64,000 nt of DNA, from assembly GCA_035686305.1 (NCBI GenBank), contig DASRZP010000063.1, positions 4,396 through 68,395 of the forward strand, written 5' to 3'. A program made the position numbers and the translations under genes. The notes beneath the pieces were generated by a model. It had not been told where the DNA came from and did no database searches. It was given only the letters and a program-made list of their open reading frames with translations. Positions 1 through 64,000 of the stretch are shown piece after piece (position 1 is the first letter of the stretch; every line of letters begins with the position of its first letter). This DNA is from Thermodesulfovibrionales bacterium. GTDB taxonomy: Bacteria > Nitrospirota > Thermodesulfovibrionia > Thermodesulfovibrionales > UBA9159.

Positions 1-406
1 CCCTCAGGAGTTCCACAGCCCTGTCCAGTGCTTCTTTTTTTGAGAGCCCTTGATGTGTTGTTATGACCTCAGCGATCTGGTAGCCGATGGTGAGCACGGG
101 GTTGAGTGACGTCATGGGTTCCTGGAATATCATCGACATATCTTTGCCTCTGAGGCTGCGCATGCTCTCTCTATCGAGCTTCAGGAGGTCTCTGCCACTG
201 AACTCGATGGCGCCCGAGGCGAACGAGTTTTCTGGCAATAACCCCATGATGGCAAGTGCCGTAAGACTCTTCCCACAACCGCTTTCACCGACAAGACCGA
301 AAATCTCGGCCTTCTGTATTATGAAACTGAGTTTTTTTACGACATCGAGCGGGGCTGGGGAACCATGAAAGGAAATGGATAGATCCCTCACTTCGAGCAG
401 GGACAC
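1..406 (-). CDS. ABC transporter ATP-binding protein, oligopeptide/dipeptide (OppD/DppD-like); N-terminal part only, gene runs off the window start
   Basis: Not in the ORF track because it is open at the window edge. My minus-strand translation from GTG at 406 reads VSLLEVRDLSISFHGSPAPLDVVKKLSFIIQKAEIFGLVGESGCGKSLTALAIMGLLPENS...MIFQEPMTSLNPV. It has Walker A GESGCGKS and the FQEPMTSLNP signature of Opp/Dpp ATPases. The + ORF 87..368 is its antisense shadow. Confidence 0.8.
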   Translation of the reverse strand, partial: MSLLEVRDLSISFHGSPAPLDVVKKLSFIIQKAEIFGLVGESGCGKSLTALAIMGLLPENSFASGAIEFSGRDLLKLDRESMRSLRGKDMSMIFQEPMTSLNPVLTIGYQIAEVITTHQGLSKKEALDRAVELLR

Positions 407-411
407 CGGTT

Positions 412-1203
412 CTACTGTTCCTCTTGTCTGAAAAGCTTGAGGTACGTCGTTGCCTCTTTCAGGTTCGGATTACGGGCAGCAGCGCGCTCCCACTCCTCAA
501 AGGCAAGTCCGATCATCCCTTTCATATAATAAGTAATGCCGAGTTGGACCCAAGCCTGGCCATAGTCGGGATTGCTCTCCTTCGCCCTTGTAAACTGGAC
601 CACTGCCTCTTCATAGTCCCCCTTGCTTCTGAGGGCCATCCCGAGTTTCGTGCAGATGTCTGCAGCACCCCCGTGAAGCTTGAGCGCCTTGCGATACTCC
701 TCAATGGCTTCATCAAGCATACCAAAATCGAGATAAATATTCCCGATCTTGTAATGCTCGTTGGCAAGTTTGCCGGCAGCAAAAGGGTCAAGGGCAGAGG
801 GTGAGGTGTGGGCTATCTTGGCTGCGAGAAAAAAGACCTCCTGGGCTTTCTTGAACTCGCCCATATCATTGTATGCGATGACAAGGTTAAGGGATGCCTC
901 AGTATACTTGGGATTCAGCTGAACGGCACGGACGAAGAAGCTCGAGGCTTCGTGAACCCTGCCGTTCAGATGTGCGATCACTCCCAGCATATTCCAGACA
1001 TCCGCGTAGCCAGGGCCCTGTTCTATAACATCTTTCAGAACAGATTCAGCCTCGGCGTATCTACCTGCCTCAAAAAGTTCCTTGCCCAGTTGATGGGAGT
1101 CATAGAGCTCGTTCTTCATGCTTGAAGAAGTATATGAGTTAAAAGGATTCTTTGTCAAGAAGGAGCTAATAGGTTGAACGTATTCGCCCTGTTTTCCTGT
1201 CAA
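412..1203 (-). CDS. TPR repeat protein
   Basis: 263-aa ORF with consecutive 34-aa TPR-like units (AEAESVLKDVIEQGPGYADVWNMLGVIAHLNGRVHEASSFFVRAVQLNPKYTEASLNLVIAY...). The start is uncertain: TTG at 1203 overlaps the upstream gene by 38 nt, and ATG at 1119 is the alternative. Confidence 0.75.
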   Translation of the reverse strand: MTGKQGEYVQPISSFLTKNPFNSYTSSSMKNELYDSHQLGKELFEAGRYAEAESVLKDVIEQGPGYADVWNMLGVIAHLNGRVHEASSFFVRAVQLNPKYTEASLNLVIAYNDMGEFKKAQEVFFLAAKIAHTSPSALDPFAAGKLANEHYKIGNIYLDFGMLDEAIEEYRKALKLHGGAADICTKLGMALRSKGDYEEAVVQFTRAKESNPDYGQAWVQLGITYYMKGMIGLAFEEWERAAARNPNLKEATTYLKLFRQEEQ

Positions 1204-1474
1204 AAAGTATCCTGTCCACCAGTCTGTTGTCCCGGTATATGTCCGCCTCTATGAATCTCTCCTTGTGTTTCATGTTTGTTGCCCGGAGCCCCTTGCTTCC
1301 GAAGTACCCTGCTATGGCCCTTTCGGCCTCCGAAGGCCCGAGGCTCTCCCTGCACGTGCCGTAGGCACTGCACCATTGGCTGTAATCGCCGTAAGGCGTA
1401 ACGCGGTCGGCTGCGTAAGAGACAGTGGCAGTAAGAAGAAAGAGCATTGCTGAAATGATATAGGTCATCGGCAT
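1166..1474 (-). CDS. small secreted hypothetical protein
   Basis: 102-aa ORF with an N-terminal signal-like segment MPMTYIISAMLFLLTATVSYAA. It lies in the same minus-strand gene string. No family recognised. Confidence 0.45.
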   Translation of the reverse strand: MPMTYIISAMLFLLTATVSYAADRVTPYGDYSQWCSAYGTCRESLGPSEAERAIAGYFGSKGLRATNMKHKERFIEADIYRDNRLVDRILFDRKTGRIRSTY

Positions 1475-1526
1475 ACTCCCCTATCCTTATTCAACTCCAA
1501 AAGCATGAAGAAAATATGAAGAAGCT

Positions 1527-1802
1527 TCATATCCCGTCGAGACCCTTGATAACGACAACCTTTTGGCGTGAGGTTAAACCCCTGACGACACGTATAGAGC
1601 TCCTGGCAATTCCAAGCTCTTCAGAAAGGACTTCGATAAGTTGCTCATTTGCAGCTCCGTCAACGGGAGGTGCGGTGAGGTTAACCTTAATCGTTTCGCC
1701 GACTACCCCTCCGATTCCCTTTCTTGATGATCGCGGCTGGACCCTGACATTCATTACAATCCCGTCTTTTGTCTTCTTAAAGGGTAGTCTCATTTTTTGC
1801 AT
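1527..1802 (-). CDS. DUF167 / YggU family protein
   Basis: 91 aa. GIVMNVRVQPRSSRKGIGGVVGETIKVNLTAPPVDGAANEQLIEVLSEELGIARSSIRVVRGLTSRQKVV matches the characteristic YggU pattern (V.P.a....i.g......lkv....pP.dG.AN..l...La..l). Confidence 0.75.
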   Translation of the reverse strand: MQKMRLPFKKTKDGIVMNVRVQPRSSRKGIGGVVGETIKVNLTAPPVDGAANEQLIEVLSEELGIARSSIRVVRGLTSRQKVVVIKGLDGI

Positions 1803-1855
1803 GACCTATTAGGGCTGAGGGAAGGGAGCGAAAATTCGTCTGGTACTGCCTTATC

Positions 1856-3253
1856 TCACCCCCGGCACTTTCTCTCATCGGGCAGCCATATCCTGAATGC
1901 CGTTCCTTCTTTGACCTCGCTTCTGACCTCGATTCTCCCCCCCATGACATCGACAAGCTCCTTCACAATCGAAAGCCCTATGCCGATCCCTTTATCCGGT
2001 CTCTCCCTGCCCCTGTAAAACCTCTTGAATATATTCGGAAGCTCTTCTTCCGGGATACCGATTCCGGTGTCTCTCACTTCAACAAAAAATTCTCCGTCAA
2101 CCTTGCCGTAGTCGAGGGAGACCCCTCCTTCCTCGGTATATTTGAGGGAATTCGAGATGATGTTCTTGAGTATCCTTTCGAGTTTATCAAAGTCGGTCAC
2201 AACGTCAATATCGGCGTTGCCGAGCATCGTGAATTGAAGCCCTTTCTCATGGAAGACCGGTTCGATAGAGCTCTCTATTTCCCTGAGAAATTCCTTCAGG
2301 TTCACCCTTCTGTGCTCACCGGGAGCAAAGAAACTCGCCTCTGCCTTTGTCAGGTCTTCGATTCCCTCAACGAGTCTTGTCAGTTTCTCTAGTTCGATTC
2401 TTACGGTTTCGAGGCCCTCTGATCTGTCCTCGATGACTCCGTCGATCATGGCCTCTACCTGTGCCTTCATGATCGCGAGAGGGGTCCTCAGCTCGTGAGC
2501 AATGTTCGATGTGAGGCGCTTTCTCAGCCCCTCCTCCTTCTCGAGGGCCTCAGCCATATAGTCGAATCTTTCGGACAGCGCTGCAATCTCATCACCCAGG
2601 AATCTGCCCAGCCTGAGCCTTGATGGCGGCATCTGCTCCACTCTTACGCTAAAGTCACCCCTTGCCACCCTGTCTGCCGCTGCCTTCAGCTTCTTGATTG
2701 GACGAGAGAGATAGAGGCTGAAGAAAACGGCCATGGCTACTGCGCCGGCGCCCGCGATAACGAAAGACATGATGAGAAAGTTCCAGCCCCTTCTCTTGAA
2801 TATGGTCTCTTTGACGACACCCGTCCCGCTCTTGGTCAGGGGTCTGACCAGGAGCGTGCCGAGTTCCCTATCCTCGATATAGAGGGGGTACCGCTCGTAG
2901 TCGCCTTCTGCCCCGTGGACATGAATAATGGACTCCATCCTCCGTTTCATAGCGGGGGGGAGGGACCCCATGACACTATGGGAGTCGGCAAGCTTCGTCC
3001 CGTCCCTGTCTTCGACTCTTATATCAAAGCCGAGCATCATGCCCCAGTGGATCGTCTCAGACAAGAGGTTCATATCCCACGTTCCGTCGTGATAGCTGCC
3101 TTCCACGGAAGCCATGACCCAGTACAGATGGTCCTCCCTCGTGCCCTTCATATACTCATCAAAATCGTTCATGATAAGCTGCACAAAGATAAGGTTCGAT
3201 ATGAGGGCAGTGAGGATTACGAGGAGAAAGGCGAGAAAAAGCTTATTCCTCAT
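1856..3253 (-). CDS. sensor histidine kinase (TM-HAMP-HisKA-HATPase)
   Basis: H-box SNIAHELRTPLAIM. N/G boxes NIISNSLKYT and DTGIGIPEEELPNIFKRFYRG...GIGIGLSIVKELV. I trimmed the start to ATG 3253 (MRNKLFLAFLLVILTAL, a TM segment), which overlaps the regulator stop by 11 nt. The ORF-track start at 3448 would run through the regulator gene. Confidence 0.85.
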   Translation of the reverse strand: MRNKLFLAFLLVILTALISNLIFVQLIMNDFDEYMKGTREDHLYWVMASVEGSYHDGTWDMNLLSETIHWGMMLGFDIRVEDRDGTKLADSHSVMGSLPPAMKRRMESIIHVHGAEGDYERYPLYIEDRELGTLLVRPLTKSGTGVVKETIFKRRGWNFLIMSFVIAGAGAVAMAVFFSLYLSRPIKKLKAAADRVARGDFSVRVEQMPPSRLRLGRFLGDEIAALSERFDYMAEALEKEEGLRKRLTSNIAHELRTPLAIMKAQVEAMIDGVIEDRSEGLETVRIELEKLTRLVEGIEDLTKAEASFFAPGEHRRVNLKEFLREIESSIEPVFHEKGLQFTMLGNADIDVVTDFDKLERILKNIISNSLKYTEEGGVSLDYGKVDGEFFVEVRDTGIGIPEEELPNIFKRFYRGRERPDKGIGIGLSIVKELVDVMGGRIEVRSEVKEGTAFRIWLPDERKCRG

Positions 3254-3947
3254 CGGGCACGCCGGTAAACTTATAGCCGACTCCGTAAACGGTCTTGATG
3301 AACTGGGGGTTTCTTTGGTCGTCTTCGATCTTGTGTCGCAAGTTCTTAACATGGGCATCAACGGTCCTGTCATAGCCCTCAAAGTCATAGCCCTGGACCA
3401 TATTGATAAGTTGGAGCCTCGACAGCACCCTGCCAGGCCTTTCAGCAAGGATCACCAAGATCTTGAATTCCGTATGCGTCAGGGACAACGGCTCCCCCTT
3501 TTTCTTCGCCTCAAGAGTTTCCGTGTCCATGACGAGAAGTCCGTTATTGAAACTCAGGACCTTCCTTGCCAATTTTCTTGTCCTCCTCGTGTGGGCCTTT
3601 ACCCGTGCCACGAGCTCCCTGGGACTGAAGGGCTTCACAACATAATCATCTGCCCCTATGCCGAGCCCCCGTATCCTGTCCTCTTCTCCGCTCTTTGCCG
3701 TAAGCATGATGATCGGAACGTCCGAAGACTCCCGCACAGCCTTACAGAGGTCTTCGCCCGAGATATCAGGGAGCATAAGGTCGAGGATGATGAGATCGGG
3801 ACTGATCTTCAGGAGGCCCATGGCCTTTTCCCCGGTATCAGCCACCACGGCGCTGAAACCTTCCCGTTCAAGATACATTACAACGATGTCCGAGATCTTC
3901 TTCTCGTCTTCAACGACCAATATTGTTCCTGGCTTCCCAGTGTCCAT
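3243..3947 (-). CDS. OmpR-family response regulator
   Basis: Receiver domain (ILVVEDEKK...DLIILDLMLPDISG...IIMLTAK) plus a winged-helix C-terminus (LTHTEFKILVILAERPGRVLSR...VDAHVKNLRHKIE...IKTVYGVGYKF). Confidence 0.9.
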   Translation of the reverse strand: MDTGKPGTILVVEDEKKISDIVVMYLEREGFSAVVADTGEKAMGLLKISPDLIILDLMLPDISGEDLCKAVRESSDVPIIMLTAKSGEEDRIRGLGIGADDYVVKPFSPRELVARVKAHTRRTRKLARKVLSFNNGLLVMDTETLEAKKKGEPLSLTHTEFKILVILAERPGRVLSRLQLINMVQGYDFEGYDRTVDAHVKNLRHKIEDDQRNPQFIKTVYGVGYKFTGVPDEE

Positions 3948-4797
3948 AATACCCCTCTCCTAAGAGCCATGTTATTGCAGCGAGGAGAACTCCTCCTATG
4001 ACGTCCACGACATAATGATACCTGCAGTATACCGTCGAAAAGATGAGCATCGCCATGACGGGCAGCGCTACGAAGAAGAACATCCTGTGGAACCGGTATC
4101 CGAGGGCCGAGACAACGAGGGCCACGCCTGTGTGTCCGCTCGGAAAGGCATCCCTCTTAATCCCCTCGAGGCTGTTAAGCATGGCCTGGACAGGTTCCGC
4201 GGCAACGATGCCCTTCAGTTCGAGGGACTGAAGGTGAACCATGGTGTACCGCGGGCCGAGAGCAGGGAAGAGCATATATCCGATATAGGAAAGATAAAAG
4301 CAGAGGAGGATCAGGAAGACCGCCCTGTTAAAATCATGCTCCCTCTTCTCGAACTTTAATATGAGACAGAGAGAGATGGGGAGGAAGTAATAGGTCGAAT
4401 AGGCGATCTGGAAGATATCAGTCAGGAGAGGGCTATAGATGGATTCCAGAGCGACTGTCGGGTAGCTCTTAAAGATAAGGTAATCAAGCCTTATGAGCAT
4501 CGGGTCGATATCCCGTGGATTGATTGCATGAACAAGGGCTTCCAGACTGTCGAAAACGATGAGTACACAGACGATGGGGAAGATGACGGTCCGCGCAAAG
4601 TCCCCAAACCTCGTTTTCCACAGGACGTCCTCATTCTTCATGAGCATGATCTGAACAAGGCAGGGGAGAGCATAGAGCGCGATGATGGCAGGTGCGTGGC
4701 GGATCTTCCCGTGAAAGACCACGGCAACGGCCATGAGGAAGCAAAGAAAGATTACTGTCAGCGATTCGGCAGGCCTGAAACGGAAGACGATCCTCAT
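3910..4797 (-). CDS. PAP2-superfamily membrane phosphatase/phosphotransferase
   Basis: 295-aa polytopic protein with PAP2 motifs (KRDAFPSGHTGVA and YCRYHYVVDVIGG). Its ATG overlaps the upstream stop as ATGA at 4797. Confidence 0.7.
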   Translation of the reverse strand: MRIVFRFRPAESLTVIFLCFLMAVAVVFHGKIRHAPAIIALYALPCLVQIMLMKNEDVLWKTRFGDFARTVIFPIVCVLIVFDSLEALVHAINPRDIDPMLIRLDYLIFKSYPTVALESIYSPLLTDIFQIAYSTYYFLPISLCLILKFEKREHDFNRAVFLILLCFYLSYIGYMLFPALGPRYTMVHLQSLELKGIVAAEPVQAMLNSLEGIKRDAFPSGHTGVALVVSALGYRFHRMFFFVALPVMAMLIFSTVYCRYHYVVDVIGGVLLAAITWLLGEGYYGHWEARNNIGR

Positions 4798-5306
4798 CAG
4801 AGTCTTGACAGCGCCCTCCTCATGGCCTTTTCTTTCCTCGACAACTTCAGGGGATTGCCTTTCCGTCGGTCATGCCCCGGGGTATCATCCTCGTCCTTTT
4901 CACCATCTGAAGGGTCAGGGTAAGAGTACGGCCGGGATCCCGGCGCTTCGATATGAGGGAGGAAGGCATCGGATGGCAGAGGGATGCAGTTTCGTGACCA
5001 TGCATGATCGGCAATCTCGCGATCAGAGCTGACAACAATCCATTCTCGCCTCTCCGTCGAAATGATCCTCTTTATGACAAGGTCAGCCTTCTCCCCGAGC
5101 CGTGAATATACGATCCTCACTCCGCTCCTCATGGAAGAGCTCTCGGCGCCTCTGCCGGACTTCCAGCCGTCAAAGACGACAACGATGCTGTGCCTCCGGT
5201 TCTTGTTGTAGTGTATAAGGCGGCCGATGAGCCTTTCCCTTTGGCCTTCGAGGTCCCTATGATAGATGCCGATAAGATTGTAACCGTCTATAATGATAGA
5301 AGAAAT
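4797..5306 (-). CDS. NYN-domain YacP/Rae1-like protein (start codon non-canonical or unresolved)
   Basis: The ORF track gives only the C-terminal 111 aa (4797..5132). The same frame stays open up to a TAA stop at 5325..5327. It encodes ...ISSIIIDGYNLIGIYHRDLEGQRERLIGRLIHYNKNRRHSIVVVFDGWKSGRGAESSS before MRSGVRIVYS, which is the catalytic N-half of YacP-like NYN proteins. There is no in-frame ATG/GTG/TTG in that stretch. ATT at 5306 would give about 169 aa. Confidence 0.6.
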   Translation of the reverse strand: MSSIIIDGYNLIGIYHRDLEGQRERLIGRLIHYNKNRRHSIVVVFDGWKSGRGAESSSMRSGVRIVYSRLGEKADLVIKRIISTERREWIVVSSDREIADHAWSRNCIPLPSDAFLPHIEAPGSRPYSYPDPSDGEKDEDDTPGHDRRKGNPLKLSRKEKAMRRALSRL

Positions 5307-5319
5307 CTTCTGCTCCGTG

Positions 5320-5883
5320 CTAGGAAAAATCGTTTATGGTCAGGATGGAGTGAACAGGATAGCCCAGCTTCTCTATGTTCTGCCTGCCTTCACTTTCACA
5401 TCGGTCGAGGAGGATGATGACCGCCATGATATTCAGCCCGGCCTTTCTCGCGGCTTCGATAGCCTTTATGGTCGAGCCCCCTGTTGTGACCACGTCATCT
5501 ATGATGATGACCTCATCATCGGGACCGACATTCCCCTCGATCTGGCTCATCGTCCCGTGGCCCTTCGGCTCCTTCCGGATGACCAGGGCCTCGATAGGCT
5601 CCTGCCTCAGATAGGAGGTATAGGCAGTTGCTGTCGCAATGGGGTCGGCTCCCATCGTGAGCCCACCGATGGCCTTCGGACTCAGCCCTAGCTCCTTGAT
5701 CTTATCAAAGACGAGGGAGCCTACGAGGCACTGTCCTTCAGGGGAATAGGTGGTCTTCTTCAGATTGAAATAGAAGCTACTCATCTTGCCAGAGGAGAGC
5801 CGGAAGGTGGGGGTATCGGCTTTCTGGAGCGAGTGTTTCTTTATGTAATCGATGAGCCGCTCTCTCCTATTCATGATCCTCAA
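5320..5883 (-). CDS. pyrE: orotate phosphoribosyltransferase
   Basis: 187 aa. PRPP-binding loop VIIIDDVVTTGGSTIKAIE, with type-I PRT length and architecture and OPRTase-like N-terminal FRLSSGKMSSFYFN. Confidence 0.85.
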   Translation of the reverse strand: MRIMNRRERLIDYIKKHSLQKADTPTFRLSSGKMSSFYFNLKKTTYSPEGQCLVGSLVFDKIKELGLSPKAIGGLTMGADPIATATAYTSYLRQEPIEALVIRKEPKGHGTMSQIEGNVGPDDEVIIIDDVVTTGGSTIKAIEAARKAGLNIMAVIILLDRCESEGRQNIEKLGYPVHSILTINDFS

Positions 5884-6172
5884 CTATATCAGATAATCAC
5901 GGAATTATCAAAACCTTGCGGGAACCCGTTACCTGATCGTCCCGCCCGGCCTCAGTTACGCTGTAATCTTCTCTTTGCACAAAATATCTTGTCCGGGAAG
6001 GCAGGCTTGGCGAGAAGCCTTGTATTGCGATACCTTTAATGGTTGCCGACTGCCTCTGTGTGCTCATTGGGGAAATGACTCTCGACAAACTCCTCGGAAT
6101 ACCTCAATTTCAGAATCTCATCGCATTTACAAGGCGATCCATGCCTGCCTGACCGTTAGACGGTAAGTAACG

Positions 6173-7012
6173 TCACCTTCCCTCTTCCATCAGAATGTCC
6201 AGTAGCCTGTCGAGCTCGTCGAGTGAAGCGTATTCGATCTCTATCCTCCCCTTCTTGCCTCTGTGAAGGATGCGGACCTTTGTGCCGAGGTGCTGGAGGA
6301 GTTTCCTCTCAAGGCACTCTATCTGGGCGTCCTTCTTCTTCGGATGGGCTGTCTTCTTCTTTGTCCCGCCATGGATCTTTTGTGCCAGGGCTTCAGCCTC
6401 CCTAACGCTCAGACCCCTGTGGATTACCCTCCTCGCCGCCTCTATCTGGTTCTGCCTCCCCTCGATCGAGAGGATCGCCCTGGCATGACCCATGCTCAAG
6501 GAACCGTCGTTGACAAAGGCCTTTATCTCCTCGGGGAGCTTCAGCAGCCTGAGATAATTGGCGACCGTTGCCCTGTCCTTTCCGACCTTCGAGGAGAGCT
6601 CTTCCTGGGTGAGCTTAAACTCTCCCATGAGACGGTGAAAGGCCTCTGCCGTCTCAACAGGGTTCAGGTCCTCCCTCTGGATGTTTTCGATGAGCGCTAT
6701 TTCGAGAGAATCTGCCGAAGCGACATCCTTGATCATCGCAGGGATCTTCTTGAGTCCCGCAAGGGCCGACGCCCTCCACCGTCTCTCTCCGGCAATAAGC
6801 CTGAATGTCCCCTCGCCTGTCCGGGACACGATCACGGGCTGGAGGACACCCCTTTCCCTAATAGAAGCAGCCAGGTCCTGCAATGCCGGGTCCCGAAAGA
6901 CCTTCCTCGGCTGCTGCTCGCCGGGGATGATGCGGGTGATATCGATATTGATGATCTCCTGAGTCTTTTCAGGAAGGAGGGACTCAAGGCCCTTACCTAA
7001 AGCCGTTTTCAT
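6173..7012 (-). CDS. parB: chromosome partitioning protein ParB/Spo0J
   Basis: MKTALGKGLESLLP..., ParB box GERRWRASALAGL, and an HTH region LTQEELSSKVGKDRATVANYLRLLKLP. I trimmed the start to ATG 7012, a 20-nt overlap with parA. Confidence 0.9.
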   Translation of the reverse strand: MKTALGKGLESLLPEKTQEIINIDITRIIPGEQQPRKVFRDPALQDLAASIRERGVLQPVIVSRTGEGTFRLIAGERRWRASALAGLKKIPAMIKDVASADSLEIALIENIQREDLNPVETAEAFHRLMGEFKLTQEELSSKVGKDRATVANYLRLLKLPEEIKAFVNDGSLSMGHARAILSIEGRQNQIEAARRVIHRGLSVREAEALAQKIHGGTKKKTAHPKKKDAQIECLERKLLQHLGTKVRILHRGKKGRIEIEYASLDELDRLLDILMEEGR

Positions 7013-7763
7013 GAAGGATCTCCTTTGCCAGGGAAAGATAGCTCTGCGCTCCGGTGGAGCGGGCATCGTAGAGGATCGCCGGCTTGCCGTGGCTCGGCGC
7101 CTCACCCAGGCTGACATTGCGGGGTATCACTGCCTTAAAGACCTTGTCGCCAAAATGTCGTCGGACCTCTGCCGCAACCTGATGGGATAGACTGTTCCTT
7201 GTATCGAACATCGTGAGCAAGATACCCTTGATTTCAAGGGATGGGTTGAAGGAATTCCTGACACGCTGAAGCGTCCTCGTGAGGAGACTGAGTCCTTCAA
7301 GGGCGTAATATTCGCATTGGACCGGTACGATTACGGAATCTGCCGCTACGAGGGCATTCAAGGAGAGAAGTCCAAGAGACGGCGGGCAGTCTACCAGGAC
7401 ATACTGATATCTATCCTTTATCCGGGCAACGATCTCCGAAAGAATCCACTCCCGTCCCTCCCTCCCCACCAGCTCGATATCCACACCGAGAAGGTCAACT
7501 GTCGACGGCAAGATGTCGAGATGCTGGATTGCCGTCGGAACAATAGCCTCTTCCGTGGTGCATCTGCCAGCATAGGTGTCGTAAAGACTCCTCGTGCCCT
7601 CCTCGCGCTCGATGCCCAGACCGCTTGTGGAGTTCCCCTGGGGATCGGTATCGATGATGAGGATGTCTTTTTCAGCTAATGCGAGTGATGCGGCCAGATT
7701 AATGGCAGTCGTTGTCTTCCCTACCCCGCCCTTCTGGTTTACGATAGCTACCGTGGTGCCCAT
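6993..7763 (-). CDS. parA: chromosome partitioning ATPase ParA/Soj
   Basis: Deviant Walker A NQKGGVGKTTTAINLA, plus IIDTDPQGN and YVLVDCPPSLG. Confidence 0.9.
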   Translation of the reverse strand: MGTTVAIVNQKGGVGKTTTAINLAASLALAEKDILIIDTDPQGNSTSGLGIEREEGTRSLYDTYAGRCTTEEAIVPTAIQHLDILPSTVDLLGVDIELVGREGREWILSEIVARIKDRYQYVLVDCPPSLGLLSLNALVAADSVIVPVQCEYYALEGLSLLTRTLQRVRNSFNPSLEIKGILLTMFDTRNSLSHQVAAEVRRHFGDKVFKAVIPRNVSLGEAPSHGKPAILYDARSTGAQSYLSLAKEILHENGFR

Positions 7764-7837
7764 CGAGTAATTCTACCAGAGTCAAAGTTTGCAGGGCAAG
7801 GCTGAACGGATTACTAAAATGCGCCTACAAAGAGTCA

Positions 7838-7853
7838 TGTTCCCCGTGGAACA
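7838..7853. other. parS centromere-like site (one central mismatch)
   Basis: TGTTCCCCGTGGAACA, compared with the known parS consensus TGTTNCACGTGAAACA. It lies 75 bp upstream of the parA start. Confidence 0.7.
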
Positions 7854-8409
7854 TTCCCTTCTATCCGGTCCCGGCGTTCATTCACAGACGTCCCGGCCGC
7901 ATCGATTCGCAGGCAAGAATCGGCTTATTGGCCGGTTCGTTCGTACAGATCGAATCCGTGTTCATGACAGAGCGTTTTTGGGGGTTGCGTGCCCAATCAG
8001 GCCATAGAGAGCTATTCTCTCGCCAAAAGCGGATCGCAATTCCCGACGTGACGACGGATGAAATGACATGGGTTAGATTGCCGGGCCGGGGTATGATAAA
8101 CCTGAACCTGAGGCAATTCTCAATTTCTGCCGTAAGGCCCGTCATGGGGACAAGAGGCGCCGCTGACAGCGACGGGGCACTGAATGCCGGAAAGGGAGGG
8201 CAAGGGAAAGTGGCAGACCCAGAGAATGAGGTCGGGCCTCGTGTCCATAGAAGTAGCCCTGCTTACCCGTTCGATCACCCTCTTCTCACGGTGAATGCAG
8301 GAAATCTGATCCGATAAAAACCCGACACCCATAAATTCTATTATAGCATCTCTAAGGTTCTATTTGGGAACTAGGCGCCCACCTTCCGTCTGCTGAAGTT
8401 CCTTTGAGA

Positions 8410-8425
8410 TGTTCCACGTGGAACA
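8410..8425. other. parS centromere-like site (perfect 16-bp palindrome)
   Basis: TGTTCCACGTGGAACA. The half-site TGTTCCAC is identical to a Bacillus-type parS half-site. Together with flanking bases it shares 17/18 positions with the copy at 7837..7854. Confidence 0.75.
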
Positions 8426-8446
8426 CCAAGAGGATGCCGCACATCC

Positions 8447-9484
8447 TTAACGGAGACGCCGCCTCGGTGAGAAGATGATCCTCCCACGGTTCAGCTGACC
8501 GTAAGCCTTCACAAAGACCGGGTAACATGAGGAGGGGACAAGAAGTGCCATGAAGGTCGTAAAGACAGCCAGGGACCAGTCTCGTCCCTTAAGATCTCCT
8601 CTGAAAAGTCCAGGGATCAGCCTGATACCCTCACATCGTTTCCCTTCGAGGACACGCAAAAAGATGGTCTCCTTCGTCTGCCTTCGTGTGATGATACTCG
8701 TGTCCACCATCGCCTCCTCACTTTCCCTCAGGCTCCTCAGCGCCTCCAGAGTCCTCTGCCTCGCATAAGCAAAGTCGGCGTTTATCGCGGCTATTTCGCC
8801 ACGGCTGCCCTGTCCGGCCATCATGGTAGCGTTACCACCATGGAAGCGGTATCCCCCTAGGATCTCCGGAATGAAAACTGCATGGGCAAGAACGGATACA
8901 ACCGAACTAAGATAGTAGTCCACGCCCCGTCTGATACCCGGGGGAATGGGATGCACTCTCTCTACAAGGCGTCTCCTGAAGGTGAAGGAACTCCCCCCGC
9001 AGAATACCCTCCCCGAAAGGATCTCATTCGTTATAATACCGCTAGCACCATCTTTGTAGCCAAAGGCCTTCAAGAAGTTTTCGTACATGAGACGACCGCT
9101 CCTGTCCACAACCGCTACAGGATGATACGCCATGCCGGCTTGAGGATAGACGCTGAATGCTTCGGCGACCCTTCGAAGGCGTTCTCTGTACCAGATGTCA
9201 TCGGCATCGAGGAACGTCACGAGTTCACCATGGGCCATCGAGATGCCTCGGTTCCTCGCGCCGGCGATTCCCTGGTTTTCCTGACAGTAATAGGAGATTT
9301 GCCCTCGGTACTCTGAAAGGATCTCGGCGGTATCATCGGTTGAACCGTCGTCCACGACAATAATCTCAACCTTCTCCCGGGGATAGGTCTGGCTGAGAAG
9401 GCTCCCGACGGCGTCTCTGATAAAGGGACCGCAATTGTATGCAGGCACGATGACTGATATTACGTGATCGGTGTCCAAGGGCAA
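8447..9484 (-). CDS. family 2 glycosyltransferase with hydrophobic C-terminal region
   Basis: VISVIVPAYNCGPFIRDAVGSLLSQTY...IIVVDDGSTDDT...FLDADDIW (GT-A fold, DxD). Confidence 0.8.
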   Translation of the reverse strand: MPLDTDHVISVIVPAYNCGPFIRDAVGSLLSQTYPREKVEIIVVDDGSTDDTAEILSEYRGQISYYCQENQGIAGARNRGISMAHGELVTFLDADDIWYRERLRRVAEAFSVYPQAGMAYHPVAVVDRSGRLMYENFLKAFGYKDGASGIITNEILSGRVFCGGSSFTFRRRLVERVHPIPPGIRRGVDYYLSSVVSVLAHAVFIPEILGGYRFHGGNATMMAGQGSRGEIAAINADFAYARQRTLEALRSLRESEEAMVDTSIITRRQTKETIFLRVLEGKRCEGIRLIPGLFRGDLKGRDWSLAVFTTFMALLVPSSCYPVFVKAYGQLNRGRIIFSPRRRLR

Positions 9485-9635
9485 TTCCTGCAGTCTTCTG
9501 ATAAAGAGATCTTACCTCATTTGAACCCGTGAGGGCAAGGCAACCGGTGACGAACGGAGACATATGCCTCGATCGCAAAGGGCCTGCCCTTTCATATTAT
9601 AATAATCTGCTGTGAAAGATTCGGCACAGATCTCG

Positions 9636-10610
9636 ATGGAAAGGGGAAACGCTGTCCTCATCCTTCTCGGCCCCACATGCGCCGGCAAGACAGGGGCCTC
9701 GATCCTTCTCGCCCGGACGCTCGGCACAGAGATAATCAGTGCAGACTCGATGCAGATCTACAGGCACATGGACATCGGAACTGCAAAGCCGACGCCTGAG
9801 GAGAGGACGGCGGTGAAACACCATATGATAGACATCGCTGATCCTTCCGACGATTTCAGCGCAGGGAAGTACCGTGAGGCCGTGGTACCGATCATCAGCG
9901 AACTTCACAGAAAAGGGAAGATACCGCTCGTCGTCGGAGGCACAGGTCTCTACATCAAGGCGTTGACGAGAGGACTCTTCACCGGCCCCCCTGCTGACTG
10001 GGGGCTGAGGGAGGAGCTCCTCTCCCTCGAGCGCGAAGAGGGAGGATCCCTCCATGACCGTCTCAGGGAAGCCGACCCTGACGCGGCTTCTCGGATCAAG
10101 CCGGGTGATATCAGGAGAGTCGTCAGGGCCCTCGAGGTCTGTCTCAAGACAGAGACAGCCATAACAGAACTTCAGGAAAGAATGACAGCGCCCCTGCCCT
10201 ATGAGTTTATCAAGGTCGGTCTCTCCCGGGAGAGGAGAGAATTGTACGCGTTGATAGAAGAGCGGGTCGATGAGATGTTTGCACGAGGACTCCTCGAAGA
10301 GGTGAGGCGACTCCTTGGAATGAACCCCGGAAAGACGGCACTCCAGGCCATCGGGTATAAGGAGGTCGCAGATTATCTCAAGGGAGCGTATACGCTCGAT
10401 GAGGCGATACGTCTCGTGAAGAAGCGGACCCGAAATTATGCCAAACGCCAGCTCACGTGGTTCAAAGGGGAACCCGGAATCAGATGGGTCGATGTGACAG
10501 GGCTTACCACGGCCGAGGAGATTCAGGGGGCTCTTGCAATATTACCGGAAATGAATTACCTTAATAAGAAAGCGCCTCCCTGCGCAGATGAACCCCGGGG
10601 ATGCCGGTAA
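9636..10610 (+). CDS. miaA: tRNA dimethylallyltransferase
   Basis: P-loop [13 protein letters not shown], plus [19 protein letters not shown] and [10 protein letters not shown]. The start is ATG 9636; GTG 9612 is also possible. Confidence 0.9.
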
Positions 10611-10617
10611 GGAGAAG

Positions 10618-10848
10618 ATGGCTATGTCGAATAACCTGCAGGACAATTACCTCAACCAACTCAGAAAGGACAAGACACCGGTACTGGTCTATCTCACGAA
10701 CGGTGTCAGGCTGAAGGGCGTCGTCAAGGGGTTTGACAACTTCGTCATCGTCCTGAGAGAGGCAACCCAGCAATTGATCTATAAACATGCCGTTTCGACA
10801 ATTGTGCCGGAAAAGGATGTAGACCTGAGGTTCGATGAGAGCGCTTGA
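10618..10848 (+). CDS. hfq: RNA chaperone Hfq
   Basis: [40 protein letters not shown]...[13 protein letters not shown] (Sm1/Sm2 motifs). SD AAGGAG precedes ATG 10618. Confidence 0.9.
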
Positions 10849-11258
10849 TAGCGGGAACCCTTGTGGCTTACAGGAATCCCCTTCCTACCGTCGATATCAT
10901 CATAGAGTGCGCCGGGGGCATTGTTCTGATTAAGAGGGTGAATCCGCCTGAGGGCTGGGCATTGCCTGGAGGATTTGTTGATTATGGGGAGTCCCTCGAG
11001 GCGGCGGCCGCGAGAGAAGCAAAAGAAGAGACGGGCCTCGATGTGACCCTCGTCAGACAATTCCATACCTATTCCGATCCCGCGAGAGACCCGCGACATC
11101 ATACCATTACGACCGTTTACCTGGCAACGGCCAATGGAAAACCGCAGGCCGGTGACGATGCCGGCGAGGCATTTGTCTTCACGCGCGGCAATCTGCCTGA
11201 ACCCATTGTCTTTGACCATGGCAAGATACTTGACGATTATTTCATGAGGAGGTATTAG
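10845..11258 (+). CDS. NUDIX hydrolase
   Basis: Nudix box [24 protein letters not shown]. The TTG start overlaps the hfq stop (TTGA). Confidence 0.8.
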
Positions 11259-11262
11259 ATCG

Positions 11263-11925
11263 ATGCTAAAGGCGATGCGGAAACACGCGAAGTTCTTCTA
11301 CGTGCTCTTTTTTATCGTAATCCTCTCTTTCATCTTTTGGGGTGTCGGTACCGTCGACAAATCAACGAACGTCCCTGTGGCCGAGATCGAAAGGGAAAAG
11401 ATAAGCGTTGAAGATTATTGGACTGCCTATGACAGGGCACGACAGTTCTACCGGGAGATTCTCAAGGAGCGCTTTGATGAGGCCATGGAGAAGCAGCTCA
11501 ACCTGAAACAGAAGGTCCTCGCATCACTCGTCGACGAAAAGGTCCTTCTCATCGCCGCACAGAAGGCCGGCATTAAGGTTACCGATGAGGAGCTGGAGGA
11601 CTCTGTTATGAAGGACCCGACATTCCAGCGCGACGGCAAGTTCAACCGGGATGTTTACGTAAGGACCTTGCAGCTCAACAGGATGACTCCCGAATACTTC
11701 GAAGCCCTGAAGCGGAGGGAGCTTGCCCTGAGCAAGATGCGCCGCCTCATCGGGGAAGCGGTAGATGTAACAGATGTCTATATTCCGCAGGGTACCCCAG
11801 ATGAGCAGGCCGAGCGTATGCGCCAGTCGGCGCTCCTCGAAATGAGAGACGGGGCCGTAAGATCATATATCGAGGGCGTGAAAAAGGAGCTCAAGGTCAA
11901 GATCAATCAGCAACTCATCAGTTAA
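11263..11925 (+). CDS. PpiD/SurA-N-terminal-domain-like periplasmic chaperone, membrane-anchored
   Basis: N-terminus MLKAMRKHAKFFYVLFFIVILSFIFWGVG is typical of PpiD-like proteins. It is followed by a SurA_N-like helical region. No parvulin domain is present. Confidence 0.6.
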   Translation: MLKAMRKHAKFFYVLFFIVILSFIFWGVGTVDKSTNVPVAEIEREKISVEDYWTAYDRARQFYREILKERFDEAMEKQLNLKQKVLASLVDEKVLLIAAQKAGIKVTDEELEDSVMKDPTFQRDGKFNRDVYVRTLQLNRMTPEYFEALKRRELALSKMRRLIGEAVDVTDVYIPQGTPDEQAERMRQSALLEMRDGAVRSYIEGVKKELKVKINQQLIS

Positions 11926-11942
11926 GTCAGATAACTGCCGCG

Positions 11943-13094
11943 ATGAGGCCCTTCCCTGATCTCTGCCGTAAGTCGTCCCTTGTCATCGTCGGCCTGATGT
12001 CCGGCACTTCTCATGACGGCGTTGATTCGGCTGTCGTGAAGATTCTTGAGTCCGGGATGGACACAAGGGTTCGCCTTCTCCATCACGAACACCTTGACTA
12101 TCCGGCAACCTTGAGAGCAAGGATCAAGGCAAGTTTCAGCGGCAGTCCAGCCGATATCTGCCGGTTGAACTTCGAGCTTGGTGAATTCTTTGGAAAGGCA
12201 GCCCTCGCTTGCATAGGGACAGCCGGTCTCAAGATATCACAGGTTGACGCAATCGCTTCCCACGGACAAACGATCTGCCACATACCACCGGACGCTAACA
12301 GAAGGGGCTCCACATTACAGATCGGCGAGTCCGCAGTCATTGCGAAGAAGACGGGATTGCCCGTTGTCTCGGACTTCAGGACCGCAGATATGGCATTGAA
12401 CGGTCATGGCGCGCCTCTCGTCCCCTATGCCGATTATATCCTTTTCCGGAAAAAGAATAGGGTCACGGCCGCACAGAATGTTGGAGGCATTGCGAATGTC
12501 ACGGTGGTGACTCCTGAACTGGATGAAGTCACCGCCTTTGACACAGGGCCCGGCAACTGCCTCATAGACGAGGCCATGCACCTTCTCTTCAGAAAACCCT
12601 ACGACAAGAACGGCGCGGCGGCAAAGGCGGGAAGCGTAGATGAAGGGGTCCTGAAGGATCTTCTCTCCCATCCCTACCTCGCGAAAAGACCGCCAAAATC
12701 AACGGGGAGAGAGGTCTTCGGCCCGGACCTCATCAGGGAGATTCTTTCGAGGGAGAGGATGAAGGCCGAGGATGTGATCGCAACGCTCACGCATTTCACC
12801 GCCTGCTCCATCAAGAACGCTTACGACAGGTTTGTTCTCAGGGACTACAGAGTGAGCGAGATTATCGTCTCGGGCGGAGGAGCAAGGAATCCTTTCCTCA
12901 TGGGTCTTCTGACAGACAGCTTCAAACCTATCCCGGTAAAGGGCTCCGAGGCTTACGGAATCCCATCAATGGCAAAAGAGGCCCTGAGCTTCGCGATCCT
13001 CGCAAATGAGACCCTCCGGGGAAAGCCCTCAAACGTGCCGAGGGTCACCGGAGCAAAGGGCAGGGCGGTTCTCGGCAAGATTATCTTACCGTAA
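11943..13094 (+). CDS. anmK: anhydro-N-acetylmuramic acid kinase
   Basis: GLMSGTSHDGVDSAVV..., NVGGIANVT, FDTGPGNCLID, SGGGARNPFLM. Confidence 0.85.
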   Translation: MRPFPDLCRKSSLVIVGLMSGTSHDGVDSAVVKILESGMDTRVRLLHHEHLDYPATLRARIKASFSGSPADICRLNFELGEFFGKAALACIGTAGLKISQVDAIASHGQTICHIPPDANRRGSTLQIGESAVIAKKTGLPVVSDFRTADMALNGHGAPLVPYADYILFRKKNRVTAAQNVGGIANVTVVTPELDEVTAFDTGPGNCLIDEAMHLLFRKPYDKNGAAAKAGSVDEGVLKDLLSHPYLAKRPPKSTGREVFGPDLIREILSRERMKAEDVIATLTHFTACSIKNAYDRFVLRDYRVSEIIVSGGGARNPFLMGLLTDSFKPIPVKGSEAYGIPSMAKEALSFAILANETLRGKPSNVPRVTGAKGRAVLGKIILP

Positions 13095-14504
13095 GGCCTC
13101 CCTCACTCCTTTTTCGAGAAGGGGGATCTGTTCCTGAGAAACGGTTCTCGGGTCCAGGATAAGGGCGCCCCCCTTTATCCTCCCAATGATCGGCGGGTCC
13201 AGTCTTCTCAGTCTCTCCTCCAAGTCGTTTACTGATACCCTTTCCGGCACGATAGAAACAGCATAGGTCCTGAACTCCTTTTCAGGGAGAGAGCCGCCGC
13301 CCGCCTGGGAAGAGTCTTCGATGACCGTTATGACCGCGTTCCTGATATCCCGCCTCAGACGGGCTGATATCTTCTTCGCCCGGACCCTGATATTCTCAGG
13401 ATCTTCAAGGAGCATCCTCATCGTCGGTATCTTCTCCCAAACCCTTTCCCCATCGGCATACTCAATAAGGGTTGCCTCAAGGGCCGCGAGCGTCAGCTTA
13501 TCTATCCTCAGTGCCCTCGTGAGGGGATTCTTCTGGAGCCTCTCGATCAGTTCACTCTTGCCGACGATGATACCAGCCTGGGGACCGCCAAGGAGTTTGT
13601 CTCCGCTAAAGGTGAGAAGGTCGACACCGCTCTTCAGAATCTCCTGGACCGTAGGCTCAGATGGCATCCCGTAAGGCCTGAGATCGACAAGGCATCCACT
13701 CCCGAGATCATACATGACAGGGATACCGCGGCCGTGGCCGAAGGAGACGAGCCTTTCTATGGGCACGTCTTCCGTAAAGCCGATGATCCGGAAATTCGAC
13801 TGGTGGACTTTTAGGACAAGGGCTGTTGCGTCGGTCAGGGCCCCGACATAGTCGTGCAAGTGGGTCTTGTTTGTCGTTCCCACTTCTTTTAAGAGGGCTC
13901 CGCTGAAGGCCATGACATCAGGGACCCTGAAGGAACCGCCGATCTCAACGAGCTCTCCCCTCGAGACAAGCACCTCCCTGCCTTTTGCAAGAGTGCTCAG
14001 ACAGAGGAGGACAGCTCCGGCATTATTGTTTACAGCAAAACCGCCCTCTGCGCCGCTGATCTCCCGCAGCAGCCTCGTAATATGGGTATACCTCTTTCCC
14101 CGCTGTCCGGAATCTAGATCGTACTCGAGATTTGAATAGGACGTGGCGGTCCTTCTCACGTTTTCCATGACCCCCTCGGAAAGGATCGACCGGCCAAGGT
14201 TCGTATGAACAACAATCCCTGTCGCGTTTATCACGGGCCTGAGACTCCGGGATGTCAGCCGTTTCAGCCTCATCTCCACATCGGCCGAGACATCTTCGAG
14301 AGAGACATCCGAGGCGACCCCCTCAAGGATCTCCTTCCTCCTGACGTCAATGGCCTCCCGAACAGCTTGCAGGACATAACTCCTCGGATAGACGCCAAGC
14401 CACTGCTGTCCAAAGGCACTCTTCAGGATTTCATCAACCGAAGGAAGACTTGCCAAAACTTCTTGTCTCGAAACCAATTCCGTCCGGCCCCTATCCCTGT
14501 CCAT
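13086..14504 (-). CDS. selA: L-seryl-tRNA(Sec) selenium transferase
   Basis: 472 aa. N-terminal LASLPSVDEIL, and PLP-lysine context FSGDKLLGGPQAGIIVG. Confidence 0.9.
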   Translation of the reverse strand: MDRDRGRTELVSRQEVLASLPSVDEILKSAFGQQWLGVYPRSYVLQAVREAIDVRRKEILEGVASDVSLEDVSADVEMRLKRLTSRSLRPVINATGIVVHTNLGRSILSEGVMENVRRTATSYSNLEYDLDSGQRGKRYTHITRLLREISGAEGGFAVNNNAGAVLLCLSTLAKGREVLVSRGELVEIGGSFRVPDVMAFSGALLKEVGTTNKTHLHDYVGALTDATALVLKVHQSNFRIIGFTEDVPIERLVSFGHGRGIPVMYDLGSGCLVDLRPYGMPSEPTVQEILKSGVDLLTFSGDKLLGGPQAGIIVGKSELIERLQKNPLTRALRIDKLTLAALEATLIEYADGERVWEKIPTMRMLLEDPENIRVRAKKISARLRRDIRNAVITVIEDSSQAGGGSLPEKEFRTYAVSIVPERVSVNDLEERLRRLDPPIIGRIKGGALILDPRTVSQEQIPLLEKGVREALR

Positions 14505-14991
14505 TCAGGACGTATCGTACGCTTACCTTCAGGTCTTTGCGGAGGGAATGGTAGACAGAGCAGTACTTCTCCTGGGAGAGGGAGACTGCCCTCTCTATCT
14601 GCCTTGGGGTGACATTCTCTCCGGAGATATGGACGATCATCTCGATCGCTTTAAAGTATTGCGGAGGCTTAGGATTCCTGTCACCAAGAATCTCTATCTT
14701 GAAGCTCGTGATTGAGGCCTTCATCTTCTGGAGAAAGGAGACCATATCGATCCCCATGCACCCTGAAAGACTGAGCAAAAGACTTTCCGTCGGCGCGCAT
14801 CCCCACTGGACATGGGCGTCGAACTCGATCTCATAGCCGCTCTGCGTCCTGCCCATGAAGAGAAGATCCCTCTCCCACGTGAGCGTCCCCTTTGTTACGG
14901 GCGTAACCTTTTCCTTATATCCCGACAATGATTCCTTCAGATCCGGCGTTTCGGCATCTTCCTTTTCCACAAAGCCCTCCTTAGGGAGCAA
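14491..14991 (-). CDS. OsmC/Ohr-family protein
   Basis: 166 aa with the two conserved Cys contexts (GCAPTESLLLSLSGCMG and EKYCSVYHSL) typical of OsmC-like peroxiredoxins. It overlaps the selA start by 14 nt. Confidence 0.7.
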   Translation of the reverse strand: MLPKEGFVEKEDAETPDLKESLSGYKEKVTPVTKGTLTWERDLLFMGRTQSGYEIEFDAHVQWGCAPTESLLLSLSGCMGIDMVSFLQKMKASITSFKIEILGDRNPKPPQYFKAIEMIVHISGENVTPRQIERAVSLSQEKYCSVYHSLRKDLKVSVRYVLNGQG

Positions 14992-15071
14992 GTGGCTCTA
15001 TTTTATCTAGAAGACGGACATTTGGTCAATGAGACCTTGATGGCCCTCTGTCCTTTAGCATAGAATAGCGT

Positions 15072-16946
15072 ATGCATTATGTAATACTCGGCACGGCGGG
15101 CCATATCGATCACGGCAAGAGTTCCCTCGTGAAAGCCCTTACCGGCATTGACCCTGACAGACTTAAGGAAGAAAAGGAACGGGGGATCACCATAGACCTC
15201 GGATTTGCCGACCTCAGCTATCCTGAAGGGCTTACCGTCGGCATCGTTGATGTCCCGGGGCACGAAAGACTTGTACGGAACATGCTTGCAGGAGCAGGGG
15301 GAATAGACCTCGTCCTCCTTGTCATCGCCGCAGACGAAGGCATCATGCCCCAGAGCCGCGAACATCTCGCCATATGCAATCTCCTGAAGATCAAATCGGG
15401 ACTCATCGCCGTCACAAAGGCGGACCTCGTCGAAAAGGAATGGCTCGAACTCGTTGCGGATGAGGTGAAGACCTTTGTGAAGGGTACCTTTCTCGAGGAT
15501 GCGGAGATCGTACCGGTATCGTCAAAAACCGGCTTTAACCTCGATCTCCTCAAGGAGAAGATCAGGACCGCGGCCCTCGCTGCCGAACCGAAGCCCGTAA
15601 GGGAGATATTTAGGCTTCCCATCGACAGGGTATTCACGATGAAGGGCTTCGGCACTGTCGTGACAGGCACGCTTTTTTCAGGCACCCTCTCTGTCGACGA
15701 ACCTGTGGAGATACTGCCGTCTGGAGGAACCGGCAAGGTAAGGGGCCTTCACAGCCATGGTAAGGCGATGCAGACGGTCTACGCCGGACAGCGCGTCGCC
15801 ATAAACCTCCAGGGCATCGACAAGGACGCATTGAAACGGGGAGATGTCGTTGTCCCTCCAAAGAGCGCAACGCCTACAAAGGTCATCGACGCCAGGATAG
15901 AGCTGCTCAAAGATTCCCTGCCCCTGAAGAGCAAGAGCCCTGTCCATCTCCATTTGACAACATCAGAAACGATTGCACGGATTATTCTGTACAACCGGGA
16001 GGAACTGGGACCGGGCGATTCCTGCTATTGCCAGCTCAGGATGAACGACCCTTTGGTGGCCTTTTCCGGTGACCGCTTTGTCATCAGGAAATTTTCACCG
16101 GTCATCACTATCGGCGGAGGGACGGTCCTCGACCCCTCACCTGCAAGAAGAAGACGGAAGGAGGGGATCGGGGACCTCGAGGTGATCGAGTCCGGTACTC
16201 TTGCCGAAAAAATTGCAGCAAAGGTCAGGAAATCAGGCATAGCCGGAAGCGATACATCAGCCATCATCGGATGGATCAAGGCAGAGATACCCGCGATAGA
16301 GGATGCGATCAGACAACTGAAAAAGGAGGGGCTCCTCATACAACTCGACAGCAAGCTCTTTCATCGTGAACTCTACGAGGACCTCTCCCGCAGGATTAAG
16401 GAGACCCTCGCTGACTTCCATAAGAAGAACCCCCGGAGCACGGGCATGCCGAAAGAGGAATTGAGGGCGCAGACAAGGGTCAATGCCGAGAGATGGAACA
16501 GCCTCCTCGTTTCACTTCAGGATGTCGCGGTAGACAAGGACATTGTCCGCCTGAAGGATTTCAGGATCGCATCCTCGGATGCCGATGCTTCATCACAGAA
16601 GATACTCGATATCCTCGAGAAGGCGAGGTTCCAGCCGCCGACAAAGGAGGAACTGGCAGGGATCCTTTCACTACCGCAGAGGACTGTCCTTGAGATCCTC
16701 AAGCTCATGACTTCCGAAGGAAAACTCATGAGGATCCATGACTCTTTCTATATAACCGCAGCCGTCCACGCTGAAATGATCTCTTTACTCAGGGGATTCT
16801 TTTCGAAGCAGGCAACCATGACCGTTGCCGAGTTCAGGGACATCCTCGGAACAACACGGAAGTATGCCGTCCCTTTTGTCGAATATCTCGATTCACACAA
16901 AATAACCCTGCGAGTCGGGGATATAAGGAAGTTTCTCCTTAAATAG
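15072..16946 (+). CDS. selB: selenocysteine-specific elongation factor
   Basis: GTPase motifs [21 protein letters not shown] and TKADL, plus a long C-terminal winged-helix extension. 624 aa. Confidence 0.9.
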
Positions 16947-17166
16947 ACCTGATTCAGATAAAATGGTAATGAAAGTTCGGGCCGTTGTCCGATTTGCAGG
17001 CAATGTCCGATGTTATCGGCCGGTCCGGACCGTGACCGTCGCTTCATGACAGACGGGCGTTAGAATTATATGGTCGGAACATCCGTAAAGGGCTATTGTC
17101 TTGCCAAGGAGCGGATGTCGGCCTGAAGAGAAGACGGACGACTAAATCGGGCTAAGGACAGAACAG

Positions 17167-17242
17167 TGGTGGGCAGTCGCAGAATCGAACTGCGGACACG
17201 AGGCTTTTCAGGCCTCTGCTCTACCGACTGAGCTAACTGCCC
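17167..17242 (-). tRNA. tRNA-Phe (anticodon GAA), CCA encoded
   Basis: The reverse complement folds by hand as a cloverleaf: GGGCAGT/ACTGCCC acceptor stem, GCTC-AGTCGGTA-GAGC D arm, GAGGC-CTGAAAA-GCCTC anticodon arm, CGCAG-TTCGATT-CTGCG T arm, then ACCA. Confidence 0.9.
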
Positions 17243-17601
17243 GTGCAATAACTATAGTCTCTCTGCAGTTCCATTGTCAAGGTTAAGGCCAGCCTGGAGC
17301 TTCAGGTTATCGGCGCTCTTCTTCTCCTCTTTCAATTCCCTATTCAGTTTCTCGCTCTCCTCCGTCCGGTATCTCCCCGCAGCGGGCGCCGAGCCGTTTC
17401 CATGCTGTGGTTCTCCTGTCATGTTCCCCTCTATAGCTTCAGGAGGCATCTTTGTTTTTTGGAACTGTCTATTATAGAATAGGGAGATTATTGCTCGTTC
17501 TCTGTGTAGCCGTTCTCTCTGCAAGGGGCGGTACGGTTTGCGGTCTCACAGAAAGCTTAACTCTGCCGCTGGAGGATACTTGGTTGAAAGAAAAGATACG
17601 G

Positions 17602-19107
17602 ATGTATGGCCCTGCAGCCCTCTCCGGTTTTCTTCTCATATTCTCTTTCCCGGCCTATGATCTCTATCCCCTGGCCTGGGTCTCCCTCGTTCCGCTGTTG
17701 ATCTCCCTCTGGTGCAAGAAACCGAAAGAAGCGTTTCTGTCAGGCGTCCTTACCGGGCTTTTCTCTTTTTTTGGTACCCTCTACTGGATATACCATTCGA
17801 TTACCTATTACGGTTCTGTCCCTTTTCTTGCGAGCATCTCCCTCGTTCTTCTTCTCAGCATGTATCTGAGTCTCTATACCGGCCTCTTCTCGATGGTTTT
17901 TGCAGTAAAGGTGAGATCAACACGACTTCCCGCCTTATTGCTCGCGCCGATCTTCTGGGTTTCCTTCGAATTCATCCGCTCCTATGCCCTCACCGGCTTT
18001 CCCTGGTCAAGCCTAGGCTACTCACAGTGCCGGTTTCTCGCGGGCATTCAGGTTGCCGACATCACCGGAATCTACGGGGTCTCCTTCCTGGTCGCCGCGG
18101 TCAATGGGGCCGCAGCCGATATTTTCATCTCTAAGAAACGCGCTGAAGAGATGCCTCTCTTCCCTGCCAGGCAACCCTTCATCAGTTACTCAATCCTTCT
18201 CGGACTCCTGGTCCTCGTCTTTGCCTATGGTTACTGGAGGCTCCATGAACAACGGCAGGGTACCACCGTGAGGGTCAGTGTTGTTCAGGGGAATATCGAC
18301 CAGAGCATAAAGTGGGAACCGGCATATCAGGACAGGGTAATTGAAACCTATAAAGACCTTTCAAAACAGGCTGCTTCCGCCTCCCCGTCGTTAATCATCT
18401 GGCCTGAGACTGCTGTCCCCTTCTATTTTGGCGATTCCTTTCGTTCCCATGACCTCGTGGCCTTCCAGAAGGAGTTGAACGCCTACCTCCTTTTCGGGAG
18501 CGTCATCGTGAAGAAGCCCCCTTCTGATGGGGGGCCTGCCTCCCTCACGAACAGCGCTGTACTCCTTGACAAGAATGGAAATGTCTCCTATGTCTATGAT
18601 AAAATACATTTAGTCCCCTTTGGGGAATACGTTCCGCTCAGGAATATCCTCTTTTTTGTGGACAAGATCGCGTCAGGGATTGGAGATTACGTCCCCGGTG
18701 ACAAGTATGTAAAGGCCAACACCCTTTTCGGTTCCTTCGGCACCTTTATCTGTTATGAGATCGTTTTTCCCGGACTCGTGAGGAAGTTTTATTCGAAAGA
18801 TGGCGATTTCATTGTGACTATTACGAATGACGCCTGGTTTGGAAGGACAGCAGGTCCGTACCAGCACTTCAGTATGGCCGTCTTCCGTGCGATCGAGAAT
18901 AGGAAACCCCTTATTAGGGCAGCCAACACCGGGATATCAGGCTTTATCGACAGTAACGGACGGATCCTGAGGACCACAAACCTCTTCGAGCGGAAGACAG
19001 AGACCATGGACATAAGGACAGACAGTACCAGGAGTTTTTATTCACGATATGGAGATATCTTCTCCTATCTCTGCATCGTGACGACGCTGGTTTTATTAAT
19101 GCTTTAG
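17602..19107 (+). CDS. lnt: apolipoprotein N-acyltransferase
   Basis: Polytopic N-half plus a CN-hydrolase domain (VRVSVVQGNI..., WPETAVP, KIHLVPFGEYVP, FGTFICYEIVFP with the catalytic Cys). The start is uncertain; the ORF track begins at 17452, and ATG 17602 fits Lnt N-termini better. Confidence 0.85.
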   Translation: MYGPAALSGFLLIFSFPAYDLYPLAWVSLVPLLISLWCKKPKEAFLSGVLTGLFSFFGTLYWIYHSITYYGSVPFLASISLVLLLSMYLSLYTGLFSMVFAVKVRSTRLPALLLAPIFWVSFEFIRSYALTGFPWSSLGYSQCRFLAGIQVADITGIYGVSFLVAAVNGAAADIFISKKRAEEMPLFPARQPFISYSILLGLLVLVFAYGYWRLHEQRQGTTVRVSVVQGNIDQSIKWEPAYQDRVIETYKDLSKQAASASPSLIIWPETAVPFYFGDSFRSHDLVAFQKELNAYLLFGSVIVKKPPSDGGPASLTNSAVLLDKNGNVSYVYDKIHLVPFGEYVPLRNILFFVDKIASGIGDYVPGDKYVKANTLFGSFGTFICYEIVFPGLVRKFYSKDGDFIVTITNDAWFGRTAGPYQHFSMAVFRAIENRKPLIRAANTGISGFIDSNGRILRTTNLFERKTETMDIRTDSTRSFYSRYGDIFSYLCIVTTLVLLML

Positions 19108-19118
19108 AGGGAGGTTTT

Positions 19119-20229
19119 ATGCTGCTCTTTGACGAAATCAAACAGGAAATCATAACTCTTAGGACGAAGACCGAAGCCCTCAGAGGTTATCTTTGATGTA
19201 GCTGCCCTCAGAGAAGATATCGCCCGCGTACAGAAGGACCTCTCATCAGAAACCTCATGGTCCTCGCCTGCGAAGCTTCACAGCCTTCAGAAGAAGAAAT
19301 CGGTGATCGAGGACATCCTTCTTCCTTTTGAGGCCCTCGATGACAAACTCTCATATATCGAAGAATCGATGGATATCCTCCAGGAAGAAGAGGGAGAGAT
19401 GTTCCTCGCTGATATTCATGGTGAAATCAATGAGATCAGCGAATCACTTCAGAACATCGAAATGAGACATCTCCTTTCAGGGGAGGTGGACAGAAACAAC
19501 GCAATCCTCGCAATTCACCCGGGCGCTGGCGGTACCGAGAGCCAGGATTGGGCACAGATGCTCATGAGACTCTATCTTAAGTGGTCAGAAAAGCGCGGCT
19601 TTGAGACGCACATTGCTGACCTCCAGCCCGGTGAGGAGGCAGGGATCAAGAGCGTCACTATGACGGTGAACGGCCCTTATGCCTACGGCTACCTCAAGGC
19701 AGAGGCAGGTGTTCACAGACTCGTCAGGATATCTCCCTTTGACGCAAACAAGAGAAGACATACATCCTTCTCCGCGGTCTTTGTTTATCCCGATCTTGAA
19801 GAGGACATCAATGTCGAAGTAAATGATGACGACATGCGCATCGATACGTACAGGGCATCAGGAGCCGGTGGACAGCACGTAAACAAGACGTCGTCGGCTA
19901 TACGGATAACCCATATCCCTACAGGAATTGTCGTGACCTGCCAAAACGAGAGATCACAACACAAGAATAAGGCGATGGCCCTCAAGATACTCAAGGCAAA
20001 GCTCTATGACCTCCAACTCCGTGAACAGGAAAAGAAGATGGAGGGACTTGTGGGAGATAAGCGGGATATTGCCTGGGGTAGCCAGATTCGGTCCTACGTC
20101 CTTCAGCCTTACCGATTGGTCAAAGACCATAGAACGGGTATTGAGGTTGGAAATGTCGATGCCGTCCTTGACGGGGGGATTGACGTTTTTATCGACGCCT
20201 ATCTGAGAGAGAAAAGCAAAAAGATGTAA
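19119..20229 (+). CDS. prfB: peptide chain release factor 2, with programmed +1 frameshift
   Basis: Frame 0 runs from ATG 19119 (MLLFDEIKQEIITLRTKTEALRGYL) to TGA at 19194. The +1 frame continues DVAALREDIARVQKDL... into the track ORF 19303..20229. SPF motif (ISPFDANKRRHTSF) and GGQ motif (GAGGQHVNKTSSA) are present. Confidence 0.9.
19182..19197 (+). other. prfB +1 frameshift site
   Basis: AGAGGT TAT CTT TGA T. This parallels the classical RF2 site AGGGGG TAT CTT TGA C: an SD-like element, a CUU slippery codon, and an in-frame UGA. Confidence 0.85.
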
Positions 20230-20433
20230 CCTCTCTTCTTCTTTTTTAACTATAAATCAGTTGTAGTAGAAAAGTCTGTTAGTATGTTGAAAAGATATGA
20301 AGATGGAGGAACGAAGAGGATGGGGAAACTTTTTCTCGGGTGAAGAGACGGGAAGAATTTGTTCTTTCTGGTGAAGGGGACAAGAACTTCCCGTTCCGTT
20401 AACAGCCTTTCCACAGGAAAAGACTGATTCGCC

Positions 20434-20462
20434 TTGATATGGATGGACATATGAGGTATAAT
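20434..20462 (+). promoter_or_regulatory. sigma70-type promoter upstream of dnaA
   Basis: TTGATA (20434..20439), a 17-nt spacer, then TATAAT (20457..20462). It lies about 100 nt upstream of the dnaA ATG. Confidence 0.5.
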
Positions 20463-20480
20463 ACGAAACCCTCTCAAAGG

Positions 20481-20517
20481 AAGTTATTAACATACGTTAA
20501 TAACTTGTTAATAAAAG
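20481..20517. repeat. AT-rich palindrome plus a third half-site in the dnaA leader
   Basis: AAGTTATTAAC-ATAC-GTTAATAACTT is a perfect 11-bp inverted repeat. It is immediately followed by GTTAATAAAAG. Confidence 0.8.
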
Positions 20518-20562
20518 AACCCAGGCACGGTACATTGAGAGATTTTTGTTGACACCACAGAT

Positions 20563-21894
20563 ATGTCCTTAGAAGATATTTGGAACAAGAGCCTTGCCAT
20601 GGTCGAAAAGAAGGTCGGTCTCAGCACCTTCGAACTCTGGTTCAAGCCTATGAAACTCACCCAGTTGAAGGATCAAACCGCCGTCCTTGAGATCCCGAAC
20701 AGGTTCTTTAAGGAATGGATAGACGACTACTACCCTCATCTCGTCAGCGAGGCAGTCGAGGGAATAGTGGGTCATCCTGTAACGGTGAAGTTCAAGATAG
20801 CAGAAAAGGTCGATGCCGAAATCAAGAAGATGGACGCAAGGCTCGAAGGCCGGAAGCAGCGCCTTGCGAGCAAGGGGATCTACCTCAATCCGAAGTATAC
20901 CTTTGAGAGCTTCATCATGGGTCCGAGCAACCAGTTCGCTCATGCCGCTGCCACAGCGGTAGCGGAAAACCCCGGTATGTCCTACAATCCTCTCTTTGTT
21001 TACGGGGGAGTCGGGCTCGGAAAGACCCACCTCATTACCGCGATAGGGAACAGGGTTGCCGACAAGCGCCGCGAATTCAACATCCTCTATGTTTCAGCAG
21101 AGCAGTTTACCAACGAAGTCGTAGCTGCGGTCAGACATGGAAAGACGGAAGAACTGAAGGGGAGGTACCGTACCCTCGATCTCCTGCTCATCGACGATGT
21201 TCAGTTCATCGAAAACAAGAACGCGACGCAGGAAGAACTGTTCCACACGATCAACACGCTCTACGAAAGGCAGAAACAGATCGTATTGTCGAGCGACAGG
21301 CCGCCCAAAGACATAAAGGCGATTACTGACAGGTTGAGGTCACGGTTCGGTATGGGCCTCATCGCAGACATACAGCCACCTGAGCTTGAACTGAGGATGG
21401 CTATCATACAGAAGAAGGCTGAGATCGAGAGGATAATCTTGACGGAAGAGGTATCGCAGTTCCTTGCCATGAAGATAAAGTCGAATATCAGAGAGCTTGA
21501 GGGTTGTCTCATAAGGCTTGGAGCCCATGGCTCGCTGACGGGCTCCCCCATCGATGTGGCGATGGCAAGGGAAGTTCTGAGGGATATCATCTCAGATGAT
21601 GACCGACCCGTGACGGTGGAGCATATCCAGAAGACCGTTGCGGACTTCTATGGGATAAAGGCTCAGGACATGAAGTCGAAAAAGAGGACAAAAGAGATCG
21701 CTCTGCCCCGGCAGGTTGCGATGTATATCTCAAAGAAATGTACTGAGGGATCGCTCAATGATATCGGTAAGAATTTCGGAGGGAAAGACCATGCAACGGT
21801 CATCTACGCCTGCAAGCAGATTGAAGAGAGAAGAGAAAAAGACGAAGAGTTTAGCCGGAAGATTGAAGGTCTCATCAACAAGATAAAGACATAA
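20563..21894 (+). CDS. dnaA: chromosomal replication initiator DnaA
   Basis: AAA+ Walker A GGVGLGKTHL, Walker B LLLIDDVQF, and C-terminal DNA-binding domain LPRQVAMYISK...GGKDHATVIYACKQI. Confidence 0.95.
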   Translation: MSLEDIWNKSLAMVEKKVGLSTFELWFKPMKLTQLKDQTAVLEIPNRFFKEWIDDYYPHLVSEAVEGIVGHPVTVKFKIAEKVDAEIKKMDARLEGRKQRLASKGIYLNPKYTFESFIMGPSNQFAHAAATAVAENPGMSYNPLFVYGGVGLGKTHLITAIGNRVADKRREFNILYVSAEQFTNEVVAAVRHGKTEELKGRYRTLDLLLIDDVQFIENKNATQEELFHTINTLYERQKQIVLSSDRPPKDIKAITDRLRSRFGMGLIADIQPPELELRMAIIQKKAEIERIILTEEVSQFLAMKIKSNIRELEGCLIRLGAHGSLTGSPIDVAMAREVLRDIISDDDRPVTVEHIQKTVADFYGIKAQDMKSKKRTKEIALPRQVAMYISKKCTEGSLNDIGKNFGGKDHATVIYACKQIEERREKDEEFSRKIEGLINKIKT

Positions 21895-21906
21895 GGAGGC
21901 TCTGAG

Positions 21907-23007
21907 ATGAAGCTCAGCATTGCAAAGGACGAACTTCAGGATAAGCTGTCCAATATCCAGAACATCGTGGAGAAGCGGAATACGATGCCTATCCTGAGCC
22001 ATTTTCTCCTCGACTCCGGGAAGAAGGGCACTCACATTGTTGCCACAGACCTTCAGATCGCCATCAAAGAGCCCATCACTGCAGAAGTCCATGTCGAAGG
22101 CAAACTCTGCGTCCCTGCGCGCAAACTCTTTGAGGTAGTAAGAGAGGCGGAAGGAGACATAGCAATAGAGTCCGATGACGAGCAGTGGGTAAAGGTACTT
22201 TATGGAAAATCGAGGTTTAGGCTTGCCTGCCTCCCTCCGGCTGAGTTCCCGGCATGGCCGGGCATGGAGAGCACCGAGGAAATCAGGCTTCATACCGCTG
22301 TACTTTCGGAAATGATCGAAAAGACCCTCTTTTCCGCGGGCGAGACGGACACGAGATATACCCTGAATGGACTCTTGTTCCACATCAAGCAGGGTGATAA
22401 GAACATGACCGTTGTCGGAACAGACGGGCACCGGCTGGCCCTGATCAAAAAGGGCCTGGATAAGACAGTCCAGGAAGAAAAGAAGGTGATCATCCCCCGA
22501 AAGGCTGCTTCGGAGGTCAGGAAGTTTTTTGGGACGACTGAGACCGTCAATGCTGTCTTCGGAAAGAACCACGTACTCTTCAGATTGGGAGAGGTCCAGT
22601 TTCTCGCGAGGCTCATCGAGGGTAGCTACCCGGATTACGAAAAGGTTATACCCTCGGCAAACGAGAAGCTCTTGACCATTGAAAGGGAGCTTTTCCTCAG
22701 GGCCCTGAGGAGGGTCTCTGTGATATCGAAGGAGCGGAGCAATGCGATCAGGATGGACGTAGCCGACGGCTCGCTGACGTTCTCGTCATCGAATCCCGAT
22801 CTTGGGGAGGCAAAAGATGAGATTGGGGCGGAATACACGGGAGACCCCCTTTCCGCAGGCTTCAATGCACGGTATCTCATCGACAGCCTCAATGCGATGA
22901 CCTCTGAAAGGGTCGTCTTTGCACTCCAGGACCCTCTCAGCCCGACCCTCCTGAAGGAAGAAGGAAGCGAAGACTACCGGTGTGTGATTATGCCGATGAG
23001 GGTGTAA
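21907..23007 (+). CDS. dnaN: DNA polymerase III beta sliding clamp
   Basis: 366 aa immediately after dnaA. Typical MKLSI.KDEL N-terminus and a C-terminal ...MPMRV end. Confidence 0.95.
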   Translation: MKLSIAKDELQDKLSNIQNIVEKRNTMPILSHFLLDSGKKGTHIVATDLQIAIKEPITAEVHVEGKLCVPARKLFEVVREAEGDIAIESDDEQWVKVLYGKSRFRLACLPPAEFPAWPGMESTEEIRLHTAVLSEMIEKTLFSAGETDTRYTLNGLLFHIKQGDKNMTVVGTDGHRLALIKKGLDKTVQEEKKVIIPRKAASEVRKFFGTTETVNAVFGKNHVLFRLGEVQFLARLIEGSYPDYEKVIPSANEKLLTIERELFLRALRRVSVISKERSNAIRMDVADGSLTFSSSNPDLGEAKDEIGAEYTGDPLSAGFNARYLIDSLNAMTSERVVFALQDPLSPTLLKEEGSEDYRCVIMPMRV

Positions 23008-23042
23008 GAGCTGTCCGTGAGGAAGCCAGAATCGAAAGGTGA

Positions 23043-25529
<2,487 letters not shown>

Positions 25530-25651
25530 GGTGGTGTGGTCTGGTAGAAGAAGGAAGCGTTTGAACAGGTGGGATATGGAGGGCATAGGGCATTACATAT
25601 ATAGAGGGCGAAGTTAAAGGCCCTTCATGAAGAGAAAAGGTCGAATTTCTC

Positions 25652-25936
25652 TTGGACAGTGGAGCCACCTATTCCCTGCTTCCGTTTAAGGTGTGGCAAG
25701 CGATTGGATTAAAACCTAAGAGGGCGTTAGAATTCAGGCTTGCAGACGGCACCCCGATTAAGCGCAACGTGTCTGAATGTTATCTCACCCTCTCCCATGG
25801 CGAAGGACATACGCCCGTAATTCTGGAAGAGGAATCCGATCAGGCCCTGTTGGGCATGGTCACCCTCGAAATCCTCGGGCTCGTCTTCAATGCCTTTAGC
25901 AGAACCCTCCAGCCCATGAAGATGCTGCTGGTGTGA
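25652..25936 (+). CDS. retropepsin-like (clan AA) aspartic protease, probably 5'-truncated or decayed
   Basis: TTG-initiated 94-aa ORF whose second to fifth residues are the catalytic DSGA (LDSGATYSLLP). Protease-like sequence continues upstream in the same frame (GITYIEGEVKGPS-TGA-REKVEFL), but it is broken by TGA 25628 and TAG 25586 and has no start codon. Confidence 0.5.
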   Translation: MDSGATYSLLPFKVWQAIGLKPKRALEFRLADGTPIKRNVSECYLTLSHGEGHTPVILEEESDQALLGMVTLEILGLVFNAFSRTLQPMKMLLV

Positions 25937-25956
25937 GCGAAAAACGTTTGTCAATG

Positions 25957-26113
25957 GAAATATGGGAAGTGTCCCCCGGCGGCCTTGGGGACGTTGTTTC
26001 TAACTATGCTTTTCCGCATTGCGCCGTTCTGCCTTCTCAACTGTCCTCGTTATGCTAGTGTCAATGGTCATGTTAAAAGAGGAAAATTAAAAGAGGGACA
26101 CTTCCCATATTTC
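25957..26113. repeat. inverted pair of a 19-mer (GAAATATGGGAAGTGTCCC and its reverse complement GGGACACTTCCCATATTTC)
   Basis: Perfect 19-bp inverted repeat at 25957..25975 and 26095..26113, enclosing 119 bp. Confidence 0.85.
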
Positions 26114-26421
26114 TTTACAAATGTAAGCGGGTTGGCGGGGACGTTGTTGAATACGTTGACTTGTCTTGCTCTTAATAGAGAGGTAGCCCTATAGATGCCC
26201 GAAAAAATTTGACCTGCCCAATGCTGACATCGCCTAAACTTAGACGATTATTTGTGTAACGACAGAAATCTTCACGATGACAATTCACTTATTACGCTAT
26301 GTACATGCATCACCAATGCTGTATAATAACGCGGGTGTTGGTGCCGGTTGAAAGGGGCCACGGATAGCGTGGGTGCTTTCGTAGGTTCGAATTCGTTGGT
26401 GAAGTATAAGAGAAGATGGGG

Positions 26422-26449
26422 GACTAATTGACTAATTAGGACTAATTAG
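26422..26449 (+). repeat. short tandem repeat GACTAATT(AG) x3
   Basis: GACTAATT GACTAATTAG GACTAATTAG, directly abutting the 19-mer copy at 26449. Confidence 0.85.
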
Positions 26450-26709
26450 GGACACATCCCCTATTTCTCGTTGAGCCTGCATGAAGTATCAGCATAACAT
26501 TCCCGACATTATGCAGGCCGCCCGTAATATTCTGCCAATTATTGTTATCATTTTAGAAATGCTGAGGGCGGGCCTCACTGAAGAAGAGATGGAAGGCCAT
26601 TTGGTCTGAGGACGTTCATACAAAGCATGGGGAAGAAACTTTACAAGAGATTCATGCTCAAGTCCCCGGGAAAACCAAAGAAAGGTAAAAGGAAATAGGG
26701 ATGTGTCCC
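26449..26709. repeat. second inverted pair of the same 19-mer family, in opposite arrangement
   Basis: GGGACACATCCCCTATTTC (26449..26467) and GAAATAGGGATGTGTCCC (26692..26709). They are inverted complements apart from one G indel, and they match the first pair at 17 of 19 positions. Confidence 0.85.
26511..26609 (+). pseudogene. DUF433-like antitoxin fragment (32 codons)
   Basis: MQAARNILPIIVIILEMLRAGLTEEEMEGHLV resembles only the C-terminal helix-turn-helix part of DUF433 proteins (...ILE.L..G.s.eEi...). It is far too short to be intact. Confidence 0.35.
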
Positions 26710-26775
26710 TATTTAAACTATTTAAGACTATTACTCTTAAGTCATGCGATCTTAAGAGGAACCATTAACAAAGTG

Positions 26776-26823
26776 CGTCAAAAGACGGATGACGTCAAAA
26801 GTGATATCATCCGTCTTTTGACG
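26776..26823 (-). terminator. long stem-loop just downstream of the YHS gene (putative terminator)
   Basis: GTCAAAAGACGGATGA (26777..26792) pairs perfectly with TCATCCGTCTTTTGAC (26807..26822), with one further C:G pair outside. The loop is 14 nt. It lies 9 nt after the stop at 26832. The U-tract is only weak. Confidence 0.45.
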
Positions 26824-26831
26824 TATAGAGC

Positions 26832-27290
26832 TTATTTAGCATATTTATCTGGATTTTTCTTGAACTCATCTATGCAAGATTCGCAACAAAAATAATAACT
26901 CTTGCCTTCGTAATCGATTACAGGAGTACTTTTTGTGACTTCAAATTTGCCTTTCATCACAGGACATGTAGTAACCTTACCGATTTCACTCTGAGTAGGT
27001 TGACGAACAATTAACTCTCCAGCTGCTGCATATTTGCCAGGATTCGCTTTAAACTCTTTCACGCAAGGTTCGCAACAGAAATAGTAGCTCATACCTTTGT
27101 AATCGATTACGGGTGTACTCCTGGTGACTTCAAACTTTGAATTCATGACGGGGCAGGTTACAGTTTTGCCAATCTCACTCTGCGTGGGTTGACGCACTGC
27201 CAGTTCTTCTGCCAGTATTTTTCCCGTAATGGCAAGCATGCATACCAAGAACGTACTGACAATAATGATTGCGAAGACTCTTGTCTTCAT
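26832..27290 (-). CDS. secreted protein with two tandem YHS/TRASH-like metal-binding domains
   Basis: Signal peptide MKTRVFAIIIVSTFLVCMLAITG. Two 61-63-aa repeats follow: E-L-[AI]-VRQPTQSEIGK..TCPVM..KFEVT.STPVIDY.G.SYYFCCE.C..EFK.NP.KYA (Cys-x25-Cys-x3-Cys). I trimmed the start to ATG 27290, which has SD GGGGGA. Confidence 0.75.
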   Translation of the reverse strand: MKTRVFAIIIVSTFLVCMLAITGKILAEELAVRQPTQSEIGKTVTCPVMNSKFEVTRSTPVIDYKGMSYYFCCEPCVKEFKANPGKYAAAGELIVRQPTQSEIGKVTTCPVMKGKFEVTKSTPVIDYEGKSYYFCCESCIDEFKKNPDKYAK

Positions 27291-27688
27291 ACATCCCCCT
27301 TTCTTTAACTCGTTTGTAAACAAAATGGGCCACGCTCGCCTAAGGTCAATCCTTTGGTAGCTCGCCATTTTCCGTAAGTCCCGCCACTTTCAGTTCCCTT
27401 CTCACGGACGGGATGGTTTGGGCCGAACTCTGTTCCTCTTGATTTTCTTGTATCATGACAAAGGATTCTTGTCAAGTGAAGGAAAAGTTGACCAGCAGTG
27501 ACCGCATTCCGTAATAGGAAAACCGCGCACATCTCCGTAAAGAAGAGGACATAAAGACCAATAGGATGTCTCGATCCTCCAGTTCCCTTCTCAGTGATGA
27601 CAATCGCGTCGCGCATCTATCTTCCCCGAAATCCTTTTTTTAGCCCCTTATCAATAAAATATAATTATAGTACGTTACAATTAACTAT

Positions 27689-28768
27689 ATGCCGAGGACA
27701 GGAACAGCAATCTCGCCCCTCCATTACGGCAAGGCGCCATCATGGCTCTTCTCCAGGATGAAGGCCCTTTCCCGGGAGATTACCTATGCCATTGTCCGGG
27801 AATTCGGACAGCGGGAACTGCTTCAGCGGCTCTCTGACCCATACTGGTTCCAGGCATTGGGGTGTGTGCTCGGCTTCGACTGGCACTCCAGCGGATTGAC
27901 GACGACAGTCACCGGCGCATTGAAAGAAGGGCTCAGGGGAATGGAATCCGAGCTCGGAATCTTTATGGCCGGAGGGAAAGGCGCAGCTTCGCGGAAGACG
28001 CCCGAGCAGATCACCTTTTGTGCCGAGTTGGTCTCGATCGACCCGGCACCCATGATCTACTCCAGCAGGATGTCCGCAAAGGTGGACAATACCGCGGTGC
28101 AGGACGGGTATCAGCTCTATCACCACGTCTTCATCTTCACAGAGAAAGGCGAGTGGGCGGTGGTCCAGCAGGGGATGAACGAGCAAACCAGGCAGGCCAG
28201 GCGCTATCACTGGCTCGGCTCAGACGTAAAGGATTTCGTGGTGGAGCCGCATAAGGCTGTATGTTGCGACGCGAAGAATGAAACGCTCAATCTGGTGGCC
28301 TATGAAAGCGAAGATGCACGGCAGACGGCCACCCTCCTTTCGAAAGAGCGACCGCAAAAAGTCATGAAGGAGCTGCAGAGGATTGAGACCCTCGAACTCC
28401 CAAAACGGCATACTCTCGCTGCTGCGCTGGACGTTGATGCAAGGAGATTATACAGGACCCTGATCACAACCTATGAGAGACAGCCCGAGAACTTCGAGGC
28501 GCTCCTTGGAATAGGAGGAGTCGGTCCGAAGGCCATCAGGGCATTGAGCCTCGTCTCTGAGATAATTTACGGCAAGGCGCCAAGCTACAGAGATCCCGCC
28601 CGGTTCAGCTTCGCCCACGGCGGAAAAGACGGCACTCCTTTCCCGGTGGACAGAAGAACCTATGATAAGACAGTCGAAGTGATCGAGTCTGCAATAAAGG
28701 CATCGAAGATCGGGGACCAGGAAAAGATGGATGCTCTCAGGAGAATGGGGAAGTATTTTGAGGCGTAG
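27689..28768 (+). CDS. DUF763-family protein
   Basis: 359 aa. N-terminal LHYGKAPSWLFSRMKALSREI...DPYWFQALGCVLGFDWHSSGLTTTV matches my memory of the DUF763 signature (archaeal/bacterial, function unknown). Confidence 0.6.
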   Translation: MPRTGTAISPLHYGKAPSWLFSRMKALSREITYAIVREFGQRELLQRLSDPYWFQALGCVLGFDWHSSGLTTTVTGALKEGLRGMESELGIFMAGGKGAASRKTPEQITFCAELVSIDPAPMIYSSRMSAKVDNTAVQDGYQLYHHVFIFTEKGEWAVVQQGMNEQTRQARRYHWLGSDVKDFVVEPHKAVCCDAKNETLNLVAYESEDARQTATLLSKERPQKVMKELQRIETLELPKRHTLAAALDVDARRLYRTLITTYERQPENFEALLGIGGVGPKAIRALSLVSEIIYGKAPSYRDPARFSFAHGGKDGTPFPVDRRTYDKTVEVIESAIKASKIGDQEKMDALRRMGKYFEA

Positions 28769-28792
28769 TCTGCAGTACTTATCCATTGTCTC

Positions 28793-28820
28793 GCCGGGAA
28801 ACCGACGTGCGCTTCCCGGC
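28793..28820 (+). terminator. stem-loop after the DUF763 gene
   Basis: GCCGGGAA, a 12-nt loop, then TTCCCGGC. It lies 25 nt after the stop and has no U-tract. Confidence 0.3.
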
Positions 28821-28945
28821 AAGGGAGTGGCCCTTTGTGGCTATATAGACCTAGTCCATACAAGGGCCGGCGGCAAGCAAGACCCTGCTGATTTTTGGAT
28901 GAGTCTTCCGAGTGGCGGATATTCTTTCTTATTGTGCAGGACAGA

Positions 28946-29941
28946 TCATTCCTTGACAGGGCTCCAGGTCGCATCGGGATTATATGATTTCATCTCGCGA
29001 GCGATCTTGGTTGTCTCCGGTCCGAGGTTCTTCTGATAGACCTTTCCCTGCTGATTGACAATAAAGGTCATGATACCTGATTTCCCCCAGTTTGCGGGGA
29101 ATGCGACAAAGGCAAAGCCCGCAACCATATTGCCGTTAATAACGTAATCGTATTTTCCCCCTGCAGCATGCTTTCCCTGTTTTGTCAGGATTCTAAAATA
29201 GTAGCCGTGAAATGGTGTCGACTCTTCCCTGAAGGCTGCCTTCTTTTTCTTATACCCCTCTTTCCAGGCCTGAGCAACGAGCTCGCCGAAGGGACTCACC
29301 TCTTCTCCCGGCTTCGTCCTCCAGAAAAGACCGTTCTTCCTGCCGGGGTCGCTTCGCAATTTTTGCGCATAAGCCAGCATTCCGGTATCCTCCCAATCTT
29401 TCAGTGCATACTCCCGTTGCGCCTTCACGTATGTACGGCAGACCAGTATGGCGGTGAGCTCGTTTTCACCAATACGGCGATTGAGAATCTCTTCCTTGCC
29501 CGCTTTCGTATCGAAAAACCACTGATCACCCTTTCTGGCAATCGGGATCGGAAAGGGCCAGTTTTCATCGCCTATATAAAGGATCACCGTTGAATCATTC
29601 TCCTTGACGAGATCGGTCTTCTCTGCCAAATGCTTCGCAAATGCCTCAAGTCCGGCGGCGTGCTGCACCTCATCATCAGTGAGAAGCTCTTTTCTGGCGG
29701 GCCCGAAAATCTGGTCCAGTTCGGCCGCGTCCTTTGACTTTACAGCTTCAACCATTGCCTTCAGAGCGTCTTCTGGTGAGGCAAAGTACCGTTGGGAAGC
29801 TGCGCCGACCTCCGGCACGGTCCCCATAATGACCAAGATTGCAAAAGCCAACAACATAGAGAAGAAAGCAATCCTCCGTTCTGATCTTAATGCGGAGCCA
29901 TCGGGAATTGTCTTCATAGTCTCTTTCCTTTCATTATCCAA
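28946..29941 (-). CDS. DUF2950-family secreted protein
   Basis: Signal/TM segment FFSMLLAFAILVIMG. The C-terminal block GYYFRILTKQGKHAAGGKYDYVINGNMVAGFAFVAFPANWGKSGIMTFIVNQQGKVYQKNLG is the typical DUF2950 core. Confidence 0.7.
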   Translation of the reverse strand: MDNERKETMKTIPDGSALRSERRIAFFSMLLAFAILVIMGTVPEVGAASQRYFASPEDALKAMVEAVKSKDAAELDQIFGPARKELLTDDEVQHAAGLEAFAKHLAEKTDLVKENDSTVILYIGDENWPFPIPIARKGDQWFFDTKAGKEEILNRRIGENELTAILVCRTYVKAQREYALKDWEDTGMLAYAQKLRSDPGRKNGLFWRTKPGEEVSPFGELVAQAWKEGYKKKKAAFREESTPFHGYYFRILTKQGKHAAGGKYDYVINGNMVAGFAFVAFPANWGKSGIMTFIVNQQGKVYQKNLGPETTKIAREMKSYNPDATWSPVKE

Positions 29942-29987
29942 TCATGTTCCCTGTTTGTGTGAAGCTTTTTAAGCCAATCCGCTCCAG

Positions 29988-31271
29988 TCAATGTTGTTTT
30001 CCACCGCCGCCGGGTGCACCACGTTGCGCAGGGCTGCCGCCCCTGCTTACCGGAGCTGGTGCAGTGTGACCTCCCACGTTGCTCTGGCGACTGGCCTGGC
30101 CGCGCGCACTTTGCGTCTTGACTTCAGCGGGTCCCCTATAACCACCAAAGGAAGCAGGAGCTTGAGGTGCAGGCCGCGGGGTGACGGCAGGAGCTTGAGG
30201 TGCAGGCCGTGGGGTCACAGCAGGAGCTTGAGGCGCAGGCCGTGGGGCGACAGCAGGGACCTGACGAGCGGGCTGTGGGCTAATAGTGCTACGGCTTTCC
30301 TTGCCGCGATTGCTCGATTGCTGCGTATTGGTCCTGGGGGCGAAGACGCCTCCCATAGGGCCCGTCGGCGTTGTACCCCTTCCCCTGACTTCAGGGGTGT
30401 GCGGACGCCTGCCGGGAGATCCCTCGGGTCGTGACGCCAAGAACCTGCCCGGATCTCCATGTGAAGGATCATGCCTCCATGTCTGATTGATGTAAGGTCT
30501 GCTCCTTTGGACATAAACATTCGTTATGTGCACATAGGGCCTTGCGCGATTGACCCACCCGGGGCGGTTCCATCCATGATAATAAACGTGGTGGTGGCCC
30601 CAGTCAAAGTCCAGGTCCAGCCAGCCTCCGATTGCCAACCGAAAGCCAAAGACAATGAAAGGGGAAATACCTGGAGTCCATCTTTGAACGTATATGATTG
30701 AAGGGTTGTACTGAGGGACATAAATGTATTGAGGTTGGGCAGGAAGAATCTCTATATAGTCGCCCTCGGTAGTGACACTTTGTTGATCGGTACTCACCAG
30801 ATTCCCGAGGTTTTGCGCCCGCCACCTCAGACGCTGGATTGAATTTGTCACATCTTGCGGCTGGTTCAGAAACGCGTCCCCAATGCTGGCAGTCCAGTCC
30901 ATGTCATCGGTCATCATGAAAAGAACATCGGGATAGTGGGCGATCGCCCTCACATTTTCTTCCCAAAATTGTTCGTCAATCCTTGAAGGGTCTCCGCCGC
31001 TTCTCAGCCATGCCGCTGCAGCTGCGAGTTCCTCAGGATACGTCGCTGCCGGAAGCATCTGGGCCAACAGAGGGTCAGGGTACAGAGCGATGGGTGAGAG
31101 GAGGTCGTCAAGCTCCTGATTGGTAAACAGGTATACCGATGACGAGTCGCCTCGTACATCCTGAATCAAGAGCAGGGCCGAAAGGCACAGTATAGAAAGA
31201 ATCACAGAACCCCTTGCGCAGGTCCTTCTCAGAAAAGGCTTCTCCTTCACATCTTCGAGTATACCACTCAA
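29988..31271 (-). CDS. DUF3300-family secreted protein with Pro/Ala-rich repeat tail
   Basis: ELDDLLSPIALYPDPLLAQMLPAATYPEELAAAAAWL is the DUF3300 signature. The C-terminal low-complexity tail contains PRPAPQAPAVT repeats. Confidence 0.75.
   Translation of the reverse strand: MSGILEDVKEKPFLRRTCARGSVILSILCLSALLLIQDVRGDSSSVYLFTNQELDDLLSPIALYPDPLLAQMLPAATYPEELAAAAAWLRSGGDPSRIDEQFWEENVRAIAHYPDVLFMMTDDMDWTASIGDAFLNQPQDVTNSIQRLRWRAQNLGNLVSTDQQSVTTEGDYIEILPAQPQYIYVPQYNPSIIYVQRWTPGISPFIVFGFRLAIGGWLDLDFDWGHHHVYYHGWNRPGWVNRARPYVHITNVYVQRSRPYINQTWRHDPSHGDPGRFLASRPEGSPGRRPHTPEVRGRGTTPTGPMGGVFAPRTNTQQSSNRGKESRSTISPQPARQVPAVAPRPAPQAPAVTPRPAPQAPAVTPRPAPQAPASFGGYRGPAEVKTQSARGQASRQSNVGGHTAPAPVSRGGSPAQRGAPGGGGKQH
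30153..30262. repeat. 33-bp tandem repeat, 3.3 copies, inside the DUF3300 gene
   Basis: AGCAGGAGCTTGAGGTGCAGGCCGCGGGGTGAC / GGCAGGAGCTTGAGGTGCAGGCCGTGGGGTCAC / AGCAGGAGCTTGAGGCGCAGGCCGTGGGGCGAC / AGCAGGGACCT. It encodes (PRPAPQAPAVT)n on the minus strand. Confidence 0.9.
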
Positions 31272-31388
31272 AGATCATTCTGACCAGATCTCTTTTTCGA
31301 AGGGAAGGGTTTCCGCTTTTCGTGTATAGCCAAGGAATCACTTTTCCAGCGGTGAGGGTTTCGGTCTCTGCAGCATAGTCTCGTAATG

Positions 31389-33596
31389 TCACTGGATAGA
31401 CTCAGCGCCTTGCACAGCGATTTGATCACGCATTAATCTCTCCCTCAGCAAGGTGTACCTTTGTTGAGGCTTGTTGTTCCTGATCGCTATTACCAGCGCC
31501 TTTTTTGTCCCGACGAGAACCACGAGGTTCCTCCCCCTTGTTATCCCCGTGTACAGGAGGTTCCGCTGGAGAAGCATGTAGTGCTGCGTAAGGACCGGCA
31601 TCACCACAGCAGGGTATTCACTCCCCTGTGATTTATGAACCGAAACCGCATAGGCAAGGACGATCTCATCGAGGTCGGGATACTCATAGGCGACGGCCCT
31701 TCCTTCATAATTCACCATGACCTCCTGCTCTTCCCGGTCAATCTTCACTATCCTTCCGATGTCCCCGTTAAAAACGTCTTTGTCATAGTTGTTTCGGATC
31801 TGCATGACCTTGTCGCCGACCTTGAAAACCCTGCCGGCCCTCACAAGTTCATCCTTCGAGGGATTTAAGGTCTTCTGCAGCTCTGCATTCAGATTCGACG
31901 CTCCGACAACGCCACGGTGCATTGGAGTCAGGACCTGGATATCATCGACCGGATCGTAGTGGAATCTCTTGGGTATCTTGTCCCTGCAGAGTTCAATAAT
32001 CTTTTCGAGCGCCTTCTCAGGCTCTTCAATCTCGAAGAAAAAGAAGTCCTGTGGCTGGGTCTCCCGATGGGTGAAGGCAGGCATGTTACCCTCATATACC
32101 CTGTGGGCGTTCACGATGATCATGCTCTCCTTCGCCTGTCTGAAGATCTCGTTGAGCCTTACTGTCGGCACCCGTCCCGAATCTATGATGTCCCTCAGGA
32201 CGTTCCCGGCCCCTACTGAAGGCAATTGGTCGACGTCGCCAACGAAGACCAGGGTCGCCTCTTTGGGAACTGCCTTAAGGAATTGATCCATAAGGACGGT
32301 ATCGACCATTGAGGCTTCGTCGATCACGATGAGGTCGGCCGCCAGGGGGCTATCTCCATCACGCTTGAATTTGCCCTCTTTCGGGCTGAACTCAAGAAGT
32401 CGATGTATTGTCTTGGCTTCCTGCCCTGTGGCCTCCTGCATCCTCTTGGCGGCTCTCCCTGTGGGAGCGGCAAGCAAAACCCGTTGGCCCAGCTTCCTGT
32501 ATATCCTGATGATGGAGTTGATGATGGTTGTCTTGCCCGTGCCAGGTCCTCCGGTCACCACCATCACCTTTTCTTTAAGTGCTTCCCTCACGGCCTCGAT
32601 CTGGTTTTCGGCGAGCCTGATTCTCAATTCTCCCTGGACCCACTCGATGGCTTTATCCCGGTCAAAGGAGCGTAAGGGTTTCGGGAACTTCATCAAGGTC
32701 TTCAATCCGCGGGCGATCCCGACTTCTGAGAGATAATACTTGGCTAGATAGACCGCCTTGTTGTTCTCCTTGAACTCCTGAGCAGTGAGGTCCTCGATGA
32801 TGACCTTCCTGCCGGCTGCAATCGTGCCGAAGGCCTTGACGATGATATCGCGATCAATCCCGAGGACCTTCTGAGCTTCCTCCACCAGAGGCCCATAGGG
32901 ATAATAAACATGTCCGTCATCGGACAATTGGTGGAGGACATAGAGAATCCCCGCCTCTGCCCTGATCTGAGATTCCCTGAGTATGCCCAGTTTTTCAGCA
33001 ATCCTGTCTGCCGATATGAACCCGATCCCAAAAATATCCGCAGCGAGTCTGTAAGGGTTTTCCCGAACCACCCTGACAGAGTCCCTGCCGTACTGACGGT
33101 AGATCTTGGCTCCGTAGCCGGGGCTTACACCATGCCCTTGAAGGAAGACCATGACCTCGCGAATCTCTCTCTGGTCATCCCAGGCCTTCCTGATCATCGC
33201 TATCCTCTTGTCCCCGATTCCTTCGACTTCGCCCAGCCTGCCGGTGTCTTTTTCGATGACAGCCAAGGTCTCAATGCCGAATTTCGCGACGAGCCTTCTT
33301 GCCATGACAGGACCGATGCCCTTGATCAATCCGGAACCGAGATAGTTCTCTATGCCGGCCTCTGTGGCGGGGACAACGGGTTCGTAAGAGGTTATCCTGA
33401 ACTGTTCACCGAATTTCGGGTGGATCTGCCAAGCGCCTTTCAGTCTTAAGACCTCCCCAGGCGACACTGCGGGAATACTGCCCACTACCGTGACAAGGTC
33501 GTGCCGTCCCCCAACCTTCATCTTCGCGATCGTAAAGCTGTTCTCTTCATTGTGATAGGTGATTCTCTCTATCTGTCCCTCGATCTCGATAAACAT
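31389..33596 (-). CDS. recD2: RecD2-like SF1 ATP-dependent DNA helicase (RecD/TraA family)
   Basis: 735 aa. N-terminal OB/HhH region, Walker A VVTGGPGTGKTT, motif II LIVIDEASMVD, QLPSVGAGNVL, and C-terminal YAVSVHKSQGSEYPAVV. Confidence 0.85.
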   Translation of the reverse strand: MFIEIEGQIERITYHNEENSFTIAKMKVGGRHDLVTVVGSIPAVSPGEVLRLKGAWQIHPKFGEQFRITSYEPVVPATEAGIENYLGSGLIKGIGPVMARRLVAKFGIETLAVIEKDTGRLGEVEGIGDKRIAMIRKAWDDQREIREVMVFLQGHGVSPGYGAKIYRQYGRDSVRVVRENPYRLAADIFGIGFISADRIAEKLGILRESQIRAEAGILYVLHQLSDDGHVYYPYGPLVEEAQKVLGIDRDIIVKAFGTIAAGRKVIIEDLTAQEFKENNKAVYLAKYYLSEVGIARGLKTLMKFPKPLRSFDRDKAIEWVQGELRIRLAENQIEAVREALKEKVMVVTGGPGTGKTTIINSIIRIYRKLGQRVLLAAPTGRAAKRMQEATGQEAKTIHRLLEFSPKEGKFKRDGDSPLAADLIVIDEASMVDTVLMDQFLKAVPKEATLVFVGDVDQLPSVGAGNVLRDIIDSGRVPTVRLNEIFRQAKESMIIVNAHRVYEGNMPAFTHRETQPQDFFFFEIEEPEKALEKIIELCRDKIPKRFHYDPVDDIQVLTPMHRGVVGASNLNAELQKTLNPSKDELVRAGRVFKVGDKVMQIRNNYDKDVFNGDIGRIVKIDREEQEVMVNYEGRAVAYEYPDLDEIVLAYAVSVHKSQGSEYPAVVMPVLTQHYMLLQRNLLYTGITRGRNLVVLVGTKKALVIAIRNNKPQQRYTLLRERLMRDQIAVQGAESIQ

Positions 33597-33816
33597 GGTT
33601 CTTTTGCTCCTCTATTTTACTCTATCAGGCGATACCATGGCGATTCGCGAGCCGATCAAGGGGCCATACCCAGCCGTGACGGAAATTGTCCATTGCCGGC
33701 GCAGTAAAGCTTTCCGGAGGGAGGTTCTCCTTCGAATCCCGTAGTGTCACACCAAAAGGGCTGATAACTGGCGCTGAAAGGTTGCTATGTGATAATACCC
33801 TGTGCTAGAGTAGAGC

Positions 33817-34257
33817 GTGATTAAGAAGAACCAAATCCAGCGAATGCTCTTTTTTACTTTATTCTTCCTCTATGCCATATCTCCCCTTTCTTACACGCAT
33901 AGCGCTAAGAACGGCGTTGAAGCCCTCCGCACCCCAGAGGGGCCCTCGTCATTAACGAGGCATCTCAATATCTTCCTTTGGGAACTGATATGCACTGAGC
34001 TGAGCTCAAGAGAGCATGGCGATCACGGGAGTTCAGGGGTTAAGGTACTTCTCAGAAAGTCCAGAGCCACCTTACCCGAAGATTCCAGCAAAAGGATGAC
34101 ATCTCTCGAATGTCTCTCTCTTCGTCAAGGTTCAGAGGGTATCTTCGAAGATCCCTTTTGCACGGATGCAATGGCTACTTACGAACAGGGGCCTCTTCAT
34201 GCATTCTTTCCCCTCTGTTCGGGACTCTCTCCCCCAGCCTCGGGAGCCGTTTCCTGA
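33817..34257 (+). CDS. hypothetical protein with N-terminal hydrophobic segment
   Basis: GTG-initiated 146-aa ORF (MIKKNQIQRMLFFTLFFLYAISPLSY...). No recognisable family. It occupies an otherwise empty 750-bp gap. Confidence 0.25.
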   Translation: MIKKNQIQRMLFFTLFFLYAISPLSYTHSAKNGVEALRTPEGPSSLTRHLNIFLWELICTELSSREHGDHGSSGVKVLLRKSRATLPEDSSKRMTSLECLSLRQGSEGIFEDPFCTDAMATYEQGPLHAFFPLCSGLSPPASGAVS

Positions 34258-34349
34258 ATTGTGGCGCCTTTGCTTATTCATCGTGAAGTTGTATTCATGG
34301 AAAGTAACACATGCGCGGCATCAGGGCCAAGGCAATGAAAGGAGAATAG

Positions 34350-34907
34350 ATGAAACAGGCATTGTTAGTCTTTATCATAGCCGGTATCTTGATTTCAGGG
34401 TGCGCCCAGAGAAAGGTGGCAAGCTCGCCGGAAACGCCGTCAATGGCGACGGAGAAGACGAGGGAAGGAGAGACAGGAGGCAAAAAGGGTCCTGAAAAGA
34501 TTACGGACCAGCGCGATCTGAAAATCGAATCAAAGGAAAAGACCCCTGAGGCCAGAGAGGTCTCGGACTTGTTTGATGACGTCCATTTCGATTACGATAA
34601 GTACGCCATACGGGCAGATGCGAAGTCGGTCCTGAAAAGAGTCGCGGACTACCTTGTGAAGAAGGGGTCGGAGAAGGTGCTCATAGAAGGTCATTGCGAT
34701 GAACGGGGAACGACTGAGTACAACCTGGGCCTTGGAGACCGCCGGGCAAAAGCGGCCAAGGATTATCTGGTATCGTTAGGTGTTCCCTCTTCGCATATCA
34801 ATACCATCAGTTACGGCAAGGAAAAGCCCCTCTGCTCACTTCAGACGGAAGACTGTTGGGCAAAGAACAGACGGGATCATTTTGTTCTCGTCAAAGCAGC
34901 TCTTTGA
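34350..34907 (+). CDS. pal: peptidoglycan-associated lipoprotein (OmpA-C domain)
   Basis: Lipobox LISGC. OmpA-like domain FDYDKYAIRADAKSVL...LIEGHCDERGTTEYNLGLGDRRAKAAKDYLVSLGV. Confidence 0.85.
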   Translation: MKQALLVFIIAGILISGCAQRKVASSPETPSMATEKTREGETGGKKGPEKITDQRDLKIESKEKTPEAREVSDLFDDVHFDYDKYAIRADAKSVLKRVADYLVKKGSEKVLIEGHCDERGTTEYNLGLGDRRAKAAKDYLVSLGVPSSHINTISYGKEKPLCSLQTEDCWAKNRRDHFVLVKAAL

Positions 34908-35096
34908 AGCAATGAGGGGGCTATTTCGGCGAAGCCGGAAGTCTCTGGTATTCTCGGGTCTCTGAAAGACGATGCCCACGGCACGTCTTGATTCGTTGCT
35001 ATACTCCGATTCCTTTTTTCATGGGCATCGGTACCTCTGCAACGTGAGATCCTGAGGGTATCAGAACAATATTCTTTACAGAAAGGAGGTGATTCC

Positions 35097-35414
35097 ATGA
35101 GGTTCTTAACAGCATTAATCGCGCTGCTCGTCGTTGTCTCATTTGTCGGTGGAGCAATGGCTGTCCCGCCTGGGAAGACGTTGGAGTACGAAGCAAAGGG
35201 CGCCGGCAAGGTGATTTTTGACGGTAAGGTCCACGCAGACAAAGGCTTGAAGTGCAACGACTGTCACACCAAGATATTCAAGATGAAAAAGGGTGCTGAA
35301 CAGATGACAATGGCAGACATGAATGCCGGGAAGTTCTGCGGTGAGTGCCACAACGGCACAAAAGCGTTCAAGACCAGTGACCCTGCTAACTGCGGCAAGT
35401 GTCACAAGAAGTAA
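35097..35414 (+). CDS. small periplasmic triheme c-type cytochrome (c7/c3-like)
   Basis: Signal peptide plus three CxxCH motifs (CNDCH, CGECH, CGKCH) in 105 aa. SD AAAGGAGG precedes the start. Confidence 0.8.
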   Translation: MRFLTALIALLVVVSFVGGAMAVPPGKTLEYEAKGAGKVIFDGKVHADKGLKCNDCHTKIFKMKKGAEQMTMADMNAGKFCGECHNGTKAFKTSDPANCGKCHKK

Positions 35415-35423
35415 TTCGTTGGA

Positions 35424-35464
35424 GAAAGGAGAAGGGCGACCGATTTGGTCGCCTTTCTCCTTTC
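35424..35464 (+). terminator. stem-loop terminator after the cytochrome gene
   Basis: GAAAGGAGAAGGGCGACC-GATTT-GGTCGCCTTTCTCCTTTC: an 18-bp stem with one mismatch, beginning 10 nt after the stop. Confidence 0.6.
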
Positions 35465-35509
35465 GGTTGGTGGTGAGATGAGTTGAGAAGAGGCTTCTGA
35501 GGAACTTCC

Positions 35510-36235
35510 ATGAAAGGTCTTATGTTCTTAATAGCCCTCGTCCTTTTCATCGGGCCGGCAGCTCATGTGATCGAGGCTGCTATGCCCTTCGAGTTCAACT
35601 ACTACGGCAATTTTAGGGAGATTACAAAGAAGAAGATGCCTGAGGGAGCGGTTGAACTCGGTGAGGAGCTCTTCGGACCTCATACCTATGGAATCGGAAT
35701 CGTCGGGAATTTTGAGGGCGAGATTACGGCCCTTGACGGTGAAGTCCTGCTTAATTACGGAAGAGACGGCTTGAACAAGACCCTCAGCCAGATCCCGAAA
35801 GGCGAGAAGGCCACGCTCCTTGTGACAGCACAGGTCGAACGATGGCAAAAGATAACCATCCCTTTTGCCATGTCAGAACACCAGCTTTACACCTTCGTGC
35901 TTGAGCAGGCAAGGAAGTTGGGTCTGGACACAAAAGCACCGTTCCCCTTTCTCATAAAAGGTATCTTCAGTGATGTCGTCTGGAGTGTTGTGAGCGGTAT
36001 TGATACCGAACTCGACACCAAGCTCCCACGGCTTTCTTGGAAGAAAGTTGTGGGATACCGCGAAGAGGCCGAGGCTCTCATGATCGGCTTTTACCCTGCG
36101 AGCCTCCGGGCTGAGATAAGCCATCCCGGTGAGTCCTGGCATGTCCATATTTTCTTCTGGAAAGAAAAGGACACGGGACATGTGAGCGCCTTTTCCGTGC
36201 TTGGAGGATCAGAGCTGGACCTTCCGGTCAGGTAA
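35510..36235 (+). CDS. secreted protein, acetolactate-decarboxylase-like (tentative)
   Basis: Signal peptide MKGLMFLIALVLFIGPAAHVIEA. HTYGIGIVGNFEGEITALDGEVLL resembles the AlsD motif (dfGlGtf..ldGEli.ldG). The similarity is weak and judged by eye only. Confidence 0.4.
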   Translation: MKGLMFLIALVLFIGPAAHVIEAAMPFEFNYYGNFREITKKKMPEGAVELGEELFGPHTYGIGIVGNFEGEITALDGEVLLNYGRDGLNKTLSQIPKGEKATLLVTAQVERWQKITIPFAMSEHQLYTFVLEQARKLGLDTKAPFPFLIKGIFSDVVWSVVSGIDTELDTKLPRLSWKKVVGYREEAEALMIGFYPASLRAEISHPGESWHVHIFFWKEKDTGHVSAFSVLGGSELDLPVR

Positions 36236-36353
36236 GTCCCGGGACTAAGAAGCAGGCGGGAAGGACTGTGGTAAAGTCTGAATACCTCCTGCGTCGTCCC
36301 AAAATGTTATCTATTGGGTGATAGTGGAGGAAGGACTTCTCTGAACCAAAGGA

Positions 36354-37499
36354 CTATGGCGATTTCGTTAATCCGTTCTTCTGCCAGGTCATTACCCTGG
36401 ACAGCGCGTAAAAGGGTAGCTTCCAAAAACTACGGCGCCAGACACTCTTGAGGAATCCCGGAAACATGATAAGTTTATACAGCCGCCCTCTCTCTCCTGC
36501 GACCCGGGAATGCTGACACCAAAGATCGAGCATTGCTCTCCAGCGGGTGGGCGGGTTCATCGTGACGTTATACTCGATATACTCAATCCACGGTACCGGA
36601 AGGTCCCGAATGCTTTCGAGGACTTCCGAAGGAACGGCAGCCGAAACCGTCTTTCGCAGATAAGCGAGGCTTTCTCTCAGAGGCAAGATGAGGCGCCGCT
36701 TCAAGGCTTGCGCAATGAGGCGGTTCCAATCAATTTCGGATTGTGCGGTGTTGAGAATGGTCATTGCATCTGCTACCCAGCGGAAGGGCGGCGTGTAATT
36801 CCACCGTGCTCCGTGAATGCAGACGTGCAACAATTGGTCGGTCGGATTCAGGGCGAGGGTAGCAACGTCATGGATGGTGACGGGTCTCGCCCCATCCCAA
36901 AAATCATCGTCGGCGTTCATCCCCCGGGATTGCGACAGCACGTGCCAATGAAGATCGAATTCCTGACCGGCGGCATTCTTAAATCCATGGGAAAAACTCA
37001 CCGAGATATACTCCTCCGTCGGCATGAAATCCATGGGGGCCCATCCCAGACTCTGTAACAGCTCGATTGCAGGCAAGGCCTTATCCATTCGAATGAGGAC
37101 GTCAAAATCGTTCATCGGCCGGAGCCCGTAATCTTTGTAATACCCTATGGTAAGGGGGGCTCCTTTCAAGATCAGGGTCTCTATCTCTGCTTCGCGAAAA
37201 GAACAGAGGAGAGAGGCGATAGCATGGAACAGCATCTGATTTTTGTACCACGTCTGGCGATAGACGCCCTTGTATTTCCCCATAGACGGATCCTTCAAAC
37301 CATGGGTCCGGAGATTCCGATAAAGGAGCGGCAGCATGCGGTGGGAAGCGGAATCAACCTGCTCTACGTCGACGGACGATTTCCATGCCTTCCACGCCTC
37401 GACGGCGTCCTTGCCGCGTAAAAGCGCAGCCCGCAGGAGCAACTCCTGTTCCGGTGAAGGCAAACTGTATCGTTTAGATTGCCCTCTCCTCATGTGCAA
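36354..37499 (-). CDS. NTP_transf_5-family (uncharacterised) nucleotidyltransferase; last gene of the operon
   Basis: 381 aa. LKGAPLTIGYYKDYGLRPMNDFDVLI carries the NTase-fold G-x-D-x-D core, with a helical N-terminal region as in the NTP_transf_5 family. It overlaps the upstream gene by 10 nt. Confidence 0.7.
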   Translation of the reverse strand: MHMRRGQSKRYSLPSPEQELLLRAALLRGKDAVEAWKAWKSSVDVEQVDSASHRMLPLLYRNLRTHGLKDPSMGKYKGVYRQTWYKNQMLFHAIASLLCSFREAEIETLILKGAPLTIGYYKDYGLRPMNDFDVLIRMDKALPAIELLQSLGWAPMDFMPTEEYISVSFSHGFKNAAGQEFDLHWHVLSQSRGMNADDDFWDGARPVTIHDVATLALNPTDQLLHVCIHGARWNYTPPFRWVADAMTILNTAQSEIDWNRLIAQALKRRLILPLRESLAYLRKTVSAAVPSEVLESIRDLPVPWIEYIEYNVTMNPPTRWRAMLDLWCQHSRVAGERGRLYKLIMFPGFLKSVWRRSFWKLPFYALSRVMTWQKNGLTKSP

Positions 37500-38824
37500 T
37501 CCCCCTCCTTCACGCCGTCCGCCCCACCAGGAGATGAAAAGGTCTGGATGAATTTTGTCATTGCCCGAACCTCATGATATGCGGCCTTCCATTCGTCCGC
37601 TTTCGTTGGATTCAATGGTCTTCCCTCGCAATCGGTGCTTGCTATCCATATGCCGTCGTCGGAGGGTATCTGGTACCGGAAAATCCAGTTGAGAAGCAGG
37701 TCAAGGACCCTGCGGTAATCTGCCGTTCGTTTGTACCGAAGGGCATCGGTCAGGCCTGCAAGGCATTCGGCCTGCACCCACCAGACCTTCTCGGTGTTTG
37801 ACGCGGGCTGTTCACCAAAGCCTTTGAAGTAAAACCCCCCTCTCTTGTAATCGAACCCGTACGTTAAGGCATGGGTGAGAATACTGAAAGAATGGTCCCA
37901 GTCGGGAGGGCTTTCGAGGACCTCCTGTGCACGGATCATTAACCAGGCGAACTCAACATTATGGCCATAGCAGATCTCTTCGAAGCCCTCCCCCTTCACC
38001 TCGCCCCAATCGTCCAGCCGGTACTCACAAAAAGCGCTTGCCTCTTTGGGAAAGAAGAAGGTCTTGTTGATGTGCAGTGCCTCAGTCAGCGCCGATTTCA
38101 CCGAGGCGTCACGAGTCACCTCGTAAAACTCTGTGAGGGCCTCCATCCAGTGCAGATGGGCATTGCCGCTCTTTACGCCGAGAACCCCTGGCAAGCCTTT
38201 CGGATACCATAACATTCCTTGCCCCGAGGATTTCAGAGGGCTGAAGTCTTCTTCTCCATGCTCCCGCCACCCCGGGTGTATCCCGTCGTGAAACTTCTCT
38301 TGTACCTTCTCAAAGAGGAAGAAGGCTTGATCGAGGGGAGCGGACAGGCCGCTTGCACGATAGTATTCAAGGAGGGCATAGAGGACAAAGGCCTGTCCAT
38401 AGAGAGATTTGCAGGGATTGATCACCCGCCCCCTGAGATCGGTTTTCCAGAAGAACCCCCCGTAGTGCTTATCAAGCAAGGCACCAAGCAAGAAGCGGTA
38501 GCCAGCCTCGGCAGCCTTCAGATAATCCCGATTCCCATTGCTGTAGCCCAATCGGTGAGCCATCGAAAAAACGAGGAGGAGACGGGATTGAGAGACCAAT
38601 TGTTTTTCTCCCGTCCTGCGACCGTTACGGCAAAGGGCTGCTGAAATCCATGCATGGAGACGGTTTGGCCTGTTCCGTGAAGGGGAAAGTCTGTCCGACA
38701 GGATATACCCGCCGTTTGCCAAGTCTACGGCCGTGTCATGCCAGTAGGGCATTACCTTCTCGCGCAGGCAGCGATCCAATTCTTCTGCTATTGCGCTTTC
38801 ACTGATTTCTTCGAAATCGATCAT
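37490..38824 (-). CDS. AGE-family (N-acylglucosamine 2-epimerase / cellobiose-mannose epimerase-like) alpha/alpha6-barrel enzyme
   Basis: YWHDTAVDLANGGY, QSRLLLVFSMAHRLG, GGFFWKTDLRGRVINPCKSLYGQAFVLYALLEYY, NAHLHWMEALTEFY, YGHNVEFAWLM. Confidence 0.75.
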   Translation of the reverse strand: MIDFEEISESAIAEELDRCLREKVMPYWHDTAVDLANGGYILSDRLSPSRNRPNRLHAWISAALCRNGRRTGEKQLVSQSRLLLVFSMAHRLGYSNGNRDYLKAAEAGYRFLLGALLDKHYGGFFWKTDLRGRVINPCKSLYGQAFVLYALLEYYRASGLSAPLDQAFFLFEKVQEKFHDGIHPGWREHGEEDFSPLKSSGQGMLWYPKGLPGVLGVKSGNAHLHWMEALTEFYEVTRDASVKSALTEALHINKTFFFPKEASAFCEYRLDDWGEVKGEGFEEICYGHNVEFAWLMIRAQEVLESPPDWDHSFSILTHALTYGFDYKRGGFYFKGFGEQPASNTEKVWWVQAECLAGLTDALRYKRTADYRRVLDLLLNWIFRYQIPSDDGIWIASTDCEGRPLNPTKADEWKAAYHEVRAMTKFIQTFSSPGGADGVKEGDCT

Positions 38825-39831
38825 GACTCCTTCTTTATCTCGCCCAGCAATCTCTTCATAAGCTGTTGTCTCAGATATCTCCCTGTGAATCGATCAGCCG
38901 AGTCAGATGCGAGAAATCTTATGGCCGCTTTTCTGAAGGAGACGATTTCTTCCTGTGACATATCCTTAATCATCCGAAAGATTCGCGCGGGGTCTTGATC
39001 CCTGCAGTCTATATAACAATCGGAAGGGAAGGTTTCCTTTACAAACGCTCCTCCGCCCCAGTAGAGGGGAACAGCACCCGATCGAAAGGCATCGAGCATC
39101 TTTTCCGTGATGTATCCGGGGAGATCGCAGTTTTCAAAAGCCAGAATAAAATTATATCTTCTCAGGGTCTTCTGCTTGTCTTCGGCAGTGCCGCAATAAT
39201 TGGGAAAGGTGACCCATTTGTTTCGTTGTCCTCCCCACGGTTCCGCCCCATAAATGTCGATATCCTTTCCCATGGCCTCAACAAAGCGAATTCTCTCCCG
39301 AAGCAGATTGAGTTCAGGACGTTCGGAATACCGGTTGATGATGCAACAAAGCCTGGAGCGTCGTTCCGTAAGATTCCGCTCCAAAAGAGAGAGAGTCTTA
39401 GCTCTGCCATTGGCAAGGGCCGGATAAAACATGCGCCTGTTGATATCGGGTTCATTATACAGATAGAGGGATGGTTTCAACACTTCAGACTGGATATTTC
39501 TTCTCGTCTCTTCGGTCATGGCCGGAAGGGGCTCAAGGGTAAAGAATAGCTTCGCCTTTTGGAAGAGCACAAACTCATGGTGAAGAAAATTCTGAGCAAC
39601 GAGATAATCATGCTTCCGCTTATGAAAAAGAGAGGGAAGGTTATGGAGAAAATGATAGACCGAAGGATAAAAAAGAACCCCTCCTTCACGATTTCCTACG
39701 CCGGTCATTTTGACAATCTTCCTGTTCTTATAGGTAGAAAAATAAAATAATCCCTGCCAGCTAACGTAGAATCGGAACCTTTTAATCAATCCGGCAGCAG
39801 CCCCGTACATAATATCTCTTAATCTCCTCAC
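38821..39831 (-). CDS. GT10-like (alpha-1,3/4-fucosyltransferase family) glycosyltransferase
   Basis: YNFILAFENCDLPGYITEKMLDAF matches the GT10 signature FxLxFENSxxxxYxTEK. Confidence 0.65.
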   Translation of the reverse strand: MRRLRDIMYGAAAGLIKRFRFYVSWQGLFYFSTYKNRKIVKMTGVGNREGGVLFYPSVYHFLHNLPSLFHKRKHDYLVAQNFLHHEFVLFQKAKLFFTLEPLPAMTEETRRNIQSEVLKPSLYLYNEPDINRRMFYPALANGRAKTLSLLERNLTERRSRLCCIINRYSERPELNLLRERIRFVEAMGKDIDIYGAEPWGGQRNKWVTFPNYCGTAEDKQKTLRRYNFILAFENCDLPGYITEKMLDAFRSGAVPLYWGGGAFVKETFPSDCYIDCRDQDPARIFRMIKDMSQEEIVSFRKAAIRFLASDSADRFTGRYLRQQLMKRLLGEIKKES

Positions 39832-40553
39832 GATGTTGAGCCTTCTCCGGTCGTTGACTTTCGGCGCCTGTCAAGGGATGCCTTAAGAATGCGCACAACA
39901 TCGGTCTGAGAACCACGCTCGCGAATACCCATGTTGGCGGTATGGATCCGCCTCAACGTAACGACTTCATCGAGAACGATGCTCTTGAGGCCCTTCTCCG
40001 CCGCCTTCAGATACCAGTCAATAAAGTCGCCCACTCTCCATGTTGTTTCAAAGAGTCCGACATGAAAAAAAGACTCCCGTTTGATGAGCATGCTGCCCTT
40101 GAAGACCCCCGGCATGACCTCGGCAGGGATGCGGACGCTTTTTCTCTCATCCTCATCGAGTTCCGGACTGTAAAACTGTTTGACCTGTCCGAATACCATG
40201 TCCACGTCGGGACTGTCTTCAAAGACCGCCACCTGATGCATTAATTTATCTTCGTTCCAGAGGTCGTCAGCATCGAGAAAGGAGAGAAAAGATCCGCCAC
40301 ACAACATTATGCCCCTGTTGAGGGCGGCACCGACACCGCCGTTGGTCTGGTAGACGTATCGTACCTCTGAACCAAAGCTCTTTGCTACCCCGGCGCTGTC
40401 GTCCGTCGAGCCATCATCCACCACAATGACCTCGATCGGCCCATAGGTCTGGCAGAGCACGCTCTCTATCGCCTCACAGAGGTATTTTTCGCCATTGAAG
40501 ACCGGAATAATGACGCTCACCAAGGGATCGGTTATTTCGTGAAACCTAAGCAT
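39828..40553 (-). CDS. family 2 glycosyltransferase (operon paralogue d)
   Basis: LVSVIIPVFNGEKYLCEAIESVLCQTYGPIEVIVVDDGSTDDS...FLDADDLW, with C-terminal ILKASLDRRRK. Confidence 0.85.
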   Translation of the reverse strand: MLRFHEITDPLVSVIIPVFNGEKYLCEAIESVLCQTYGPIEVIVVDDGSTDDSAGVAKSFGSEVRYVYQTNGGVGAALNRGIMLCGGSFLSFLDADDLWNEDKLMHQVAVFEDSPDVDMVFGQVKQFYSPELDEDERKSVRIPAEVMPGVFKGSMLIKRESFFHVGLFETTWRVGDFIDWYLKAAEKGLKSIVLDEVVTLRRIHTANMGIRERGSQTDVVRILKASLDRRRKSTTGEGSTS

Positions 40554-40568
40554 TCTGGTGTACTGACA

Positions 40569-41693
40569 TCAGAGGCGGATTTTCTTGATCCGCAGGGAAA
40601 TCTGTTCCCTTCGGTAAAGATAAGAGTACAAAAGATATTTCTTAAAGCCCTCATCCCGCAATATCCTGTAATGTGCCTTGATCGTCCGTATCAAAAGGTG
40701 CCCCAGTCCCTGCCTCGGTCTCCATAGAGCCCTTGCTCTCTCGCGTATGGTTTTGCTTTCCGCGTACAGAGCCAATCTCTTGAGTTCCGCTTTGTTCCAT
40801 AGCCTTGCGCCGTAATCTTCAAACTCCTCGGTGGCGACCTTCACTCCTATCGAACCGAGGCTTTGAACATTCTCTTTAGCCTCTCTCAAGGTATTCATGG
40901 CGGGTACGACGACATCGCAGGGAGAGTTCTGAATGCACCATACGAGGTGTCGCTGGGCAGGGGTCAGAGATAGATTGTTCTCAGGGTGGTCTTTACGGCC
41001 TGCGGACTCGAAGACACTGATTTTCATTTCCCATTGCGATGGAGCACAATCCCAGCAAAAGAGTTTCATAGCCACGATGCCGACATCGTGCTCCTCGGCA
41101 ATCGGAAAGAGTTCTTCGTTAGCCTGTTGAACCTTCCAGTTAAAACGTATCATGATATAGTCAATCATGTCAGTTTCACGGATGACCTTGCCGATCGTGG
41201 GGAAGAGGTTTATCGCGTGGCAGCTAAGGCCGATATTTTGGACGAGGTCCTCTTCCTTGAATTTTCTCATCGCTTCACAAGCCGCAACGATATCGTCATA
41301 GGAAGCGTCCCCGTCTCCGACACTTGCGAGAAATAAAGGCGCACGGGAATAGCCGAGAATGGCAAGTCGTGACTCAAGTTCCGAGCGGAGCTTCTGATGC
41401 CATTGCTGGGCCGAAATGAAACCCCCGTAAAGGGAAATCACGACATCCTCTTTGATATTCGCACGCCGAAAAGAATCGGCCAGCAGTTCCACTTCTTCCT
41501 TATAGGTCGTGTCAAAATAATTTACGCCGGATGAAACAAGGTAATGAATAAGGTGTGCTCGGTCGTCGGGAGAAAGGAAGAACTCAGGACCATTGCCTAC
41601 AGGATGGGTGTGCCCTCCCAGCCCAAGCACATTCACTTCAAACCCTGTCCGACCAAGCCTTCGCAGAACTCTTCCTGCTTCGTTTTCCATCAC
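40569..41693 (-). CDS. aldo-keto reductase with about a 40-aa basic C-terminal extension
   Basis: RLGRTGFEVNVLGLGG...NYFDTTYKEE (AKR N-terminal and D/Y catalytic context). The extra tail is LIRTIKAHYRILRDEGFKKYLLYSYLYRREQISLRIKKI. Confidence 0.7.
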   Translation of the reverse strand: MMENEAGRVLRRLGRTGFEVNVLGLGGHTHPVGNGPEFFLSPDDRAHLIHYLVSSGVNYFDTTYKEEVELLADSFRRANIKEDVVISLYGGFISAQQWHQKLRSELESRLAILGYSRAPLFLASVGDGDASYDDIVAACEAMRKFKEEDLVQNIGLSCHAINLFPTIGKVIRETDMIDYIMIRFNWKVQQANEELFPIAEEHDVGIVAMKLFCWDCAPSQWEMKISVFESAGRKDHPENNLSLTPAQRHLVWCIQNSPCDVVVPAMNTLREAKENVQSLGSIGVKVATEEFEDYGARLWNKAELKRLALYAESKTIRERARALWRPRQGLGHLLIRTIKAHYRILRDEGFKKYLLYSYLYRREQISLRIKKIRL

Positions 41694-42913
41694 CGGCCCT
41701 CTGACGAGAACTTTTCCTTGATCCAGTTCGAGAGTTGCCCCCTCCTGTAATGATATGAGAACTGGACGTACTTCCCGAGACCTTCATTTTTTAATATTCG
41801 ATAATGCGCCCTGGCAGTCCGCCGCAATGTTTCACCTATGCTCTGTGTCCGCTTAGGCTTCGGAATTCTTGCCTTATTGGGCGCAAGCGGGATTCTGCAC
41901 AAGTCCCGCGCCAGCACATTGGTCGAAATCAATGAGAGCCACAGGGTGAACTCGGATGTCAAGTCAAAGTCGGCGTTCGTGAATTCCCATTGTTTGCTCA
42001 TGCCGGAAAGCCAGCTGCCATCGGTCCTTTGCAGCGCCATAATGTTCTTCGCCACGTGCATCGCAATGTCCCGGTACCTCGCCTCACCGGTGATACGGTA
42101 AAGCATGGCACATCCCCAAGCAGCCTTCCCGCTTGAGTAGCCGTCCCAGGGGTCAATGCAGCGCTGCTGAAAGTCAAAGTACCATTGAGCCAGCTCCCGG
42201 TACGCGGTCTCTTGGGTTGCACTTTCCAGCAGCACAAGGAAAGCCAGAGGGAGGCCCACAGCAAACCAGCACTGGTCTGCCTTCTTTGTATCGACGACAC
42301 GCAGAAAGGCGTCGTGGTCGTCTTTCGGCTCTGTATACAATTGACCGTCAGCTTTCACGGCGGTGAAGAAGCGGTCATCTGATGCGGGTTGCAGTTTTAT
42401 GAGGTACGAAAGATAGTCTGCAACGCGCCTGGCTTGATCAATCATCCCTGCCGCCAAACAGGCAATGCCGGCCGCACTGGAAGATGCGGTATCTGCCATC
42501 TCTTTCCCGCCATGGTCCGTGAGCCGTGAATAGAAGCCCCCGTGATCATCGGCCTGCTGGGTAAGTAAAAAAGACAGTGCAGGCAGAGCGATATCGTAGC
42601 GGCCTGCGCGCATGCTGCCGGCGACAAGATAAGCGTTGACATACGGGTAATGTCCTGTAATGTGCCATGGATGCGCACGGGGCAAGAAATCTCCTCTTGC
42701 GGTAGAAAAATTCTGACGAACGTAGGTTAGCGATCGGTGGGCTGAAGGGGAGAGGCCGGTCTCTGTCAATGCCCAGCCCGCCTTGTAAAAAGCATCCACC
42801 TTAGGATCTCTCAAGCGCTTCCAACTCCCGTCCCGATTCTGGTGAGCGACGAGCCATCGGCTCCCGGCAAGGGCGCGCTCGCAAATCTGCTTTGGTGTCA
42901 AAGGCTTGGCCAT
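41690..42913 (-). CDS. terpenoid-cyclase/prenyltransferase-repeat-like alpha/alpha-barrel protein with the same C-terminal extension
   Basis: RWLVAHQNRDGSW and LQRTDGSW repeats (Q..DGSW type). Tail LRRTARAHYRILKNEGLGKYVQFSYHYRRGQLSNWIKEK. The start is ATG 42913, 4 nt after the upstream stop; the track start 42976 would overlap by 59 nt. Confidence 0.5.
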   Translation of the reverse strand: MAKPLTPKQICERALAGSRWLVAHQNRDGSWKRLRDPKVDAFYKAGWALTETGLSPSAHRSLTYVRQNFSTARGDFLPRAHPWHITGHYPYVNAYLVAGSMRAGRYDIALPALSFLLTQQADDHGGFYSRLTDHGGKEMADTASSSAAGIACLAAGMIDQARRVADYLSYLIKLQPASDDRFFTAVKADGQLYTEPKDDHDAFLRVVDTKKADQCWFAVGLPLAFLVLLESATQETAYRELAQWYFDFQQRCIDPWDGYSSGKAAWGCAMLYRITGEARYRDIAMHVAKNIMALQRTDGSWLSGMSKQWEFTNADFDLTSEFTLWLSLISTNVLARDLCRIPLAPNKARIPKPKRTQSIGETLRRTARAHYRILKNEGLGKYVQFSYHYRRGQLSNWIKEKFSSEGR

Positions 42914-42917
42914 CTGA

Positions 42918-43781
42918 TCAGTCTTCTGCCTTCCCTTCTGCCAAATCGGAAAGTATTCCCGAAGGTTCTTCCCCAATGCAAGAGAGCCTGGGCAGGGACT
43001 CAGCCGGACTCCGGGTTTTCTCCCTGCGGCGGTCGAGTGACTTCTTGAGCATGTTGATAAAATAGTGATTCCCTAATTGTTCCTGATTTGTCATATTACC
43101 TCCATGTCGCCGATAAAACTGTGTCACGTCCCTGTGTACCACCATCGAGACGCCGTGTTCTCTGGCCCGCATGAACCAGTCCCAATCATCGCAATACCTT
43201 TGTGTTTCATCAAAACGACCGACACTATCAAACACCGATCTCCTGAAGAGTGCACTGCCGACACTCATGGCAAGTACGGGGTTTCCCCATTCCCTGAATA
43301 TATGTCTGCCTCCGACAATATCCGTGAAGATCATGATCTGTGTATATCCAATAACAATGTCTGCAGAGGGCGCGGCGTTCAAGTACCAAAGCTGTCGGTC
43401 CAGCTTTTTCTCGCTCCAGAGGTCATCGACGTCCAGGAATGCGATCACATCTCCCTCGGCTTCATCCAATCCTCGGTTTCGGGCCGCAGGAAGTCCTCTG
43501 TTCGGCTGATGAACATAACGTACGTCTCCCTTGAGTCCGTCGGCGATCCTTTGGGTATTGTCCGTCGAGCCGTCATCTACAATAATAATTTCTAATGGGT
43601 CGTGCTCCTGCTGCCGGATGCTCTCTACGGCCTCGGCCAGAAAGGCCTCTCCGTTATAGACAGGAATTATGACGCTGACGAAGGACGGGGGTAACTCCAT
43701 CTCAGCCTCTCGCAAAAGGAATCGTTGGTATCGATCCTCCTCGCTCTGTATCGAATGACTTTTATCACGGAGTCTCTCCAT
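42918..43781 (-). CDS. family 2 glycosyltransferase (paralogue a)
   Basis: FVSVIIPVYNGEAFLAEAVESIRQQEHDPLEIIIVDDGSTDNT...FLDVDDLW...MLKKSLDRRREK. Confidence 0.85.
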   Translation of the reverse strand: MERLRDKSHSIQSEEDRYQRFLLREAEMELPPSFVSVIIPVYNGEAFLAEAVESIRQQEHDPLEIIIVDDGSTDNTQRIADGLKGDVRYVHQPNRGLPAARNRGLDEAEGDVIAFLDVDDLWSEKKLDRQLWYLNAAPSADIVIGYTQIMIFTDIVGGRHIFREWGNPVLAMSVGSALFRRSVFDSVGRFDETQRYCDDWDWFMRAREHGVSMVVHRDVTQFYRRHGGNMTNQEQLGNHYFINMLKKSLDRRREKTRSPAESLPRLSCIGEEPSGILSDLAEGKAED

Positions 43782-44544
43782 AGCCTGATGAATTCTTTCG
43801 ATGCGTCATAATCTTTTCGAGGTTGTTCAGTTTCGGAAAGGGCTCAACCTGTCTATCCCCTTGCTGTCGGCGACGATCAAGGGACTTTTTCAATGTCTTT
43901 ATAAAATAGCTGTTCCGTAACGTTGAATCAAGGGTCATGTTGGACCCGTGCCGGCGATAAAAGAGGGTTACCTCCTGCTGTAGATCTATCGAGATTCCCA
44001 TTTCCCTGGCCCGCATAAACCAGTCAGTATCTTCACCATAGCGAAGGGTTTCGTCAAAGACGCCAACCTTCTCAAGGACGGATTTTCGAAAGAGTCCGGC
44101 ACTCAGGAGAAGGGCACAGAAAGGATCATGCCATTTTTCAAACCGTGGTCTGCCACCTTCGCCCCACTGCAATTTCATCGGCTGGCTGAGACCCAAAACG
44201 ATCTCCACCGAAGGGGCCTCTGCCAGACGGGCAAGCTGGAGCGGAATCTTATTCCTGCTCCAGAGATCATCGACGTCGAGGAAGGCGATAAGCACTCCTT
44301 GAGAGATCTGCAATCCCCTGTTGCGGGCTGCAGCCGGACCACGGTTCTCCTGTTGAAGATACGTGATATCGTTGCCATAACTCCTCGCAACGGCCTCTGT
44401 ATCGTCCGTGGAGCCGTCATTCACGACGATCACCTGCATCGGCCGGTGGTCTTGGGACAGTGCGCTTTCGATTGCCTCAGCCAGGTAACGCTCGCCGTTA
44501 TATACAGGGATAATGACACTCACGAGGCTGTCTCTACCGATCAT
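43765..44544 (-). CDS. family 2 glycosyltransferase (paralogue b)
   Basis: LVSVIIPVYNGERYLAEAIESALSQDHRPMQVIVVNDGSTDDT...FLDVDDLW...TLKKSLDRRRQQ. Confidence 0.85.
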   Translation of the reverse strand: MIGRDSLVSVIIPVYNGERYLAEAIESALSQDHRPMQVIVVNDGSTDDTEAVARSYGNDITYLQQENRGPAAARNRGLQISQGVLIAFLDVDDLWSRNKIPLQLARLAEAPSVEIVLGLSQPMKLQWGEGGRPRFEKWHDPFCALLLSAGLFRKSVLEKVGVFDETLRYGEDTDWFMRAREMGISIDLQQEVTLFYRRHGSNMTLDSTLRNSYFIKTLKKSLDRRRQQGDRQVEPFPKLNNLEKIMTHRKNSSGYGETP

Positions 44545-45247
44545 GAGAATTTCCGCTTTTCTGATCTCGCTGTCGCCCGATTGTCCGTCTGATCAGGGAA
44601 AGCACTTCCCTTCTGTTTGTCCGTACGTCGGAAGAAAGATTCCGGTCATGAATCCGTTTATAGAGCAATACATCGGGGATTATGAACATGGGGACATCTC
44701 GATCCTTCGCACGTTTAAACCATTCGACGTCACAGGCTATGCTGAGGGCAGGATCGAAGCTGCCGATGAGATTGAAGACAGACCTTCGGGCGAGCAGGGT
44801 GCCTGGCGTCCGACCTACATGGACCTGATCCAGAAACGTTTTCGTATGCCCCGGCCTCAGGCGGGCTCCCGGCTCGACAAAGAACTTCACCCATGCGTTC
44901 ACATAGTGAATCTCAGGGTTTTGCAGGAGATAATCGACCTGAGTGGAGAGCTTGTTCGATAGCCAAAGGTCATCGGAGTCCAGAAATGCGATCAGTTCCC
45001 CCTTGGCAGCTTCTAGTCCCGTATTACGACCGCACGCCAAGCCCCGGCCTCCCTGACAGATGTACTTGACCGATCTGAAAAATTGCGAGATCGGGGCGGT
45101 ACGGTCAACTGAGTTTCCGTCAACAACAATGACCTCATAGGGAGCGTAGTTCTGGGTGAAGATGCTTTGAAGTGCGGGAATGATAAAGCGTTCGCCGTTG
45201 AGTACGGCAACGATAACGCTCACGAGAGGCCTAGCCATGTCTTTCAC
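44534..45247 (-). CDS. family 2 glycosyltransferase (paralogue c, more divergent)
   Basis: LVSVIVAVLNGERFIIPALQSIFTQNYAPYEVIVVDGNSVDRT...FLDSDDLW. Confidence 0.8.
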   Translation of the reverse strand: MKDMARPLVSVIVAVLNGERFIIPALQSIFTQNYAPYEVIVVDGNSVDRTAPISQFFRSVKYICQGGRGLACGRNTGLEAAKGELIAFLDSDDLWLSNKLSTQVDYLLQNPEIHYVNAWVKFFVEPGARLRPGHTKTFLDQVHVGRTPGTLLARRSVFNLIGSFDPALSIACDVEWFKRAKDRDVPMFIIPDVLLYKRIHDRNLSSDVRTNRREVLSLIRRTIGRQRDQKSGNSHDR

Positions 45248-46529
45248 GTTTCTCCTCTATCGCTTTTGTCACGGATGCCCAATCCCCAGGGCCGTCTCCG
45301 AGAATCTTTTCAGCATGAACGGCCATGGCGGTTCCGCAGAGTGAATCGATCCTCCGGATGACCTTGAGCGCCGCGTGGTTCCACGTCCAGTGTTGACGTG
45401 CCCGCAGGGCTCCCTCCGTCCCCTTCCTGACGATCTCCTGCCTTGAATGATATGCTTTTTGGAGAAGTTCCTCAAGGTGCTCCTTATCCGGTTCAAGGAG
45501 GAACCCCTCTTGGTTGAGTTCGTGGCCACAAACCTTCTTGACGCTCCGTCTGTCTGCATCGATCCGCCATCCCACCTCCTCATCCACAAAATCATCGGTA
45601 GCGCCGCCGAGGCTCACGATGACCGGAAGACCGCTGGCCATAGCCTCAAGCGTCGGCAGGGAGAAGCCTTCGCCGCGATAGGAAGAGACAAAGACGTCGC
45701 AGGCCCGGTAGAGCCTTGCCATCTGCTCTTTGTTGAATTCATCGGCAAGGTAGAGGACCTCCGGCATGCCCTCTCGGTCCTGAAATCTCCTGATGAGGTC
45801 CTGTGCCGTCTGACCCCTGTACAGGGTCTTTACACCGAGATCTTTGATGATCAGGCAGACATCGTCTTTCGAGGTGAAGGCGCGGGAGTAACTCTCAAGG
45901 AGAATGTCAATCCCCTTGCGATAGATAGTACCACCGACAAAGAGGAACATAAAGCCTTTGCTTGTTGGAAGTCTGAGAGGCCCTCCTAGTGGAGAGAAGG
46001 TATCTGTGTCTACGCCGTTGGGGATGACATGAACCTTGGCAGCATCGAGACCTGACGAGACAAAGGCGCTGCGGGAGAACGTTGACGGCGTCCAGATCTC
46101 CTCAGCAAGGGCAAAGGTGTCGGTATAGAATTGAGGCACTGCGGAATATTCCCAGGGGTGCATGATGATCCATAGGGCCTTGCCGGGCGGATTTGGCCGG
46201 GGAGGCCATTGGTGGCGCACCCAGACATAGGGTCGCTTCGAAGGGTCACGAAGGGAAAACCCCTTCATGCGGATGTCATGAGTCCGTAGTCTTTCGAATC
46301 GCGGGTTGCCCTCTGGAGAAAACTGATCCGGCTCGTAAGGGACGGTGGTGAGTTCTGCAACTCCGAAATCAAGAAGGCTTGAACAGATCTCCCGGTTTAC
46401 GAGAGAGAAGGAAGTCACTGCAAACTGGGTACCCTCCCAAAAGATATGGACCTGTTGTTGAAGATCGAGGGCCGTATCAGGGCTGATCAACCGATGAAGG
46501 GCCGTATGATTTACTAAACGCTCATTCAT
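45231..46529 (-). CDS. GT4-type (GT-B fold) glycosyltransferase
   Basis: C-terminal VFVSSYRGEGFSLPTLEAMASGLPVIVSLGGATDDFV (E-x7-E region). Confidence 0.8.
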   Translation of the reverse strand: MNERLVNHTALHRLISPDTALDLQQQVHIFWEGTQFAVTSFSLVNREICSSLLDFGVAELTTVPYEPDQFSPEGNPRFERLRTHDIRMKGFSLRDPSKRPYVWVRHQWPPRPNPPGKALWIIMHPWEYSAVPQFYTDTFALAEEIWTPSTFSRSAFVSSGLDAAKVHVIPNGVDTDTFSPLGGPLRLPTSKGFMFLFVGGTIYRKGIDILLESYSRAFTSKDDVCLIIKDLGVKTLYRGQTAQDLIRRFQDREGMPEVLYLADEFNKEQMARLYRACDVFVSSYRGEGFSLPTLEAMASGLPVIVSLGGATDDFVDEEVGWRIDADRRSVKKVCGHELNQEGFLLEPDKEHLEELLQKAYHSRQEIVRKGTEGALRARQHWTWNHAALKVIRRIDSLCGTAMAVHAEKILGDGPGDWASVTKAIEEKRERHG

Positions 46530-46617
46530 TAGGGTCCCCGGAATTCAAGAAGCCGCAGGGGTTGCCATGATCTCCGGGGACAGAAGAGATCGTCTCCTCC
46601 AGCCAGACGAGAACGGG

Positions 46618-48435
46618 TCAGGAGAGAGCATGACCGCCCTGTTTGCGCGTACGCATCCTGTCCAGACTCTTTTTGAAGACCCGGAGCGAATTCAGTTCAA
46701 CGGTGGTCTTGTTGCAGGTCATGTTCCTCCCATGCCTTCGGACGATGAGGGTCACGGCTTCCAGTCTCCTGATGGGCAGCTTCAATTCCTGTGCCCGCGT
46801 AAACCAGTCCGTGTCTTCACCAAAGAGCAGGGTTGGATCAAAGAGCCCCACCTTTGTGAAGGCCGATCTCCGGAACAGTGCCGCTCCGATAGAATAGGGA
46901 AAGGATTCTGCCGGATTTCCACTGTATTCATATTCACGGGTTGCGTCGGTGTAGTGAGCGAGCTGGGCGTAACCATGTATGACATCAATCTCCTCGTCTT
47001 GCAACAATTCCTTTACGAGCATCGGGAGGTTGTTCTTCGGCCACAGGTCATCGACGTCGTTGAAGGCGACAAATTCGCCTGTTGCTTCTATGACCCCTTT
47101 ATTCCTTGCTGTTGCAGGGCCGTGGTTATCCTGATAGAAATATCGGATTTCCGTCGGCAACTGTTCAACGATATCCCTGGTCTTATCGGTGGAACCATCG
47201 TCGATGATGATGATTTCCAAGGAAGGATAGCCCTGAGACAGGATATTCTCCACCACTTCCCGGATGAAGGGTTCACCATTGAATACCGGGATGATGACGC
47301 TTACCACCGGCCATACTCTTGGAGAGGCGTGTGGTTCCGGAGCGCTATCGTACCTCCTCGGGACGCCTGCAGCGCTTTCACGAGCGAGGGTTTGTAAAAC
47401 CTCGGAAAGAGCGACCGGGATATGCGCAAGATCGCGGCCGAGTTCGAGATTGAAGCACGGGAGGCTTGCCGACAGCTGATTGAGAAACTCATAGGTCTTA
47501 ATGCCGGCGCCGGGCAGCTGAGTCATCGTCGTGAAGGATGCTGCCCGAAGAATGTTTTCTGAAGATGTTGTCGTGAGCCGCGACTTGTCGTTGCCTGAAA
47601 TATGGGGGACGATGACCGCCTTCAGGGGCATCGCCTTCATGATCTGACCGCTGAATGCGGGATGGAGAAACATGACCGCCTTCTCATCCTTGAGGTTCTT
47701 GGTGTTCGAAATGAACCGGCCAAATTCGGGGAAATGTTCGACATGGTCGGCATTGAGTTTTGCGGTGTTATATAAGCTGAATGCGCAGGGTTCCGGCTTC
47801 AGCCGTGCCACGATGTAATCGTCACCGAGATAAAAGAGGCCCGATTTTAGAGAGGAGAGAGCCGTCGTTGATTTACCGATCCCTCCCTTACCTGTCAAGA
47901 GAACGGCACCCCTTTCCGTTCCGACGGCTGCTGCGTGAACAAGCTGGCATTCGTTCTTCTCCAGCCACCAGTGGAGTAAAGTCCTGAGGGGTGCGGCATT
48001 CAGCCAGGAAGGAAGACCTGCAGCATGGTCTACCCAAAAGAGACCCCTCCTTGCTTCAAGGTCCATCATGTTCAGGGAGAATTCAAACCAGTGGAAGGCG
48101 GTCTTAATCCTGCTGCTGTTATACCCCCAGATGTCTCCCCGGTACGTGTACCGGTCGCGCTTCCATGGCGGGGGAGGCATGTTGGTATTCGTTGATGTGC
48201 TGTCCCATAAACAGATGGTCAAATCAGGCGCCTCGATTTGAGGTATCCTGAGATGACTGAAAGCGGGTGTGATATGGTGAATTAATGCCCGGCCTGCAAA
48301 GGAGAGGCGGAGGGTAGTGTCGCATATCCGGTAATAGAAATCGATCTCCCCGGCAGACTCCCTTGCTTCCAGGTATCGATGATAGACATTCTGAAAAAAT
48401 GCTACCTGTTCTTCTACCGTTTCTAAGGTGTCCAA
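46618..48435 (-). CDS. fusion protein: HprK-related P-loop (HPr-kinase-C-like) domain plus family 2 glycosyltransferase
   Basis: aa ~170-215: LVHAAAVGTERGAVLLTGKGGIGKSTTALSSLKSGLFYLGDDYIV (HprK-C-like P-loop followed by DD). aa ~375-605: VVSVIIPVFNGEPFIREVVENILSQGYPSLEIIIIDDGSTDKT...FNDVDDLW...VFKKSLDRMR. The GT2 part belongs to the same subfamily as the stand-alone GT2s. Confidence 0.75.
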   Translation of the reverse strand: MDTLETVEEQVAFFQNVYHRYLEARESAGEIDFYYRICDTTLRLSFAGRALIHHITPAFSHLRIPQIEAPDLTICLWDSTSTNTNMPPPPWKRDRYTYRGDIWGYNSSRIKTAFHWFEFSLNMMDLEARRGLFWVDHAAGLPSWLNAAPLRTLLHWWLEKNECQLVHAAAVGTERGAVLLTGKGGIGKSTTALSSLKSGLFYLGDDYIVARLKPEPCAFSLYNTAKLNADHVEHFPEFGRFISNTKNLKDEKAVMFLHPAFSGQIMKAMPLKAVIVPHISGNDKSRLTTTSSENILRAASFTTMTQLPGAGIKTYEFLNQLSASLPCFNLELGRDLAHIPVALSEVLQTLARESAAGVPRRYDSAPEPHASPRVWPVVSVIIPVFNGEPFIREVVENILSQGYPSLEIIIIDDGSTDKTRDIVEQLPTEIRYFYQDNHGPATARNKGVIEATGEFVAFNDVDDLWPKNNLPMLVKELLQDEEIDVIHGYAQLAHYTDATREYEYSGNPAESFPYSIGAALFRRSAFTKVGLFDPTLLFGEDTDWFTRAQELKLPIRRLEAVTLIVRRHGRNMTCNKTTVELNSLRVFKKSLDRMRTRKQGGHALS

Positions 48436-48472
48436 GGACTATTCCCGATGGCAGGGATCGTTAACGAGACAG

Positions 48473-48946
48473 TCATTGCCTGTTGACGGGAAGGTCATCC
48501 CGGGAGCTTGGCCAGCCTGTTTCATCGACGTCATGAATCGGGTCCAGCAAGAGAAGGTCCTGCATATCGGTGTATTTATGTAACACGGGGTGCACGAAGA
48601 TTTCCGGACCTTCACGGTGGCTTGCTGCTTCGCAGCCGGCACGACCGAGGGCCTCTTCACTTCCCCCCCCTTCGTCCGTTACAATGAGATCCTCCCGTTG
48701 TAGTTCGCTCATCAGCCGATTGAGAGCCTCTTCTATCTCGCCTCTGTCAGCCCTGTACCGACCTGCAATCCATTCGATGATTCCGTTGAGATCGAAGCTT
48801 CTGTTGATAAGTCCCCATATGTCCGCGCCCGCCCCATCAAGACTGTAATAGTTGCCGCTATCAAGATGGACCAGGACGGTCTCTCCGTCAATGGTCTCAT
48901 GGATGACTTTAGGACTATTGATCCTGAACCGTGAACCCTCTGTCAT
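48473..48946 (-). CDS. PqqD-family (RRE-type peptide-binding) protein with a C-terminal extension; first gene of the operon
   Basis: N-terminal ~95 aa: FRINSPKVIHETIDGETVLVHLDSGNYYSLDGAGADIWGLI...IIEWIAGRY...EIEEALNRLMSELQREDLI, the PqqD pattern (beta strands, then .lN.tg..iW.l., then helices). An extra ~60 aa ends ...HKYTDMQDLLLLDPIHDVDETGWP... Confidence 0.75.
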   Translation of the reverse strand: MTEGSRFRINSPKVIHETIDGETVLVHLDSGNYYSLDGAGADIWGLINRSFDLNGIIEWIAGRYRADRGEIEEALNRLMSELQREDLIVTDEGGGSEEALGRAGCEAASHREGPEIFVHPVLHKYTDMQDLLLLDPIHDVDETGWPSSRDDLPVNRQ

Positions 48947-49150
48947 CGACGTATCCTTTCTCTTGCCGTATCTTCCATGCTGAAGAGAGCGGTCAAGAAG
49001 ACGAATGGTTCATGAGCTGAATTGTGAGGGGAAAGCACTGCTGACCACTGGCGGGCCTTTTCTGTCTTTTTCCCGATGCCTTCCGACCTCGCATCACGTA
49101 CCTAATCCTTGGGATTGCTGTCTTTTGAACGTCTCAACGTCTGCAGGAGC

Positions 49151-49159
49151 ATTATAGCA
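49151..49159 (-). promoter_or_regulatory. extended -10 promoter element for the minus-strand operon
   Basis: The minus strand reads TGCTATAAT (TGn + TATAAT), about 205 nt upstream of the PqqD ATG. No good -35 element. Confidence 0.4.
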
Positions 49160-49296
49160 CACAAATCCTCCCTCTTTCTCTCCGGAAGCAGAACGTTCTC
49201 AAGATGAACCGTTGGGATCAAAGTCCTCTCGAGGACGCGGAACCGGCCTCTAGAGCGGGCATCGATGACGGAGGCATCAAGAGAAAGGGGCGAAAT

Positions 49297-49335
49297 GTTA
49301 CAATTCTGTTACGATACCGTGAATATTCCGTTACA
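49297..49335 (+). promoter_or_regulatory. Pho-box-like array: 4 half-sites at 11-bp phasing
   Basis: GTTACA (49297), GTTACG (49308), GTGAAT (49319), GTTACA (49330). Upstream of response regulator 1. Confidence 0.6.
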
Positions 49336-49384
49336 TCCTTGTAGCCTCTTGCATCCTTATGCCCTCAAATGGTATATGTACAGC

Positions 49385-50083
49385 ATGAACAATGCAAAGA
49401 TCCTGATCGTCGATGACGAGCCTGATATCGTAGAACTCGTTTCTTATAACCTTACGAAAGAGGGGTTCGAGGCATTGTCAGCCTCAGACGGGAAGGAGGC
49501 CCTCGATAAGATCAGGGCAGGCGATCCTAACCTTGTTATCCTTGACCTCATGCTCCCTGGGATACAGGGCATGGAGATCTGTCGAATTTTACGCAATGAC
49601 CCACGAACGAAGAGCATACCGATCATCATGCTTACCGCAAAAGGAGAAGAAGTGGACAAGGTTCTCGGCCTTGAGCTCGGTGCTGACGACTACATAACAA
49701 AGCCCTTCAGTCCACGGGAGCTCCTGGCAAGGGTTAAGACCGTCATGAGAAGGACATCGAAAAAGGCGATCGATGATAAGGTTGTCCGAATAGGGAACCT
49801 GACGATCAACAAAGAGACCTATTCCGTGAGAAAGAATGACAGAGTTTTGGATCTGAGTTCCACCGAGTTCAGGCTTCTTCTCTATCTTGTTGAGAGAAGG
49901 GGGAAGGTTTTCAGCCGTGATCAGCTTCTCGACGCGGTCTGGAAGGATGAGGCCTTTGTAGAGCCGAGAACCGTAGACGTCCACATCAGGAGACTGCGCA
50001 CCCACGTCGAGGACGACCCGGCAAACCCCAGGTACGTAAAGACAAAGAGAGGAATCGGTTATTATGTCGACGGAGAAGCATGA
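49385..50083 (+). CDS. PhoB/PhoP-like OmpR-family response regulator (paralogue 1)
   Basis: KILIVDDEPDIVEL...LVILDLMLPGIQGMEICRILRNDPRTKSIPIIMLTAKGEEVDKVLGLELGADDYITKPFSPRELLARV...VDVHIRRLRTHVE...VKTKRGIGYYV. I trimmed the start to ATG 49385. Confidence 0.85.
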   Translation: MNNAKILIVDDEPDIVELVSYNLTKEGFEALSASDGKEALDKIRAGDPNLVILDLMLPGIQGMEICRILRNDPRTKSIPIIMLTAKGEEVDKVLGLELGADDYITKPFSPRELLARVKTVMRRTSKKAIDDKVVRIGNLTINKETYSVRKNDRVLDLSSTEFRLLLYLVERRGKVFSRDQLLDAVWKDEAFVEPRTVDVHIRRLRTHVEDDPANPRYVKTKRGIGYYVDGEA

Positions 50084-51816
50084 CGAAGAGAATCTTCAGA
50101 CGAATCTTCGTAATCTATGCCGTTATCGTTCTCCTCGCAGGGGTTGTCGGCGAGATCTATATTACCTCGGCTGTCAGAGATAACCGTATTGCCGTTCTGA
50201 GACAGCACCTTGAAGATTCAATAGGGCTCCTTTCTCCCGGCATATCCTTTACCAACGGCAACCTTGACGCCTTCTGCAGGGGGGTAAAGGAAAAGGTCCA
50301 TGCCCGTGTCACCATAATACGGATCGATGGAAGGGTGATCGGCGATTCTGACCACGAATCTGCATCTATGGATAATCACGCACATCGCACGGAGATCCAG
50401 AAGGCGGCCAATTTTGGGATCGGCATGAGTATTCGTCACAGCGATACGTTACACGAAGATTTGCTCTATGTCGCACAGAAGATGGCACGAAGCGGAACCG
50501 ACGCAGGATACATCAGGCTTGCGGTGCCGTTGCAGAGTATTTATCGCTCGGTAAATCTCCTCAGGCTAAGGATGATCCTTGCTGTGTCGGCGGTGCTGCT
50601 CGTAACATGGGGAGTCTCAGTATGGCAGATCTCCCATCTGAAGAGACTTCTCAAGGAGATCACGGGTTTCTCACGGTCCCTCTCGCGGGGTGAGATAGAC
50701 AAGAGACTCTTTCTCGACAAGGCGGGGGAATTCAGCGAGATTGCAGATAATCTGACCGCCATGTCGGTCACCCTGCAGGGCATGATGTCGCAAAGCGAAG
50801 AGGAGAGGAATCGTCTGAACGTTATTCTCAAGAGCCTTCCTGATGCATTGCTCATCATGGATGGGAAGGGCATGATCACCCTTTCGAGCTCTTCAGTAAA
50901 GGATTTTTTTGGAGACGTTCCTGCGGCAGGGACGGGGTTTGCAGAAGTGGTGCGAAATCACGAGTTGGCTGATCTCATCGACGAGGCACGGAAGACCCTT
51001 GCTCCGGGCACGGCTGAATTCAGCATCGAAACACCGGAGGAAAAACATCTCATGGCGAGGGTCTCCCCGCTTTTTTATCGAGGAAGTGAGCTTTCAGGGT
51101 TTGTCGCGGTATTTCACGATATCACCGAGATCAAGAAACTCGAACAGGTGAGAAAGGATTTTGTTGCCAACGTCTCCCATGAACTGAAGACCCCGATTAC
51201 CGCGATCAAGGGCTTTGCCGACACGCTTCTCGACGGCGCGCTCGGAGACCAGGAAAATGCAACACGGTTTGTCCAGACCATCAGGTCGAACAGTGAGCGT
51301 ATCAACGCCCTCGTCGATGACCTCATGATCATCTCCAAGATCGAACTTGGGGTCATAAGGGTCGAGAAGTCTCTCATCGATATCGGAGGGGTCTTCGAGA
51401 ATATCGTGGAGCTTTTCAAGGCAAAAGCGGCTTCAAAGAATCTTTCTCTGGAAATTCACGGGGATCAGACCATCGGCCAGATCGAGGCAGACAGGAACCG
51501 CCTCATCCAGATTCTGACCAATCTCGTCGACAATGCAGTGAAGTTCACGGAAACGGGAAGGGTGACGTTCGGCATCGACAGAGAGGAAGACGGAAAGCCC
51601 TTTCTCTTTGTGGAAGATACGGGCATCGGTGTCCCTGCCAAGTTCCTATCGAGGCTCGGCGAGAGGTTCTTCAGGGTGGACCTCGCACGATCGAGAAAGA
51701 TGGGAGGGACAGGACTCGGCCTCGCAATCGTCAAGCATCTTGTGAAGGCCCACGGATGGCATATGCAGTTCGAGAGTGTGCAGGGCAAGGGCACCCGCGT
51801 GAAGATCATCATTTAA
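50080..51816 (+). CDS. PhoR-like sensor histidine kinase (TM-sensor-HAMP-PAS-HisKA-HATPase)
   Basis: FVANVSHELKTPITAIKGFADTL (H-box), NLVDNAVKFT, DTGIGVPAKFLSRLGERFFRVD, GGTGLGLAIVKHLV. ATGA overlap with regulator 1. Confidence 0.8.
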   Translation: MTKRIFRRIFVIYAVIVLLAGVVGEIYITSAVRDNRIAVLRQHLEDSIGLLSPGISFTNGNLDAFCRGVKEKVHARVTIIRIDGRVIGDSDHESASMDNHAHRTEIQKAANFGIGMSIRHSDTLHEDLLYVAQKMARSGTDAGYIRLAVPLQSIYRSVNLLRLRMILAVSAVLLVTWGVSVWQISHLKRLLKEITGFSRSLSRGEIDKRLFLDKAGEFSEIADNLTAMSVTLQGMMSQSEEERNRLNVILKSLPDALLIMDGKGMITLSSSSVKDFFGDVPAAGTGFAEVVRNHELADLIDEARKTLAPGTAEFSIETPEEKHLMARVSPLFYRGSELSGFVAVFHDITEIKKLEQVRKDFVANVSHELKTPITAIKGFADTLLDGALGDQENATRFVQTIRSNSERINALVDDLMIISKIELGVIRVEKSLIDIGGVFENIVELFKAKAASKNLSLEIHGDQTIGQIEADRNRLIQILTNLVDNAVKFTETGRVTFGIDREEDGKPFLFVEDTGIGVPAKFLSRLGERFFRVDLARSRKMGGTGLGLAIVKHLVKAHGWHMQFESVQGKGTRVKIII

Positions 51817-51851
51817 CCGAAATGTAACAGTGCTTTCACACTGTCGTAATG
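51813..51851 (+). promoter_or_regulatory. Pho-box-like array: 4 half-sites at 11-bp phasing
   Basis: TTAACC (51813), GTAACA (51824), TTCACA (51835), GTAATG (51846). It starts on the kinase stop codon, upstream of regulator 2. Confidence 0.6.
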
Positions 51852-51901
51852 CTTCCCGCGGTATCCTTATCCACAATCGTATCAGGAACGAAGGTAGATC
51901 T

Positions 51902-52621
51902 ATGTCGCGACAGGACGCACAGAAAATTCTTGCCGTGGACGATGAGCAGGACATCATAGAGCTTCTCGCCTATAATCTTTCCATCGATGGTTTTGAAGTA
52001 ACGACGGCGGCGGACGGGGAGGAGGCCCTGAAGAAGATCAGGGCGATGAGTTTCGATCTCGTTATCCTTGATCTCATGATGCCCGGCATACACGGAATGG
52101 ACCTCTGTCGTATTCTGAGGAATGACCCGAAAACAAAGAACCTCCCGATTATCATGCTCACGGCAAAGACTGAGGAAGTGGACAGGGTTCTCGGCCTTGA
52201 AATGGGCGCTGATGATTACGTAACGAAACCCTTCAGTCCGAGGGAATTGACTGCACGTATAAAGGCCGTTCTGAGACGCTCGACAAGGAACGTGCCCGAA
52301 TCCAGGTACATCACCATCGGCAACCTCACGATCAATACGGAAACCTATTCTGTTGCCAAGGACAATGTCCCTCTGAATCTCAGTCCCACGGAATTCAGGC
52401 TCCTCCTGTATCTCGTTGAACGGAGGGGCAAGATATTTAATCGTGAGCAGCTCCTCAATGCCGTCTGGAAGGACGAAGGATATGTCGAACCAAGGACCGT
52501 TGATGTCCATGTGAGCCGGATCAGAATGCAGATTGAAGAGGACCCGGCGAATCCTCTCTATATCAAGACAAGGAGGGGGCATGGCTACTATTTTGATAAC
52601 ACCGTTCCCGAAGGCAAATAG
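51902..52621 (+). CDS. PhoB/PhoP-like OmpR-family response regulator (paralogue 2)
   Basis: KILAVDDEQDIIEL...LVILDLMMPGIHGMDLCRILRNDPKTKNLPIIMLTAKTEEVDRVLGLEMGADDYVTKPFSPRELTARI...VDVHVSRIRMQIE...IKTRRGHGYYF. Collinear with paralogue 1 throughout. Confidence 0.85.
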   Translation: MSRQDAQKILAVDDEQDIIELLAYNLSIDGFEVTTAADGEEALKKIRAMSFDLVILDLMMPGIHGMDLCRILRNDPKTKNLPIIMLTAKTEEVDRVLGLEMGADDYVTKPFSPRELTARIKAVLRRSTRNVPESRYITIGNLTINTETYSVAKDNVPLNLSPTEFRLLLYLVERRGKIFNREQLLNAVWKDEGYVEPRTVDVHVSRIRMQIEEDPANPLYIKTRRGHGYYFDNTVPEGK

Positions 52622-52801
52622 TTCCCGGCGAGGTTTGGAATTACCAATTCGGTCACCGGCAATGCCGTGCACTTATCATTCCCGCAAGCGAAGCACATCA
52701 GGAATCCTTCTGAAAGGAAAGATTCCGGCCGGAATGACAGAATAGCAGCTGAATATGGCTTTGTCAGCGATCGTTTTAGTAAGGCCGGCGCTGCCTTCCC
52801 C

Positions 52802-54046
52802 ATGAAGGAACCACCGGAGGAGCCATTTCTCTGGGGTGTCGCCACTTCCGCCTTTCAGCTTGAAGGCTCGCCCAATGCAGACTGGTCGTCCTGGGATACG
52901 ATCCTGAGTAAGAAACCGGCGGTGACAAACCATTATGAGCTGTACCGGGAGGATCTTGCCCTCCTGAAAGACCTTGGTGTGAATGCCTATCGCTTTTCCC
53001 CCGAATGGAGCAGGATACAACCGCGTGAGGACAGCTGGGATGAAAAGGTCATCCGTCACTATCAGGAGATTATTGAGATCCTTAAGAGATACGGCATCGA
53101 GCCGATGTTGACCCTCCATCACTTTACCCATCCCCTCTGGTTCATAAAGAGATATCCCTGGCACGAAGATGCGTCAGTGGATACCTTTCTTGCCTATGTA
53201 AAGCGTATTGTCGCAGCAATAGGCGGCGTAACTTATTGGATAACCTTTAACGAGCCCTATGTCCTCATCCTCGCAGGGTACTTTGAAGGGTGCACGCCTC
53301 CGGCGATAAAGAGTGTGCAGCTGGGTGTCAGGGCCTTGGCAAATATTCTGAGGGCTCACGCAGGGGCATTCGAGATCATCCATGATGCTCACCCCAACGC
53401 AAGAGTGAGCGTGGCCCATAATATGGCTGCCCTTGCCCCCTGGAAGAAATGGAATCCCCTGGACAGGCTCCTTGCGCGACTTGCGAAACGCTTCTATAAT
53501 CACTCCCTCCTCGATGCCTTTCTGACCGGGTCACTGAAGATCAAGTTTCCCTTCAAGGAAGAAATGGAGATTCCCGTTCCCATCAAAGGCAAGCTCGACT
53601 TTTTCGGCGTTAATTACTACACGAGGATCCACATGCGGTTCAATCCCCTGAAGACGATGGGAGCGGAGATGAGACACCTTGACATTGGCGGTCATGGCCT
53701 AACCGACATGGGGTGGGAAATCCATCCTCATGGCCTCGAGAAGGTCCTCCGCTACGCCACAAAGCTCGAAGTCCCCCTCATCATAACCGAAAATGGCATC
53801 GCCACAAAGGACAGCCAGAAGAAGATACGCTTCATGCAGAACCATATCGATGTGATGGAGCATTGCAAGAAAGAGGGAATGGATATCAGGGGCTATTTCT
53901 ACTGGTCCCTCATCGACAACTACGAGTGGCTCCAGGGACTCGATGCACGCTTCGGGCTTTACAAGGTAAACTTTGAGACCCTCGAACGTATACCCACGAA
54001 CGCAGCCGCATATTATTCCTACCTCATAAAAAACAGGAAGTTTTAG
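52802..54046 (+). CDS. GH1-family beta-glucosidase/glycosidase
   Basis: FLWGVATSAFQLEGS, acid/base motif WITFNEPYV, nucleophile motif LIITENGIA, and C-terminal YFYWSLIDNYEW. I trimmed the start to ATG 52802. Confidence 0.85.
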   Translation: MKEPPEEPFLWGVATSAFQLEGSPNADWSSWDTILSKKPAVTNHYELYREDLALLKDLGVNAYRFSPEWSRIQPREDSWDEKVIRHYQEIIEILKRYGIEPMLTLHHFTHPLWFIKRYPWHEDASVDTFLAYVKRIVAAIGGVTYWITFNEPYVLILAGYFEGCTPPAIKSVQLGVRALANILRAHAGAFEIIHDAHPNARVSVAHNMAALAPWKKWNPLDRLLARLAKRFYNHSLLDAFLTGSLKIKFPFKEEMEIPVPIKGKLDFFGVNYYTRIHMRFNPLKTMGAEMRHLDIGGHGLTDMGWEIHPHGLEKVLRYATKLEVPLIITENGIATKDSQKKIRFMQNHIDVMEHCKKEGMDIRGYFYWSLIDNYEWLQGLDARFGLYKVNFETLERIPTNAAAYYSYLIKNRKF

Positions 54047-54199
54047 CCGGTCTCCCTTCTCACCGCCAAGACCCCTGCCGATGAGCCGAGGGTCGGACCG
54101 GACTGCCCGTCGTTGGCCGGAGAGATGGAGGGGGTACCCGGCCTCCTCCGTTCAGGGGCGGAAGATAATGATACTATGCCTGCCCTTCAGGTTTCACAT

Positions 54200-54238
54200 T
54201 TAACCATAATGTAACGCCAATTTCATCATACTGACATG
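54200..54238 (+). promoter_or_regulatory. Pho-box-like array: 4 half-sites at 11-bp phasing
   Basis: TTAACC (54200), GTAACG (54211), TTCATC (54222), GACATG (54233). A candidate -10 TATGAT lies at 54248. Upstream of the PHP gene. Confidence 0.6.
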
Positions 54239-54291
54239 TTTACTGCCTATGATATAAGCCATGATGATTATCTATCGAACCAAGCAGATCC

Positions 54292-54984
54292 ATGCTGCTG
54301 TGTGATTTCCATATTCATACAACCTATTCTGACGGCTCAGTGGAGCTGAGGAGGACAGTCGATCTTTTCGGACAGGCAGGCTTTGATGTCATAGCGATAA
54401 CAGACCATGTCGTTAATGGCGACAACCCGCTCGGCAAACTCGCCCACCGGTTTCGGCTTTCCGTAACAGCCGCCAACTTCGAAGAATATATCGAAGACAT
54501 AAAAGAGGAAGCTGAAAGAGCCCAGGCCAAATACGGCATGCTCGTCATTCCCGGAATTGAGATAACCAAGAACCATCGTACCACAGATACTTCAGCCCAC
54601 ATCTTGATCATTGACGTCCAGGACTTTATTCCCGCCTGCATGAGTTATGAAGAGATATTTCTCGAGGCGAAAAGGCAGAAGGCCCTGACGATAGCCTGCC
54701 ATCCGCACTACATGTCGGCGATGACTGACAGGGATACCCTCTTTCTCTGGAACAACAGGGAACGGTATGCGCGCTACATCGACGCCTGGGAGATCGCCAA
54801 CCGCGATGATGTGTTTAACGTTATTAGCCTGAAGAAGTATCCCTATGTTGCGAACAGCGACTTCCACAAGCCGAGGCACCTCTATTCGTGGAAGACACTG
54901 CTCAACTGCGAGAAGGATACCGCTTCCATCAAGGAATGTATAAAACACAACAAGGGTGTCGCACTCACACTCTTCAGGAATTAG
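54292..54984 (+). CDS. PHP-domain metal-dependent phosphoesterase
   Basis: LLCDFHIHTTYSDGS (PHP motif I), AITDHV, ILIIDV, IACHPH. Confidence 0.75.
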   Translation: MLLCDFHIHTTYSDGSVELRRTVDLFGQAGFDVIAITDHVVNGDNPLGKLAHRFRLSVTAANFEEYIEDIKEEAERAQAKYGMLVIPGIEITKNHRTTDTSAHILIIDVQDFIPACMSYEEIFLEAKRQKALTIACHPHYMSAMTDRDTLFLWNNRERYARYIDAWEIANRDDVFNVISLKKYPYVANSDFHKPRHLYSWKTLLNCEKDTASIKECIKHNKGVALTLFRN

Positions 54985-54987
54985 GAG

Positions 54988-56214
54988 GTGATGATGCTAC
55001 TATTCTGGACATTTGCGTGCCTGACGCTCTTCGGGATAATCGGATATCTGTTTCAAATGGCCGCTGTTCGGTCATATGTCTTCCCCCCCGACTCAGGGGA
55101 AAGCGCAGGCTTTCCCCGATCTTATCCTCCTGTCTCAATCCTCAAACCTCTCAAGGGTCTTGATGACGGGCTTTTTGACAACCTCGAAAGCTTCTGCAAT
55201 CTTGATTATCCCCGCTATGAGATCATCTTTGCCCTTCAGAACCGGAATGATCCTGCCCACAAGGTCGTACAGAAGATAAGGGAAAAATACCCGTCCTGCG
55301 ACATATCGATCGTTGTGGAATTTTGCGATGCCGGACTTAACCCCAAAGTCAACAACCTAATCCCCGCTTATAAACGGGCGAGACACGACCTCATACTCAT
55401 CAGCGACAGCAATGTGCGTGTCGAGAAGGATTATCTGAAGGATACGGTGAGGCATATGGCCGACCCGTCGGTGGGGCTGGTCAGCAATATTATCAGGGGC
55501 GTCAGGGGCCGTTCCCTCGGCGCGGTCTTTGAGAACCTCCACCTGAATTCCTTCGTCGTCGGCAACGTCTGCCTCCTGGACCGGTATCTCGGCATGCCAT
55601 GTGTGGTAGGCAAATCCATGCTCATGAGAAAGGATGATCTCGAATCCATCGGCGGATTGTATACGGTGAAGGACCTCCTTGCTGAAGACTATATCATGGG
55701 TGAGCGGATACATGCTCTCGGCAAACGAGTCGTTCTCTCCGGTCACGTCATCAACAACGTGAATGAGGACTGGGGCATCGGAAAGTTTCTGGGGAGGCAC
55801 ATCCGGTGGGGCAAACTGAGATGGAAGATCGGGGGCGCCAAGTACTTCTTTGAACTTGTCAGCAACACGATCGTGGTGGCGTGCTTACCCCTCATATTTT
55901 CCCCGGTCACAACTGGGGCGCTCCTCCTGGCAGGTTTCACAGGAGTGGTGAAGATTGCCCGTGATTTCTACCTGGGCAGGAAGATCGGGGCGGATATGAA
56001 ACCTTTCCTCTATCTGCTCGCTCCCGCCAAAGACCTCTTCATCGGAATCATCTGGATCTTTCCTATCCTGAGCAATACCGTAACGTGGAGGGGGAACCGC
56101 TACCAGATCGGGAAGAACTCGATGCTCTATCCCTGTCCCGAGACGGGGCTCAAGGTCTGGAAGCCAAGGATTATGACCGTGATAAAGACACGACTGGCGT
56201 TGTCAAAGTTCTAA
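54988..56214 (+). CDS. GT21-like membrane glycosyltransferase (ceramide-glucosyltransferase / processive lipid GT / HpnI-like)
   Basis: PPVSILKPLKGLDDGLFDNLESFCNLDYPRYEIIFAL, GLNPKVNNLIPAY, LILISDSNVRV, GKSMLMRKDDLESIGG, RHIRWGKLRW, and several TM segments. The GTG start is 4 nt after the PHP gene and has SD TAGGAGG. Confidence 0.7.
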   Translation: MMMLLFWTFACLTLFGIIGYLFQMAAVRSYVFPPDSGESAGFPRSYPPVSILKPLKGLDDGLFDNLESFCNLDYPRYEIIFALQNRNDPAHKVVQKIREKYPSCDISIVVEFCDAGLNPKVNNLIPAYKRARHDLILISDSNVRVEKDYLKDTVRHMADPSVGLVSNIIRGVRGRSLGAVFENLHLNSFVVGNVCLLDRYLGMPCVVGKSMLMRKDDLESIGGLYTVKDLLAEDYIMGERIHALGKRVVLSGHVINNVNEDWGIGKFLGRHIRWGKLRWKIGGAKYFFELVSNTIVVACLPLIFSPVTTGALLLAGFTGVVKIARDFYLGRKIGADMKPFLYLLAPAKDLFIGIIWIFPILSNTVTWRGNRYQIGKNSMLYPCPETGLKVWKPRIMTVIKTRLALSKF

Positions 56215-56228
56215 GGAAGGAGGCCTCC

Positions 56229-56429
56229 ATGACGCAACACTATGCGATATCTTACCGTGACCTGGGCGAGGAACATGCTTGCCCGTTCAGCGACAAGGAG
56301 ACCAATATCTGTTCAGCGTCCCTTTCATCCATGATCATCGGCAGGCACAAGGACCAGATCTACTGTTCCAGCGACAATTATGACAACTGCCCGATGTTCC
56401 TCTCAAAGATTCTGAGAAAGAGGGGCTGA
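56229..56429 (+). CDS. small four-cysteine protein (66 aa), paralogue 1
   Basis: ATG 56229 is preceded by AAGGAAGGAGG. Sequence: MTQHYAISYRDLGEEHACPFSDKETNICSASLSSMIIGRHKDQIYCSSDNYDNCPMFLSKILRKRG. Cys pattern CP-x9-C-x17-C-x7-C. It is hidden inside the longer track ORF 56085..56429. Confidence 0.5.
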   Translation: MTQHYAISYRDLGEEHACPFSDKETNICSASLSSMIIGRHKDQIYCSSDNYDNCPMFLSKILRKRG

Positions 56430-56512
56430 TCTTGCCGGTTACAGAATCTTAACCGTTTTGTAATGTATTTTTAACAAAAGATTCTTTATTATAGTTCCCG
56501 AAGGAGGTAACG

Positions 56513-56716
56513 ATGACAACGCTCGGATTTGTCTTCTGCCCGAATCTCAGGGGCAGCATGGAAGGGATAAAATGTGGTATTACGAATAACCTCATCAGGG
56601 ACATGGACGACGTTTCACCCAAGCTCTGTATGAGCAGGAGGCACGAAGCATGTGCCATATATATGCAGTCCCTGCAGCTTATGATTGAATGCGGTTCATA
56701 TACCAACTGCGCGTAG
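56513..56716 (+). CDS. small four-cysteine protein (67 aa), paralogue 2
   Basis: The ATG is preceded by GAAGGAGGT. ...FCPNLRGSMEGIKCGITNNLIRDMDDVSPKLCMSRRHEACAIY... Cys pattern CP-x11-C-x17-C-x7-C. Confidence 0.5.
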   Translation: MTTLGFVFCPNLRGSMEGIKCGITNNLIRDMDDVSPKLCMSRRHEACAIYMQSLQLMIECGSYTNCA

Positions 56717-56980
56717 GGTCATGTGAAGATATGTGCCTTTTCCTCGAGTCGTAACGATATTCATACCGTGCCAGCATACGCATGGCGGCAGATGACACCC
56801 TTGCTCTTGTGGTTTGCCCGGCATTGATTTCCGCACGAAGAGATCGTTTTACGGATGTCGTTGTCAAGATTATCGCATTCTTAATTTATCTGCCTTCTGT
56901 CGCTTCTCTCTGTTTCCCCGCCGCTATAAAGAAAGCATGTTCCTGCTTCCACAAAGGTTCATACGAAAGGGAGGTTCCGT

Positions 56981-58345
56981 ATGCAGCAAGCAGAATGCCT
57001 CAGGCCTCTTTGCTCTGACGGAGGTTCACCCGACGTGCCGGTTCCGGACCAGACCGTTGAAAAACGGCTGAAGAAGAAGATATTCGTCCTGGACACGAAC
57101 GTACTGATCCATGATCCAAGCTCCCTCTTCAGGTTCGGCACCCATGATGTGGTGATACCGTTTGTTGTTTTAGAGGAGCTCGACAGGCTCAAGAAAGGGC
57201 ACGGAGAGAAAGCGGTATCGGCGCGGAGCGCGCTCAGGATCATTGACCGTTTAACGGAGAAGGGCCCGTTGATGAAGGGCATCGCGATGGAAACAGGCGG
57301 TCTCCTTTCCATCGGCATCACGTTAAGCAGCGTCCCCACTGCCTTCATGGACGGCGTCACCGAGGATAACGCGATCATAAAGACGGCCCTCGGCGTCGTG
57401 GAACAGCAGCAGACCGACGGACGAGGAAATATGGTACCCGTCACCTTGGTCTCCAAAGACACGACGGTGAGAATAAAGGCCGAGGCATGTGGTCTCCACG
57501 CGGAAGACTACGAGAGCGATAAAACGACCATCTTCCAGAAGTATGGACGGGTGCTGGAAGAATCCGATTACACGAACGGCATTCATTCCATACGGTACGT
57601 GAAGTCAGGGGAAGAGGTCTTCAGGCTGCAGGGCTGCAGCGCCCACACAAAGATCAAGAACGGAAAATCTCTGGAAGGCATTGCACCAAAAAATATCGAG
57701 CAACGATGCGCGATCGATGCGTTAATAAACCCTGACATCGAGGTCGTTGCCCTTACCGGCTCTGCGGGAACGGGGAAGACCCTTCTCGCCCTTGCCGCGG
57801 GGATACACCAGACCACAAAGAAATCACCCTTGTATGAGCAGGTCGTGGTGGCGCGACCGGTTGTCCCCATGGGCAATGATATCGGGTATCTGCCGGGGGA
57901 CGTGAACGAAAAGCTGACACCCTGGATGCAGCCGATCTTTGACAGCCTGGAGGTGATCGTCAACACGCCGAAAGGGCATATCAAGGATGATCGATCAACA
58001 GCACAATACCGGAGCTTTCAGTACCTCATCGATGCGGGTGTGCTTCAGATCGAGGCATTGACCTATATCCGCGGACGGAGCCTTCCCCAGCGGTATTTCA
58101 TCGTGGATGAAGCTCAGAATCTGAGGCCCGTCGATGTCAAGACGATCATTACCCGGTGCGGAGAAGGCACGAAGATCGTCTTTACCGGTGACCTGAACCA
58201 GATCGATACGCCCTATCTGGACGCAAAGAGCAACGGCCTTGCTTACCTCATCAGCCGCTTCATTGATGAGGAGAATTTCTGTTATCTGAACCTTCACTCC
58301 AGCGTCAGATCGAGGCTTGCAGAACAGGGCGCACGACTGCTGTAA
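56981..58345 (+). CDS. PIN-domain + PhoH-like ATPase (YlaK type)
   Basis: PIN: KIFVLDTNVLIHDPSSLFRFGTHDVVIPFVVLEELD. PhoH: ALTGSAGTGKTLLALAAG, FIVDEAQNL, TGDLNQID. SD GGGAGG. Confidence 0.85.
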   Translation: MQQAECLRPLCSDGGSPDVPVPDQTVEKRLKKKIFVLDTNVLIHDPSSLFRFGTHDVVIPFVVLEELDRLKKGHGEKAVSARSALRIIDRLTEKGPLMKGIAMETGGLLSIGITLSSVPTAFMDGVTEDNAIIKTALGVVEQQQTDGRGNMVPVTLVSKDTTVRIKAEACGLHAEDYESDKTTIFQKYGRVLEESDYTNGIHSIRYVKSGEEVFRLQGCSAHTKIKNGKSLEGIAPKNIEQRCAIDALINPDIEVVALTGSAGTGKTLLALAAGIHQTTKKSPLYEQVVVARPVVPMGNDIGYLPGDVNEKLTPWMQPIFDSLEVIVNTPKGHIKDDRSTAQYRSFQYLIDAGVLQIEALTYIRGRSLPQRYFIVDEAQNLRPVDVKTIITRCGEGTKIVFTGDLNQIDTPYLDAKSNGLAYLISRFIDEENFCYLNLHSSVRSRLAEQGARLL

Positions 58346-58352
58346 GGGGACG

Positions 58353-58370
58353 TAAGGCATGCCTTACGGT
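58353..58370. terminator. perfect 18-bp palindrome just after the PhoH-like gene
   Basis: CGTAAGGCATGCCTTACG begins 8 nt after the stop. There is no U-tract, so a terminator role is tentative. Confidence 0.35.
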
Positions 58371-58719
58371 CTCGTGTCGACAAAGAGAGATTTGACCTTA
58401 GGTTCATAGTCATACAACAGTTTGTTGTTATCAATTTGCTGCTGTTACGTCCTCCCGCGTACTCGAATTCGAAGTACTCCTGCTGAGAATCGTGAGAAAA
58501 TGATATATAATAACGGAAGGAAATTGAACCTCCGGCGTTGATGCGCTGCGTCTATTTCCCTACTTGCTCATGCTGGGGCGAGCGATGAGGTGATAGAGGA
58601 AACAACGGAAATTAGAGCGGCAAAAGGAATCATCGTTGATTCACCGGGAAATGAATCGGAAGAATAGACCCACGGACGGCTTTCCATGAAAACCGGTCGG
58701 CGGAAGAGAGGAGGAGAGA

Positions 58720-59109
58720 ATGAATTTCTGGGAAAAGGTAAAGAAAGATCTGCAGAAGGGACTGGAGGAAGGTATCACCTATGTCGTGGAGGGCGCCTCT
58801 ATCGTGAAGAAGAAGGCAGAGGAGCTTACTGAAGAAGGGAAAAGGCGGTACAGGCTCTATGAGCTGAAGACAAAAGTGCAGCAGGAGATCGCCGAACTTG
58901 GAGGAAAAGTGTATGAGTTGAGCGGGAAGGTCAGGAACCCCATGCTCGACAGCAAGGTGAAGGCAATAAAGGCGAGAATCAAGAAACTGGAACTGGAGAT
59001 AATAAAGCTCGAAGGCATTCCAAAAAGCACAGTGAGAAAAACAACCTCCCGAGCGTCAACTGCGAGAACAACCACAAAGCGGAAGGCATCTGGGGTCAAG
59101 ACCGTTTAG
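58720..59109 (+). CDS. coiled-coil hypothetical protein with basic S/T-rich tail
   Basis: 129 aa with SD GAGGAGGAG. Heptad-like charged sequence (KKKAEELTEEGKRRYRLYELKTKVQQEIAELGGKVYEL...IKKLELEIIKLEG). No family recognised. Confidence 0.5.
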   Translation: MNFWEKVKKDLQKGLEEGITYVVEGASIVKKKAEELTEEGKRRYRLYELKTKVQQEIAELGGKVYELSGKVRNPMLDSKVKAIKARIKKLELEIIKLEGIPKSTVRKTTSRASTARTTTKRKASGVKTV

Positions 59110-59264
59110 AAGAACAGAGAGCTCCGGCCTGTGACTCAGGAGATGGCCACATGCTTAGGCAAATAATGAAAGAAACCGATGTCGGCTGCCGATTCTCATG
59201 GTAAACTTAGTTCGGGGATCTTCAAAACCAAGCCGAAGTGAGAGGGTGGAAAGGGCGAGGAGTT

Positions 59265-59495
59265 ATGGCGACTGCATATCAGTACGAAAATGATGCGGAA
59301 CGGAACAAACATTGTGAAGCCATCCGGAGACTCGCAGAGAAGCTGGGCGTACCTGAAGAGCAGATAAGGATGCTCTACGAGGAAAACCTCCTCAGTATTA
59401 AGCAAGGGGCGAGAATAAAAGACTATCTCGTCATTCTCGTGAGCCGCCACGTGAGAGATTCGATAGGGAGGGGCTCGTTTCAGAAGATGTCGTAA
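59265..59495 (+). CDS. small protein, DUF3562-like (tentative)
   Basis: ATG 59265 with SD GAGGAG. ...AIRRLAEKLGVPEEQIRMLYEENLLSIKQGARIKDYLVILVSRHVRD resembles my memory of the DUF3562 pattern (ARI.DFL.VL..R.VR). Confidence 0.4.
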   Translation: MATAYQYENDAERNKHCEAIRRLAEKLGVPEEQIRMLYEENLLSIKQGARIKDYLVILVSRHVRDSIGRGSFQKMS

Positions 59496-59640
59496 GAGCT
59501 GAGATGCAATAAGAAACGAGCTGCTGCTCATCGCCTCAAAGGACTCAAGGGATTGGAGGGTGATCATTGATTACCCTTCCAGCCCCGGGATCGTTCCTTG
59601 GCCACATTCTTCTTGCTTTCCCGCACGTTACAATCACAAT

Positions 59641-59679
59641 TTAACGATTCTTTCATAGAACTGACATATTTCTGTAACA
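59641..59679 (+). promoter_or_regulatory. Pho-box-like array: 4 half-sites at 11-bp phasing
   Basis: TTAACG (59641), TTCATA (59652), GACATA (59663), GTAACA (59674), followed by TATGAT (59681). Upstream of the porin gene. Confidence 0.6.
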
Positions 59680-59763
59680 ATATGATGCTAAGCTGATAGC
59701 ATCGTATTGGACCCATTACAGGAACAGTTTATAAAGCACCTACCTTGCCAAAGGAGGTTCTGG

Positions 59764-61116
59764 ATGAAAAGAAGATGGTCCGCTTTTATCCTTGGGTTAT
59801 GTTGCCTTCTCCTGTCAGCGGGGGTATCAGAGTCTGCAAGCATCACGAATCCTATTCTGAAGAAGCTTGTGGAAAAAGGTATTCTCTCCGAGCAAGAGGC
59901 TCTTGAAGTAATGCAGGATATGGAAAAAGAGATACGGGAGAAGGACAAAGCAACAGAAGTCAAGATTGAAGAGAAGGTTGCCGAGAAGGTCAGTGAGACA
60001 GCGCCTGCGGAAAAGAACGAGGAGATCGATAAAATTGTGAAAGCCTTCAAAGGTCTTAAGTTCAGCGGCCTCTGGTACCTCTCTTATGGTTATGGAAAGA
60101 CAGGAGGCATACCAAGCGGTGCGCAATTCAACAATTTTAATGTAAAACGAGGGTATTTCACCTTAGAAAAGGAGCTCTTTCCATGGTTGTCAGGCCGGAT
60201 GACAACTGATGTGACGACGGTGAATCTGAAGACACAGAATCTTGGACCTGGTGAGAATGTCTCTCTCAACGTCAACGGCTCCCTGGCGGTAAGAATAAAG
60301 TACCTTTATGCTCTCGTTACCCCTCCGGATTTGGCATTTCTCACCAAACCGGGCGCTGAAGTCGGCATTGTGCACACGCCGTGGCTTGATTTTGAAGAGC
60401 ACATAAATTATTACCGTTTGCAGGACACGATGTTTATCGAAAGAAACGGCATCATGAGTTCAGCGGATTACGGCGTAACCTTTGCCGCGCTCTTAGGTGG
60501 GCTCATGGATGAGAGTTATCGTAAAAATGTCAATCCCTCATATCCTGGCAGCTACGGGAGCATTCAGGCAGGAATTTATAATGGCGGAGGATACACGACG
60601 ACCGAGCAGAACAGGAATAAGGTGCTCGAGGGACGGATAACCGTCAGGCCTCTACCCGACATTATCCCGGGACTTCAGCTCTCGTATTTTGGGGTGACGG
60701 GCAAGGGCAACGTTGCCGCGCACCCCAATTGGACCGCAAATCTTGCATTCGGCAGTTTTGAGCACGAATACTTTGTCGTGACAGGGCAGTACTTCTGGGG
60801 GGATGGGAACGCCCAGGGATCGGATCAATTCCAGAAGAGAGGTTATTCCCTGTTTACGGAACTGAAGCCTTTTATTGAATTGAAGTTCCCGCTTGAGAGA
60901 TTCACTCTCATTGGTCGCTTCGACCACTTTAATCCCAATAAGAATGTGAGCGATGCCTTGTCAGGGGAAAACAACAGGTATATTGTAGGTATAGCTTACA
61001 GTATAGACAGACTGCATAATAACATGGTCCTCCTCGATTACGATAATGTAGAATACAAGCAACCGGGAAAGACACGTGATGAGAGAATACAGCTGACGTT
61101 GCAGGTGGCTTTTTAG
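59764..61116 (+). CDS. outer-membrane beta-barrel porin, phosphate-selective (OprO/P)-like
   Basis: Signal peptide MKRRWSAFILGLCCLLLSAGVSESA. N-terminal helical/charged segment (ILKKLVEKGILSEQEALEVM...). Alternating beta-strand pattern and a C-terminal ...IQLTLQVAF (terminal Phe). SD AAGGAGG. The family call is by eye. Confidence 0.65.
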   Translation: MKRRWSAFILGLCCLLLSAGVSESASITNPILKKLVEKGILSEQEALEVMQDMEKEIREKDKATEVKIEEKVAEKVSETAPAEKNEEIDKIVKAFKGLKFSGLWYLSYGYGKTGGIPSGAQFNNFNVKRGYFTLEKELFPWLSGRMTTDVTTVNLKTQNLGPGENVSLNVNGSLAVRIKYLYALVTPPDLAFLTKPGAEVGIVHTPWLDFEEHINYYRLQDTMFIERNGIMSSADYGVTFAALLGGLMDESYRKNVNPSYPGSYGSIQAGIYNGGGYTTTEQNRNKVLEGRITVRPLPDIIPGLQLSYFGVTGKGNVAAHPNWTANLAFGSFEHEYFVVTGQYFWGDGNAQGSDQFQKRGYSLFTELKPFIELKFPLERFTLIGRFDHFNPNKNVSDALSGENNRYIVGIAYSIDRLHNNMVLLDYDNVEYKQPGKTRDERIQLTLQVAF

Positions 61117-61238
61117 TCTGCTTTGGTGCTTGCGGCAGTTGTCGCCCTTTCCGGCCGACATGGACGGGATCCTCTACCGCGGGAAATGGAACGACCTGAC
61201 CTGATATATGCGCGGCTGCTAAAGCATGGCGAAGAAAT

Positions 61239-61277
61239 GTTACAAAAATTTAACATTCCCTTCATGTAGCCGTAACA
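61239..61277 (+). promoter_or_regulatory. Pho-box-like array: 4 half-sites at 11-bp phasing
   Basis: GTTACA (61239), TTAACA (61250), TTCATG (61261), GTAACA (61272), then TATAAT at 61287..61292. Confidence 0.6.
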
Positions 61278-61303
61278 ATAGGGCGTTATAATTAATATTA
61301 GAT

Positions 61304-61603
61304 ATGCTGGCAAGCATAGCAATGGATCAAGTGACAGAAATACGATGCCCCTCCTGCGAGGGTGATGCAGTGTACCGTTACGGCAGGATAAAGACCGGTG
61401 CCCAGCGGTTCATCTGCCTCGTTTGTGGCATGCAGTTTACCCCCGGGGCAAAGAAGGCGTTGCTCAAGGGTAAGCCGCTCTGTCCGGAGTGTGGCAAGAC
61501 AATGAATGTCTATAAGCTTGAGGGACTGGTCATACGTTTCAGATGCTCGGGCTATCCTGTTTGCAAGACGTTCAGAAAATACACCATGAAGGAGGAAGAA
61601 TGA
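61304..61603 (+). CDS. double zinc-ribbon protein
   Basis: CPSCEG...CLVCG and CPECG...FRCSGYPVCKT: two CxxC pairs per ribbon, the second resembling a topoisomerase-type C4 finger. The start is close to the -10 element, so the transcript may be nearly leaderless; ATG 61322 is the alternative. Confidence 0.55.
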   Translation: MLASIAMDQVTEIRCPSCEGDAVYRYGRIKTGAQRFICLVCGMQFTPGAKKALLKGKPLCPECGKTMNVYKLEGLVIRFRCSGYPVCKTFRKYTMKEEE

Positions 61604-61971
61604 GCTATTACCTGCATAATGTCCCCGGTCGACTCAGAGTAAAGAGCCCCCTCTTAAAGAGAAACAGTGATGCGGGAGAGGAACTGAAAAAGGCGCTGAG
61701 TACGATTCAGGGCATCGCAACCGTTGACTTTAACCCCGTGACAGGAAGTCTCCTGGTCAACTATAACCATAGGACAACGAAGCAAGAGGACATCATCTCT
61801 CTGCTTGAGCGCAAGGGGTATTTCGACCGGGGGAGGGCGACGACGAATGAAGACTATATTCATGTCGCAGCCGAAAAGACCGGACGCCTCGTCGGCAAGG
61901 CAGTGCTTGGAATAGCGATCGACAAGGCCCTTGAAGGTACCGCGTTGTCACTCATCGGATTGCTGATTTAG
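61600..61971 (+). CDS. HMA-like (GRLRV-type) metal-associated domain protein with C-terminal hydrophobic helix
   Basis: MSYYLHNVPGRLRVKSPLLKRNSDAGEELKKALSTIQGIATVDFNPVTGSLLVNY. ATGA overlap with the upstream gene. Confidence 0.5.
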   Translation: MSYYLHNVPGRLRVKSPLLKRNSDAGEELKKALSTIQGIATVDFNPVTGSLLVNYNHRTTKQEDIISLLERKGYFDRGRATTNEDYIHVAAEKTGRLVGKAVLGIAIDKALEGTALSLIGLLI

Positions 61972-62233
61972 TTTTTGAACGGAGGATTTCGAGGTCCTTT
62001 CTGATCTCATCGCCTAAGTATTTTCCCTTTTCTGCCAGTAGTTTTCTTTTATCGATCATTCTTTCGACTCTTTCTCGGCTCCAGGAGGTCCCTTCCCTTC
62101 GTGGCGGGCAGTTAAACACCTTCAGACGTACCATGGCTGCTTTGAATTTCAGGGCTCTTTCCTCGGAGCAGCCGCAGAGGCAGGTAATGATCGAATCATT
62201 GGACAAGGCATGTACAGCGTATTAAAGTAGGCC

Positions 62234-63076
62234 ATGGATACTCAACCGCAAAAAATTGTTCTCTCCCTGACGATCGCGTACTTCTTTATCGAGCTCAGCG
62301 GTGGACTCTATTACCGGAGCCTCGCCCTCGTCACGGACGCATCTTTTATGGCCATCAATGTCGTGGGCCAGGCGCTCGCCTTGTTAGCGGGCAAGCTCTC
62401 CGAGAGGCTGCCGGACAGAGACAACACCTTCGGATATGAGAGGGCAAAGGTCCTGTCGGGGCTTTTCAACGGGATACTCGTGGGATTCCTCATTTTCTAT
62501 GTTCTCATAGAAGCATACAAGAAGATCATGCACCCCGAGCCCATTGCCGCAGACAAGGTACTGATAATAGCCATTCTCGGCCTCGCGGTGAATGCATATG
62601 GATTATTCAGGTTCAAAGAGCATGCGAACCTCATGCATATCAAGGGCGCGAGGCTTCTTGTTCTCAACGACACCTTGGGATCAGTGGGTGTTATAACCTC
62701 GTCCGTTCTTATCCATTTTACCGGTCTCTACCTCCTCGATCCCCTTGCCGGGGTTCTCATCAGCCTCCTCGTGGGATATCCAACCTACTACCTGATAAAA
62801 GACAGCCTGCGTATCCTAATGGAGGGTAACCCCTCCTCCTTCACCGGAGAGGACATAGAGAAGTTCATCTACAGGAACTTTCAGAACGTCAAACGTGTGA
62901 AGGATCTCCATATATGGGGGTTATCTACGGAGAGGATCATCTGTGTCGCAAGGGTCAGGACCGCCGGACCGATAGACCACAGGGACACGGTGAGAAGCAT
63001 GAAGCATCGTCTCATGAAGCATTTTGGATTCTCCGATGTCTTTGTTGAGGAATATGAAGCAGGAGATGAGAAGTGA
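62234..63076 (+). CDS. cation diffusion facilitator (CDF) metal efflux transporter
   Basis: Six TM segments. ALVTDASFMAINVVGQALAL and LNDTLGSVGVI (the D/H sites of TM2/TM5), plus a C-terminal cytoplasmic domain ...VKDLHIWGLS. Confidence 0.8.
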   Translation: MDTQPQKIVLSLTIAYFFIELSGGLYYRSLALVTDASFMAINVVGQALALLAGKLSERLPDRDNTFGYERAKVLSGLFNGILVGFLIFYVLIEAYKKIMHPEPIAADKVLIIAILGLAVNAYGLFRFKEHANLMHIKGARLLVLNDTLGSVGVITSSVLIHFTGLYLLDPLAGVLISLLVGYPTYYLIKDSLRILMEGNPSSFTGEDIEKFIYRNFQNVKRVKDLHIWGLSTERIICVARVRTAGPIDHRDTVRSMKHRLMKHFGFSDVFVEEYEAGDEK

Positions 63077-63109
63077 TCATGCGTCTGGCAGTGGCCGTAG
63101 AGGTCTTTG

Positions 63110-63898
63110 CTATGCCGCGCACGCATGCTCTGCCCCTTCCCTGAGGACCTTCCTGCGCCAGCGCTCAATGAGCCTATCCGTATCGAGGAGGACAAAAAAA
63201 TCTGTGGTTCCGAACAAAGGATTAAAGGTCGGCTCGCCGCATATCTGGGCTCCTAGCCTGAGGTAACCCTTCATGAGCGTCGGCATGAGAGAATGGGCCG
63301 CATCCCTGTCGCAGAACGACAGCATCTGCACACCCGGCTGGCGCTTCAACGGGTCTACGGTGTAACGCTCGTCAGCCCTATGGACGCGGTTTAGGTAGGA
63401 GTATACGATATTCACCAAGGCCGTGTTCGCGCTGTGCAGGCTCGCGCAGCCGAAGAGATAGCGGATGCCATACCTTTCCACATAAGCGGCAATCCCCCGC
63501 CAGAGGAGGCCGATGATCGGGACGGTTCTGTAATCTTTGTGAATGCAGGAGCGGCCTAACTCCAGCTTTGTGCCAGGAAGACTCCTGATTGCCGAGAGGT
63601 TGAACTCAGTCTCCGAGTAATACCCCACTGAATTCTCCGCAACCACGCCCGGCATCATACGATAGGTCCCGACAACCCTTTCGTTTTCCCTGTCAACGAC
63701 AACAAGATGGTCGCAGTAATCGTCAAATTCGTCCCGATCCATTCCCGTCAGATAGGATTCAGAAAGACCCTCATGCAGCTCCCTGTTGAATACGTCGAAG
63801 CGAAGTCTGAACGCCGCCTCCCGCTCATGATTCTCCACAGCCAGCTTTACAGAGAACCTGCCATGCGAAATTTCCATGCCTGCACCATCTGCTCTCAT
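63110..63898 (-). CDS. OlsB-like GNAT N-acyltransferase (lyso-ornithine-lipid synthase / 'hemolysin' family)
   Basis: AFRLRFDVFNRELHEG...DRDEFDDYCDHLVVVD...VVGTYRMM...SETEFNL...LELGRSCIHKDYR. I trimmed the start to ATG 63898 (SD GGAGGAGGAG), because the track start 63940 sits inside the predicted promoter. Confidence 0.7.
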   Translation of the reverse strand: MRADGAGMEISHGRFSVKLAVENHEREAAFRLRFDVFNRELHEGLSESYLTGMDRDEFDDYCDHLVVVDRENERVVGTYRMMPGVVAENSVGYYSETEFNLSAIRSLPGTKLELGRSCIHKDYRTVPIIGLLWRGIAAYVERYGIRYLFGCASLHSANTALVNIVYSYLNRVHRADERYTVDPLKRQPGVQMLSFCDRDAAHSLMPTLMKGYLRLGAQICGEPTFNPLFGTTDFFVLLDTDRLIERWRRKVLREGAEHACAA

Positions 63899-63957
63899 GA
63901 ACGCGCTCCTCCTCCAAAAGATATTGTGCGGTATCGGCACTAGTATAACAACGGTGC

Positions 63958-63995
63958 TTTGCAGGAGTATTACACGCCGGTGAAATTTCGGTTAC
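63958..63995 (-). promoter_or_regulatory. Pho-box-like array: 4 half-sites at 11-bp phasing (minus strand)
   Basis: The minus strand reads GTAACC (63995), TTCACC (63984), GTAATA (63973), GCAAAG (63962), then TATACT (63947..63942). It is almost identical to the array at 51824 (TGTAAC..TTTCAC..GTAAT). Confidence 0.6.
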
Positions 63996-64000
63996 AAGGA

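Follow-up and report, generated by a model that had tools for sequence, protein, structure and literature searches.

The replacement of phospholipids when phosphate is scarce is a major microbial adaptation and provides the basis on which intact polar lipids are read as environmental signals. The step that releases diacylglycerol has so far been tied to the phosphoesterase PlcP, and PlcP–glycosyltransferase operons with Pho boxes have been described (PMC4796936). Pgt, a GT21 enzyme under a Pho box, glycosylates diacylglycerol, and ornithine-lipid genes are linked with the Pgt system, again under a Pho box (PMC3972451). Our own searches showed that Gemmobacter, Fuscovulum and Pannonibacter carry a gene for an LpxH-like (PlcP-type) phosphoesterase that overlaps a downstream GT21 gene; the gene upstream of the S. 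fredii GT21 is a different one and this case was left out of the count. A study of Desulfovibrio G20 under phosphate limitation describes the use of Agt and OlsF and of no PHP enzyme. In phosphate-limited fluids, lipids of two kinds, monoglycosyl diethers and glycosyl ceramides, track Thermodesulfovibrionia (PMC10667739).

Here we describe a locus from a member of the Thermodesulfovibrionales (Nitrospirota), contained in a 64-kb stretch of DNA that was analysed as a whole (the window), in which a gene for a PHP-family phosphoesterase is followed by one for a GT21 membrane glycosyltransferase (Table 1). A first-pass annotation had placed both ORFs correctly, as ORF coordinates and Pfam matches confirm, and the GH1 glycosidase and OlsB-like genes that it named nearby are likewise upheld by Pfam and NCBIfam. 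It had also read the pair as a module for remodelling phospholipids to glycolipids, in which the PHP enzyme replaces PlcP. In our assessment it is an evenly balanced proposition that PHP–GT21 is a Pho-regulon remodelling operon of this type, with a phosphoesterase non-homologous to PlcP. The Pho box, the PHP–GT21 linkage (77/79) and the linkage to an OlsF-like gene support the earlier reading, but the GT21 does not group with Pgt-like proteins.

Table 1 Features of the PHP–GT21 locus and its surroundings, with positions given within the window
Feature	Position	Strand	Details
phoB-like response regulator and PnpS/PhoR-like histidine kinase	49385..51816	+	NCBIfam PhoB 282 bits, PnpS 360 bits
Pho-box array before phoB2–GH1	51811..51856	+	34.6 bits
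Second PhoB-like response regulator (phoB2)	51902..52621	+	NCBIfam PhoB 267.9 bits, cut-off 296
Cytoplasmic GH1 beta-glycosidase	52802..54046	+	Pfam GH1 E=1e-81; conserved partner upstream of PHP
Pho-box array before PHP–GT21	54198..54243	+	Four units, exact 11-bp period; 30.2 bits against 46-nt matrix
-10-like hexamer TATGAT	54248..54253	+	10 nt after last Pho-box unit; read from sequence
PHP-family phosphoesterase	54292..54984	+	230 aa; Pfam PHP PF02811 E=1e-08
AGGAGG ribosome-binding site	54983..54988	+	Overlaps PHP stop codon TAG 54982..54984
GT21 membrane glycosyltransferase	ORF 54988..56214, likely start ATG 54991	+	407 aa; Pfam PF13506 E=4.5e-47
Conserved 66-aa Cys-containing ORF	56229..56429	+	15 nt after GT21
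Weaker Pho-box array before 67-aa Cys-rich ORF and PIN-PhoH2	56436..56481	+	18.2 bits
Conserved 67-aa Cys-rich ORF	56513..56716	+	Behind weaker Pho-box array
PIN-PhoH2	56981..58345	+	PhoH2 domains
OlsB-like N-acyltransferase (aminolipid synthesis)	63110..63940	-	Pfam Acetyltransf_5; putative, same regulon
Pho-box array before OlsB-like gene	63952..63997	-	34.9 bits

GT21 lies directly after PHP in 77 of 79 Nitrospirota genomes (median gap 13 nt in the 77) and in 29 of 32 metagenome loci, with median gaps of 13–15 nt in genomes and metagenome loci. The genome scan, made with a narrower PHP alignment, returned Nitrospirota only, the 28-sequence alignment being too diverse for scanning; for other PHP groups the taxa are those named in protein searches, and the metagenome loci carry no taxon. 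An exact-match gene-context look-up with the PHP protein of the window (P0121) and with P0398 gave no match. The two genes had been said to be 3 nt apart, which holds only if GTG 54988 is the start of GT21. Because the AGGAGG sequence reaches into the PHP stop codon, a later start is more likely: either ATG 54991, at which an identical database protein is annotated to begin, or ATG 54994. With its ribosome-binding site placed over the end of the PHP gene, GT21 is translationally coupled to PHP, and no terminator-like site is seen at the junction.

The array reported at 54200 is real and is made up of the hexamers TTTAAC (54199), TGTAAC (54210), TTTCAT (54221) and TGACAT (54232); it is kept in 79 of 81 orthologous PHP promoters. 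For a 46-nt matrix trained solely on those promoters, the highest score in the whole window after Markov shuffling (30 shuffles) was 3.5 bits; in the window itself the matrix finds seven sites, the PHP array and six more, every one at a promoter position. It also picks out 24 arrays before pstS, spread over 19 of 28 related loci, where the promoter-proximal array lies 29–90 nt before the start codon, and further arrays upstream of the 67-aa small-ORF family in 19 of 25 loci. In many genomes pstSCAB-phoU and phoBR flank the PHP–GT21 operon. Since a matrix derived from PHP promoters also recovers arrays before pstS and at six more sites in the window, the 11-bp-phased array is, as far as sequence can tell, the Pho box of this clade, to which PhoB is predicted to bind. 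The PHP operon thus has its promoter box in common with the clade's pstS, and the original description of the array as Pho-box-like gains from its recurrence before pstS in related genomes and before the OlsB-like gene and phoB2–GH1. Defined in this way (four units, a consensus of about TTTAAC/TGTAAC and an 11-bp phase), the box allows regulon prediction across the order.

The sequence TATnAT occurs at the same offset in most orthologous PHP promoters. No canonical -35 element precedes PHP, and a sigma-70 scan gave no promoter on the + strand (no canonical -35/-10 pair), as is expected of a Pho-box promoter that lacks a -35. The GC-rich spacer between GH1 and PHP folds no better than shuffled sequences (z = -0.68), and one tRNA is the sole Rfam match in the window.

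Several neighbouring genes recur with the pair. In 54 of 72 genomes GH1 shares the strand of PHP and lies within 3 kb upstream of it. Homologues of the 66-aa ORF come after GT21 in 46 related loci; the protein has no Pfam or NCBIfam match and is not a paralogue of the second small ORF downstream, but its gene is probably the third of the operon. The OlsB-like protein aligns over its full length with the NCBIfam OlsB models, its scores of 175 and 171 bits being below the respective cut-offs of 350 and 320. In a subclade, a gene for an OlsF-like aminolipid synthase (E=9e-118) comes directly after GT21 (14 of 69 genomes). This linkage, together with that of PHP to GT21 and the Pho box, supports the remodelling reading.

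The nine metal ligands of the PHP protein (H7, H9, D14, H39, E90, H103, H137, D190 and H192) do not vary among 28 diverse homologues, so that it is predicted to carry a complete trinuclear metal site. Hydropathy analysis reveals no hydrophobic or membrane segment. Its closest solved relative is TM0559 (PDB 2ANU), with a full-length alignment (E=5e-61), whilst in NCBIfam it has weak matches to histidinol-phosphatase, nucleoside-bisphosphate phosphatase and RNase families. Assignment to the calcineurin-like metallophosphoesterases (the PlcP fold) was rejected, the protein having a Pfam PHP domain and being homologous to 2ANU. Those members of the family that are fused to a glycosyltransferase have a hydrophobic and basic insertion at residues 40–62; the insertion is polar in P0257, the one Thermotoga-type (TM0559-like) homologue in this comparison, and intermediate in the window protein. 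Receiver and histidine-kinase domains occur in fusion with some PHP paralogues, a hint of a role in sensing. We know of no PHP-family enzyme that acts on a lipid, and a full-text literature search found neither such an enzyme nor anything on the function of TM0559.

Further clues come from the company that this PHP domain keeps in other lineages. More than 2000 Verrucomicrobiota proteins have an N-terminal glycosyltransferase fused to it (44–49% identical). The best family matches of the N-terminal domain are to MGDG_synth and diglucosyl-diacylglycerol synthase. In a structure model of the fusion protein this domain is most like Arabidopsis MGD1 (TM-score 0.83), with MurG ranking lower, and the PHP domain superimposes on 2ANU with a TM-score of 0.89; the linker is disordered (pTM 0.70) and no fixed domain interface is seen. 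The fusion to an MGD1/UgtP-like enzyme supports a link between PHP and glycolipids. Against the remodelling reading stand, besides the lack of a known lipid-active PHP enzyme, the receiver and histidine-kinase fusions and the disordered linker, the facts that the Verrucomicrobiota fusions sit in housekeeping contexts without pho genes and that TM0559 has no glycosyltransferase neighbour.

Elsewhere, a GT2 gene is followed by PHP after a 2-nt gap, and a PHP–GT4 fusion also occurs. Between pst-phoU and phoRB-pstS another lineage carries PHP in one operon with a metallophosphoesterase and two acyltransferases, one PlsC-type and one OlsB/FeeM-like. These arrangements, too, support a link between PHP and glycolipids. 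The glycosyltransferase families associated with PHP domains thus number four (GT21, GT28, GT2 and GT4). This breadth counts in favour of a scheme in which the order of events is reversed, the glycosyltransferase acting on a phosphorylated acceptor and PHP then dephosphorylating the product, as in the sucrose-, trehalose- and glucosylglycerate-phosphate pathways. Synthase–phosphatase pairs and fusions are a common pattern, but to our knowledge no phosphorylated glycolipid intermediate of the kind required has been described. The window GT21 is, moreover, an integral membrane protein, and GT21 and MGD1/UgtP-type enzymes take neutral lipid acceptors (PMC3972451 and the MGD1 structural match). 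We consider the reversed order very improbable.

A more serious question is whether PHP acts on lipids at all. It might be a soluble phosphomonoesterase for phosphoethanolamine, glycerol-3-phosphate, phosphocholine or another organophosphate, in which case the regulon and the role of GT21 would be unchanged, the lipid anchor would come from another enzyme and PHP and GT21 would be linked through being co-regulated and drawing alike on the products of a phospholipase. Characterised PHP enzymes use soluble phosphoesters, and the weak NCBIfam matches are of the same kind. In five loci (L110 and L112–L115) a calcineurin-like phosphoesterase comes after PHP and might itself serve as phospholipase C, although the 372-aa metallophosphoesterase beside PHP in L113 matches PlcP too weakly (E=0.002) to be assigned to it. 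Many distant PHP homologues adjoin pstCAB-phoU without a glycosyltransferase. On the other hand, there is no obvious reason why a head-group phosphatase should be fused to an MGD1-like enzyme in more than 2000 proteins or, in about 97% of genomes, have its translation coupled to that of GT21, and about 130 loci, searched to within 10 kb of PHP, yielded no PlcP-type gene. A purely soluble role is, in our view, unlikely. Because PHP adjoins a calcineurin-like phosphoesterase in another lineage, phospholipase C is only one of several roles to be considered for it; phosphatidate phosphatase and head-group phosphatase are also possible.

The GT21 protein is a clear member of its family, with a Pfam score of 160.2 bits against a gathering cut-off of 21.7. 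Its motifs (LKPLKG, NPK, DSN139, AEDY231 and RHIRW269) are intact, the DSN (DxD-type), AEDY and (Q/R)xxRW core being common to human ceramide glucosyltransferase (UGCG), and hydrophobic segments are found at residues 3–26, about 286–320 and about 339–360. It is 22–25% identical to PlcP-linked Pgt-like GT21 proteins, 27–29% to HpnI and 31% to UGCG, its closest solved structure (E=8e-49). In a neighbour-joining tree, in which PlcP-linked alphaproteobacterial proteins stand in for authentic Pgt, the window GT21 falls in a clade of its own, next to HpnI on a short branch and apart from the Pgt-like proteins. The likeness to Pgt suggested at first is not sustained by this tree or by the identities.

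This position in the tree might suggest that GT21 is an HpnI-type hopanoid glycosyltransferase, as the first-pass annotation had offered as its alternative. PHP would then work on the hopanoid side chain, for instance by dephosphorylating phosphoribosyl hopane. HpnI genes are also the best plasmid matches, and HpnI is the best curated model (NCBIfam TIGR03472). However, the score of 255.6 bits falls below the cut-off of 310, and a PlcP-linked GT21 reaches 186 bits on the same model. True hpnI loci carry hpnJ and hpnK, whereas tblastn searches of the window and of about 130 related loci found neither gene, and no hopanoid genes, shc and hpnH included, were seen among the larger window ORFs scanned; the analysis covered 64 kb of this genome and 20-kb flanks of the others. 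A literature search on Thermodesulfovibrio and hopanoids yielded nothing relevant to function. A hopanoid role would also leave the Pho box, the OlsF linkage and the MGD1-type fusion unexplained, and we rate it the least probable of the readings considered.

Alternatively, GT21 could be a true ceramide glucosyltransferase that forms a glycosphingolipid when phosphate runs short, PHP freeing ceramide from a phosphosphingolipid in the manner of sphingomyelinase C. The relationship to UGCG is in keeping with this, and orthologues are named 'ceramide glucosyltransferase' in the sources. In addition, 1G-ceramides have been linked to Thermodesulfovibrionia and sphingolipid gene potential in Thermodesulfovibrio cited (PMC10667739), and phosphate-starved Caulobacter makes a glycosphingolipid (PMC6445935). 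Set against this, neither the window nor the flanks of the related loci showed a gene for sphingolipid synthesis, the fusion partner of PHP resembles MGD1/UgtP, which use diacylglycerol, and Pgt, although it accepts ceramide, prefers diacylglycerol (PMC3972451). Ceramide as the dedicated acceptor is decidedly improbable in our estimation; diacylglycerol or diether, ceramide and hopanoid are all unproven candidates.

The remodelling scheme is built on the genes themselves with the domains and catalytic residues of their products, on the conservation of the operon, on the common Pho box and on the fusion of PHP to a diacylglycerol-type glycosyltransferase; from these we infer what PHP acts on, which sugar and lipid acceptor GT21 uses, and induction at low phosphate. 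Under phosphate shortage a PhoB-type regulator, whose gene lies just upstream, would bind the Pho box, which would take the place of the -35 before the -10-like TATGAT, and PHP, GT21 and probably the 66-aa ORF would be expressed as a single, translationally coupled transcript. The cytoplasmic PHP enzyme would then strip phosphate or a phospho-head group from a glycerophospholipid or phosphatidic acid, giving a neutral lipid anchor (diacylglycerol or an ether analogue) and recoverable phosphate. GT21, embedded in the membrane, would move a hexose from a UDP-sugar to this anchor to form a phosphorus-free glycolipid, whilst OlsB/OlsF-type aminolipid synthases of the same regulon may supply a second class of substitute lipid. 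More broadly, and with a confidence that falls just short of even, we suggest that TM0559-type PHP proteins are an unrecognised family of lipid phosphoesterases, either phosphatidate phosphatases or phospholipases C, that supply anchors to glycolipid synthases.

A second, unrelated phosphoesterase family would, if real, extend predictions of remodelling to Nitrospirota and Verrucomicrobiota and give a function to 2ANU, an orphan structure solved about twenty years ago from a thermostable, crystallised protein. It would also point to the likely genes behind the phosphorus-free glycolipids of Thermodesulfovibrionia in phosphate-poor anoxic settings and suggest which genes give rise to the glycosyl-glycerol and glycosyl-ceramide lipids seen with Thermodesulfovibrionia in serpentinising, phosphate-limited fluids.

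How, then, does the locus compare with known systems? In PlcP operons (PlcP with Agt or Pgt, in Alphaproteobacteria and SAR11) the phosphoesterase gene lies immediately 5' of that for the lipid glycosyltransferase, which it overlaps or almost abuts, and PHP occupies just this position, directly upstream of a putative lipid glycosyltransferase and under a Pho box. The shared layout with PlcP–GT21 operons fits replacement of PlcP in situ by a PHP enzyme; this part of the original proposal stands, tempered by the calcineurin-like phosphoesterase found beside PHP elsewhere. The phosphoesterase of the window differs in having a PHP rather than a calcineurin-like/LpxH-like fold, and GH1 and the small Cys-containing ORFs are extra conserved partners.

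The glycosyltransferase resembles Pgt, the processive diacylglycerol enzyme of Agrobacterium and Mesorhizobium, in being an integral membrane GT21 protein with a Pho-box promoter (PMC3972451) and, as proposed here, a neutral-lipid acceptor, but the stand-ins for Pgt fall in a separate clade. HpnI, the bacteriohopanetetrol glucosamine glycosyltransferase, belongs to GT21 too, but the window gene is under a Pho box and has no hpnJ/hpnK partner. UGCG has the same core motifs, from which the window enzyme differs in being bacterial, driven from a Pho-box promoter and operonic with a phosphoesterase. TM0559, an orphan structural-genomics PHP protein from Thermotoga maritima, has the same nine metal ligands as the window PHP but, unlike it, adjoins carAB with no glycosyltransferase or Pho gene nearby. 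The MGD1/UgtP-like GT28–PHP fusions of Verrucomicrobiota join the same PHP subfamily to a lipid glycosyltransferase; there it is a GT28 enzyme of GT-B fold within one polypeptide, whereas in the window it is a GT21 enzyme of GT-A fold encoded by a separate gene.

An ORF check confirmed both genes of the proposed operon where the first-pass annotation had placed them. The upstream ORF (54292..54984) encodes a 230-aa phosphoesterase, PHP, with a PHP domain as its sole Pfam match, and the downstream ORF (54988..56214) a membrane glycosyltransferase of the GT21 family, here called GT21 (Pfam E=4.5e-47). Because an AGGAGG site overlaps the PHP stop codon, translation of GT21 probably starts at ATG 54991, the start on record for an identical database protein, or at ATG 54994. 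No terminator-like site was found at the junction. The GT21 protein has one N-terminal hydrophobic segment and further C-terminal ones; none were found in PHP or in the product of the β-glycosidase gene GH1 (52802..54046). In a protein search, the best matches carried the names Thermodesulfovibrionales or Nitrospirota. Elsewhere, 15072..25529 holds genes for SelB and apolipoprotein N-acyltransferase together with dnaA-dnaN-gyrB and a minus-strand tRNA (17170..17242), and the window probably adjoins the replication origin region.

The PHP promoter carries four units, TTTAAC (54199), TGTAAC (54210), TTTCAT (54221) and TGACAT (54232), with a period of exactly 11 bp, and a -10-like TATGAT starts 10 nt past the end of the last unit; no -35 element was found at this promoter. 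We take this layout to be classic Pho-box geometry, as it occurs in PhoB promoters of E. coli and in the PyTTAAPyPy(T/A) repeats of cyanobacteria. When 80 related genomes were fetched and the 160 nt 5′ of each PHP gene aligned, the same four-unit array was seen in 79 of 81 promoters (consensus tTTTAACanAAAtTTAAtattncCTTaATaaTcCTGTAAC, then TATnAT). A matrix trained on PHP promoters only also matched 5′ of pstS in 19 of 28 loci (24 sites, 20-43 bits), which strengthens the earlier proposal that phosphate regulates PHP-GT21. Every pstS locus with an array has one 29-90 nt 5′ of the start codon, and several have a second 254-300 nt upstream. Judged by sequence, the array 5′ of PHP is the predicted Pho box of the clade. 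Scanning the window with the matrix gave seven sites (see table), whereas 30 Markov-shuffled versions of it reached 3.5 bits at most. In related loci, strong arrays most often precede PHP, pstS, genes of two small-ORF families, a Zn-ribbon gene, olsB, GH1 and phoH2. A single PnpS/PhoR-like kinase is encoded between two PhoB-like response regulators at 49385..52621, both of which score just under the PhoB equivalog cut-off.

Pho-box-like arrays matched by the PHP-promoter matrix in the window
Position	Strand	Score (bits)	Downstream
49291..49336	-	20.7	PqqD-like gene and glycosyltransferase cluster
51811..51856	+	34.6	phoB2-GH1 (phoB2, second PhoB-like regulator gene)
54198..54243	+	30.2	PHP-GT21
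56436..56481	+	18.2	67-aa ORF and PhoH2
59639..59684	+	24.8	450-aa ORF of no assigned function
61237..61282	+	40.6	Zn-ribbon, HMA and CDF genes
63952..63997	-	34.9	OlsB-like gene

Behind the top-scoring array, 61304..63076 encodes a Zn-ribbon protein, an HMA_2 metal-binding protein and a CDF cation-efflux transporter. Arrays also precede a homologous Zn-ribbon gene in 11 related loci, which suggests that the phosphate regulon is linked to metal handling. The ORF at 59707..61116 (450-469 aa) gave no meaningful family match and may encode an envelope protein. A long minus-strand cluster (36354..48946) holds GT2, GT4 and GT10 glycosyltransferase genes alongside genes for a GlcNAc-2-epimerase-like protein and a nucleotidyltransferase; as ~345 nt separate the first gene from the 20.7-bit array that faces it, this array may instead serve phoB1. 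Two small Cys-containing ORFs 3′ of GT21, of 66 aa (56229..56429) and 67 aa (56513..56716), are kept across the clade (46 and 25 related loci, respectively), frequently with arrays 5′ of them; neither gave a family match, nor do they resemble one another.

Of 79 genomes, 77 have GT21 as the next gene 3′ of PHP on its strand, at a median gap of 13 nt, and 29 of 32 Nitrospirota-type metagenome loci show this order too; phoB/phoR are frequent upstream and pstSCAB-phoU downstream. GH1, for which an SFR2-like transglycosidase role is no more than a lead, is found within 3 kb upstream of PHP in 54 of 72 genomes. Directly 3′ of GT21, 14 of 69 genomes carry a gene for a 617-aa protein whose alignment spans the whole model of the bifunctional aminolipid synthase OlsF (E=9e-118; 394 bits, cut-off 620). 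Where GT21 is absent, the gene after PHP is either OlsF-like (L079) or a receiver-kinase gene with pstS next to it (L122, L129). Some genomes (L002:6863-8713, also L006 and L015) encode between GH1 and PHP a 616-aa protein whose N-terminus resembles a signal peptide and which weakly matches CehA/McbA metallohydrolases; 3 of 3 such loci have an array 5′ of this gene. One genome has a partial second PHP copy, 88% identical, ~2.3 kb upstream of the full gene (L004:7161-7697).

The closest solved relative of PHP is Thermotoga maritima TM0559 (PDB 2ANU; full-length alignment, E=5e-61), whose gene adjoins carAB and for which a literature search found no function. All nine PHP metal ligands, and likewise the family-specific Y66, Y81, E167 and W200, are invariant in 28 homologues (33-56% identity). 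In a 50%-clustered search, many of the nearest non-Nitrospirota relatives were 640-680-aa proteins with an N-terminal MGDG_synth/GT28 domain and a C-terminal PHP domain, a fusion widespread in Verrucomicrobiota, including Methylacidiphilum and Chthoniobacterales (2002 proteins at E<=1e-20). Along its length the N-terminal half matches models of diglucosyl-diacylglycerol synthase (UgtP) and, in a structure model, has Arabidopsis MGD1 as its best solved match (TM-score 0.83, E=3e-18), above MurG; for the C-terminal half the match is to 2ANU (TM-score 0.89). The linker is disordered in this model, so no fixed domain interface can be claimed. The MGD1-like fusion independently ties the PHP family to the diacylglycerol-glycosylation step, and the connection of PHP with glycolipids is stronger than first proposed. 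In two loci (L138, L150) a GT2 gene precedes PHP with a 2-nt gap.

A different PHP-type N-terminus is fused to a GT4 domain in a 762-aa protein (L144:9177-13565, minus strand), its gene adjoining those for a second GT4, an LPG-synthase-type membrane protein and a PHP-REC protein. Some PHP paralogues (~40% identity) carry a fused receiver, or a receiver plus HisKA-HATPase (L059:9761-11689, L148:9620-11530, P0280, and PHP-REC in L143/L144); these, like TM0559 with its carAB neighbourhood, are family members that tell little about the glycolipid link. The L059 fusion lies between phoB and pstS, a position occupied in the OlsF subclade by a receiver-kinase protein of 363 aa that has no PHP domain. 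The 40-62 insertion of PHP is hydrophobic and basic in fused proteins, intermediate in the window protein and polar in the Thermotoga type, faintly hinting at possible interfacial binding.

GT21 finds its best curated model in HpnI, the hopanoid enzyme, at 255.6 bits, below the cut-off of 310. On that model a GT21 linked to the calcineurin-like phospholipase C, PlcP, reaches 186 bits, and sub-threshold HpnI matches are therefore generic for the family. True hpnI loci hold hpnJ and hpnK as well; homologues of these, and of PlcP, were found neither in the window nor in ~130 related loci. Of the readings considered, the hopanoid one has the least support. Among solved structures, human ceramide glucosyltransferase, UGCG, comes closest (E=8e-49), with LKPLKG, NPK, DS, AEDY and RxIRW kept. 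Nitrospirota GT21 proteins form a separate clade in a neighbour-joining tree, 27-29% identical to HpnI and 31% to UGCG. The proposal of a phospholipid-to-glycolipid remodelling module survives in part: its regulation and the PHP-glycolipid link gained ground, but GT21 stands in its own clade and is only 22-25% identical to PlcP-linked GT21. Phylogeny alone does not name the acceptor; possible acceptors are diacylglycerol or diether glycerol, and ceramide. In phosphate-limited fluids, diether-glycerol-type and ceramide-type lipids both track with Thermodesulfovibrionia (PMC10667739).

Through its links to OlsF and OlsB, and through the shared Pho box, the PHP family is tied to phosphate-driven lipid replacement. 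By its inferred chemistry, PHP might have phospholipase C, phosphatidate phosphatase or head-group phosphatase activity, the last option being kept alive by a separate metallophosphoesterase that co-occurs with it in L110 and L112-L115. In the operon of L112-L115 (e.g. L113:7242-10715), which lies between pstCAB-phoU and phoR-phoB-pstS, PHP comes first, then genes for a calcineurin-like phosphoesterase of 372 aa, a PlsC-type acyltransferase and an OlsB/FeeM-like N-acyltransferase; a NUDIX gene follows. The main value of the PHP-GT21 finding lies in a candidate new family of lipid phosphoesterases.

On Sinorhizobium fredii NGR234 pNGR234b (L169:1705-4544), a GT21 homologue is preceded not by a PlcP-type gene but by a 483-aa ORF, which from its N-terminal sequence may be CYTH/CHAD-type. 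Pho-box-controlled operons that pair PlcP-type phosphoesterases with glycosyltransferases are established (PMC4796936), and the alphaproteobacterial Pgt is a Pho-box-controlled GT21 enzyme that glycosylates diacylglycerol (PMC3972451). On plasmids of Gemmobacter, Fuscovulum and Pannonibacter, the gene for an LpxH-like phosphoesterase overlaps the GT21 gene 3′ of it, and the Gemmobacter protein has calcineurin-type metal-binding motifs. The window shares the architecture of these PlcP-type-GT21 operons but has a PHP enzyme in the phosphoesterase slot, the pattern that would be expected for non-orthologous displacement.
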